DNA from: Callorhinchus milii
Lineage: Eukaryota
Length of the DNA: 64,000 nucleotides
NCBI RefSeq assembly: GCF_018977255.1
Contig: NW_024704742.1
Span: forward strand, 54,996,001 to 55,060,000
Direction of reading: 5' to 3'
The notes beneath the pieces are model-generated. The model ran no database searches, was not told the origin of the DNA, and was given only the letters and a program-made list of their open reading frames with translations. Positions within the stretch are counted from its first letter, which is position 1; each line of letters begins with the position of its first letter. Position numbers and translations under genes: made by a program. Below are positions 1 through 64,000 of this stretch, one piece after another.

Positions 1-303
1 TTCTAGAGGAAGGTACAAATGCCAGCAATTCAGCCAAGGAGAAAAAATACAATCAGGTCTCACGTTTGTACTGGTTACTGAATACAGATTTAGAAACAAT
101 GTCAGGAAAAACTGAGCAAACACCTAGTAGTGAGAATAAGAATCCTAAATTGAGCCTGAACAAGTCCACTTCATCCCTGACTTTAGCATTGGAATTCCAT
201 GCCTTTACTTCTTCGCCTCACCCCCACTTTATTTATATTTAAATCCCACATGAAAACTTAACGCTTCAACCACACCTATGGTTATACCCCCTTTACCTTG
301 CTG

Positions 304-1035
304 GATTCCTGTAGAGTAGTGGTTGGAGCCCGTAGAGTAGTGGTTAGCACGCCTGCCTCGCAATGAGAGGACCTGGGTTTGATTCCTCAGCGGACAAAAC
401 CATAGGCAAATTTTTTACACCACACAACTCTGTTTACCTAGCAGTAAGTAGGAACCTGGTTATTAGTCAATTGGCAGAATGTTTTCCGGGGGTAATAATC
501 CCTCCCCCTTCAAAAAATGTGGTTACAACAACAACAACAACAAGATTACATTTGTATAGCGCTTTTCACGTCGGGAGGACGTCCCAAGGCGATGGACAGA
601 GTACAACATTTCAGACCCAACCTGGAGTCAGGGAGGGAGAAGGGAGGGGAGGGGAAGGGGGGTCGCCGATGGCATGGTTGAAGAGGAGGGTCTTGAGGCG
701 CAACTTGAAGGAGGCTAAGGAGGGGGTGAGGCAGAGTGATTGGGGAATGGAATTTCAGATGTTGGGTCAGAGTGGCTGGAAGGCTCTCCTGCCAATGGTG
801 GGGTGGGTGGGTCGGGGGACGTGGAGCAGGCCGGAGCCAGCTGAGCGGAAAGAGTTGATAGGGGGTTAGGAGGTCACAGAGGTAGGGTTACTCAATCCAC
901 AACTGTTCGTGGGACATATTTGTGCACAATTGGCATTTCACCCACAAAATACACAGTCAATTCACTTTACAATATATTCTGAAGTACTTTGAGACGTTTC
1001 AATGACATGATAAGGCAAATGCAAGAATTATTATT
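304..1035 (+). mobile_element. tRNA-derived SINE split by an L2 insertion
   Basis: tRNA-like head with A/B boxes, a family body that resumes at about 892, and a (TTA)n tail. Confidence 0.8.
527..885 (-). mobile_element. L2 3' fragment inserted into a SINE
   Basis: Highly similar to 17830-18170, with a (CAA)n tail on the + strand and GGTTAC on both flanks. Confidence 0.85.
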
Positions 1036-1477
1036 ATCCTTGCTTGATGTCCAAACCTGCCATTGTATAACTCTCTGAGATGTTATTGTACATGAAGGCC
1101 ACAAAATAAATGCAAGTTTTGCTGCTGTCCAATCAATCATAACTTTACTATGAGACTCAACAGTATATAAACAGTGACAAATGGACACTGGAAACTAATG
1201 ATCCAAATTCAATCTAACGTGCTCCAAAAGCAGATCCCTTTAAAGAAGTTAAGTCGCGTGAAGATAAAAAAAATTAATGAGTTTTGTGCTCATCTGCAGC
1301 TGCAATGAGACAATCAGAAGCTGAAAATCTGTCACTTTAATTAGAAAATCTTATGCACCTAAACAACAAAATCTCAAAACCTATGTAACATTGAAAAAGT
1401 GTATACAAGTGTGCCAAAAGGTTTATTACATATCCTCCCACAAATATTGTGCGAGCAAAGCATGTAATAATAATAAT

Positions 1478-1836
1478 GTTTAATAATAATCCTTACATTT
1501 GATATAGCGCCTTATCACGTCTTTGAGATGTTTCAAAGCGCTTCACAGAATACATTGTGAGTGAATTGATTGTATTTAGTGGGCGAAACGGGACAGCTAA
1601 TTGCGCACAGCAGGTCCCACAAACATTCATGGATTGAGTGACCAAATTATTATTATTTTCTTCTCAAGGGATTATTACTCACGGAAAAGCGATCTAGCAA
1701 TCGACTAACAACCAGGGTTGCTAACTCTGAGGTAAACAGAGGTGTATGGAATAAGACAATTTGCATAAGGTTTCTTCTTGCCCGGGAATTAAACCCGGGT
1801 CCTCACAGCGAGTGCTCAAACCAATACAGGGCTCCA
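1478..1836 (-). mobile_element. tRNA-derived SINE
   Basis: Reverse complement of the family seen at 25536. Confidence 0.85.
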
Positions 1837-1928
1837 CAAATATGTCCATAAACCCTTCTCATACGTAAAGGTAGAATCCTTCCCACATGTAAGTGCAGAG
1901 CTGATACTTCTCATTTACAAATGTGAGA

Positions 1929-2320
1929 TGATGCAAACCATCCAAGAGATGGTTCTTGGAGCAGTGTAACTTACTACAAGGCCCCGCCTGCCTCTATGCC
2001 CACCGCGGCAGGGCTGACCTGCTCTTGGGGCCCTGCTGTGCAGCTATAAGATAGGAGGCGCAATTCCTGTAGAGTTACAAAGCGTAGTTTTGTAGTTTCA
2101 TTGCACTTTAAAAGATAATAGTCTCAGTTGACTTTATATGAAGATGTCCACCTGCAACTTGGAAATGAAGCATCAAGTTAATGTATACAGCCTGAAACTC
2201 AGTGCAAAAGGGAAGTATCCCACTACACTTCATTGTCAACGGTCCTTGCTTGTTTGTTGTTTGAGAAGGGTTTGTATGTGAGAGAATCCACATGCTGCAT
2301 GCTCTACACCTATGGTAAGT
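1929..2320 (+). promoter_or_regulatory. Candidate distal promoter and non-coding first exon
   Basis: TGATGCAAA at 1929, GC box GCCCCGCCT at 1981 and TATAAGA at 2045 in a locally GC-rich non-repeat patch, followed by a consensus donor ATG|GTAAGT at 2315. Motif evidence only. Confidence 0.4.
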
Positions 2321-5300
2321 GTTCAGTGATTAACAAGGCAGAGCTAGACAAACAGATATGTGTGGATACATTGATTTTGTTGTTACAAGACAGAACACTG
2401 CAGCAATTATTTCAAATGCATAATATGTGGCAACTCAAATAAAAACAGTACTAAAACCATGTGGACTTACTTCTTGTTTGTTGGAGGAGACTTTCAAACA
2501 GCAGTTCATCACTGTACTTGCTTCATGCCTTTTCTTCACAAATACTTTGCTAGGAACTGACGTTTGTGGTTTGATTTTGGCTTTGCAATAAAATTTGCAA
2601 ATTAATTTCATGTATCGATTTCATCAAGAAAGTTTACTCTTGAATTGACCATGAGTACAGTTGCAGATTTGTTCTTGTCGAACGACTTTTACAGAACAAC
2701 GCACATCTTTGCAAAACAATGTTGGTGCATATTTATGAGATTAACATCTGGTCTCCTGGGGTTTATTTGGTTCTCTGTTTTCCTCCCTTCTCTTTTGAAG
2801 ATGCTGACTCATGCTGGTTTGGTGGTTCAACGTGTGCATCTCTAATGCAGTGTTGGAGATGCGCTGGCACTATTCTCCCTTGTGATTCGCCCGATGTCCT
2901 GGTCGACGATCCCCAAAATAAAATCGATCACTCATTTCATGGATGTTTGTGGGACATTGCTGTGCACAATCGTGCTGTCGCATTTCAATGCCTCGGTACG
3001 TCCTCCTGATATGAACGACGCTACATAAATGCAACATGTTGTTGTTTTTGTTTCACCCACAAACACGCAGTCACTGCACTTTACAGTATATCCTGTGAGG
3101 TGCTTTGAGACATGGTTACGGCATGATGAGGCGCTATATCAAATGCAAGGATTGTTATTATTATTATTATTATCATTATTATTATTATGATGTCAGGTGT
3201 TTGTAAATAAGAAAGGATACCATCATGGAACTAATGACCTAATGTTCCCTGCTCTGCAGCTGTGGAGTGCAGCAGATTCACGTCCGAGTCCAGTCAGTAA
3301 GGCCAAAGTGTCACTTAACTTTTGTACAGCCAGCTCATTCCAAAAACCTACTGGAGATTTTGTTGTAATGAATCAGTATCTAGTGACTGTGCTTTTGCCC
3401 AGGTGGCCAATACACTGTGTAGAAGAGGCCAAAAGTACATTGTACTGTATTTAGTAAAGATCAAATGACTTACCTGAGAAGATTATACTGTTTCAGGAGT
3501 CAGATTCATGCCCGTGGCTATGCGTGCACCTACTGCAAATGTCCTTAGCTGTTGAATCACACGGCCTGCTTCATGTCCCGCACCCGGCCCTGCCCGCACC
3601 ACCATCAGCTGTTGGGCCTTCAGCCTCTCTGCCCCAACCCTCTGGAATGCCATCCCACAGCCTCTTCGCCTCTCACCCCCTCCCTTACAGTCACACCACT
3701 TTACAGTATATTCCGTGAAGCGCTCCAAGGCGTCTCGATGACGCGATAAGGCGCTATATCAAATGGAAGGATTATTATTATTAATAATCCCTCAAAAAAA
3801 ATTTGGTCATTCAATCAACAACTGTTTGTGGGACACTGCTGTGCACAATTAGCTGTCGCGTTTGGCTCACAAGACACACAGTCACTACATTTTACAGTAT
3901 ATTCTGTGAAGCGCTTTGAGGCATCTCAAAGATGTGATAAGGCGCAATATCAAATGGAAGAATTATTTTTGTTATTATTTTTATTATTTATCGGATTTTC
4001 AAATGTCTTGTAGGTAAAAATTCCATTCAGAGTTACACACATCGTCCCTGGGATTTCCAATTCGAGTAGCCCATCGACTAAGGAGCTGCACCTAACACTG
4101 AATGGAATTTTTACCTCTTGAGTCCTACACTACAGTATTACACACAGGGTGCAACTATCCATTCGGCCATCGGAAGGCACCATGGAGCTGTTTTATTCAG
4201 TGCCACAAATATGGCCACAAAGCATATAATAATCCTTGCAAAAAGCATATAAAGACAGCAATAAGCATTTCAGAATTCTTCTTCTGGAATTTTGATCCTA
4301 TTCTATTGAAAAGTGAAAAGCATTACTCAATGCCAAATGTAAAAGGTTACTAACAGCAACCTATGTTGTCTTCAACTTTTCCTAAGTTCCAAAGAGACAC
4401 GTAAAGAGTTATGTGCTAAAAAAAATAACGTTCCACGCATTTCAAGAATCCCACTATTTAGGGGAGTCAAACAAAATCTTTGAAAAATCTACACTATATA
4501 TGGACCTTTCTAGTTCCAGTGAATTTCAGTGGATTGCATTAAAAGACATTTGTTGGAGGCTGTCCAGTTTCCTTGTTGACTGAAGCGTTAGAACCTGAGT
4601 TATCACAAGTTTTAGGTTTTATTCTCAGCTGTTGCTAAATCTAGCTCATACTTTCTCCCTCTGTTACTTTTGCTCACCGACTTCTGTTCAGTGTTTATCT
4701 GCAAAGTATATGCAGATAAACATTTTCAGATGTACTTCATACATCGGCATTTTAAAGATTGAAATGAGTAACAATAATTATCCTTGCATTTTCAAATCCA
4801 AGGATAGTTCGTATTGCTCATTTCAATATTTTAAAACATTTCAAAGTTGCTTGCAGGGTTTTACCATGAAGTCTAAAGTCTGTCTATTTGCAGGCAAATG
4901 CGGCAGCCAAGCTGTGCCTAGCAATATTCAGTTATAAATCAAACTATTGAAATAAAATGTAATAAAGCATTTAATGTTCTGGTTCTACAGCATCTTAGTG
5001 CAGAGAACAAAACCGATTTTAAACAAGGGACAGATTTATGATCTGGTTGAAGTAGAAGTGGACTTTTCTTAGTTTTACAACCCCAGAAAATGTTTTGAAA
5101 TGTTTAACCCAGGTGGCTTCCCATTTCCTCACTCTATTGTCAGAGTCTGTCATCGCTCCTGTTGCCTGTCTTTTTAAAGCATAAAAATCTACTGTGATTG
5201 TTAAAATCCTTACATGAGTATGAAGGGAGAGGGTGAACTCCAAAGACTGTAATCAATCATAATAATAATCTTTACATTTGGCATAGAGCATTTCATGTCA

Positions 5301-6663
5301 GGAGGACGTCTCAAAGTGCTTCACAGGATTTACTGTGAAATGCAGTGATTGTGCATTTTGTAGGCAAAAGCAGCAGGCAATTTGCACAGAGCAATGTCAC
5401 AAACAGCCATGAAGTGAACCAAGATAAGAATTTGAATACATTATTCATGGATTTGTGTATTTATTTACTTTAAACCATGATGTATAAAAGGTACTTGAGG
5501 ATTGGGGAAAAGATCAAATAATAAAAATGCTGAAGAAAGTTGGGTAGTAAGAGAGTCTTAGATCTCACAGGAGACATCCTGAGAAAGGTCTCAGGTTTTC
5601 AGTAAGGTGTAACTTTGGACATTGTATGTGAAATATTTTAGTTCTGTTTCTTATTATTTATTTCTTGTTTTTAATTTGTGAGGACATTCCACAAATTCTG
5701 TTCTGATTTCATTTCACTTAGTTTATTAATTTCCTTCTTTTTTGCGTGGGCTGATATCTGAGGATGCACAGAGTTCACCCAGGTATAATGTTTGTCTTCT
5801 CTATTCATCCAAAAGCTCTATGGACATATACAGGTTCTCCTTAAAGTGGAGGTCACCATTTTGTGTCCTTTTTTACAAAATTCATGCAATCCCACTAAAC
5901 AAAATGCAAAGGAATATCCTATTAACATGTTGACAAGCCTGAATAGAAAATTACATTCTCGAATGAAATAACTTTAAACAATAACAGAACATCTATCCCA
6001 TGTCCCATTTTAGGGTAAAGAAAAGTTTGAACTCAGATGTAAAATTGTAATCCTTGTCTAATCTAATGAACCGTTATTTAAGTACAGTGGAAACTCACTA
6101 ATAAGATCAGCAAACCGACTGAGGAATTTTGACCACATTAACGGGTTGACCTCACAAGTGAGGTTGAACTGCTGAACCATGAAATATTATTTTGAAAGCA
6201 AAAAAGATTACTTTGATGAATTGACCACTCTTCCTGCTTGTATAGCTCAGTTCCACACTGAACACTGACCAAAAAAATTTGGACACTCAATTCACAACTG
6301 AGTGGGACACTTTGCACGCAATTGGCTGCCGCATTTTGTCATAAAATTAAACGTTACAATATATTCTGTGAAGCACTTTGAGACATCTCAATTAAGTGCT
6401 AAGGCACTATATGAAATACAAGGATTATTATGATTATTATTGCCCCTACTAGTTGAACCATTGGGTGAGTTAGAAACATAGAAACAGACATTTTCCTTCA
6501 GAGAAAGCAGCAGCAACAACAACAGCTGTACTGTCAATCAAGGAGACAAAAGATCACAACACAAATTCAGATGAAGAAGACTTTGGCACATTTGATCTCA
6601 ACCCTCAGGTGTCTTCATTAAAAGGTGAATTTAAAATTACATTTATTTGGTGTGAAATATTCA

Positions 6664-7400
6664 ACAATACCAACAACTTGCACTTATGTAGTAGAGTCTC
6701 AGAGCGCTTAACAGTGGCGGAGCCTGGCTCTGAGCCGGGTGGTGGGGGAGGTGGCCGTAAGTACGGCAAAAAGGAAGGTTTTAAGGCAAGACTTGAAAAA
6801 GGGGAGAGAGGGGGCAAGGCGGAGGGATTGAGGGAGAATGTTCCAGAGTTTGGGGATTTAGTGGCTGAGAGCGCAACGTCCAATGGTGGAGTGGACGGTG
6901 CGAGGGACAAGTAGGAGGCCGGTGCCAATCGAGTGGAGGCGCAGGGAGGTGGATTGAGGAGTGAGGAGGTCGGAGAAGTAGGGAGGTGCTAGTGAAGCGA
7001 TTTGAACACTTTGAATTTGAATTGAGTGTAAGGATCTCGAAGTTGATCTGTTCGGTGATGGGGAGCCAGTGGAGCCTGACCAGAACTGGGTACAGAGTTT
7101 GGTCCGGGTCAGTATGCGGGCAGCAGAGTTCTGAATGAGCTGGATCTTTTGAATAGTGGAGCTGGTGAGACGGCGAGGAATGCATTTGTGTAATCCAGGC
7201 GGGAGGTGACAAACGCAAGCGAAGGTTTCAGCTGCATTTGGAATAAGGTATGGTCAGAGGTGGGCAATGTGGCGGAGGTGGAGGAAATCGGTCAGGGACC
7301 GAATGTATTGGAGGAAGGGCAGCTGAGGGTCGAACCGGAAGCCTAAATTGCACATTGGTTCGGTGAGTGTGAGGGAGAGCTCAGGGAGGTTAAGGAGTTT
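6664..7400 (-). mobile_element. L2 LINE 3' fragment
   Basis: The minus-strand translation includes LHWLPITEQINFEIL, typical of the L2 ORF2 C-terminus, and there is a (CAA)-type tail. Confidence 0.85.
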
Positions 7401-9169
7401 AGGGATTTCATGAAAAAGTGATCATTTGATCATATTGATCACCTTGCCTTAACACTTGTTAGCATTATCAACAAATAAATAACACATTATGAAAATTTAT
7501 ATTTTATTTACTATAAACTTTGTGTGACATTTCATTCACTGATGAGTCAAATGCTCATTTGGTACTACAAGTAAGGCTTCCATGGAGTTGCATTTTTGCT
7601 TTGGTTTGAAGCATTTCTTCTAACCGCAGTTACAGTTCGTAAAGCCTTGTCCACCACAAAGGCTGCAATGACAGCTTCACAGAGTGATACTGACTTCTCC
7701 TGTTTACGTAGGTTTCTGTTAACAATCGTTGTGGGCAGAGGTCAAATTGGTTCCTGGAATAGTGACCCCTCAGGATACCGGCCTTCACGGCTATCCTGTG
7801 CAGTATATAAACTGTGCATTTCGCCCACAAATATACAGTCAATTCACTTTACAGTATATTCTGTAAAGTGCTTTGAGACGTGTAGAAGACATGAAAAGCG
7901 CTATATCAAATGTAAGGATTATTATTATTATTATTATTATCCTGTACTGGTCAAAGTCTAACTCTCTATTAATGGTAACACCAAAGATGTTCCTCGGATC
8001 CGCTCTACCCTGTCCACTGCTGGGATCACTTTTTCACTAAATCCCTGATTCCTAATTTCAGTGATTTCATGTTTCACAATTGTTCTGAAAATTTCAGGGA
8101 TTTCACAAACTCGCTGGTTTCAAAACTTTACTGCAACATGTAGAGAATATTCCTTGAAAGTATTAGTTCTGATTCCCATCACTTTCAGATGCTGATTATC
8201 ATATCTGTTCGACTGTTTGTTACACACAGAATATATCCCAATGGACTTATTACTAAAAACCCATTCCTTCCTTGAATTTCAGGTTGTTGCTGAACCATAA
8301 ATTTGTTGCCAGTCATGAAATTGTTTAACTAACAGTGGATTTTATGACTGCCAATTAATACTAGAGTCCATGACCCCTTTTGCAGATTATTTTTATGACA
8401 TTCTAAGTTGAGAGTCTGACCTCTTGCAACAAAACATACACATCATGTCAATATTGCACAAGACATTGATGTTTAAAACAGATAACTGGACATTTGAAGA
8501 AAAATATTTAACAGAATCTCTGCATAGGTACATTTGTGTGTTAGGGGATTCTAACCCTTGCTCCAGATGTATGTATCCCTTTGACTACACTTTGGGTCAT
8601 TTATTTCCCCTTTACAACCTATTCATTCATTCCCATTCATTCCCTAACTCAAAAGCTCAGACAGCTGTGTAAAGCATTTTGAGATGTCTCCTGAAACAAA
8701 AGGTGTCAAATAAATGTAAACTATTTTGTATTTCCAGCACCTTGGGACGTCCTTCCGACATGAAAGGTACTATGTAAATGTAATTTTGTTGTTGTTGTTT
8801 TAACCTTATGGATCTTCATCTTATTCCCAGAATAAATCCCATCAAGTGGAAAAAGGTGGACTTTCCAATCAAAAATCTGATCTGAACAAATAGCTCCCCA
8901 TCATTTATACATATTCGATTCCTGCGAACATTTTCACGTTTACAATAAATGCAGTTATAGTAAAAGTGTAAATGAGATTTTAGTTTGCTTATTTTCATGC
9001 ATTTAATTATATGTATGCAATGCCTAGTTTCAATCAAACTAGGTAGGAAAGCTGGTCTATAGTAACCTTGCATATATGTCACAATTCTAAACAAAGGATT
9101 TTGTAGTAATGTGTCTATGAAGTGCACAGCTCTCAGTTTTCTATTGGAGTTTTAATATTAGAATGAGCT

Positions 9170-9552
9170 ATGAGTAATGATGACAGCTAGAACTGTTCAG
9201 TCTTGAGAGAAAATCACTCAGAGGGAACCTTACAGAAATGGATAAACATTTCAATGGGATTGAAAGAGTAAATCCAGAACAGTACTTTAGAATGTACCAA
9301 AAAGAGGTCGTAGGTTTAGAATTGGAAAGGTCAATTTCAAGACAGATGCTGGGAAGTTTTTCTTTAACCGGAGGATAATTAATGATTGGAAAATGTTGCC
9401 AAGAATGGTGGTTGAGGCCAAGACACTGGATTCATTTAAAAAGCAGTTTGTTCGCTGTCATGGGAGAACATTAGGGTGGGTATTCTGGAACAATGCAATC
9501 AAATGGACCTAAAGGCCTTCTTCATCCAAACTAGTCTTGTGATCTTGTGAAT
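9170..9552 (+). mobile_element. CR1 LINE 3' fragment
   Basis: agagggaaccttacagaaatg...gtttttctttaaccggagg...ggttgaggc and a (tcttgtga)n-like tail. Confidence 0.75.
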
Positions 9553-10249
9553 GCATAATTTTGCTGCTACTGCTACCAATTGGTGTCAACGTAGGTTGCA
9601 CTTTTCCAATTTTTTCAATCATAATGCTTCATTCCAATGTAAAATAGATCATGAATCCTCTGTTTTTTTGTGGAATTAATGACCTCTATTTTTACAGAGG
9701 TACAACCTTCCTGCATATGTTAGAAATAGGTTATTAAACCAAGATTAATAAACTATTTCTAACATATTTAACCAATGTATTAAATGATGTAGATCTGGGT
9801 AATGATTTGTACACCATCAATAAAGATATTACCATTTACAGTGCTCAATTAAACAATAAAGCAATTAAGTAGTTCAGACTGAATTTCTATACCTATTTAG
9901 TCCTGGTATTTAAAAGAACATATCGGCAATAATACCTGTATTCATCTGATAGCCGGCCAACATTATACAGTTGAAAATTGGTTTTAATATTTCTATGCTC
10001 TTCAATCAAGGCTAATTCTTGTTACACTGTGTCAAGCTGATGAGGAGCTCTGAGGCTGGTGCAACAACTGCTGGAAGCCATTACCTGGAGTCCGAGTTTG
10101 TGAACACGCAGCAGCTGTTGCTGAAAATGCTCTCACTTATTTCATGCTGAGCTGTATTGCTCACCAGGAAGCTTGCAGGGAGTGACTAGTACTTATCATC
10201 CACCTAGTGAGAGCTTAAACCAATGCTTGTTGGATGTTAAATGAGCCAA

Positions 10250-10542
10250 ACTTCTGTGAAGTGCATTGACTGTATACTTTGTGGACAAAATGCGGCAGCC
10301 AATTGCACATAGCAGTGTCCCACAAACAGGCATGGATTGAGTGACCAAATTATTATTATTTTTATTGAAGGGATTATTACCCCCAGAAAAGCAATCCACA
10401 AACCGGGTTCCTACTTATTGCTAGTTAAACAGAAGCGTGTGGAGTAAGGAAACTTGTCTTAGGTTTCACCCTGCTTGGGAATCGAACCCAGGTCCTCTTG
10501 CTTGTGAGGCGAGTGCCCTAAGCAAAATGCTGCAGGACTTCA
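10250..10542 (-). mobile_element. tRNA-derived SINE (tail truncated)
   Basis: B box gggaatcgaaccc plus the family body. Confidence 0.8.
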
Positions 10543-11055
10543 CAGATTTGAAGGGGCAGACCAGTCACTGACAGCAGAGACTCGGGGACAAGTAGCAGGA
10601 AAACTCGCCAAGCACTGCTCTCAATGGCAGGACCCAACATAGATGTTGGGTACCCCAATCCTTGGATCTACAACCTGAGCCTAATACTTCCTGGAATTAG
10701 GTAAGCAGGATCAGTCTGCATGTTCAGAAATGCTAAAAAAAAAGTCTGACGGGGCCAAGGCAGAATGTCTCTCTTCAAGCTTTTTAAGGCTTTTCCCTGA
10801 TGGGATGAAGCTAAGATTAACATTAAAAACGGCATGAAGTGGAATCCACACCAAAAGTTAAAAGCTTTTAAAGGGTCGAGTCTCATCTATTAAAAACAGT
10901 CAAATATTTACCACCTAATAATTTTGAACAGGACTGGTTTGCTTAACCAGTCATGAATCTGCAAATATAATTCTAGCGAGTCTGTTTTGGTATGAGCAAA
11001 ATTGAATTTGACTATATCTGGTTGAAATCTGATGAAAGTCTGTAGAAGGTATAGT

Positions 11056-11320
11056 AATAATAATAATAATAATCCTTGCATTTGATATAGCGCTTTTCAT
11101 GTCTTCTAGACGTTTTAAAGCACTTCACAGAACATACTGTAAAGTGAATTGTCTGTATATTTGTGGGTGAAACATGGCAGCCAATTGCGCACAGCAGTGT
11201 CCCACAAGAAGTCGTGGATTGAAGTAAAAAAAATTTCTTCAGGGATTATTATTAGACATGTGGAGTAAGGAAACTTGCCCAAGGTTTCACCCGGCCAGGA
11301 ATCAAACCCAGGTGTCTCCC
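11056..11320 (-). mobile_element. tRNA-derived SINE
   Basis: (TAA)n tail and the family body in reverse orientation. Confidence 0.8.
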
Positions 11321-12329
11321 TTGAGAGATATAATGTGTGGGAGGCTGTGAGTTGCATCATTTAAGTTTGCAATGTGAATGGTGAATACACTTAAAAATTA
11401 TTTTAGTTTTGGAGGAAACTGTCAGAAATGCCTGACCTGAGAGCTTCGCCTCCAGGTCAAGATTGTCTTTTCTTTGTTAACTATTGAGAAAGGCTTTCTT
11501 CTGTGTGTGGGATTACCTCGAATAACCATTAACCTTTAAATTGAACATTTTTTGTTAGATTTCTCTTTAGCCTGTGCTCATGAATCCCTATTGTTCTATT
11601 CATCGGTGTAGTGTAGTTATCCAGCTGAAAATATCCAGAAGGCAAGTGAATTAAATATGGAAATTGTTAAATGTTAATTGCAATAGACATTACCCCATAA
11701 AAATGCACCAAGTGACAGGCTGACCGGCTTGTTTACTCCTGCCTATTCTCTTCCCCAATCTGCTGCTTAATTAATGTTTCATTCATTGTGTAATAATCTA
11801 TTACAGATACAATTATTCAAATTGGAGAACAAAAATTTAGTTTCTAATGACAGCAAATGTGGTTTTCTGGCCAATATAAATACAGCGCTACAAGCAATAA
11901 CGTGTAATATTTCTGCAGACAGGATGGTTCTGGACTATATGCTTTCGAAATGGGGTGGCAGATGGCTGCCACTTTGCTCACTGTACCTAATTCAAAAAGG
12001 ACTGAAATTCAGTGTGCTCTTGCTGACAGTGCGGTTTCCTGACATCTGACAATATTCTTATGCTCTTCTGCACATTTTATATTGCAACTTGATTGAGTAA
12101 AAACCTTTGCATCAGCTACATGCTGGCATGTTCCTTTCGATACTATATCTGATTATTGACCACTGAAAAGATTTAATTCAAGCTTCTAACTCTGCTCAAA
12201 ATATTGGGGCACATTGTGGCAACAATAACGAATTGAATTTACGTGGCATTTTTCACTTAGGATAGCATGTCAGACTGCTTCACAAGGACAGGATGGAACA
12301 CCAAGCTAGGGGGAGGGAAGAAAGGGTAT

Positions 12330-12760
12330 CTCCCAGCTTGTTGGCCTTCCCAACTCTTCCCTCCACAAGCTGCAGATCATCCAGAACTCTACAGCTCATG
12401 TCCTCTCCCGCACCAGGCTCCGTGACCCTTTTAGCTCCACCCTCGCCCGGCTCCACTGGCTCCCCATCCCCCAGAGGATAGAGTTCAAAATCCTTATCCT
12501 CGCCTTCAAGGTCCTTCATGGTCTTGCTCTTTTCTACATCTCTGACTTGCAAACTCCATAGCAAAGTGTCCACTCCCTCTGCTCAGCAGACTCCAGTCTG
12601 CTCCACATCCCCCGCCTATGCCCCACCCTTTGGAACTCCGTCCCATAGTTCCTTCACCATGCTTCCTCCCTTGCTTCTTTCAAGGCAGGTCTCAAGACCC
12701 TCCTCTTCCACCGCACCTTTGGCCGCCCTCCCACTCCTACCCTCCCTGCCCTCCGCTCTG
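12330..12760 (+). mobile_element. L2 LINE fragment
   Basis: HKLQIIQNS...LHWLPIPQRIEFKIL-type sequence; reverse complement of 17990-18350. Confidence 0.8.
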
Positions 12761-12902
12761 GCGGTGGTGACGTCATGCCCAGGGAACCTGAAAACTCGTT
12801 TGGATGGAGACTGATGGCTATTGGAATGTTGCTTTTGTTGTTTGCATGGTATTGTTTTGGTCATTTGCACCCCACAGGTAGCAGGAACTGTTAAAGGATA
12901 TT

Positions 12903-13330
12903 AAAGTTCAAGATCCTAGTCTTCACTTTCAAAGCCCTCCATGGTCTTGCTCACCTCTACCGCTGCGACCACCTAACCCCCTACCATCCTGAGTGCTCCC
13001 TCCACTCAGCGGGCTCCAGCCTGTTTCACGATCCCACTTCGCCTGCCGCACCATTTTCGCGCGGGCCTTCAACCACTCTGCCCCCACCCTGTGGAACTCC
13101 ATCCTGCAGTCCCTCTGTCTCGCCCCCTCCCTTGCCTCCTTCAAAACCCATCTCAAGACTCTCCTCTTCGACCATGCTTTTGATCACCCTGCTTCCCCCC
13201 CGCCCTCCAACCTCCCTGATCTCGATCCCCTGCTTGGGTCTGAAACACTGATTGTCCAGCGCCTTGGGATGTCCTCCTAATGTGAAAGGCGCTATACAAA
13301 TGTAATTTTGTTGTTGTTGTTGTTATTGTT
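12903..13330 (+). mobile_element. L2 LINE 3' fragment with (TTG)n tail
   Basis: Same family; ends in gaaaggcgctatacaaatgtaattttg(ttg)n. Confidence 0.85.
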
Positions 13331-14035
13331 GTCTGAACGAGGCCTGATTTACATAGAAACTTATCCTCTGTATGAATGTATTGTGTGAGCGTGAGGGTAC
13401 ACTGAAAAGGGAATAATTTGAGCAGGCAGCAAAATTGCACCTTGGAGGGACTTGTAACAAAGAAGTTGGTCAGCTCACTCCTCTGCTTAAACCGTATGGG
13501 CCAGCATTTTATGTATTATGATATCGACTTAACTTAAGGCTTTGGGGTGACATCAAAATATATGCTTGTGTCCATTAAATATTTTAAAGTTATTTTGAGA
13601 AGTGCGTATTTTAAATTTGTTAAACGGGATACTGGTTTTGACCTCTGGACTAGAAGAGCCCCAAATCTAATCACTGAAGAATTTGGTATAAAATACCATG
13701 CTCTGTTTCACAACACCCTGCTCGGATCCAAATCCCTGCCTTCCCAGTGTCTTGGAACGTCCTCCCGATATGGTCAACCAGGTAGGTTTATAGCAAGACG
13801 TGAAGACAGTTGGGAGGGGGAGCAAGATGGAGTCTTAATAATAGAGTGCTCTTAATAATACTTGCATTGATAGAGACTTATCACTTCGATGAAATGTGTT
13901 AAAGTGCTTCACTATATTTTGCACCCAGCAATGTTCCACACACAGCCCTGTAGTAAATGACGATTGTATCTGGAAGATTATTGGCCAGAACACTGGGAGA
14001 CCTAAAAGTGTAGTTGAATAATGTAGTACAGGAGT

Positions 14036-14054
14036 CTGTATGTGTGTGTGTATC

Positions 14055-14107
<53 letters not shown>

Positions 14108-14256
14108 GTCTGTGGTATGTCTCTGTGACTGTGTGTGTGTGTGTCTCTCTCTCTCTGTCTGTGAGTGTGTCTCTCTCTGAGTGACCGTGTGTGTGCGCGT
14201 ATCTTTTTCTCTCTCTCTGTCTGTGAGTGTCCCTCTCTGGGTGTCTGTGTCAGTGT
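14036..14256. repeat. Compound microsatellite (TG)n/(TCTG)n/(TC)n
   Basis: Directly visible in the sequence. Confidence 0.95.
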
Positions 14257-14711
14257 GCGGTGGTGGCCCTGAGAGGCAAGAACTGGTGAGCTCCTGGAGC
14301 CCTGCATTCAAGACACTGCCAAGCTTGGCAACCAATGCTGGTGTTCGCCAGATCTCCAAGCCTTCAAATGTAGTGTGGGGTATAAACAGATCAATCGGCC
14401 CTCCGGGTCTGCGCTGGTGTATTCCCCCCCAAGTGGGCCACCCAGTTTTCGTTAAAGAAAACATTAATAAATTGGGGGAGTTTTGCAACAATCCATGATG
14501 TGTTATTTCATGTGTGGCAAATGTTTCCACAATTATCTTTTGCCCATGGCTACTGTGTCGGTGGTGATGTCATGAGCAGGGATTTGCAAACTCAACTGAA
14601 TACTCGTTTGAATAGAGATTGAATGTCTGATAGAGTGTTGCCTTCATATTTGCATGGTATTGTTTCAGTCATTTACACCCCACAGTTAGAAGCAATACCA
14701 AGCTCCATGAC

Positions 14712-15103
14712 GCTATGAGCAATGATTAGATAAGCTACAGCTCTTCAGCCTTGAAAGATGACTCAGAGCAGACCTCGTAGAAATATATACAGGTTTTTAA
14801 TGGGATTGAAAAACTGAACCCAGATCAATACATTAAGACGTATCAAGGCAGTAGAAGAAGAGGAAATAGGTTTAGAGTTGTAAAGTGCAATTTCAGGATG
14901 GATACTAGGAAGTTTTTCTTCACACAGAGAGTGATCAACAAATAGAATAGGTTGTCAGGAAATGTGGTAGAGGCCAGGACACTGGACTTATTTAAAGCAG
15001 CTTGATGCTGTGAGGGGGTGGGAGCTGAAAGGGTGTGTGTGCTGGAAAGATGAAATTGGATGGGCTGAAGAACCTTCTTCATCCAGACCAATCTTGTGAT
15101 ACC
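14712..15103 (+). mobile_element. CR1 LINE 3' fragment
   Basis: gaagtttttcttcacacagagagtgatc (KFFFTQRVI) and a CR1-type 3' UTR. Confidence 0.8.
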
Positions 15104-16327
15104 AGTTAAATGATGTCTGCAGATGATGTAACTAAGAGGGAGCATGTCGATGAGGATAAGGAGGGACTGAGGTAGAGCCTTGTGGAATAGGGGTTGTGCA
15201 GTCCTACCGAGGTGGATGAAGGAAAAGAGTCAATCAAGGAGGATGGAGTGGTTAACAGTATGAAAAACAGCAGAGAGGTCAAAGAGGAATAGCTGGCAGA
15301 GGGAGCCTTGGTCACAGAGACAGTATGTTGTTCATGGCGGCACAGTGAATTTGAACTGTAACTTGCAATGCTATGATGTTATAGGATAAACCCAATCCAA
15401 GGAATCAAAGGATTTCTATGGCTTGTATTGTATAATGGTGAATAATGAACCTCCAGGACAATATATATTTCAGGTTTGTGCTTATTTCTTTTGTTTTTGG
15501 TGTTTCATAGAACATAAAACTGGTGCAAGTCAGTCAATTTGGAATTATTTATAATCAGCCAAATAGACAGTTTCAAACATAAGTTCACGGTTAGTGTGTA
15601 ATACAGTAGCATCCAAATGAAAACACAATTTCTCCCCGAGCAGGTCAATTCAAACACCTCACATATTTACTCCTGCTGACTCCCATAATCATAAAGATTA
15701 GAAAATGCTACAAGGCAGAAGAGATGGTATTAGATTAAACAGACATATCCGAGGGCCCACTGCTGGCGTCAGCACATTTTTAAATGATAGATCAATGATT
15801 CTTCTGCCTAATTTGCTTAAAACCACAAAAGAGAGCAGGTTAGAAGCTTGTTTTGTTATGTGTGTGTGTGCACTAAAAGCAGTTTATCAGCTTGATTAAT
15901 GCTTGAGTACCCATTACATTTGTTTACATTTTGGAACATTTTGGCAAATTATTGTGGGAAAATGCACAAGGGTCCAGACTGTGTGGGATCTGTTTGAACA
16001 GTGTTCTTTTGTGAAGAAGTTTTGTGGAGGCTAATAGTACACTGACTGTGATGTGAGGAGTTTCTGCTGGATCAGGAAATTCTGAAAACGAATAAGTAAA
16101 TTTAGTTTTCTTTGTGAAAAAAAATGTTTTGGGAGGAAAATCTCAATCAAATCACCATCTAAGAGCACCACCTGCTTCAGAATTAGGATGACCTGCATCA
16201 CCAGTTGCAATAAACTTTTATGTTATGTCCACAGATTATTTTTTAATAGAAATTGCATACTTCCAACATTTAGTTTAAAAAGCAATTAATTCAGAGAAAT
16301 AGATGAATTTTGATGGGACTTTGAATA

Positions 16328-16660
16328 AGCTGACACTCCGAAACATTGCTGAGGAAGTGCTGCATTGATGGAGGTGCCATCCTTTTGGATGAAATGTTAA
16401 AACCTCTGCCTGTTCAGGTAAATGTTAAAAATCCTACAGCACTATTCAAAAAGAGAAGGGAATTTCTTGCAGTGTTCTGGCCAATAATCCGCTACATAAA
16501 ATTGGTTATGCATTTCAGCCTATTTGTGAGACACTGTTATACTCAGTTTGGCCGCTGCTTTCATATACAAATACACAGACACTACATTTTACAGTAAATC
16601 CTCCCACCAAGTAGTAAAAGCTCCCAACAAGAAAGACACTAAGCAAGGATAATTATTATT
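16328..16660 (+). mobile_element. Deu-domain SINE (SacSINE1/AmnSINE1-like)
   Basis: gtgctgcattgatggaggtgccatccttttggatgaaatgttaaa...gttcaggtaaatgttaaaaatcc...gcactattc matches the Deu domain as I recall it. Confidence 0.7.
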
Positions 16661-16914
16661 GTTGTTGAGTATAACATTTTAATCTGCATCTATGAAAGCT
16701 GCAATATTTTATTCTGGTTGATTCAATTATTGCATTGATATTGACATTTTATTTTCAATTTTGAATGAGTTAATTTTTGTATTTTGCCCTTCTGTATAAA
16801 ACTATTGCACAGTTCACTCTTGTTCACTAACTGTGATCAACTCATAACTGGTGGAGAAGCTGCAATGTGAATAAAGTTTGTTGTTTTCAATACTTTTTTC
16901 TAACTTTTTTGGGA

Positions 16915-17600
16915 GTGAACCAATCCATTCATTCATCATGTCTAAGCTTCACTACAACAACTTTCTGTTTATCAGACTACACAACTCTTGCCTTCACAAG
17001 CTGCAGACTATCCAGAATTCTGCAGTTTGTATGCTTTCCCGCACTAGGTTCCGTGAGCCTATCGCCCCCATCTTCACAGGCTCCTCATCCCCCATCACAT
17101 CAAGTTCAAGAACCTCATCTTCACCTTTAAATCCCTCCAACGTCTTGCTCCACCCTATCTCTGTGACCTTCTCAAACTTTATCAACTCGCCGGCTCCGTT
17201 CATTTGGCAGTCACTGTTCTGCTTCACGTTTTCCTTACTACGTTCCCCCTCCCCACCTCCACACCATCTGCCTATCTATTATCCCCACTCTGGAACTCCA
17301 TCCCAGAGTCTCTATGACTTGCCTTTCCTCACCTCTTTCAAGGTGGGTCTGAAGAGCTTCCCCTTTGACTGTGCTTTTGGTCATCCTTCCAGAATATCCG
17401 TCCTACTGTCTTTCCATCACAACATCAAGCTGCTCATTAAATGAGTCTGACGTGGTGGCTTCAACCACTCTTCCTGGCAACTTGCTCCAATCATTAACTA
17501 CCCTCTGGGTAAAGAAACATTTCTTGGTGTGTATCCTGAAATTGCTCTTTGCAACTCTTAAATGTACGTCCTCATGTTCTACAGCCTTGGTTACTTCTAA
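16915..17600. mobile_element. L2 fragment (+) followed by a CR1 fragment (-)
   Basis: LHKLQTIQNSAV on the + strand; KCFFTQRVVNDWSKLPGRVVEA on the - strand. Confidence 0.8.
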
Positions 17601-17825
17601 AGTGTACAATTCCTCAACTGAGAGGACTTGCAGGGGTAAGTAAATCTGAAGCAGGAGCAGTGTGCCAGTTCCTGCAGGCATAGATGAGCTTCCTCTCCCT
17701 TATTGGAGTTTTTCTCTCCCTCCTACCTGCCTGCTTCATGTCTCCCCAGGACAACACAGATGAGATAAGAAATATTTTAGCTGTGAGTCCACACTGCTTT
17801 TGTCGCGATGGCAACACATTTCTTA

Positions 17826-19030
17826 AACGACAACAACAAAAAGATTACATTTGTATAGCGCCTTTCATCCCAAGGCGCTGGACAGTGTACAGCATTTCAG
17901 ACCCAAGCTGACGTTGGGGGGGGTAAGGGAGGAGAGGGGAAGAGGGGTGGCCGATGGCATAGTCGAAGAGGAGGGTCTTAAGGCGGGACTTGAAGGAGGC
18001 TAAGGAGGGGGTGAGGCGGAGTGATTGGGGGATGGAATTCCAGAGGTTGGAGCTGAAGTCTCTCCCGCCAATGGTGAAGTGGGTGGGTCGAGGGACGTGG
18101 AGTAGACCGGAGCCGGCTGTGCGGAGGGGGTGGGTTGGTAAGGGGTTAGGAGGTCACAGAGGTAGGGTGGGGCAAGGCCATGGAGGGCTTTGTATGTGAG
18201 GATCAGGATCTTGAACTGGATCCTCTGAAGAATAGGGAGCCAGTGGAGTCGGGCGAGAGTGGGGAAGGTGGGGTCACTGAGTTTGGTGCGGGAGAGGACA
18301 CGGGCTGCAGAGTTCTGGATTATCTGCAGCCTGTGGAGGGAGGAGTTGGGAAGGTCGACAAGCAGGGCATTTGCATAGTCGAGCCTGGAGGTGATGAAGG
18401 CATGAATAAGAGTTTCAGCAGTCTGAGGTAATGGTGGAGTCGGGCGATGTTACGGAGGAGGGAAAGGCAGAGCGGGTCATGGCTTGAATGTGGGGGAGAA
18501 AAGACAGTTGAGGGTCGAACAAGACACCGAGGTTCCTTGGTGAGTTGTAGTGTGCAACCATGGAGGTTGATGCTGCCAGAGCCTGAGGTGCTGAGGCGCT
18601 GGCGAGAGCCAATCAGGAGGACCTCAGTCTTGTTCACATTCAACTTAGGAAATTTGCCCTCATCCAGGACTTGATGTCCGACAGACAGTCTGTCAGGACA
18701 GCAGTGTTCCTGGAGTTGAGGGTGGAGGCAGAAAGATAGAGTTGGGTTTCATCCGCATATATGTGGAAGTTAACCACATGTCTGCGGATGATCTCACCAA
18801 GGGGGAGCATGTAGATATTAATGAGGTGAGGGACAAGGACAGAGCCCTGGGGGACGCCAGACCTGACAGTGCGGCGGTGGAGGAGAAACCATAAGAGGCA
18901 ACGAAGTGGAGACAGTCAGAGAGATAGGAATCGAACCAGGCAAGGGCAGGTCCGTGAAGATTGAGTAAAGCGGAGAGGCGGTGTATGAGGATGGAGTGGT
19001 CGACAATGTCGAAGGCGGCAGAGAGGATGG
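17826..19030 (-). mobile_element. 5'-truncated, decayed L2-clade LINE (C-terminal part of RT, 3' UTR and (TTG)n tail)
   Basis: The minus strand encodes [19 protein letters not shown] and [13 protein letters not shown] with frameshifts. The tail is at 17826. Confidence 0.9.
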
Positions 19031-20945
19031 ATATTTAACGGAGTAGTCATGCAGCTTTAAATGTCATAAAATGGATAAGGTGTTTGTTTCTCTCAGTTAC
19101 CCAGTGTTTTATGAAATGTGTCCAGTAAACAAATTTTGTACAAAATTTCCCAATGTGACATCTGCCCACAGACCATTGTTCTAACTTACGGAAATTATTC
19201 TTCAACAGAACATTTATTGGCATTTTGACTCTGAAAGCATATTATTTTCTGCTTGTCAGTAAATTTATGATGGGACTTTCCATTATTTTGTGTGTTTTTT
19301 AACTGCAAAGTCTCCTTGATTCAGTGGGGATTTGGCATTCATTGTGGGTGGATTTGTAAGTGTGAACCTGTATCCTACGAGTCTGTTGCAGAATTTTTAA
19401 AAGATCAGTTAATATATTCTGTTTCACAAATTGTCCTTTCTATCTAGATTCTCACGGTTTTCCCTTCAGTCAGACATTTGTATTGCGCTTAAATATTTGT
19501 AAGATAAATTTTGTGCTCAGTAAGCAAAATACTCTGAATAAAAATTGCTCAAAGGCCTGCATTGATCTTTCATTTGCTGACTGCTAACTGCATTTCTTGC
19601 AGGTTGCAATAGCAAATTAATAACAGCAAGTAACCCGTTGTCAAGAGACAAGAAGATTGTTAAGCAATTGCGCATAATTTATTACAGGAATGAAATTAAT
19701 GTTGTTGTATAATTTTCTGAAAGTGGATTCTGAGGTTGTGTTTTACTGCTGTAACAATATCTAATATCTGTGAAGCCTATCCTCCTTGCGGGGAGAAGGA
19801 AGAGGGGTCTCCTTGGACCTGAGTTGGTCCCAAGGTAAATTGCAGGGCAATGGAATTTTGGATTTGAGTTCAATCTCTGTGGTAATCTTGGTAATCTGGT
19901 TCCTGAGCCAAGTGGGTCCACAGTACTCAAGGACACTGCTGATGACAGTCCAGGCAACTTCTCACTCAGCTCCTATTAGCCCTGCTCTCATTGGCAAGGG
20001 ATCCAGTTTCACTAGTTCAGCTAGTTAAACTCCAGCAGTATACCTTGCTCAGAGAACTCTGCTGGCTTATGTGGGAGATGACCATTCCTCTTTTTTGTAA
20101 TCATTCCTCACTTTGAGCACAGACGTTTACAAAAAAAAACAATATTCAGTTTGTAAATTTGTTTGCAGGTTATTCAACTTGTATGACTCAAAACCAATAG
20201 ATGAAACCTTTTCTGTAGTATACTTTGGTTGAATCCTCATGTAGTTCCACAACGTTATTTTACAAGAACTTCTACCAATCGGGGCCTCGGGATGCTGGAA
20301 CATGGTTTTAAATAGCATAGTTTACAGGAATTGAGTTGTTTGATCCTGAAATGGACAAAATTGGTAGCTTGTTTCAAGGGTGTGGAATTCTGTTTCTATT
20401 TCTGAAGGGATTTTACAATAGAGAATTCCTGATAGAATTTAAACCATGAAATCAGTTGAACAGCTTTTATTTATAGAAACAACAAATTGACTACTAAATA
20501 TAAGTGATGTGTAAACTCAAGGGATCCATATCATATGGGAGGTATATTTTAATCTACACACTTTTAGAAAAAAATTAGAAGTGTTGCATTTCAAAACGTT
20601 ACAGATACCTGGCAGTAAACTGGTTGGAAATGTTCTTGTTCTGATTGAAGTAACAGTGCTTTACAAATTGGTCAGAAAACAAGGTGACTCCCCACTTAGG
20701 AACATGCTGAAAAAGTATTACAGTAATCAAAATGTTGTCCAATTAAGAGTATAAAACTGTAGTGCAGAATCAACCAATGGATCAGTCAGTGTTGAATCTC
20801 CTGGTTGTAGGATAATTTGGATCCACCTCCACTCTTAATTCCATGTTACTGTCTCTTCCGACAGTCAGCCTGTCAGACGTCGAGTCCGGTCAGTCACTAA
20901 GTGCTGCCTCCCTCCGCGATCGGGCTCCCACTCACTTTGTAAAGT

Positions 20946-21345
20946 GGAGTCCTGTAGCTCAGTTGTTAGAGGACTTGGCTGCCGTGTTTTGCCCACAAAT
21001 ATATAGTCACTCCACTTTACAGTATGTTGTGTGAAGCTCTTCGAGATGTCTTGAAGACGTGAAAAGCACTATATCAATTGCAAGGAATATTATTATTATT
21101 AAGGCACTCTGATTAAACAGAGTGTCAAATGTTCCCCTTCACCTTAACGCTATTACTTGATAGCAATAATAATAAATATTCCTTTCATTTGATATAGAGC
21201 CTTATCACGTCTTCGAGACATCTCAAAGCGCTTCACAGAATATCCTGTAAAGTGAATTGATTGTATGTTTTGTGGGCGGAATGCAGGAGCCAATTGCACA
21301 CAGCAGTATCCCACAAACAGTTGTAGATTGAGTGACCAATTTTTT
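20946..21345. mobile_element. Tail-to-tail inverted SINE pair
   Basis: A + copy at 20946-21100 (head fused to tail by internal deletion) and a - copy at 21165-21345. Confidence 0.8.
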
Positions 21346-22341
21346 TGCCCAATGCCGGGAGTGGTAAATGTAAAACTCTCAACTTTTCAGACATAATTTG
21401 CATCTACCGCTGCATAAATATTCTGTAAAAATACATTTTACACTTCATGGCATTGCACAATATTTAATTAAAATGGAATGAAAATGGTGCCATGCTCATG
21501 AGGCTCGTGGCACAGTTAACCTTCACCACTGCTACTTGTGTTCATGTTAAATTGTAATAAATAATCCTTCATTTGGAGAGGACAAGTTTGCAGGGCTATG
21601 TGGAGAGAGCAGGGGAGTAGGATTGATTTGGACAACTCTTTTAAAAGAGCCGGCACAGACACGATGAGCTGAATAGCCTCCTTCTGTGCAGCATAATTTT
21701 ATGATAGAAAGGAAGAGTGCCTCAAAGTGCTTCAGAACGTACAGGGAAGTGTAGTGACTATGCATTTACAGGTGAATGTGACTGCTGATCTGCCCACGGT
21801 AATGTCCAGAAATGGCCATGAAGTGAACGACTAATTTTGATTTGGGAGATTGTTGGTCAGCAAATCAGGAGAATCTCCCTTCAATTTTTGAACAGTACCA
21901 TAAAATCTTTAATGTTCATCTGACCAGGCAGACTGGACTTCGGTTTAACATCTCATGCGAAGGACATTTATATTTAGAGATTTATAGCAACATAGGGAAA
22001 CAGAAAGCAGCATTCCATTTTCACTTTACAGTATATTCTGTGAAGCACTTTTAAACCTCTCAAAGACATGATAAGGTGCTATATTAAATGCAAGGATTAT
22101 TATTATTCAGCCAATTGAGCCTGCTCCACATCTTGGCAGATTGTTCAATCCCTATGTCATGTTCTTTCACCACACCCTTCAATGCTTCTATATGGGAAAG
22201 GTAATAATAGCAAATAATACTTTCCTGAATACTTATGAATCGAAAATGTGAAACATTTGATCTGGAGTGTAAACACAGCCTACATTTACCTTAAAGCATT
22301 TATACTCCTCCACCACTCTCCCTGCCACTTTTGCTACTTTT

Positions 22342-22669
22342 GGAATCCTGTAGCTCAGTGGTTTGAGCACTCGCTTTGCAAGCGAGAGACCTGAGTTCAA
22401 TTCCAGGCAGAGGGCGAAACCTTGGGCAAGTTTCCTTACTCCACACGCCTAATAATAATCCCTCCAAAAACCAAAACAGTAATAAATTGGTTATTTTAAA
22501 TCTACGACTGTTTGTGGGACATTGCTTTGCGCAATTGGCTGCCGCGTTCGCCCACAAATATACAGTCAATTCACTTTACAGTGTGTTCTGTGAAGTGCTT
22601 TGGGACGTCCTCCCGACGTGAAAAGCGCTATATCAAATGCAAGGATTATTATTATTATTATTATTATTA
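22342..22669 (+). mobile_element. tRNA(Ala-like)-derived SINE, near full length
   Basis: tagctcagtggtttgagc A box, tcgctTTGCAagcga anticodon arm, gttcaattcc B box, (TTA)n tail. Confidence 0.88.
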
Positions 22670-23853
22670 CTTACTGTATAACAACCAGTATAAAGCTTCA
22701 GGTGGATTATTTTTCTTGAAGGTGTTTGATTCCTCTTTTTTCTACTAGGGAGCAGCTCTGGTTGCTGACAGCTAGGCTCGCCCAAGTGACACAGTGTTTT
22801 TAGGTGTAAACTTTGACAGTGAATATCAAGCAGGAATTTCAACCACTGGTGTGTCGCAGTCAAGCCTGATCTTGAACTCACCTGATATTCAAACACACTG
22901 TGATCCCAGCAGAGAGTGAGTGGATAGCAATCAGGAACAGGAACACTGCCCACTTTTCCTGCTGAGCCCAGTGGTTTTGCACAGACTGACCTCACATTCA
23001 GCACAGACCAGGAATTAAATCTGGGAATATCCTGCTCAATGGCTCCAGGAACTCATGCCATCAACTCACCAAACCAACAGGTAACCCTTATCCAAATGAT
23101 TTGAATCCTGCAAAGTTGAGGGGTGTATTAAGTGTAATTGAACTATATTTGATCGTGTCAGTAAAATCACAGCTGTGACCTGTTGAGTAGTTTTATATAC
23201 AGTGTCCAACATGAGACTGATTTCCAAAGCACGACTTTGAAAAGCCAACAATTACTTTGTGGTACGAATCCCGACCATTTTTAGAAGGACATAATGTAAA
23301 AGTAGCATTGAAGTTCAGAAACCTTTGCAGCTTATCACACATTCAATTTGAAAGTGCTTCCAAGCTGTGACTTGCAGCAAACAAGAAGAATCCTTGTATT
23401 GGATATAGCATCTCTCACGTTGGTTAGACGACCCGAAGCTTAGCACGGGATTTACATTAAAAGGTAGTGACTGTTTTTTTTTTGCAGGCAAACAGGAATA
23501 CTGGAAGGGCTGGAGAGATATTTTGACACAGTGGACATATAATTCTTCCTTCTTTTCTCACCCTTTTCATACAAATGGATTTCAAAGAGATTGGTGTGAG
23601 TGCTTTTTGGGTCACTGCTGCAATTGCTCCAATTAGCTGTGTTTCTTCTGTCAGTACAAATAGAGGGAGATGTAGACCTGATGCTGATACAGTAGTTATT
23701 CAAACTTCACAGTTCCCTACTGTATCTCAGTCCTCAATTGCTGTGCCATCGTATTTGATCGGATACCACAAATACAGGCAGATCTGGTAAGGATTTCTTT
23801 TTAAACAAAGTTATTTCAGTTATTTTTTTAGGCAGGAGACTGAAAGTGTTTTA

Positions 23854-24754
23854 ATTTGGTCGCATCCCCTGATGCACAACACGATTTCTGCAGTGAATAA
23901 ACACTTCTGCTTCTCTCTCTCTCTCTCTCTCCCTCCCTCCATCCCCTGGCTTGGTGTCAAACTATACCATTCTTAAGTGCTCTGCAACGCTTTCCCAGTG
24001 AAGGGCCCTATGTGAATGCAGGTTGTTGTTGTTGTGAAGTTGCCCTGGTAGAATGGAGTTCCCTTTCAAGTGTTTTTCTCTTTTTGTCATACTAGAAAAT
24101 CTGGCTATTTTTTTCCCTTTGAAATGCATTGTGTGAGGCTTCTATCCTGGGTTCTTCATCACAAATGTTTATTTGTTTTTTTTACTGTTGAAGTGACAAC
24201 CCTGATCATTACATTTATGTAGCTTTGTCTCACTATCCCATCAATCTGGATCTTTGTAACTATGGCAGAGGATATCGGCTTTCAGATTGATGAACATTTT
24301 AACAAACTGAGAAAGAATGTTGAAAGATCCTCGGTGCTCTTTTATTGATAAAGCACAATGACAATATAATATCCTCAATATTTGCCCTGTTTGCTTTGAC
24401 AGAAGGCTGTCTCGGACTAGACAATAGATCAAAGGTTTATGGACTGCTCTCTGGGGTTGAGGTGGCCTCTGTTTAATAAGCATGAACTGAACAAACTTGA
24501 CAATGTTGGTAGACATTGAGTTCCACTGAGACGATTCATATAAACAGTTGACATAAAATGTATTCTGCGTTGTCTGACTGTCTCAATGAACGTCAAGTGA
24601 TTTTAAATATTTGTTCAGAATTTTTTAAAATGCTCTTTTATTGTATTGTTTTCTGAGGAGCTGTATAAGAAGTAGGAGTTGCAGGAAATGTCAGAGAAAA
24701 TGATTACTTAATGACTGTTTTGACCTTGTTGTGCATCAGGGGATGCGACCAAAT
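23854..24754. repeat. Perfect 28-bp inverted repeat bracketing about 845 bp
   Basis: atttggtcgcatcccctgatgcacaaca at 23854-23881 and its exact reverse complement at 24727-24754. Confidence 0.92.
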
Positions 24755-24781
24755 CATGTGGCCATTGAATTTCTAAACTCA

Positions 24782-25195
24782 TAATAATAATAGCCCTTGC
24801 ATTTGATATAGCATCCTATCACATCTTCGAGACCTCTTAAACTCAAAACACTAGGAATTATTGTATGACTTTGTATTTGTAGGCGAAAATGGCAACCAAT
24901 TTGCAATGTCACAGAAAACAGCCATGAATATATGATTCATTTTATCTGAAGGATTGTCAGGACACCGGGAGAAAGGCACTTTTCTTTTCAAGTAGTGCCA
25001 TGAGATCCTTTAAACGTCCAGCTGAACAGCTAAGTAGGACCTCAGTTTAACATCTGATCTGAAGGATGGTAGCTCTTACAATTAAACACTCTCCTACCAT
25101 TGCATGGAAGTGTCAGCCTAGACTATATGAGGTCAAAGACCCGAGGTGCGGCTTGACCTCAAAACCTTGAGGCAAGACTGTTACCAACTAAGAAT
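24782..25195 (-). mobile_element. Deu-domain SINE
   Basis: Reverse complement of the family at 27527 and 44162. Confidence 0.7.
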
Positions 25196-25535
25196 TCGAA
25201 ACATTCGTCAGAGCCACATTATTTTAATCACCTTTCCTGGTATTGTGTTATATCCTGTGAACACTTTGAGACATCCTTTTGATGTGAAACACACAATATC
25301 AAATGCAAGGATTATTATTATCATTATTTTCAAATGTTAATCTATAGAGGGGTTTATTCGCTCCTATAAATTTGAACAGTGGGAAATTTGAAATTATCCC
25401 TCTAGACCATCATCTGACCACTGAAAAAAGCAAAAACACCTTAAAAATACCTAAAAGTGCTTTAATTGTTCAATAAGGTTTGTAAAATTTGACTATTCAG
25501 AAAGCAAGGATGTGCTTTCTATTGGGGTATTCTGT

Positions 25536-25909
25536 GGGGTCCTGTAGCTCAGTGGTTAGAGCATTCACCTCGCAAGCGACAGACCTCGGTTCAATTTCTG
25601 GCAAGGCAAAATGTTAGACACGTTTTGTTACTTCTCAAGCCTCTGTTTAGCTAGCAGTAAGTGGGAACTTGGGTGTTAGTTGATTGGTGGATCACTTTTC
25701 CGGGGATAATAATCCCTCAAGAAAAAAAACAATAATAATTTGGTCACTTAGTCCACGACTGTTTGTGGGACACTGCTGTGCACAATTGGCTGCTACGTTT
25801 TGCCCACAAATATACAGTCAATTCACTTTACAATATATTTTGTGAAGCGCTTTGAGACGTCTAGAAGACATGAAAAGTGCTATATCAAATGCAAGGATTA
25901 TTACTATTA
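25536..25909 (+). mobile_element. tRNA-derived SINE, full length
   Basis: ggggtcctgtagctcagtggttagagc head, complete body, and gcaagga(tta)n tail. Confidence 0.9.
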
Positions 25910-26372
25910 CCACTGCACACAAATCATGAAAAGGCAGATAAATTAATTATGTGGAATAGATGTATTTACGCCCTCAATCAAAATCTACAAGGAAGAATAA
26001 AAAATAAGGTCTAAGAGAGAAACAGTCCAGGCAGTTGCCTCTTGACAAGGCAACCCAATGGATGTTTGTATTTCAGCGCTTTGGGACATCCTCCCGACGT
26101 GAAAGGCGCTATACAATGTAATCTTGTTGTTGTTGTATCTTGACTTTTGCATTTGTGGGACCTTGTCTCAGCAGAGAAGTCATTCTTCTTGAGTTTTTGG
26201 GACAGTCAGAGCAGTCAGTTTATGCTAAAGGGTGGAAGTGAAGAAACTCTTGTTTTGCCAGGCCATAGGAGAGATAAACCCTTCCACTACCTTTTTTGGT
26301 GACAAATGCACATTGCTGAAAGTCAGATGTAATAATTTCCCTGAAGTATACAGCACTTATAAGAAATACATA

Positions 26373-26765
26373 CGCGGTTACGCGGGGACCTGATACAGGT
26401 CTTCAAGATCATGAAAGGTTTCGACAGGCTAGATAAGGCAAAGCTGTTTCCGCTGGTAGGTGTGTCTGACCAGTGGTCACAGTCTTAAGATATCTACCAA
26501 AAGAAGCAGAAGGGAGGTTAGAAGAAATTTTTTCACTCAGCGAGTTGTTTGAATTTGGAAAGATCTGCCTGAAAGGGTAGTGAAGTCCAATTCGATAACA
26601 GCTTTTAAGAGAGAGCTGGATAGGTATCTGGGGAAGACGGGTTTGCAGGGTTATGAGGAGAAAGCTGGTGATTGGGGTTAGTGAAAGTGACTTGCTCTGT
26701 CAAAGAGCCGGCACAGACTCGATGGGCCGAATGGCCTCCTTCTGTGCCGTAATATTCTATGAATA
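26373..26765 (+). mobile_element. CR1 LINE 3' end, well preserved
   Basis: RGDLIQVFKIMKGFD...RNFFTQRVV, then gggccgaatggcctccttctgtgccgtaatattctatg. Confidence 0.9.
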
Positions 26766-27526
26766 TGTGTTCATTGGTCAATGATCTAAACAGCAGACCT
26801 TTGAGAACTGAATCATGTAGTGAAAAACCTGTTCTAGTTAGTCAATTCTTCAAGGGCTCAGTGATAAGTGATATGCAATACACAGTATACTGTATACTGT
26901 ATGTACATATATTGTATATATATTGTATACTGCAATTACTCAATCTTATGGATTCGAGTATTGACAAGAGAAGGTAAAAACACTAACATATTTTGAGAGT
27001 TGGTATGATAACCACATTATTTTTCACAACCATTAGTTCCAATTAATGCAGATACTGGACCTCCTGCATTGTGTGGCATTCATATTTTATTCATTATTTT
27101 GAAACTATTAGTATAATAAAGGACTTTATCTTTGCCATTTTGGTCCCTCAATATGGAAGGACACTATCTGGCACTAAATAGCTAATTAGCAATATCTCCA
27201 AGTGGAGTCAACACATTTACACTGAATGAGGACTATATATATATATATAGAACACTATCGTCAGCCAGAAATAAGTGGGTGTCTTATGAATGTGTTTTCA
27301 CAAGTAAACCAAGCATTGCAAATAAAGTGGTGAAACGTGTTAGTAATAGCTAAAGTGATCGCAAATATCGCAAGTACTGTGAGCACTTTGTGTTGCCATG
27401 CCACCCATTTTTGAGCGTAAGAGTTTTGTTTATAACCACTTCATACATATTCTATTGCAGGCTAGGGCACACCTGATCCAGGAGCATCAAACCACTCACC
27501 ATATGTTCCTCCTACAGGAGCAGATT

Positions 27527-27907
27527 GGGTCAACCTGGCTCGGTTGGCAGCATTCTTGCCTCTGAGTCAGAATGATGTGGGGGTAAGCCCCACATCAGGA
27601 CTTCAAAACTCATATAGTCTCTACTATGCTGAGCAATGCTGCATTGTTGAAGATACTGTCCTTCAGATGTTAAATTAAGGTGTCGTCTGCCTCTTCAGGT
27701 GGATTTTAAAGATCCCATTGTGCTATTCGAAAAGAAAATTGATTCCTCCAGTTTTCAAAATTGGTCATTCACTGCATTTCATGGCTGTTTGGGCACCACG
27801 TTTGCCTACAAAATACACACACTACACTTTACAGTATATGCTGTAGAAGCACTTTGAGATGTTCTCCTGATGTGAAAGGTACTGTATCAAATTGAAGAAA
27901 TATTATA
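27527..27907 (+). mobile_element. Deu-domain SINE, near full length
   Basis: tRNA-like head (ggctcggttggcagcattcttgcctctgagtcagaa), Deu body and the shared tail. Confidence 0.75.
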
Positions 27908-28019
27908 CAGTATCTGGTCCTCCACGTTCTCCATAAAAATGTAACTGGCTTATTGCCAAGTCTCAGGCATAACATCAGAGGTCCAAAATTTGATTCAACC
28001 TTAATTTGAAGACTAATGC

Positions 28020-28500
28020 ATAGTTGAGCTGCATTAGGTGTGAGGAATGGTCAGAATGTGGTCAGGGACTAGATGCGGGGTAGAAAGGATAACTGGGGAT
28101 TGAACCAGATGTCCAGGTTCCGCACAGGTTCAATGAGTCTGAGGGATAGGCCGAGGAGGTTAAGGAAGGCAGAGGAACAGGTGAGAAGATATGATAAGAC
28201 TAAGGAGGATGGCATCCATTTTGTCCATGCTGCTTTAGAAAGTTGGTGCTCGTCCAGCCCTTGATGTCTGACAAGCAGGCAGACAGAACATCATTCGACC
28301 TGGGGTTAGAGTTGGCTAGAGGAGAAAAAGTAGACTTAGGTGTCATTCACATGGATGTGAAAGCTGACTCTACGTCTGTGAATGATATTGCTGAGAGGGA
28401 GCACGTAAATGAGAAAAAGGAGGGAGCCGAGAATAGAGCCTTGGGATGATAACTGTGAGGGTGAGAGGAGAAGCCATCAGTTATAGAAGGAAAGTAAGAA
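28020..28500 (-). mobile_element. Old L2 RT fragment
   Basis: The minus strand reads FHIHVNDT, a degenerate YADD region, and resembles 18440-18900. Confidence 0.7.
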
Positions 28501-29417
28501 TTAATACTTCTTAACATATGGAACAGCATTTGTCTTAAAACCACTTGTAGCTTGTGGTGTTAACTAAGTATTAGCTGCATATTTGTTTTTCTTGATTCCT
28601 CTACCTGATGTGTCAACGTAAATTCATACCTAAATTCAGTTCAATACCTTTGTGTGATTGAAATCTATTGCATGAGAAACAAATGTGACACCGTTGTGAG
28701 TGTGCAAGGCCTTCAAGATTATTTCAAGTTGATACTATACAGCTCTACCTGTGAACTCGTTTTCAATTGGTTAGTGGTGTGCAGGCAGATGGCAAGTACA
28801 TTGCAGCCAGCTGGCTAAAATGGATAAAAATATCCAGCCAGTCCTGTGGGTCAGCAGAAAATGCTGGAGTATAATATTGAGGACCTTGCTCAGCCAAGTT
28901 CTTTAGACTATGAGCTCCATAGTCCAGTTTGTTGTTGAATGCTCCCTTCCCTAGTGCTTTGTGTTGTTTGTGTTTGTCCTGAGGCCTGGAATATTGCAGT
29001 AGCACATAACCTCAAAAGAAAAAAAAGGCTTGTTGCTTCTAAAGTGTTTCTAAGCATTTTGAGAATAATCTGGACATTTTTTAACCCTTTTTGTGGCTCA
29101 AATAAATAATCTGGTCTGTATAACTTCCCTAATTTACTTTGGTAAGTAATATTCATATCTTTTATATTTAGTTTATTTTTCCTGTATTTGATTTAAAATG
29201 AGACTAATTAACCAGATTTCTGTTTGTAGTTTTAGCTTATGATTTTTAATTTTAGAACAAACTTCACAAATGTATAGTATAATGTATGAATTACTGTATC
29301 CATATTTTGATCATTTTTAGATGGTTATGTTATACTGTACCAAAGAGATTTACTGCCGATTGCACAATTACATATTTTATGGGGTTTGCTCCAGTTTAGG
29401 ATTCAAGTAAGATTCTA

Positions 29418-30420
29418 TGCCTGAAAGGGTGGTGGAAGCCAATTCAATAACAACTTTTAAGAGAGAAGTAGATAATTATTTGGGGAGGACAAGTTTGCAG
29501 AGCTATGGGGAGAGAGTGGGGGAATGGGATTGAATTGGTTAACTCTTTTCAAAGAACCGGCACAGACACGATGGCCTCCTTCTATTCTGTGTAATTCTAT
29601 GATTCTATGAAGTAAGAGTTTATCTGAACCAGTCAACTATTACAAATAGAAGCATAGAAATTTACAGCACAGAAGAACGCTCATTCAATCCATCATTCCT
29701 CTACTCACTCTCTAAAAGAACTATCTATTTCACCTACAAAATATACAGTCAATTAACTTTACTTTGTAGCCTGTGAAGCACTTTGAGATGTCTTGAAGCC
29801 GACGTGATAAGGCTCTATATCAAATGCAAGGATTGTCATTATTTTTCGCAATTCCGTTATCCCATTTCTGCTCCACACCCTTTTATATTTCTTCTTTTTG
29901 AATGTTTAATTAAAAGCTAATATCCCTTCTGCCTGCACCGCCTCCTAAATAAGGCATTCCATGTCCTAACAATCCTCTTGTCTACAGAAAGAAAAGTTTT
30001 CTACCTTTCCCTTTGAAGAAATCTTAAATCTAGGCTCTCCAGTTACTGATTCGCTATCCAGTGGAAATAGTTTCTCCTGTTTACTTTATGAAAATCCCTC
30101 CATAATATTAAAGCCTCTGTCAGGTCCCAGGAAAAACAGTTGTAGTTCTTACAGTCTCTCCTCATAAATAAAAACTTCTCATCCCTGGTGTAATTGTAGT
30201 GAATCTCCTCTGCACCCTCCCTAAGGCCTTAACATTAATCATATTGTGTAGTGTCCAAAACTGAACACGGTACTCCATCTGCAGCCTAACTAATAATTTG
30301 ACATGTTCAGCATCATCCCTTTACCGTATTATTCATGCCTATATTTACAAAACCTAGGATTTAATTTGTGCTGTTTTTTTCATATAGCTTTTTCAACTTG
30401 TCCTCCCACCATTAATATTT
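29418..30420. mobile_element. CR1 3' end (+, 29418-29610) and a longer CR1 fragment (-, about 29640-30420) interrupted by a SINE tail
   Basis: (attctatg)n tail; reverse-strand gtccaaaactgaacacggtactcca (the LEYCVQFW region). Confidence 0.75.
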
Positions 30421-33011
30421 GTACACATGAGCCCTTAAGTCTCTCTGCTTTTCCACCTTTTAACAATTCCCCTTTTTGTCGCTTTTAAAAAAGTCAGTAA
30501 ATAGATAAGGACCTGATAATTAGCTCCATGAGGAAGTACTGAGCAGACGCTGCTGCTTCTCCATGAGGATAGAAAAAATGAAGAAAGAGCTTGTCTCTGG
30601 GTTACCACTGGGCACACACCTCAAAAGTATTGTCTTCAAAACAGTATTTGTGAAGGCTTCAAAACTATTGCCTTTTAACCAATGTCCAATCTTTGTCCAG
30701 ATAGACCAGAGAGGATAGATGCTCTCATAAAATGAATTTATTCACTTGATATGAACATCTTCAGTGAACTAACTGCAAGTTTAATATTTTTGGTTTGTAA
30801 TTTTCTAAATTTTTTTCATCTTTGAGAATTTCAGATAAAGTGGCAAAGGCTATATTAAATGATGCTATCAAGCTGGTTAGATAATCCCAGTAGCTTTACA
30901 CACACAATAAAAACAGAAAACTGACTCCCATGTTCACTTTGCGAATGCTAATGTGATATGGTTCATTCAGTGCCTTGTTTGAAGAATCAGAAGACAGGAG
31001 CAGAATCAACAAAAAGGCAAATTGATTTTACTCCTGTCTGCAACTGAAAACAGTGAGTAAATTAAACCCAAATAAGCCCCGTTGAATTTGCTTGATAGGT
31101 GGATAAATCTGAAATAAAAGGCCATTATGTTTTCCTTTTTGCTATCTGGGTACCAAATGCAGTATTCACAAACAGGAGATGCTAATAGTGATTCCCTACG
31201 GTAAATGGTATGGGCAATCCTTCTCTGACTCATCGGAATTCTGCTTTCTCTTGATCTACTTCCTGAGCAGAGTGGGTCGATGCGTTTGTGATTGCTGGAA
31301 GCAGCTTTGTGACTCCTATTTACCAACACTGTGTATTGGGAACCTATTTGTTCCGCCAACATGTTGGTGCTTATGAAAGTAATTCTTACTAATGACATAG
31401 TAATGAGGAGACATTAAACTGAGGGCTTGTCTGCCTATTCAAGAGACGTTAAAAATCACATGGCACTATTCGAAAGAGAGGGGAGAATAGTCCTGGCCAA
31501 CAATCCCCAGATAAAACTAATCATTAACTTTGTGTGTGTGTATAGGACTTTGCTGTGCATAAATTGACTTCTGTTTTCACCTATATAAAATACTGTCACT
31601 GCACATTATAGTAAATCCTGTGAAGCAGTTGGAGATATCCTCCTGATATTAAAGGTGCTATATCAATTCCAATGCCCACCAAGAAGCTCACAGGGAGCTC
31701 CTGGTACCTGTCATCCACCTAGTGGGGACTCAAACCCATACCTGTTAGATGGCCAACTAGTGACTATGCTCTTTGAGGGGTGCTGAGCAGGGTCTCCTTG
31801 GAGCTGAAGTGGCTACTGACAGTGACTATTCCAGGACACTGCTGATGTCAGCACAGCCTAGCTGACTCACCGGCAGAACCTGGTAAGGAGGACCAGTCAC
31901 TGGGCGCAGGTGTCATCCCACTCAGCTCCTGTTAACCCTGCAAGCCAAAGTCCTAATGGGTGGGGTGGTCCTAGCTGGACAATTTGGCTGCTACGTACCT
32001 CTACAAATACATAGTCACTACACGTTCCAAGTAAATCATGAAGTCATAAATTATGAACCATGAAGTGCTTTGAGACATTTTGCTGGCATGATAAGGTATA
32101 TATCAAATACAAGAATTATTATTTTTTTTATATAGATTTTGTACAATGGGTTTAAAATTATATAATCCTATCTCAAGGCTCGGGAAATGATTCTAAGCTA
32201 TCAAGCTTTGAATGAATTACAATGTAATTGGAACCTCTGGCTCTTTTGTGATTTCTCCATTTGTCTACAGGCTTCTTATTTTATTTTGTTTTTCTTCCAA
32301 TAAGTCCAAGGAAAGGCTCTCAAAACATTGCATGTTTACTTACCTCTCAAAATAAATCACAGCACCATGAAGTGGGAGAGCAAAGATTTAATTTCCTCAG
32401 TTCCCATTTTCAACTGAGTCAAGGAGTCTTTGGTGTCTAACTGTACTGGGAAGTCAAATAACATTCATGTAGTGCATCTCCTGTTGGCCAAGGTTAACTA
32501 GAGCTGAGTGAAAAGAGTCCCTGCGCCCCAATGACTGGACAGAAAAAGATTTGCTCATGACTGGAAGTAGGCTTCCTGCCAATATCTTTAATAGCAGAGA
32601 AGGCAAGGAGAAAAACTGAGAGTGTGCACCCGACATTGGAGGTAAATATTCTCCCTCCCAAACACAGATCAGGACTCTATTATTTTTGATGAAACATTGA
32701 GATACACAAACATTTCTGAAAATAAGTTCAGTTTTGCAAGTTGGTGTTGCACACCAGTGAGCATGACTGTGTTTGATCTGTCAGTGTATCTTCGTTTGGC
32801 TGTTTACAGGAATGCTTTATGCATCTTGCTGTAATGTCAAGACAGAAAGCAGAGCCATAGAAATTCCATTTGAATGCTCAGATTACCACCTCGTCTGTTT
32901 TCTTTGAACATGGAAACAGCATTAACTAGCAAATAAACAAAACCTCAATATCGATGGCATAATGTGACTGGTTGCACTTTAATACTGTGTATATGTCATT
33001 GGTCGCAAGGT

Positions 33012-33680
33012 CACCCTAGCTCAGTTGGTAGCAATCTCGCCTCTGCGTCAGAAGATTGTGGGCTCAACCCCATTTTGGGACTTTGAACTCATATAATCTA
33101 GGCTGACATTCCAAAGCAATGCTGGGGGATGTGCCGCATTGTCAGAGCGTTTCATCAGATAAGATATAAACCAAGGTTCCAGGGCGAAATTTGGCCAAGT
33201 TTCCCAACTCCACACGCAAGTAGGAACCCGGATGTTAGTCAATAGGCGGATTGCTTTTCCGGGGGTAATAATCCCTTCAAAAAAAATAATAACTTGGTCA
33301 CTCAATCCATGACTGTTTGTGGGACACTGCTGTGTGCAATTGGCTGCGGAGTTTTGCCCACAAAATGTACTTTGCAGTATATTCTGTGACGCGCTCAAAT
33401 GCAAGGATTACTATTATCTGCCTATTCAGATGGACCTAAAAGATCCCATGACAATATTTGAAAAGAGATGGGTATTTTCCCTGGTATCCTGGTCAACAAT
33501 TCTTCAGATAAAATTGATCATTAACCTTGTGACTGTTTGTGAGACATTATGATGGGTATATTGTCTGCCACATTCGCCCACAAAATAAATAGTGAATATC
33601 CTTCGTAATAAAATTTCTGAGATATATTTTGAGACATTTTAGTAACATGATAAGATACTATATCAATGTAAGGATTATTT
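33012..33680 (+). mobile_element. Deu-domain SINE interrupted by a tRNA-SINE (33181-33415)
   Basis: The Deu body stops at aaaccaaggttcc and resumes at atctgcctattcagatgg. Confidence 0.75.
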
Positions 33681-36374
33681 TAACTCCACAGTTTGTGCCT
33701 GTAACATTACATTTTTCAAATGCACTGATTTGACAGTATTGAATGGAGTTAAACTGAATGTTGTTTACAGATTATGATATGAGTTCACTTATTCATTACC
33801 TTTAATTGTATCAGCTTGTGATTGCATTGTTCGGGGTTCTTTACCAAGGTAGATTAGTTTCGAATGAAATGTTCCACCAGTCAACTGGTAGATGACGAAA
33901 ACAGATGTTATTTTCAGAAAGTGATGTATTTCATTGCAGTAGTTTGTGCTGGGTAATATTTGACAGGACTGTACTTGATGCCCACAGCACACTACAATTT
34001 TAAACGCTCTGAGACCCTACCCTGCGTGGAGGGCGCTATGTGAGTGCAAGTTGTTGTTGGAACTCTTGTTTAGTGACTTTCTGTGGTCCAAATTTCTAAT
34101 TAATATTCAAATAATCTATGAATCAAACTTAAGTTCATGGGGAGAGAGAGAGAGAGATAGTATGGTGTCACATATTGAAACCCTTTTTCCAAGAGAGATT
34201 GGTGAACCATGGCAAATGTTTTATTAATGGCTATTTGAATTTTGTGTAGGACTGACCTTTTTTAATAATTGTACTTTGAATGTTTTGACTTCCTCAAGCA
34301 AACTTTTTAAAACATTAACTTTCTTAAAACACACACACACACACACACAAATAAATGACATGCCTTAGACAGGATAGGGTGGGAGGTGGGGTGGGATCTA
34401 TGGCGCAACCCTCCAATAGACCAGAGGCTTCTGCGATGCATCTGAGCATGTGCTCCCAACCTCCAGGATAAGATAGGCAGGAGGCAAGATGCCATCTTAT
34501 AAGACTAGTTATCTGATTCATTCTTATATTGGAAGTACTTACAAGCATTTCTAGAATGTGACTATTGTGGTTATATGTTAAGTGCAGTGACAAGTAAAGC
34601 GGAGTGCATCATTAACACTTTGCATGGGAAATGGCTGGGTATTGATAGCATGGCTATCAATGTCAGTGACTAGTTAAGTCAGAGTCTTGTTATCAGGAGA
34701 TTACTGAATTAACAATGTATTTGGAACAATTTTCCATTTTTCAATAAGTTTACTAGGTATCTGCTCAAAGTACATATTTTCCTTCAGTACCTTGTTTGGG
34801 TTTACTGCACGTCCCTCATCTCTTCTGCTCCACAATTGGTGGCCGTGCTTTCAGCCACTATACCCTGAATCTCTGGAACTCCTTACCTCAATCGATCTGC
34901 CGTGCCCCCTCTTTGGCCATCTTCTGAAGACTTTCCTCTTCAACCATGCTTTCGATCACCTCCACTCTCTATCTAGCACAGCATCAGACTACACCACTGT
35001 TAAGTGTTTTAAGATGCTACCCGCATGAAAGGCGTTATATAAATACAAGTTGTTGGTCTCTAGTGAAATAAAGGATTAATCTATCCAGTCTATCCTGGTA
35101 ATAGTAACCCTCAAAGCCCTGGCATCATCCTAGTAAACCTACACTTCTATATCCTTTTTGCAACGTGATGACCAGAATTGGGTACAGTACTCCAAATATG
35201 ATTTTAAACTAAGGTTTTATACAAATTCAACATTCTAATGTTGTATTGGAAATATTGCATCTTTTTAGCATAAGGAACAACAAGCATCAAGTTTCAAAAA
35301 CATTTTTTTGCAATGCAAATACTGAATTATCAATGAAATTGGGAACACTGCTCAAATTCCGGTTTACCTCTGCAGTCTGCTTACTCTACCTTGCCCTATT
35401 ACACAGGCAAAACACATATTTGTACTTCCAAAGATAAATATTTAGAATACATTTGAAATCCATGGACAGCTCTCCGTTCTTTTAACTGGGCCATTTAATC
35501 CGTTGAACTGTTTGCAGCTGTGATTTTTCTCTGACTTGAAACTTTTCTTATTCAAAGTTTGAACTTGATGCCAGAATTCAGTGTGAGACAGAATGCTTTC
35601 ACAAATCCCTGTCCAATTAGTTTTGTTTTAACTGCACAAAATCTTGGCATCTACTTGCATAACCTAATCAATCTGCAGTTAAACATGCCGCTGTAGAATG
35701 TCATTTTATTCGTCTATTTTAGCTTCTGATATAAAAAGGAATTACTAAAGGAATTGCAAAGCAAAACAGGTTGTCTGATATGAGAATGGTGTATTTTGGC
35801 AGGCAAACTTTAGCTTAGTAAAATGTATCTGTTGGTTAATATTTCTGACTGACTTTTCAACACTCCAAAGTGTTATGCTGCCTGACGGGCACTATGAAAC
35901 ACAAGTTGTTTTGTAGATGTGCTGGTGAAGAATTTATCATAATAATAACACTAATCCTTGCATTTGATATAGCACATTATCACATTGTTGAGACGTCTCA
36001 AAGCTCGTCACAGAATATATTGCAAAGTAAATTGACTGTATTTTGAATTTATTGGGAGAATGAGTTATCTGGAGCATTTGGAAGACGATTGGTTTTGTGA
36101 GAGGACAAGAGACATAAAGGTGCTTGCAGTCCATTAAATATGCCCTTCCAGCTTATTTCCTATCAATGTGTTTTTGTTTTGTTGCATTTGATATCCTCTC
36201 CACCATTTCCTTAAGGCTCAACCTTGCAGGTTTCAGCTGACTTAATTGTAATAAGACTGTTATTCTCACAACTAAGGAATTGCCTAGGTTTCATTTCTGC
36301 CTTTTCCCTGATGGCTCTTGCTGACTTTGAGAACATTGTGTGCATAATTGTTAGCGAGCCTCTTATGAGCTTAC

Positions 36375-36778
36375 ATCCTCCTGGGGCACGCGGGTGGGAG
36401 GTAGGTAAGCAGGGTCTGTTTGGAGGTGAATTGCAAGGATTATTATTAATTGGCACCTGGGTCCACTGTACTCCAAAACACTGTTGATGACAGCACAGCG
36501 GCAGGACCTGGAAGGGCAGACCGGTCTCGGGGGTGGGGGGAGGAATTCTTCCCATTCAGCTCCTGTTAACCCTGTAAGCCACAGCCCTAATGGGTAGGGT
36601 AGTCCTAGCAGGACAAGTAGTAGAAAAGTTTGCCAGGCAGTGCCCTCAATGACAGGCTATGCAGTTTAGCTAGTTAGGCTCCAGTAGTACCTCAACGCAC
36701 ACTTTGGGCGCCTGAAGCCTTGGCTCTTGTCAATCTGCACCTAATGCTCTCTGGAATTAGGTAAATAGGATGTGCCCC
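36375..36778 (+). repeat. Unclassified interspersed repeat; related pieces at about 10550-10712, 19790-20050, 31690-31982 and 40500-40830 (-)
   Basis: Shared core cagctcctgttaaccctg..agcc..ag.cctaa.ggg..ggg..gtcctagc and ctggaattaggtaa. Confidence 0.65.
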
Positions 36779-36780
36779 TC

Positions 36781-37035
36781 AACAACAACAACAAGATTCC
36801 ATTTATTGAGCGCCTTTCACGTCGGGAGGACGTCCCAAGGCGCTGTACAGTTGGGTCAGGACCCGAGCAGGGGGGAAATGGTCAAGGTGAGGGGAGGGAA
36901 GGGAGGGAGCGAGGAGGGGGTAGAGAGTCGAGAGGGGAGTTGAAGGCACAGTCAAAGAGAAAGGTCTTGAGACCGGCCTTGAAGGAGGAAAGGGAGGAGG
37001 CGGCGAAGGAACTGGGGGATAGAGTTCCAGAGCCT
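36781..37035 (-). mobile_element. Young L2 3' end
   Basis: Near-identical to 55842-56090 and 63316-63490. Confidence 0.85.
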
Positions 37036-37761
37036 CCAGGGAGAGCGGGAACATTTTGTTCAATAGATAACTTTGGAATTTTTTTGATAGGTAGGATGCA
37101 TAGAACTTTGGTCTGGATACTCTTAAGCATAGTGATGGATTTCCATATCTGTCAGACCCCCAAAAAAGCTTGTAACAGTTCACATTAATGTATTGGCAAT
37201 ATTATTTTTATCCTAAAACTTACAAAGTGTGGCACAGAGGGGAGTGTGCTAACAAGTGAGCTGAGCGGACCCGTACATATCCCATTTTTGTAGCCTTTCC
37301 TGCCTGTACTCTTACCTTTAAAGATCTATGTGTCTGCACCATTAGAATCTTCTGTTCATCACCATTGTTAAGAAGTTTACCATTTAGCACATATTTCCTT
37401 TCTTCCAAAAATGTACTGCTCCGTAAATGTACAAACCCATTAACAACCTGCGTTTGAGAACCTGCAGGAGCTGTGGGAAAGAGCTCGGCATTGTACAAAG
37501 TGCTATCTCTAAAATGAATAGGTAAAGTGTAGTTGTTGATTCTCCTGACATGTATATTAATATGTGCTGTATATGATGACAAGATAAAGGGAACTGTTAA
37601 TTTGTAAAAGAAATGTTCTCCTTCAGATGTTCAAAAAAAATTCTCAGGATTGACAAGAAATATTAAATTAAAGATATGGGTGGGTGGCGGGAGAGACGGA
37701 CTACTTCTAGTTTATTCCACTTAAATATTTCCCCTTGTTCCTTCAGCAATCTTCATCAAAA

Positions 37762-38137
37762 ATGATTCGTTGTGGCCCAGTGCTATCCTTCGCCCGTTGT
37801 CTGTTTCGGAGAAAAATCATAAGCAACGACAGCAGCAATGAATCAAAGCTATGCCGTTGCCTGACCACAGTAGACCTGATGGCATTGGGCATAGGAAGCA
37901 CTCTCGGGGCTGGGGTGTATGTCCTGGCTGGTGAAGTCGCGAAAGCAGATTCTGGACCCAGCATCATCATCTCCTTCCTGATAGCAGCCCTGGCCTCTGT
38001 GATGGCAGGTCTGTGCTATGCTGAATTTGGCGCTCGTGTCCCGAAGACTGGTTCCGCCTACCTGTACAGTTATGTGACCGTTGGTGAATTCTGGGCGTTC
38101 ATTACAGGCTGGAACTTAATACTTTCTTACGTCATTG
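37762..38137 (+). CDS. slc7a2: CAT-2 coding exon 1 (exon starts at 37747, ATG at 37762)
   Basis: Acceptor ttgttccttcag. Kozak aaaATG with A at -3. Encodes MIRCGP...[10 protein letters not shown]. Donor G|gtaagt. Confidence 0.96.
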
Positions 38138-38439
38138 GTAAGTGATATTTAGATAAAGAACTTCATCGCGCTTTCGCTGCGTTTGCTTTAAAGTTTGCAA
38201 AATGTACAGCAATAATGGTAGTTGAAAATATTTTAAAAGAATGTGATAAAAGTATTTTAAGTTCATAAAAGGAGCTTGTTTTTGTTTGTAAAATACTTTG
38301 CAGGCCTTTTAAAACTTAAGTGTATTCTTCTAAAAAGAGCACACATATTTAATTATATAAAGGAAGTTGCTAATATCCTTACTGTTACCTTTGAGTTTGT
38401 TCTGTGAGTTGTTCTTTGGGATGCTGGTGAATAAGGTGA

Positions 38440-38828
38440 CCAGTATCAGCTGATATAGATGTGAATGGGGAGATTTAATAGTGATATTCAAAATTTGATA
38501 GAGTAAATAAGAAGAAACTGTTTCCACTGGTGGGTGGGTCATTAGCCAGAGGTCACAGATTCAAGGTAATTGGAAAAAGAACCAGAGGGGAGACAAGGAA
38601 AAACAAATTTACGCAGCGAGTTGTTATGATCTGGAATGCACTGCCTGAAGGGGTGGTGGAAGCAGATTCAATAAGAATTTTCAAAAGAGTATACAATTAA
38701 AAAGAAAATGCAAGGATATGGGGAAAGAGCAGGGGAGTGGGACTAATTGGTAGCTCTTTCAAAGAGCCATCACAGGCACAGGGCTGAATGGCCTCCTTCC
38801 TGGGTGTAAGATTCTGTGATTCTATGAA
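38440..38828 (+). mobile_element. CR1 LINE 3' end
   Basis: tttacgcagcgagttgttatgatctggaatgcactgcc and an (attctgtg/attctatg) tail. Confidence 0.85.
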
Positions 38829-39070
38829 TGGGCAGGGAGGAGTGACTCTGGGAGGGAAAGTAGATTGGAAATCTAACTGGCAAGCCTTTTGATATTTACT
38901 TAATAAGTGTTATTCATGAAATATATGATATTAAATATGTAAGAATGTCTAGGAAAGAAACCATGATTTAAATTATTGTGATTGTCTCTGAATATCATGT
39001 GACTACCTGTGCACACATTTCTCACTCTCTTGCATTGCAATTTTGCTCTTTAACTCATTTTTGTACAAAG

Positions 39071-39226
39071 GTACTTCAAGTGTTGCCAGAGCATGGAGCG
39101 GCACCTTTGATGAACTTCTTGGCAAACAGATAGGAGTCTTCTTCAGCAAGTATCTCAAGATGAACTCACCAGGATTAGCAGAATACCCGGACTTCTTTGC
39201 AGTCTGTCTTATATTATTACTGGCAG
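39071..39226 (+). CDS. slc7a2: CAT-2 coding exon 2
   Basis: Encodes (G)[16 protein letters not shown]...[14 protein letters not shown]; 156 nt; aag| acceptor and |gtaaga donor. Confidence 0.96.
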
Positions 39227-41075
39227 GTAAGACAAGAGTAAACCGTGATTTAAGAAACGTGGATCTAAGATTGAAAAGGGATTACCCTTGTGGAGTGAGA
39301 GAAATGTCTTGCTTCTCAGTTACAAGATAAGGTTGTTGATGGTTACAAAACTGTCATAGAAGTCTTATTGAAACTGAAATTTTGGGATTAAATTTAAAAA
39401 TAACAGTCTATGCTTCTTTATTTGTTGTTGTAAAAGACATTTCATACAGAAACTTGCCAAACAGGATATTATGTCTTTATCATATCCTATTTTTCCCTTC
39501 AACTGGGCATCCTACCCTGTTATAGGTGAATAGGCACATTCTAAAACCTTCTCAACTAGCCGTTATTTATGTGTGAAGGTTGATTTGGAATATAGTTAGA
39601 TCATTTAGGAGGCATTGGAACCAAGCCTAAATGTGTCCTTGCCTGACGTTCAGCCACTTGCATCTCATATTGCTTGCACAGGTTACTCGATTGCAATTAA
39701 GACCAGGAACCAAGTCTGTTTTTCTCTATCGTCTCCCCGTCCACCACCTCTTCCAAACCAGGCACTGAAGTCAATCAGCTTGCATGGTTCAGCTGGATTA
39801 AACCCACGGAACCATCAAATAACCATTTATATTTTAAAAGATCAGTTCATTGAATAAAAATGAAAATCACTCTAATCTCACAGCTATAGAAACAGATGTT
39901 TTCCAGATATGTGTCCAATTAGTGCCTCACTTCTGAATGTTTCTTGTTCAGCTTCACTTGCCTGGTATGTGTGCAGTGAGCTTTGCAAAGTTTCAAATGC
40001 TAGCTGAGGCGAATATGTCTAGTCTGTCTGCTCTGAAATTGGTGTGCACCTTACCTTTTAGTATAAACTGATATTGCAGATGGTTATAACAGTTTTGCGA
40101 ATTGTAAGTGTTTGCCTATAAATACACAGTCACTCTATGGCACGTAAGAGCAAGAACCCAATCAGTCACAACAATTCACGGAAAATCCAATGAAGTGCTT
40201 TGACAAGTCCTCCTGACGTGAAAGATGCTATATTAAATGAAGGATTATTTATTAGTGCATTCACATCTGTATAAATAGGACCGATAAATGAGATGTTAAA
40301 TATAAATATTTTTAAATGTCAGTGAATTGAGATTTAAATGAATGGCTTAATTTGTGTGAGATTTGTTTTGGTCAGCTGGATGTCGGACACAGGTGAAAAA
40401 CCATCACCATGCTTAAGAGTATGCAAACCAAACTGAGATTTCCATGCATCCCATCTACACAAGGAAATTCCAGAGATGTTTATTGGAATGGAATTCGCAC
40501 CCTCTCCCTGTAGGAACGCATCCTGCTTATCTAATACTGGAAACTATTAGACACAGGTTGGCAAGAGCCAAGATTTGGGGATTCCAGATTGTGCATTGGG
40601 GTACTTTTGAGTCTAACCTGCTAAAACCATATAGCTTACTATTGAGAGGATTGCCTGGCGTGATTTTTAACTGCTTGTTCAGCTAGGACACCCCTACCCT
40701 TTAGGGCTTTGGCTTTCAGGGTTAACAGGAGCTGAATGGGAAGAGTCCCTGGCCTCAGTGACTGGTCTTCCATTCCAAGTTTTGATGATAGTCTGACATC
40801 AGTATTGCCCTGTAATCACGTGGACCTTCCTGCCACAGGAACTAGACTACCGAGCCCGTACAGAGGTTTGGCTCGATTCAACATTTTGTTGCTAAACATG
40901 TCAACTTGAAAGCAGTTCAGCTCCAAGTAGACCTTGCTTATCTCTCTCCCTAGGAGAATAGCGTGGGTATAATGTAATTTGCATTTACTGTATTGTTTCT
41001 GTTGATCAAGTCTTTTTAGTTGTCAAAACGCAAATTTCAACATTGTTGCCTTCAACAATTTGTGTGTGTTTTTAG

Positions 41076-41241
41076 GTCTTTTGTCTTTTGGTGTGAAAGA
41101 ATCTGCTTGGGTCAATAAAATATTCACTGCTATCAACATCCTCGTTCTTGTATTTGTTATTATTGCGGGCTTTGTGAAAGGAGATTCAAAGAACTGGAAG
41201 ATCAGCGAGGAGTCACTCATAAACGTCACAGTTATCACAAA
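41076..41241 (+). CDS. slc7a2: CAT-2 coding exon 3
   Basis: Encodes (G)[17 protein letters not shown]...NVTVIT; 166 nt; ttttag| acceptor and |gtaagt donor. Confidence 0.96.
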
Positions 41242-41574
41242 GTAAGTTGTACAAAAACAGCTGCTCTGCAAGAAAAAGCAGTGAATAGAATTAAACAAAA
41301 TTGTCCTGATTTCTGGCTTGCAATCGCAAAGTAGTTCGTCATTGACCATTTATATCAATTTGTCCCTTACTTTTCAGGCTTTACTTATGTAATTTAAAGG
41401 TCAATGACTACTAGGAATCCAAGATCGATATGGTTCAATGTGGTGAAACACATATTTATTCATAGGCAAAACTGTTTTATTTTGTTGAGTGTTTAATGCC
41501 ATTGTAATGAATGAGGTATAAAATGTCCATCAAGAAGTTTTATCTGACTGAAACTGAATGTGTAAAGCTGTGAA

Positions 41575-42190
41575 GAAAGCTAATGTGATGCTAGATTTTA
41601 TAAATAGGTGCACAGAATATAAAACCAAATAGGTAATGCATAACGTGTAAGAATCATGCTAGATCAAACTTAGAATATTGTGTCCAGTTTTGGTCACCCC
41701 AATTTAGGAAGATCATCAGAGCCCTAGAGATGGTGCAGAAGTCATTTGCTGGGATGATACCAGAGATGAGTGGTTTGACCTATTAGCAGAAATTGGAGGT
41801 ACTGGGCCTATTTTCTTTGGAACAGAGAAGATTGAGAGGAAACCTGATACAAGCCTTTAAAACTATGATGGGTTTTTGTTAGAGTCGGTAGAGAGAAATT
41901 ATTTCACAATTTGGTGAGTCAATGACTGGGGGCATCAATTTAAGCTAACAAGGAGCAAAGTGGGAGAATAGAGGGATTTTTTTTAGTAAAGTTATTAAGA
42001 TGGCGGAATGCCCTTCTGGGAGTGATGGTTGAGACAGGGTCTATTTTAACTTCACCTCTAGATAAATATCTAAAAAGGAACAATCTGCAGAGGTATGACA
42101 AAAGGAAGGTAAATAAGGCTGAATCGATTGCTCTTTCAAGGAGCCAGCACAGACACAGTGAACTGAAAGATCTTTGATTGTGCTATAATT
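41575..42190 (+). mobile_element. CR1 LINE fragment
   Basis: ttagaatattgtgtccagttttggtcacc (LEYCVQFWSP) and LRGNLIQAFKTM. Confidence 0.85.
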
Positions 42191-42539
42191 GTTTATGGCC
42201 GTGTGTGCCATAGCAGGAGAGTTTAGAACTGCTTTCTATAAAGCACTCAGTGCAGCTCAAATGATGCTGAAACATATTCAACACCTGAAATCAAACACAT
42301 TGGAAATAGATGTAATAGTATGATATGTGGAGATATGGACAACAGAAGTAGAAATTTTCACCAAAACATCTGCTGTGTGACATTTGCCTAACCTGATTGA
42401 TGTGAGCTTGCAATATTCATTAACAAACAGTAGAAAATTACCTAATGGTTATTCTTTTAAAAAATAAAATCAGCCAAATATAATGTAGATTACTTAATGC
42501 TACACCATATTTTGATAATCCATTCATTAAAATTGTTTA

Positions 42540-42900
42540 CTAAAACAGAAGTCGCTGGGAACACTCAGCAGGTCAGGCAGCATCTATGGAGAAAGGAAAG
42601 TGAGTCAATGTTTCGGGTCCACGACCCTTCGTCAGAACTAGGACAAGTTGGAAGGGAGAGGCTTTTAAGAGCTAACAGAGAGGTGAGAGGTAGGGCAAGA
42701 AAGACAAAGTAGAAAATTGGTTAGAGGACAGGGGATGATGGGTTGAAGCGGTGTTAATGATACAAACAAATTGGGGAATTGCAACAAAAAAGGCAGACCA
42801 GAGAGAAAAAAAGGTGTGTTTGGGACCCAGGTGATGTGGTAATGGTCATAAAGAGGGGTAGAGGGAAGGTGAGCTGTTATGCTCTCAAATTATTGAAATA
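42540..42900 (-). mobile_element. Penelope-like element 3' end / pseudo-LTR remnant
   Basis: gctgggaacactcagcaggtcaggcagcatc...gtttcgggtc...gacccttcgtcagaac resembles the chondrichthyan Penelope terminal repeat as I recall it. It contains a hammerhead core, and the minus strand near 42895 reads FNNLR, similar to a Penelope ORF C-terminus. Confidence 0.7.
42603..42639 (-). ncRNA. Minimal type I hammerhead ribozyme motif, probably degenerate
   Basis: The minus strand reads AGUU-CUGACGA-A-GGGUC(GUG)GACCC-GAAAC-AUU-GACU: both catalytic boxes, a 5-bp stem II and a 4-bp stem I. Confidence 0.7.
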
Positions 42901-43047
42901 ATTAAAATTCTTTTTATGCCTTATCCTTGGTTGGCAACTAAAATTACCTAAATACCATAAAACTATGTTTACTTCCTGCTCCAGAGATCACGTGAACTCT
43001 TGTATGTTCTATAAATATAATGTACTTTTTTCCCTTCTATTTTGTAG

Positions 43048-43184
43048 GAACCTGTCGTCTTCAGTAAATGTTACTAGTGCTTACGGTGTAGGTGGTTTTA
43101 CACCGTATGGGCTATCTGGAATGTTAGCTGGTGCTGCAACCTGCTTCTATGCCTTTGTTGGGTTTGATTGTATTGCTACTACAG
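43048..43184 (+). CDS. slc7a2: CAT-2 coding exon 4
   Basis: Encodes [21 protein letters not shown]...[13 protein letters not shown]; 137 nt; tgtag| acceptor and |gtgaga donor. Confidence 0.95.
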
Positions 43185-43369
43185 GTGAGAACTAGAAAAG
43201 TGTAGACATTGATTAATTGTATCTGTTACTTGTCCTACCACTTCTCTGGTCTGTCAATATTTTCCTATTCAATCATTCACACTATTTCCAAATTTACCCA
43301 ATTAAAATAGCCTCATAACATGCAAAGTCTTCATAAGCAAGCACTCATACCGTTTTACTTCTCTTCTAG

Positions 43370-43592
43370 GCGAAGAAGTGCAAAATCCTCAAAAGGCTAT
43401 TCCAATAGGAATCGTGACTTCCCTTTTGGTTTGCTTTGTGGCTTACTTTGGAGTCTCGGCAGCCCTGACCCTCATGATGCCTTACTATCTCCTGGATGAA
43501 AGAAGCCCTCTCCCTGTTGCCTTTGTATATGTGGGCTGGGGTCCTGCTAAGTATGCAGTGGCTGTGGGATCTCTCTGTGCTCTATCAACAAG
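43370..43592 (+). CDS. slc7a2: CAT-2 coding exon 5
   Basis: Encodes (G)[15 protein letters not shown]...GSLCALST; 223 nt; ttctag| acceptor and |gtatga donor. Confidence 0.96.
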
Positions 43593-44161
43593 GTATGAAA
43601 TGATTTAGTCTTCTTTTAAAATGACCTTTTGTAAAGCATGTTTTGCTGAGTTTTAATATAACAGTAGCTTAAATTTAGTTCTCTCCTCCATACATCTGGT
43701 CCCCACACTACATTCTTGAAAAACTAATGTAAGCAGCTGGTACTGTATAACATATCTATTTACAGGATATCAAAGTGGCTGAAGAATTCGTTAAAAAAAA
43801 GTTTACTGTAAGTCTGGCCATTTCGGACCTTGGAGTCTGCTCCTTCCACACAACCATGTGAAATTGCATTCCCATATTTAACTTACTGAATCTCCTAGGG
43901 GAATCATATAATAACAGATAAAACTTCCCATGGATTAAATTCAGAAATCTCTCTCTGCCCATCTAAAATAATATGAAGTCCCAGGATCCCAATGACATTA
44001 CATGAGAAAAGCTGGATTGTTGGTATCGAGAGACATGGTTGAGATTTTTATTATGAGCATCAGCATTGAGCAAATAGTTTCTGCCTTTCTATCTCTATTG
44101 ATAAATCTACTGCCCAGCATGAAGATAAGCAAGATTCCCAGTTCAATCTCAGGCTATGCTC

Positions 44162-44604
44162 CCGGGTGTGTGTTAATCTGCCTCAGTTGGTAGCACTCTC
44201 TCCTCTGAGTCAGAAATCTATGGTTCAAGCCCCACATCAAGATTTTGAATTCATATAGTCTGGACTGATAATCCAATGAAGTGCTGTGGGTCTGTCGCAT
44301 TGTTGGAGGTGCCATCATTTGAATGAGACATTAAACTGTCTGTCTGTTCAGGTGAATGTTAAAGGTTCCATGGCATTATTCAAAAAGCAATGAGAGTTTC
44401 TTCCTCTGTGCTGGTCAATAATCTCCAATAAAATTTATCACTTACCCGATGACTGTTTGTGGAACATTGCTGTGAGCAAATTGACTGCTACATGTCCCCA
44501 CAAAACACACAGTCACTATGCTTTACAGTATATCCTGTGAAGCACTTTGCCACGTCCTCCCAAAATGAAAGGCGATTCACATACCAAATGTGAAGATTAT
44601 TATT
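44162..44604 (+). mobile_element. Deu-domain SINE, near full length
   Basis: ctcagttggtagcactctctcctctgagtcagaa head, Deu body and (tta)n tail. Confidence 0.78.
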
Positions 44605-46496
44605 AGGAGTAGTATTATCTGTTTTCATTTGCATAATTTAGGATTTGGAATGTGAGCCTTAATTTTAAGACTTTCATTTTCCCTTTCCATCATTGTCCTG
44701 CAAACACTGAGACAATTGCAACACACCTCTGCTTCTGCTTGAAATCACTTACCTCTGCAGAAGATAGGGATTGAATTTGGAGTTTTTCTAGATTATGTGG
44801 CACCATATGGTAGACTGACCCATTTAGCCATCATGGGACCCTGTCAGATGCACTTTTTATTCCAAATAAATAGTACTGAGCCTCAAAAATATTGTTAACT
44901 AGATTTCCTTCTCTCATTCATTGTCTGTAGTTTTTGCTCATGAAATAGTATAACCTCTGTTATAATGAATATGCAAACGATATAGGTAACAATGTTTTGA
45001 TTTTGTTTGCTATACACAATACAGTGAAGTATTTATGAGAAATGTGTGTTAAGCCCATTCTGCATTATAGGTTTAGCTTTTGCTATACATTGTCAGCATT
45101 ATATATCTATATTTTATTTGTTGAATAAGAATGTCCTTGTAATAACATTGAAGTACGTCAAATACTGCGTTTTATTTGGAGACTCGTTGGAAGTGGGAAA
45201 ATGATATTTACCCAATAAGAGATTTTTGTGTATATTGAAACCTTCAAGTTATAAGATCAGCAACACTTTGCATTGCTAATGCTGAGCTCAATTTTCACAT
45301 CTACTGCAGTAGAGCAAGATGGATTGTTACCTTGTGCATTTTAACAATGATAGTTATTGGCCAATAGAGGATTAAGAGGAAAACATTGGGTGTTACTATC
45401 ATTGACCTGCGGTTGTACACAAAATATCTGGTGTAACGCATTCCACTAGATGTCTATTGATGGTCAAGAATGAGCCTGCATGCATATAATTCAAAGAAAA
45501 GCCTTTATAATGATTCAAAGAGACACCAGCCATGAAGATAGTTTGTTTGTAAACTGCACCAGGCCCAGCCCTTATTCTACTGGAATGACATTTTTGTGCA
45601 TGATATTCCATATCTCCGATGAGAAGCAGCCTTGCATATCATCATCAATTAGCCCAACAGCATCAGTAATACACAGTCCCTACGTATCACACAGAAGGAA
45701 CACAATAATTTAAAGCAAATATTTTACTTTTTGTAAATCGAGTTCAGTTCATTTAATACATTTTAGATGATGATCTACACATTGCAAAGTAACTAACGCT
45801 TGCAAAATAGTTTGAATGTGCAAAACATGTACTGATGACAAAATAACAAACCTTCTCAAGGCAAGAGTTGATTCTCGCCTCTCTGAAAGACGAGAAGGGC
45901 TCTGTTGAAGTGTGGAAGCAAATCTTGCAACCTAGACATTGAAATGTAATAAAAATTTTATTATCCATATTTTATATTATTTTACAGTTACATTACTGTT
46001 ATTATGTTACAGTTGTGTCATTATTACAGTTTGTCATCCATTTTCTTGTAAAGAATTGTTCTTTTGCTCTAAACTGGTAAGGGACAAGAATCACCTCAAT
46101 TTATTTCTCCCCAGTTGCTGGTTTTGCACTGCAGTGATTCAGTAATTTAATGCCTTGTGATATTTTCTCACATTTGCTTATCAGACTAATATTTCAGAAT
46201 CAGTTGGGATGCTAGCTTTGCTTAATATCCAAAGACCTCTTTGTCTTGTAATTATTGGTGCTACTCTGTGCATGAAAAAACTTTCAGAGACAAATTCAAC
46301 CTGGGCTTGGATTTTTGCTCAATTTATTGAGTATTCAGCATTTTAGAGCATACATGATTGGCAAATTCTTAAATATGCTCTTAAATTTGAAGCCAATTTT
46401 CTGTATATTTGTTTTAAGAACTACAAGAAATATACCGCAACATTAAGACTGACTTCACCAATTTTCCAAATTCTGGACTCTAAAATGCTACATAAA

Positions 46497-46841
46497 ATTA
46501 GAGCACTCGCCTCATAAGTGAGGGACCTGGGTTCAATTCCCAGCAGGGCGAAATGTTGGGCAAGTTTCCTTCCTCCATACGCTTCTGCTTACCTAGCAGT
46601 AAGTAGGACCCGTTTTTTAGTCGATTGACGGATTGCTTTTCCAGGGGTAATAATTCCTTCAAAAAAATATTGGTCACTTCAATCACGATTGTTTGGGGAC
46701 ACTGCTGTATGCAATTGGCTGCTGCGTTTCACCCACAAGACACACAGTCAATTCACTTTACAGTATATTCTGTGAAGTGCTTTGAGACGTCTCAAAGACG
46801 TGATAAGACGCTATTTCAAATGCAAGGATTATTATTATTAT
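46497..46841 (+). mobile_element. tRNA-derived SINE
   Basis: Same family as 25536, with the first part of the head missing. Confidence 0.88.
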
Positions 46842-47750
46842 ATAAGCAAAGTAAATCTAGACCCAAGTGGAATTTCTCCCCCTTGATCTTACCCCTTTAC
46901 AAATGAGACGATGCTTCGTTTAAAACCAGTGATCAATACAATGTGTGCTCAACAGCTTTGAAATTGCATTGAAGAAGAGCTTTGAACCACACAAAATGCA
47001 GCTCAAGTAATTACTAGCAAAAAGTGCTTCTCTTTTTTTTATTTAAACATTGATCATATTCTCTGAGTGATTAGACATTAAACTCAGTTTCTCTTTGTGT
47101 GGTCTGCAGAAGTAGTGCAGAACTTTAAAGATTTAATTGAATGAGCAACATTTTGCTCTGAGATGCTACCATGCATGGAGAGCGCTATATAAGTGTTGAT
47201 GTTTTCAAAATCAGTTGCAAAAAATTATAACGAGCCTAGATTTATGGTTTTAACTATTATATCTACATCTTTAACCATATTTTGTTTAAACAGTGAGTAC
47301 TGGTGACCTGATTAGCAAAGTTACTGAGTCTGATGGTGTGCAGGAAAACATACAAGCATTTAGGGTATTAATAGACACACAGATCTACATAATCAGTGGA
47401 CATGGTAGTCTATGGTGTTAAAGCTAGTGGGAGGCAGTTGAAAGGTTTTGATGGTTGAATTTCATTAAGCCCCGCTTAGTAACAGGTAATTCAGTTGGAG
47501 ATAAAATGAAGGGTGACAGTCTATTTTAGGGCAATCATGTGTGGACAGTAGAAGGAGTGGAGTTGGTACACTGAATGACCTTCTATGTTTCTGATGTACC
47601 AGAAGATAAAGGTCGTATGTGGAACTGTATTTCAATAGAAAGTGGGAGAAAGGCATCTTAAACACCTTCAGAAGTGGAGATCGGGAAGGGAGACAATTGC
47701 CAGAGAAGAGAACATTTTATTGATGTATTAGTTGTGCAGAAAGCAAAACA

Positions 47751-47920
47751 ATTAAAATGTAAATGATTAAAATCCAGTTTTTACTTTAAAGCATCATACT
47801 GAATCTGAGTTGCACAGGTTTCGACAAGTTGCTTTAAAGTAAAAACTGGATTTTAATCATTCACATTTTAATGATGAATGTTTCAATGATGAATGTGACA
47901 ACACATTCATCATTGAAACA
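47751..47920. repeat. Two adjacent inverted repeats (43-bp arms and 19-bp arms)
   Basis: 47751-47793 vs 47830-47872 (1 mismatch); 47879-47897 vs 47902-47920 (perfect). Confidence 0.92.
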
Positions 47921-48357
47921 AAATATTGTATCAATGGAATGTATATTACAGCATTGGGAAAACCCAACAAGAGTAATATTTATGTGATTTTATCATGGAA
48001 ATGTCAAATTTATATAATTTATTAACCCAGAGAAGAAAATTGGTTTCCAGAATTTCTGGGTTCGCCAAAATATCAATGCATATTTCTGATTCTACTTCTA
48101 AATGATGATTGTGGAGCTTCAACTTCAAGTCATATTTTGTGTGATTTTATTGCAAGACTCGACATTCACTTCCTCATTGCTTGTCCAGTGCATGTGCATG
48201 TAGACGACTAAATTCTGTCATCCTTGATGGGTGAACAAATTGTGGAAATTTCCCATTAGTCTCGTCTCATTAATCTGTCTAATGACTGTATGACTATTGA
48301 TGTGACACAGGAGGTGGGGGGAGGGATAGAGGAGGGGAAGTTTAGGAAGCAAGTATC

Positions 48358-48490
48358 AGATATAGAATTGCCCTGGGATCGCTGTTATCTCTTGTACTAG
48401 TGTGGTCTTCTGTGCAAAGCTCAAAGGAGAATTACCTTAGACCACACTAGCACAAAAGATAACAGTGATCCCAGGACAAACTCTATATCT
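48358..48490. repeat. Imperfect inverted repeat with arms of about 51 bp and a 30-nt loop
   Basis: agatatag...tagtgtggtct pairs with agaccacacta...ctatatct. Confidence 0.88.
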
Positions 48491-49153
48491 AGAGAATATC
48501 TTCCAGCCCTCTTTATAGACCAGCTTGCCCACCTTGCAGGCCTACCACCACTGTCTAACTCAGTTTGAAGGAGTTACTATGAAGCTCTTCCAGCTGAGGA
48601 ATACCCAAGAAAGCATGCCACTGAAGCAGTGTAGAAGGCCAAGACTGGAAAGGTCAGAACAGGAGAGGGAGGCGTCACATAGAGGTCAGGCCATGTTTGT
48701 CGTTAGAATGGAGATTTGGCAAAGCGACCTCTCAAACAACTCTTTTCTCAGTTTATACAGGAGCAGCAGCAAATTTGGTGTACAAAAATTGGAGGGGTGG
48801 GGTGGGTTATCAATTATTGTCTTATATGAAGCACATGGGGCTGTAGATAATAATGTATCATTTAAGGAACGATTTTACTTTTCCTAAGTGGGTGTAAGAC
48901 CGACCCAGACAAGGTGGGTTGAATGGTCTGTTTCTGTACTGTAACATTTTTGATATTATTTTGAATTTTTGGAGGAGGACAGAAGAGAAAAGTGGAACGA
49001 ATTGAATTACAACAGCAACTTTTCCTACAGGACAAGGAGAAATATGGGAATTTATGTGGAGTCTGCAGCGCAGTGTTTCATTTTCATTAATTTACTGCAT
49101 CCATTGCTGTGTCTCTGATTCGCAACGTGTGCATGTCTCTCCTCTTCATTCAG

Positions 49154-49293
49154 TCTGCTTGGTTCCATTTTCCCAATGCCTCGCGTAATCTATGCTATGG
49201 CAGAAGATGGGTTGCTTTTCAAAGGTTTAGCCGTCATCAACCCTAAGACGAAGACTCCAGTTGTGGCTACAATGTCATCGGGTATGGTTGCAG
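49154..49293 (+). CDS. slc7a2: Mutually exclusive exon, CAT-2B (high-affinity) type
   Basis: Encodes [47 protein letters not shown]; 140 nt; phase 2 in, phase 1 out; ttcag| acceptor and |gtgaga donor. Confidence 0.95.
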
Positions 49294-50328
49294 GTGAGAT
49301 TTTGTTGAGCGGAGGAAGAAGGAAATTGAGGAATTGTGCGGTATATATTTTTTTATGTATATATATATGAGCAAATGTTGAATGAAAATGACAGATAAGT
49401 CAGTGCATTCAATTTATGTCTAATTTTTAAAAATTGATTCGTAATTTGTATTGGCATTACACCGTTTTCAGTGTATTTTTCAAATGTATCAAACTAAAAT
49501 AACATAAAGGTGCTTAATTTTTGAATTGACATTGCTGGTCGGAGAATAGTTGGTTACAGCTTAGCAGAGCAGCATTCTTTCTCTAGGGTTGTCATTTTTG
49601 TTTCAGTAGATAGCAGTTCATGTTTCTGCCCTCTTGTAACCTACCCTGTTGAAAAGGCATATCTGAAGGATAGTGGTAGGGGATGCAATACATTCTGAAA
49701 TCACCTAAGTTAGCGAGCATCTGATATCCTTTTGGCTTTTTTTAAAAAATCTTTGTACATTTTTCTCTCATCGAAATTTAACTGCAAGTCACTGCTCATT
49801 TAAAAGTTTCAGTGCTGATGGTTGATGAGCTGGAGCTCTGTGCATGGAAAATTGCCTCTTGCCATGATAAAGTTATGCCTCAGAATTATGTCCATAACCA
49901 GCTCTTTCTGAAGTTTTAAGCTTAATGCAGAGAGACAGCCCATCCACAGTAAAGTTAATCCGCCCATTACAAAGAAATACAAATCTTTATGTTTTCCACT
50001 TAATGATTTTCATTAAAATAGCTTAATGGTTCACAACAAAGTACGTTTTGGGAGCAGAGTAAAAGGAGCCTTCACTCTGCGTCTAATCACATTATACCTG
50101 ACCTCGAAGTGCTACATTATGACACCCAGAATGCAGTGTCCTGTTATCTGGCACCACCATCACTCACCTCTGTGAGCAAAAGCTAATGTAATCAAAGCTA
50201 GAGATTGAGGGCCTGACTGCTGGCTTTGACATTCTATATTTGCTAAATGTGTATCCATTTAGAACAAGTAGCACTAGAATGTGTTGTGTGTATATTTTTT
50301 NATTTGAACTGTGACTTCCTTTTTTTAG

Positions 50329-50465
50329 CCTGTTGGGGTCCATGTTCCCTTTACCCAGAGTTATATTTGCTATGGCACGAGATGGTTTACTGTTCAGGTT
50401 TCTGGCAAAAGTGAGTAAGAGGCAGACGCCAATTGCTGCAACAATGGCATCAGGGGTCATCTCTG
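50329..50465 (+). CDS. slc7a2: Mutually exclusive exon, CAT-2A (low-affinity) type
   Basis: Encodes [46 protein letters not shown]; 137 nt; same phases as the 2B exon; tttttag| acceptor and |gtaagc donor. Not shown on the + strand in the ORF track. Confidence 0.95.
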
Positions 50466-51504
50466 GTAAGCTGATGTCACTTGTCTTTTCACCCTGAAGA
50501 GATCTCATGCTTTGATTTGAGCATGTCTGGGGCTTGCTGCACTTTCCCATGAAGCATGCAGACTCTTGGTGCCTTCATTAATCAGGTGGTGAGGACTGTG
50601 CTACTAGTAGATATGCCGGGTCTAATAAGTGAAATTTATGGAAGCAGATATTTTAATCCGCTTTACATTTTACGATAAATGGATTAAATCATTTTCTGGC
50701 GTCTGTTTAAAAGACTGAGTGAATCCACTTCATTTTATGAAATGAAAATGACTGCTGAAAAAAAATTGCCTTTTGGGAAAAAAAGTTTTTTTTAAAAAGA
50801 AAAGAAGCCAAGCATATCTACCTACAAAGGCAGTTGTTCATGTGATTATTTAAACAGTGATAATGAGATTAAAATGTGACCTTTATAAAACCACCAGACC
50901 AGATATTTCAAGTCCACTCAGACAGATAATGTCAAGTAATATTTCTTCAGAGTGACTTAGTTGTGTCCATCTCAGAATGAACTTGTATCAATATAAAAGT
51001 ATTTTACAAATCACTTATTTGTGTTTCCACTAATCTCTGTAAATTTTGACAATTGTTATTACTTCTGGTAAGTGCTAATTCCAAGAATTTGAAGTTCCAC
51101 TTTATATTTAAACCGTATTGGCCTGAGACAGATTACAGAGTTTCTTAACCCTCTCTGGGGGGGGAGGGGAACCCAATAGAAGCCTGGAAAGTGCAGAGAA
51201 ACCCACACTTCTACCGAGAGGCAGACTAGGTAGTGAGTTTGTTAAGCAAAGTTCCAGCCATTAAGATATCTCTTTCACGTGAAAATTGTTCTGTATTCAG
51301 TAAAATAAAAGTAACGCCGAATTGCATTTGCTCCATTCACGATATACCAACTGCTCTAAAGCGTGAGTCTAAATTCCAAGTTGTAAGAATGATTAATACC
51401 TTCCTGAGTGTGTTATATTGAATCCTAAATACCATGAATTCTTAGTGTCCCAAAATCTGCTGGATTCAGAATACAGGGCAAATCATAATATTCAGCTTCC
51501 TGCT

Positions 51505-51640
51505 GTAAAATGGCTTGTCAGATTGCCATTGACGTCACTTCCTGCTCATTGCACGTACCACCAGTCCCACTTCTTACCACATCTGTGCCAGGCGCAGAAA
51601 GCACCACTAACATTATTTCGCAAATGATGTCGGCCATTTA
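51505..51640. promoter_or_regulatory. Candidate intronic enhancer (ETS-CRE composite, C/EBP-like, HRE-like and YY1-like motifs)
   Basis: TGACGTCACTTCCTG at 51530-51544, AAAATGGC at 51507, CACGTA at 51552, ATTTCGCAAA at 51615. Confidence 0.35.
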
Positions 51641-53686
51641 TTCATGTTTTGCTTATAACTTGGCCTCTGAGCCAATGGACCCATTTGATCGTGAGGTTCA
51701 CCTGGATATGTCATATATAATCCCAGATCCCTGCTCTTTCCATTTTGTGCTCTTTAGACATCGATCCAGTCCCTTTTCAAATGTTATTGTTGCCTCAGCC
51801 TCAATAGCTACTCCTTGCAAACATCAAATCCTATAGGAATTTGGGGGATATTTTTTTCAGATTTTTACAGATAGTTCAGACATTGTGGGTCACCATAGCT
51901 TTCATGGGAGTTTGTTTGGTGTTATATCTTTTATGAAAATTGTTAAACAAGGATTCATGGCCCAGACAAAAGGGACTTCCTCCTGGTGACCTGGCCAACA
52001 ATCCCCCAAGTCCCCAGGGTCTCTGCCAAAGGTATGAAGGCAGGTATGAAATGATTAGCCTGTGTCTCAAGAGCAAGCCAAGACATTGAGGAGTAAGTCA
52101 CAGAAGCAGAGAGGAGCCATGGAACCAGCATAAATCGCTGTTCAACTGCCTGGCTTTAAAATGCTGCAACTGATAAAACACTTGAGGTACATCCAAGCCC
52201 ACCAGCAGGAACTTAAATCCACTCATTTCTTCAGGATGCCAAGAAAACAGGTGCATTTAGGTTATTTTGGGTTTCGTTGATAGCCTTCCACAATAGACTA
52301 AGATTTATAAGCATGTCCAGTTGTTCGCTTTACTGCTGACATTAAATCTTCGTGTTGATGTAGAGCAGCAAATGAATCAGCTGTACCCCACTCAATCTAC
52401 TCTCTTATCAATGGGCGAACTTTCAGGCATTCTGTCTCCACTCTTTGGAACTCCAACCCAGAACCCCTCTGGCTTGTTTCCGGCCTCACTCCTTGCCACT
52501 CTTCCTCCTTCCCCATTTTTAAATCCTACCCTACTAGCTTTTGGCTACCTTTCAACCCCCACCCCCTGCCCTCAGCTCGAGTTCCTAATCAGCTGTGTAA
52601 CCGGTTTGAGATACCCTCCCAATATGAAAGGTTTTACTTAAATATAGATTGTAATTACATCATATCCAATACATGCATTGTTTATTAAATTGTATTGTAA
52701 ATGCAAGATTATAAGTCACTATTGGCCAATTACATTTGACACTTCATCAGTTTAACTTGTTCCTGTGACAGAAGTCACTTAGAACCCAGAAGGAATGTAT
52801 TCAATTTTAATGTAATTTTCAATGGCACATTATTGTCTTGGAATTCTGTCTGGCTGTAATTAATGAACAGAATTGTAATCTCTAACACTGTTTTGAGTTT
52901 CACTGTGAATAAGGATGTGTTGGAAGATTTAAGCATGATCGGAATTTGTGTTTCAACTTTTAATGTTTGATACTCTACCAGGTTACTGGTTATCTGTTAG
53001 TTAATGAATGGGGAGCTGGTTACCTGCAAGCACTGGCGAGCTGTTTCATTCTACCCACCCTATCAATTTTAGCACCAATAATAACACTTAGCACAAAATA
53101 ATTTATTACAAAACTTTTTAAATGCACTTGGTGACAAACTGTTGGCATACTTTGCAAATCACTGTAGCATACAATTAGCAAATTTGTATATAATTTATAT
53201 ATAATTGCATTTTAGCGCTCTGAGATGCCGTCCAGCGTGGAGGGCGCTATATAAATCCAAGCTGTTGTTGTTGTTAACTGAGGCTTCCCCAGTCTGCATG
53301 CAGTGGAAACAACAGTACAGAAGGATCGGAGCAGGCTCAGCTGTGATCCCTTCTATGATCAACTAGATACCATCAATAGCTCTTTAAGCTTGTACATAAA
53401 GAATAGTCTCTTGGGCATAATATTGAATGGCTGCCAGCTCTTGTGGAACTATATCTCCAACAAAGAGTTGACGACTTTAGAAGGGAAAAAATATGGTAAT
53501 GCAAATTACAAATGGAACTAACTCATTGGCACAGGCTTGTGCATTCTCCGATGCATGCAATTACATGCTGAAGTAGACTTTTTCAATCAAGCAATAAACT
53601 ATAGCCTGCAAGGCAGACATGTAAGCCAACCAACAGGTAGAATTTGACTTAAAACTGCTGTTCAATTCCTCGTGCTATTTTGGCAG

Positions 53687-53789
53687 CTGTCATGGCGTTC
53701 CTGTTTGACCTGAAGGCCCTAGTGGATATGATGTCTATCGGAACACTTTTGGCATATTCTCTAGTTGCAGCCTGCGTTCTTCTCCTGAG
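53687..53789 (+). CDS. slc7a2: CAT-2 coding exon 7
   Basis: Encodes [35 protein letters not shown]; 103 nt; ggcag| acceptor and |gtagga donor. Confidence 0.96.
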
Positions 53790-54199
53790 GTAGGAACTGA
53801 TATACATCATATCTAATGTTCAATAGACAACAGTCCTGTTTCACTGAATGATATTCAAGAGAGAGCTTATCATTCAAGAGGGGGTGTAGTGACAATGCAC
53901 ATAGCTTGTGAAATAGTGAAAATCAACAATTCATTTCAGTTGGTTCAATTCAGTTTACTTCAATATTTTTGATAATGCATTGATAATCAGGGACTTGATG
54001 TGTCTTTTAGAAATCATAACCAGAGATTGTTCATGACATCTCTTTGATTCAACTTGTTCAGTTAGCTCTCTCCACACGATGATCCAATGTGATTGATAGA
54101 GAGAATAGCTCTCTGCTCTCAATCCCAGGTGATGGACACCTAAATCTAGATCCTAATGGTATCCTCCTCTGCCCTCCTTCCTTGCCTAATGACCAGTGA

Positions 54200-54545
54200 G
54201 CCCACAACAGGACTTTGAGCTCACAACCCAAGCTGACACCCTATATTGCTGGAGGTGTCAACAGCTGGAGGAGACATTAAACCAAGTCTTCACCTGTCAG
54301 TTCATATGAACGTTAAAGAACCCATGATACTATTTTGAAAAGAGAAGGAAGTTTCGCCCAATATCCTTGCCAACAATCCTCCTATTGATCACTCACTTCC
54401 TGGCTATTTGTGGGACAGTTGCTGTGTTCAAATTGTCTGTTGAGTTCCCTACAAATTCCAGGCACTACAATTTACAGCAATTACTGTAAAGTACTTTGAA
54501 ACATTTTGACATCGACATTAGGTCAGTTTCAAGGATTATTATGTT
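54200..54545 (+). mobile_element. Deu-domain SINE
   Basis: ggaggtgtca...gagacattaaaccaag...gttaaagaacccatgatactatt. Confidence 0.7.
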
Positions 54546-55014
54546 ACCACTGCACTTCCCTACCGCTGCCCTCTACTCCACCCACACAGCTAGTCAAATA
54601 TTTGTCACCTAAAGAAATGTTGTTTTGGCTTTTCTACCCTCTTCTGAAGATAGTTCCTCATGCTGAGGTATGGTTTCACTTATGGCACCAGCGCTCCAGC
54701 ACTTCATCCAAGTAGTTTGAAATATCAATTAGTATCCATGAGCTTGTGAACCCAAATGAACATTATTATTTTGCTCACTAAGATGGTTGTAAAGTTATTA
54801 TTGTAGGGTGGGGGAAGTATGCCTCCTTTAAGTTAAAATATTACTATTAACCTCCCTTAGCTCACCCTGGTGTCCTGACCAAAGATAGTTCTAAAACTAC
54901 CAGAAGAGTTAGTATAAAATACATAGTGAATATTTGTGAAATTAGAAGAACATAACATTGATTTTATTAAGAAGTTTATATTTCTAAACATGAACTTATT
55001 TAAAAAACAACCAG

Positions 55015-55229
55015 GTATCAGCCAGATGCAGACTACAAAAAACAAAATTGCTCTCCAGAAACAGAGAATCTCACAACTCAAGAAGAAGGTGAATTGGACA
55101 CGAGTGTATCAGACCTCCGAGTGTCTGACCTAAAAGATCAAGACATCAGCTGTTCAACAATAATAAACCCCTCTATGATTGCAACACAACAGACATCAAA
55201 TGTGGTGCATGGCTGTGTGGGGCTTATAG
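55015..55229 (+). CDS. slc7a2: CAT-2 coding exon 8 (variable loop)
   Basis: Encodes (R)YQPDADYKKQNCSPE...PSMIATQQTSNVVHGCVGLI; 215 nt; open frame with phases fitting both neighbours; |gtacgt donor. Confidence 0.9.
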
Positions 55230-55841
55230 GTACGTGAAGGTAAACAATACAACAATACAAAATTACATTTGTAATTATCATTGTCCTCCTGCCTTTCACG
55301 TCAGGCGGACAATGAGAATATTTCTGGTGAGTATTCATGGTTCTATTAATTTAGTGCCATGCCTTTGTTAAAGTGACCTCAACTTTATCCATTTTGAATT
55401 GGGAAAGAAAATTCTTTGATGGATGTAACTATCCTGCTGTGCTCCATCATGACGTGCATCAATTTTTGCAGCTGTGCTCAATGGTATGACTCAACCACAA
55501 AAGGAGCTGGTTAGGAAGAATCCTTACCCCCAGACATGTCTGCCTCCCCAAATACTACCAATGAGCTTGTCTGTCATCAGCAGTGTCCTAGAGTAGTGCG
55601 GACCTGCTTGGCTCAGGACTTGGCTACCGAGACCACCACAGAGGATTGACTTGATTTTAATAGTCAATTGTCAAGTGTGTCACCTTGGAGGCAGTTCAGT
55701 TTCAAGGAGACCCTGCTTACCTCCCCCACCCTCTGGAGGATAGTCAACTCCCCCCCACCCCTCCCCCCCACAAGGATGATAGAGTAATTGTGACAGAAGC
55801 AGGAATAGTCTAACAGTGACAGAGGGAGTGTAAAGGTGACA

Positions 55842-56228
55842 AACAACAACAGGATTCCATTTATAGAGCGCCTTTCATGTCGGGAGGACGTCCCAAGGTG
55901 CTGTACAGTTGGGTCAGGACCCGAGCAGGGGGGAAATGGTCAGGGTGAGGGGAGGGAAGGGAGGGAGCGAGGAGGGGGTAGAGAGTCGAGAGGGGAGCTG
56001 AAGGCGCGGTCAAAGAGAAAGGTCTTGAGACCGGCCTTGAAGGAGGAAAGGGAGGAAGCGGCGAAGGCACTGGGGGATGGAGTTCCAGAGCCTCGGGGCT
56101 GAGAGGCTGAAGGCCCGACCACCGATGGTAGGGCGGTTGGGCGGGGGATGTGGAGCAGACCGGAGCCAGAGAAACGGAGGGTACAGGCAGGTAAGTAAGG
56201 GGATAGTAGGTCGGAGAGGTAGGAGAGG
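55842..56228 (-). mobile_element. Young L2 3' end
   Basis: (CAA)n tail; the minus strand reads TIGGRAFSLSAPRLWNSIP. Confidence 0.88.
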
Positions 56229-56358
56229 CTCTGGAACTTCAAAGGCTTCAGATAAAATTATTCTAAAAGGAAGCAACATTGAAATGAAAATTATTAGAGT
56301 TAGTTAGTGTGGATTGTACATCTACACTGAATAACTGAATTCACTTTCTTTTCTTTAG

Positions 56359-56525
56359 GTATTTTGGTTTGTGCGTTGAGTGTGCTGATTACGCACCACA
56401 TTGAAGCACTCCTTTCAATGGTGACCTGGAGCATAGCACTTCTTGTTGTGCTCCTCGCGATATTTGCTGGGATGGTCTTCATCATATGGAAGCAACCTCA
56501 AAATCAGAACAAAGTGGTCTTCATG
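56359..56525 (+). CDS. slc7a2: CAT-2 coding exon 9
   Basis: Encodes (G)ILVCALSVL...IIWKQPQNQNKVVFM; 167 nt; ctttag| acceptor and |gtaagc donor. Confidence 0.95.
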
Positions 56526-56699
56526 GTAAGCAGTTCTGTTGTTGAATTCAACAATGGGGAGGGAAGGGAGACCCAAGCAGGTAAACAAATTGTGTATCAC
56601 AGGCATTGTATGATGTTTCCTGAAAATGTTCATTGCTTGCCACATTATGCTGCTGCTGTCTAATCTGGGCTAGAGGAGTCTAAAATGCAATATTTAATT

Positions 56700-56930
56700 A
56701 GTAGATTGGCGGATCACTTTCCCAGCGATAATAATAATCCCTTCAAAAAATAAATAAATAATAATAATAATTTGGTCACTGAAATCACGGCTGATTGTAG
56801 GACACTGCTGTGCGGAATTGTCTGCCGTGTTTTACCCACAAAATATACAGTCAATTCACTTTACAATATGTCCTTTGAGACGTCTCAACCACGTGATAAG
56901 GCACTATAAAAATGCAAAGATCATTACTAA
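56700..56930 (+). mobile_element. tRNA-SINE 3' half
   Basis: Family body and tail. Confidence 0.75.
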
Positions 56931-58157
56931 TATTTTCCAAATTTCACATTTTAAATTAAAATTTGAAAAATATTCATGCAATTGTGCAGCATTGAGTCTG
57001 GTTTCTGGTTCTTGAGTTCCCATTTTTGAACTTCAGAACAAAAAATGCCGACTTTCAAAGCCCAAACATTAGAAAAGACTGACTTTGTCTGACTTTTGGG
57101 TTGTTTCTCAGACACATAAAGCCCCAAAAGCAAAACCCTAGGCATGTTTGTGATTGTGATTCTAATTGCAATTGCAACCAGCATTTAATTTTGAAAGTCA
57201 TTTGAAAACAATTTTTAACATCTCATAATCATGAGTAACAAACCAGGCATTGCAATTAACAAAACAAATCCAGTTGCAAACACATTATTTAACATTTCAA
57301 TAAATACCATGAAGTCCCCCAGGCTTTCAGAAGCTTTGCATCAGGATTTAAGATTATAACCTATGCTGATAACTCAGTGTAGTAGTATTGGGGAAGTGCT
57401 GCACCATCTGAGTGTGCCTTTTTTGGAGGTGACATAAAACCAAGTTCTCGATTGCCTGTTCAGGTGGGCGTTAAAGATTCCCTGGCACTATTTGAAAAGA
57501 GAAGGGAGTTTTCTCAGTATCCTTGTCAGCAATCCTCCAAATTAATTGATCATTCAATTGTGGGAGAATGACTATCATGTTCCTACAAAAACAGTTGCCA
57601 CACTTTTTAATGTGATGAGGTGCTATCTTCACTCTATCCAACACTGGCCCTGGTACCCTCCATATAAAATATTCCCTTGCACTTCCCCTGTGGACTTGTG
57701 GAGTATTTGATTACTTTAGGAATATATGAAAGCAGGAATAGGAGGAGGCCATTCAGCTCTTTGAGTTTATGACACCAGTTTGGTATATTTTGGGCAGATC
57801 TTTTAATCCCAATTCCCCTCCCTTTCGCCATATAACTTTATAGCTCTACTACCCAAGGCACTTTATGAAAAGCAAGAATTTGTCTTTCTCGCTTTTAAAT
57901 ATTGCTATTCTGTCAGTGCAGCTTTTTGGACAGAGCATTCCATATTTTATTTCAATCCATTCTAATCTTATTTCCAGTTAGGGTAATTACCTAATGGAAC
58001 TCTTTTTTTACTCTGCCTCAGTTAGCTTTGCTAACATACACAGCTGTGTCAGAGGTTTAGTAATCCCACAGTCTCTGTGAATTATTACTTATGAAATATC
58101 GAATTGTAGGATTTTAAGACGGGCTAAAAATTGGTTAACACTTGTACTTAATTATAG

Positions 58158-58492
58158 AATAATCCTTGCATTTGATATTACACCTTATCACGTTCTTGAG
58201 ACGTCTCAGTGCGTTTCACAGAATATACTGTAAAGTGGATTGAATGTTTATTTAGTGGGCAAAATGCGACAGCCAATTGTGTACAGCAGTGTCCCACAAA
58301 CAGTCATGGATTGAGTGACCAAATTTTTTTTGAGGGATTATTACCCCCGAAAAGGGATCTGCCAATCGATTAACAACTTTTTTTTTACTTATTGCTAAGT
58401 AAGCAGAGGCGTGTGGAGTAAGGAAACTTACCTAAGGCTTCAGCCCATCCAGCTTCCGAGGCGAGCGTGCAAACCACTACGCTACGGGAGTC
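58158..58492 (-). mobile_element. tRNA-derived SINE
   Basis: Reverse complement of the family, with the head at about 58490. Confidence 0.85.
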
Positions 58493-58634
58493 TACTTAAA
58501 TATAGGAAGGAAGCATTTTAGGAAAGAAAGGAGAAAAAAAGAAATTTCAAGCGATGTGAGCATCCTTCCGATGCGAAAGGCACTACTTAAATAAATTGTA
58601 CTGTATTGTATTGACGCTGTTGATTTTTTTCTAG

Positions 58635-58743
58635 GTGCCGTTCTTACCATTCTTGCCTATTGTCAGCATTTTTGTCAATATTTACCTAATGATCCAGTTG
58701 AGTGTGGACACTTGGATTCGCTTTGCTATATGGATGGCTGTTG
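58635..58743 (+). CDS. slc7a2: CAT-2 coding exon 10
   Basis: Encodes [36 protein letters not shown]; 109 nt; ttctag| acceptor and |gtaaga donor. Confidence 0.96.
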
Positions 58744-59010
58744 GTAAGAATCTGAATCTGTGAAATTTTTTTATTTAAATACAGTGACTTAGAACGCGAT
58801 GAGAATGTGGAAATCTCTTCCAAAATTTTAATTGATAACATTGTACAACTAGGATAAATTTCCTTTACAGCAGAAACTTGTATTTGTATTAGCAGTCTTC
58901 ATACAGGGTAGCACCTTGGAGCATTATTAAAATGTAATGTGAATAGCAGAGCCGAACAATAACTACAGTCTCAGCAGTGCTCAATTGTCTCCTTTTTTTC
59001 TTGTTTACAG

Positions 59011-59183
59011 GGTTTGTCATCTACTTTAGTTATGGCATCAGACACAGTGTTGAAGGGCACCGTGATGATGAGTCAATAAACAGTGAAATAGAGAATAAAG
59101 ATCCCGACGAAGGCCTGGACAATGATGACAATGCAACCGAGCTTGAACAGTTCATTCTGAACGAGAAGACAAGCGAATTTTAG
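59011..59183 (+). CDS. slc7a2: CAT-2 last coding exon
   Basis: Encodes (G)FVIYFSYGIRHSVEG...FILNEKTSEF followed by TAG; tttacag| acceptor. Confidence 0.96.
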
Positions 59184-61299
59184 CTGTGAAAGGTGACACA
59201 GACACCAGTCTGTTACTCAGCAATATCACATCTGTGTTATAATGAGCAGTATAACTATGCTGACTGTTATACCTGAACTATGTCAAATATCTGTAAGCGT
59301 CAGCTTTCTACTTACAAATTAATATTTTTGGAAGAGCTCATTGTTTGCCTAGAAGTATATCTGCCTATTAGCTGCTGTACTCTGTGTCACATTTGCTAGG
59401 GCCGCTACATTCAGTGGCTCTGCCGTTAATCTGAATCTCCATCAGAAATGCTCTGAGTGAAAAGTTAAGTATTTTTTTCCCCACAATAAAGGACTGACCG
59501 CTGTAGAAGAAAGATAAACGACATTTAGTAGGAACCAAGAGTCTAACGATATGTTACTTTCTTCTTTGCAACATATATCGGGAGCAGAGAAAGAGCATTC
59601 CTGATACAAGTCAAAAGATGATGCAAATTATTTTTTATAGCCTTTAGACAAAGCTTATTGATAAACCTAGGACTTTTATAATTACTGTTACTGGTGTAAT
59701 TGTAAGCTGTGTGTGTTTTAATTGGTGCTACTACATTCAATTATAATATGATATACAGATGGAGCAACATTATCCCATCCGTTATGATTAAAATAAATTT
59801 ACACTGAAAAAGAGCAAGATTTCAACAGAGGTTGGATACAAAACAAAAGATGAGTTAAAAAAAATGAACGATTGGGAAGTTTAAAGCTGACACTTGTGTT
59901 AATTAATCTGCAACATCAGGCTTGTAGGCACGGAATTTTAGTGTATCTGAGGGATTCAGATCAATTAGTTTGGAGATATTCTGAAAGTGGATGACAGCCA
60001 TTCATGTACAAAAACTATACAGAAAACAAATCTAGTATACAAACTCGTCTTAATTTGCAAACTATTTATCAGCGATAAGGAAGGCGTTCACCTACAAAAT
60101 CCAGTCGCTACACTTTACAGTAAATCCTGTGAAACACTTAGAGACATCCTGCTGGTGTGAAAGGCGCTGAATCAAATGCAAGGATTATCATTGTGTAAAG
60201 GTTTGGTGCTGACAAATCCTTAGGAGGGCAAGTTTTTCTTGCTGAACTATTTTTGGTAGTGCTGTATTTTAACTTCATGCGATGAATTAGGTTTGGAAGT
60301 TATCTGGTCTTTTTAACCTCTTCTTTCAATTTTGACTGGATCAACAACAAGAACTTGCATTTATAGAGCACCCCTTGCACGGAGAATCGTCCCAGTGCGT
60401 TTGGTGGTTATGTCAGTTAGAATCAAAGAAATGTACAGTATATAAAGAGGCTATTTGGCCCATTGAGTGTGCACTTGCTGTCAGAGCAAGGTGTTTGAGT
60501 TCTATAGCAAGACTTCCAGATGAGTGAAAATGGGCACCTTGAGTACCACCTCCAATTGGATGATCACATTGCTATTGGCAGTGCTGGAGAAATTTACATC
60601 CTCACCATTGTTAGCCATGGAGATGTGGACATCAGGGTTAATGGGTTGTGGAATACATTACCATAAATGGTTATTTGTGGCTGGATCAATATAATCTATC
60701 AAAAGGCAATTGGATAATTGGATAAGTACCTGAACAGTAAAGATATTAAGGATTATATATATTATATATGAGGAGAGAGCTGTAAGGAAAGATTAAAATA
60801 AAGAGTGATTTAGAGACCAGGTAGCAATAATACAGACCCAGTGGATTAAATAGCCTCCTTCCGTGCTGAAAATCTGTGCTGTACCTGTCTAGGTCTGTTT
60901 CACCAGCCTGGCTGGAAGTTGATGGATGGGGAAATGATGATTTTTTGATGAGCTATAGGATGTCACAATGTTGTGACATAGTCTAATGGTCTAGATGTTT
61001 CATTTAATGCATATCAATTGGGTTGTTCTTGTTCTAAAAAAACATTGTGATGATGTAAACTCTACTGGGCTTGTGAAATCCACAAGTGTATTCGCAGTGA
61101 TGGTTTTCTAAAAGTGGAGGAAAACTAGAAGTTACAGTATTGGTCCCACATAGCCAGTGATATTTTTGCTGTTATTAACTTATAATAGTTAAGAGTATTA
61201 TAATACATTACTCAGCAGCTAACCGTGTTTTGTGGCAGGAGTGGGTGGTATAAGGTGAAACCAGCGGATTCCATTTTCAATTTAGCTTAAGATAGGTTT

Positions 61300-61990
61300 T
61301 CCTCAAATCCTGCATTGAACTCTGTCGTTCAGCTCTCTTCAAACCCTACATCCAACCTCTCAGCCGCTCAGCTCTCCTCAACCATATATCAAGGCTCTCA
61401 CTCAGTTTTTCCTCATTTCTGCAATATCTATACCACTACCCCTTCCCCAGGGCTGTCGAGACACTCAGCTAAGCCTTCATCATTTCCAGTCTCAACTATT
61501 TACAATTCTCTGCAGCCCAAAACCTCTCCCACATCAGGCTCCACAAGCCTGTTGTCCTCATCTTTGCTTGGCTCCCCATCCCCCAGCAGGTACAAGATCC
61601 TTGTCTACACTTTCAAATCCCTCCATAGCTTTACCCCACCCTCCCTCTGAGTCCTCCTGCAACCATACTGCCCTGATGCTCCCTCTCCCCTCAGCAAATA
61701 CCTGCTTCATGTCCAATTCCCCCCCTTCCCCACCCTAATCAGCCCCACCATTGGTGGAGGAGCTTTCAGCCATTCTGCTCCCTCTCTCTAACTTCATCGA
61801 ATAACTACAATGTAGGACATGGCAGAGTCGCTCCACTTTGCCCCTCCCTTCAAACCATACCTTGAGCTATATCTATTTCTCTGCGCTTTTAGCCACTTCC
61901 TCCCCAGTTTAAATCCCAGTCAGCTGTCTGCAGTACTTTGAGATGTCCTCCTAACGAGAAAAGTGTGGTATGAATGTATTTTTTTGTTGA
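61300..61990 (+). mobile_element. Old L2 fragment
   Basis: ttggctccccatcccc...aagatccttgtctacactttcaaatccctcca...ccattggtggaggagctttcagcc. Confidence 0.75.
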
Positions 61991-62849
61991 TACGTATTCT
62001 GCCGTCTTTGCTCCTATGTGCAGTTCTTTCTTCAGGTTCTTGCAGAGGCACAATACATATCCTGAATGACTGTAAGCTTTAGTGCCAATATAACTTGAAA
62101 GAATGTAATTGCGAAGAGTAATCGTGTAGGGGATCCAAGGTCCATTGCAGTAATGATTGCATTTTAATCTGTGTTCCATCTCCATAAGTCTCTGCAGCCC
62201 AATGGACTGGAAATGGACAAAATAGAAGTACAGTGACAGCTCTTAAAGCTAAATTAGCTTGTTTAAACCTAACCTTCTCACATTCTATTGTTTCCTGATT
62301 TTTAAATTGTTGTAAACAAACACAATGATAGTCAGACAACAAAAACTTGCATTTATATGATATCCGTCACACAGCATAGCGTCTCGGAGGTCTTAATATT
62401 AAGTAGTTGGATGCCGAGCCAGGGAGATAGGGTAGGTGACCACAGGCATGGTCAAAGAGGGAAGCCTTCAGGTGTGATCTGAAGACACAAAAAGATGTGG
62501 CAAGGTGGAGGGACTGAGGCAGGGAGTTCCAGAGTGTCGGGGTGTAGTGACTGAAAGCATGGCCTCCGATGATGGAGCCGAGAAGTTGAAGGAAATGCAG
62601 AAGGACAATAGTGATGTATTACAAAAAGACTGATGGCACAGATGCTTCTGCTGCTCATGTTTAGTCGACTGATCCAGCTACTTGTACTTGTTGAATTTGG
62701 TGAATTTCTTAAATATTTTACCTTGTGCATTTTTGATCCATTCAAGTGTAAACGTCCTGGAATGCAGTGCAGTAATCGCAAGTCATTTCAAAAAGATACA
62801 ATGATTCATTGTACATTGGTATCATTGCTTTAAAATATATATCAAGCTA

Positions 62850-62855
62850 AATAAA
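62850..62855 (+). terminator. Candidate distal polyadenylation signal (proximal AATAAA also at 59485 and 59792)
   Basis: AATAAA preceded by TGTA motifs in AT-rich non-repeat sequence. Confidence 0.35.
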
Positions 62856-63315
62856 ATTGATATTCTATATTAAATGTAAGATCTATTCTAGTTGAAGCAT
62901 TATTAAGTATTATTAAGCATATTAATGAAACACCGATAATTTTAATTTAACATTTGACAAGAACTAATTTTTCAGATGTGTGTGAACAGGATTGGGCGTA
63001 AGAAGGGTTTGAGAATTCATGACACAACCCGTTCCTAATCCTAAAGTACCCAGTGGAGAGAAAGGAAGGAAAGACTGAAAGAGTTCTAACATAGATCACG
63101 TTCTCTTGGTCAAAGTAGCAACAGGTGTTGGCAAAACCTGACCAACAGGTTGCCTGCCTACATTGTTGGCTGCAAAATGGCATGTGATGTGGAGCCTATT
63201 TGTTTTAAAACTGAGATTTTGGGGAAAAAAGTAGTAACTCTAGAGCAGTTGTTGACAACCTGTGGCCCATGGGCCACTTTTGGTTCATGGTGGGATGTCA
63301 AGAAGTGGCCCGCAG

Positions 63316-63490
63316 AACAACAACAACAAGATTGCATTTATAGAGCGACTTTCACGTCGGGAGGACATCCCAAGGCACTAGACAGTTGGGTTGGGACCCG
63401 AGCAGGGGGGAAATGGTCAGGGGGAGGGAAGGGAGGGAGCGAGGAGGGGGTAGAGAGTCGAGAGGGGAGCTGAAGGCACGGTTGAAGAGA
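63316..63490 (-). mobile_element. Young L2 3' end
   Basis: Near-identical to the copies at 36781 and 55842. Confidence 0.85.
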
Positions 63491-64000
63491 ACACCTGCAT
63501 CAGTCCAGGCAAGTCCGCAGCAAATCAATACCTTGTTTCCGGTAGTTACTGAGCCACGACACCATGGTGCAGCAATAAATAAAGAAAAGTTCAATAAAGA
63601 AAAATGTATTTGGTTTGGCAACCACTTTTCTAGAGAACACCGAAAACTGCTAATTTCTTATTATTTTTTAAAAAAAACAAATGAAATAGATGTTTATTTT
63701 TGGAACTGCCGCCAGCAATCACATAATAATTCCAACCATTAATTTCACTCAATCCTCATTTCTGGAGCATTACAGCTCTGTAAAGGGTCTCAGCACCAAA
63801 GGTCAAGTACAAAACTGTACACCCAGAGCTCTGGTGGGAAGTTCAGTTTTGTTATAACGATAATACTGCTCTCCAGCAGAAAGTCGTTTTGTGTCATTCG
63901 TTCCCTGAAAGAATCCATCTCACTATCAATGCAGCAAATGTTTATTTTTAGTCTGTGCTGAAGTCGAGAGGAATGAAGATCTGGCGCTCCAAGATTATCG

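Follow-up and report, generated by a model that had tools for sequence, protein, structure and literature searches.

The CAT-2A/CAT-2B exon pair of SLC7A2 in Callorhinchus milii and its counterparts in SLC7A1

The CAT-2A/CAT-2B switch is a known feature of SLC7A2, in which the A isoform, made in liver, muscle and pancreas, lacks trans-stimulation, and the B isoform is inducible. The difference in affinity between them is said to have been traced to Arg369 and Asn381 by Habermeier in 2003. In mammals, the B form combines micromolar affinity with trans-stimulation and the A form has an about tenfold lower affinity (PMC5803215). The two forms come from human exons 7 (CAT-2B) and 8 (CAT-2A), where the B exon of 140 nt lies upstream of the A exon of 137 nt at a distance of 246 nt (PMC8373072, supplement). 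In the catalogue of Martinez Gomez et al. [quoted passage not shown] SLC7A1 and SLC7A3 had no match in the table rows searched of that catalogue, and “SLC7” does not occur in the main text of Abascal 2015 (PMC4494069).

Related systems are found in other carriers of the family. For slc7a1a and slc7a1b of teleosts, a zebrafish paper from 2020 described exons 6a/6b, which it likened to CAT-2A/2B (PMC7584565); they share the position, the one-residue length gap and the association with Arg, but belong to a paralogous gene. In the bacterial homologue GkApcT (PDB 5OQT), Arg334 is the equivalent of the Arg site and forms a salt bridge to the lateral helix, and the change R334E drops the IC50 from 2 to 0.4 uM (PMC5803215). 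GkApcT and mouse CAT-1 (9UAT, 9FQT) have the same fold family as the CAT-2 described below, and residues 344-388 of mouse CAT-1 are the aligned counterpart of exon 6; however, both have one fixed sequence where SLC7A2 has two alternative exons. The CAT-2 isoform terms that were searched for are absent from the mouse CAT-1 structure paper (PMC13022406).

The window analysed here is a stretch of 64,000 nt from contig NW_024704742.1 of Callorhinchus milii, in which SLC7A2 lies on the plus strand; its 11 coding positions begin with the ATG at 37762 and end with the stop codon at 59181-59183 (Table 1). The Pfam domain AA_permease was found in coding exon 5 with an E value of 2.3e-5, slightly short of the curated cut-off. 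The gene model with the A exon (653 aa) is identical, letter for letter, to UniRef A0A4W3JJD6 of C. milii, which shows that the guess of a cartilaginous fish made from the letters alone was right, and the A exon is 100% identical to the C. milii CAT-2 records. The UniRef cluster of A0A4W3JJD6 also contains RefSeq XP_007890992.1, whose label “isoform X2” hints at the existence of an X1; this record uses a short upstream exon with an ATG (23039-23080) and thereby has 19 extra N-terminal residues. In a quick backbone tree of 25 proteins made without exon 6, with SLC7A3 left out, the gene joins three shark and ray SLC7A2 proteins (SH-aLRT 96) inside an SLC7A2 group (92) that stands apart from SLC7A1. 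This tree, together with the sizes and order of the human exons, bore out the earlier assignment to SLC7A2 with CAT-2B first and CAT-2A second.

Table 1. Coding exons of SLC7A2 and candidate regulatory sites around the alternative exons, in positions of the window
Feature	Position	Strand	Remark
Coding exon 1, from the ATG	37762..38137	+	top solved-structure matches are CAT-1 chains
Coding exon 2	39071..39226	+	
Coding exon 3	41076..41241	+	
Coding exon 4	43048..43184	+	
Coding exon 5	43370..43592	+	constitutive donor 5' of the exon pair
TGCATG, candidate repressor site	49130..49135	+	24 nt 5' of the B-exon acceptor
Coding exon 6, B type (CAT-2B-like)	49154..49293	+	140 nt; R369/E site occupied by Glu, Asn-bearing long loop
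Intron separating the B and A exons	49294..50328	+	1035 nt, ordinary GT-AG
Coding exon 6, A type (CAT-2A-like)	50329..50465	+	137 nt; R369 site occupied by Arg (CGA codon), loop shorter by one codon
Two GCATG, candidate enhancer sites	50521..50558 (at 50521 and 50554)	+	+56 and +89 past the A exon
Coding exon 7	53687..53789	+	constitutive acceptor 3' of the exon pair
Coding exon 8	55015..55229	+	
Coding exon 9	56359..56525	+	
Coding exon 10	58635..58743	+	
Final coding exon, through the stop codon	59011..59183	+	

No neighbouring gene was seen when the long open frames outside the gene were read by eye. Rfam gave no match over 50310-64000. The minus strand carries the broken reverse-transcriptase-like frames of a LINE at 17848-19063, presumably of the L2/CR1 type, and many short copies of repeats that end in TAT/TTA tails are scattered across the window.

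Mapping the whole gene confirmed the exon coordinates, lengths, spacing and identical phases given in the preliminary description. Both alternative exons have AG/GT bounds, and both have a length of 2 mod 3. The five upstream coding exons sum to 1058 nt, therefore both are entered in phase 2. In spliced models, the B exon only gives 654 aa and the A exon only gives 653 aa with a shared stop. When both exons are joined, translation ends at 50412 after 427 aa, and when both are skipped, it ends at 53706 after 359 aa; these early stops lie 648 and 575 nt, respectively, ahead of the last junction. A full-length carrier is obtained only with one of the two exons, as had been claimed. The two exon peptides are identical at 28 of 46 positions (61%; E 3e-20 for the pair), and their alignment score is 144 against a maximum of 43 across 2000 shuffles; tblastn found no third copy in the window. 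What we see is thus a pair of adjacent, homologous exons of the same phase, of which both or neither breaks the frame, as in homologous mutually exclusive exons, and it is the same in kind as the tandem exon duplication-derived substitutions of PMC8373072.

The human gene has the same exon sizes in the same order, B then A, although its intermediate intron is 246 nt and that of C. milii is 1035 nt. By hand count, the C. milii B exon is identical to the human 140-nt exon at 39 of 46 residues (85%), and the A exon to the human 137-nt exon at 37 of 45 (82%). Pristis, Hemitrygon, Pristiophorus and Leucoraja, which are 4 of the 7 cartilaginous species fetched, and likewise Amia have both isoform types of SLC7A2 annotated as predicted records. 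Public ab initio gene models often wrongly join both exons in tandem, from which it follows that the pair is present in pangolin, narwhal, snakes, stork and many teleosts. It is very probable that C. milii SLC7A2 bears the ancient vertebrate mutually exclusive pair of coding exons 6, and we infer from conservation and from the isoform pairs annotated elsewhere that C. milii uses each of them.

Each SLC7A2 mRNA would keep one coding exon 6, the B exon leading to a CAT-2B-like carrier of high affinity and the A exon to a CAT-2A-like carrier of low affinity and high capacity. The exchanged 45-46 residues span the last part of TM8, the cytoplasmic hairpin and the beginning of TM9, where Arg instead of Glu alters the packing of TM8. 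Splicing would take one of the two exons in vivo, and transcripts with both or neither would be removed by nonsense-mediated decay, their stops being far beyond the usual 50-nt rule. Regulated choice with decay of the wrong products is the likeliest mechanism, and the choice would be made by tissue splicing factors, not by steric exclusion or U12 sites. Candidates are A1CF, which promotes the A exon in human and mouse beta cells (PMC12714141), and possibly RBFOX; alpha cells are also reported to favour the A exon (PMC13262736). A consensus scan found no U12 donor among the 11 introns, and it placed the first branch-like site of the intervening intron at +130, with none within the first 120 nt. 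Besides, the AG-free zone 5' of the A acceptor is an ordinary 49 nt. Together these features mean that the exclusivity does not look hard-wired. Long-range pairing within the intervening intron was also considered, but the inverted repeats that turned up were only three, all of them weak (73-92%, 12-22 nt) and chance-like. The single N of the whole window is at 50301, 28 nt 5' of where the A exon begins and within the region of the branch point.

Six classes of motifs were counted (two RBFOX forms, QKI, MBNL, A1CF-like and PTB), and only the RBFOX forms stood out. The RBFOX motif GCATG occurs 19 times in SLC7A2 introns, and 17 of the 19 are located within the three introns around the pair (43593-53686), which make up 50.8% of the intron length (binomial p 4.7e-4, for one gene of one species picked after the first site was noticed). 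GCATG ranks 2 of 735 five-mers and its antisense CATGC counts 9 vs 7; the antisense 6-mer CATGCA is also higher in the flanking introns (6 vs 3, and 3 more outside the gene), in part by palindromic overlap. By the usual RBFOX position rule, the sites in Table 1 would repress B and promote A. In muscle, A1CF is not the obvious driver, and the motif cluster suggests how muscle might select CAT-2A. None of the papers listed in our literature search links Slc7a2 with RBFOX. For the liver RBFOX2 paper PMC9771820, “Slc7a2” is absent from supplement files 1-12 of 26, and the remaining files may bear on this lead.

To figure out the age of the pair, we turned to its distribution over paralogs and species, with exon types assigned by motif and length. 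The pair is not confined to SLC7A2. Besides the teleost slc7a1a and slc7a1b, the annotated SLC7A1 of 8 out of the 11 cartilaginous species fetched (chimaera, sharks and rays, C. milii included) comes with both exon types, and no paper on a shark SLC7A1 exon pair was listed in the literature search, which covered journals outside subscription. Mouse CAT-1 and the one frog CAT-1 record examined are of B type, and the lungfish/frog “CAT-2-like” paralog is of A type in all four records. Among cyclostomes, two hagfish have A-type exons, and the sea lamprey (Petromyzon marinus) has A-type and B-type proteins in two different gene models whose contigs are given the same length, which could reflect a separation of splice isoforms. 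Within the lamprey B-type model, one block is repeated, perhaps as an artefact of assembly or annotation.

When 36 exon peptides of SLC7A1 and SLC7A2 were placed in one tree, A and B types separated with a support of 100/99, on 46 columns only, with a bootstrap that had not fully settled and with the gap treated as missing data. The teleost exons 6a/6b group by type with the SLC7A2 exons. The mean exon identity is 0.72 for 1A-2A and 0.77 for 1B-2B, against 0.58 for 1A-1B and 0.55 for 2A-2B. When cyclostome and three invertebrate exons were added, the B exons formed one group (83/89) and the A exons were not resolved as one, because a long moth branch falls among them. These sequence comparisons speak with good probability for a single duplication before SLC7A1 and SLC7A2 separated. 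The suggestion of the preliminary description that the pair predates the split of cartilaginous and bony vertebrates is correct, but it is not new and it understates the age, which is already given as Vertebrata in the table of PMC8373072.

The residues behind the affinity difference were then compared. The C. milii exons agree with the human determinants and loops, with Glu and the long loop bearing Asn381 in the upstream B exon and Arg369 and the short loop in the downstream A exon, and the motifs AMAEDG and VINPK (2B) and AMARDG and KVSKR (2A) are where they had been said to be. By analogy with human CAT-2 and GkApcT, the C. milii isoforms would differ in affinity. We surveyed 154 distinct exon-6 peptides out of 318 proteins, a set that is biased to the queries used and includes some faulty gene models. 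It turned out that Arg is present in 87 of 101 short-loop peptides, with 14 lacking it, and in none of 46 long-loop peptides (7 more long peptides, with Asp, Glu or Lys at the site, were mis-measured by the loop pattern). At the Asn position, the 46 long-loop peptides have Asn (34), Ser (10) or His (2). Plant CAT4 and GkApcT combine Arg with a long loop, therefore Arg by itself does not define low affinity. In the A exon of SLC7A2, Arg is found in 3 of 7 cartilaginous species, which are C. milii, Heptranchias (sevengill shark) and Leucoraja (skate), and Gln replaces it in the other four, three rays (Pristis, Hypanus and Hemitrygon) and the sawshark Pristiophorus. This change possibly arose more than once, and since the Arg codon of the window is CGA, a CpG transition could explain Gln, as far as can be judged from this codon alone. 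In cartilaginous SLC7A1, by comparison, Arg is kept in the A exon of all 10 species (10/10). The named affinity determinants vary across species.

Such variation leaves room for the view that the exons are used singly, with little difference in affinity between the C. milii isoforms, and that the pair is kept for another property (turnover, trans-stimulation, or a regulation through phosphorylation or trafficking). Besides the Gln of the rays and the sawshark, some teleost SLC7A1 A exons carry Asn, His, Ser, Cys or Gln at the Arg site, the B exons of some species carry Gln, Ser, Lys or Thr, and the exons stay conserved where the named determinants change. However, the Arg/Glu effect extends to the bacterial homologue GkApcT (PMC5803215). 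C. milii retains both human determinants in both exons, including the Arg that several teleost slc7a1b A exons have lost, and Arg is never found on a long loop among the 46 peptides, so that we regard this view as unlikely. Somewhat less probable still is the idea, raised in the preliminary description, that cartilaginous fishes use the switch for urea retention through arginine or ornithine flux. Cartilaginous fishes do make urea. In mammals, CAT-2A is the isoform of liver and muscle (PMC5803215), which fits the idea; but the pair is kept in ammonia-excreting teleosts and in reptiles, birds and mammals and is older than jawed vertebrates, the named determinants of the C. milii exons show nothing specific to the lineage, and the key residue varies within the urea-retaining fishes themselves. 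The link to urea thus found no specific support, because the pair is pan-vertebrate and CAT-2A has Gln for Arg in 4 of 7 cartilaginous species. A study of CAT-2 in urea-retaining fishes was not among the literature matches listed, judged by titles and the starts of abstracts.

The remaining alternatives concern the use and the origin of the exons. It might be supposed that C. milii uses the A exon only and that the B exon is a silent leftover, since the fetched C. milii SLC7A2 records are of A type in five of five cases (four in the CAT-2 cluster and a fifth) and no annotated B isoform was seen among them. Yet these records came from a search with the A exon as query, four species of sharks and rays do have annotated B isoforms, and the C. 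milii B exon is open, with intact splice sites and the close match to the human exon given above, which points to continued purifying selection; a silent B exon is highly improbable. As for the origin, tandem exon duplications can recur in paralogs, and the exon alignment is short, so the pairs of SLC7A1 and SLC7A2 might be separate duplications that later converged. Against this, the AU test rejects a grouping of the exons by paralog (p 0.022), and every A-type exon, also in hagfish, in lamprey and in the lungfish/frog “CAT-2-like” paralog, is one codon shorter than the B-type and the insect and crustacean exons, a gap that the trees treat as missing data. We give separate origins little credit, and a single duplication is preferred.

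A wider reading joins these results, and we put it forward tentatively, as a combination that is more likely wrong than right. It would make the pair an ancestral feature of the entire vertebrate CAT subfamily, with one duplication before the split of SLC7A1 and SLC7A2, followed by a sorting of the exons between the paralogs, with a functional low-affinity CAT-1A and an RBFOX position code. SLC7A2 would have kept both exons, and tetrapod SLC7A1 apparently only B. Both would also have been kept by the SLC7A1 of chimaeras, of sharks and rays, and of ray-finned fishes, which would give these animals a hidden, putative low-affinity “CAT-1A”. The candidate code would consist of the site before the B acceptor that represses B and the two sites after the A exon that promote A.

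In conclusion, the switch of C. milii is real, but the gene was already annotated, and the switch, its residues and its vertebrate-wide age are already published, so that C. milii is one more species for a known switch. The parts worth following are the A exon of shark CAT-1, the Arg-to-Gln change of the rays and the RBFOX cluster. Judging by annotated records, CAT-1 of sharks and chimaeras, the textbook high-affinity carrier, seems to have an A-type isoform, and the Gln that several rays and one sawshark naturally carry in place of Arg would offer a test of the R369 model that nature has already set up.
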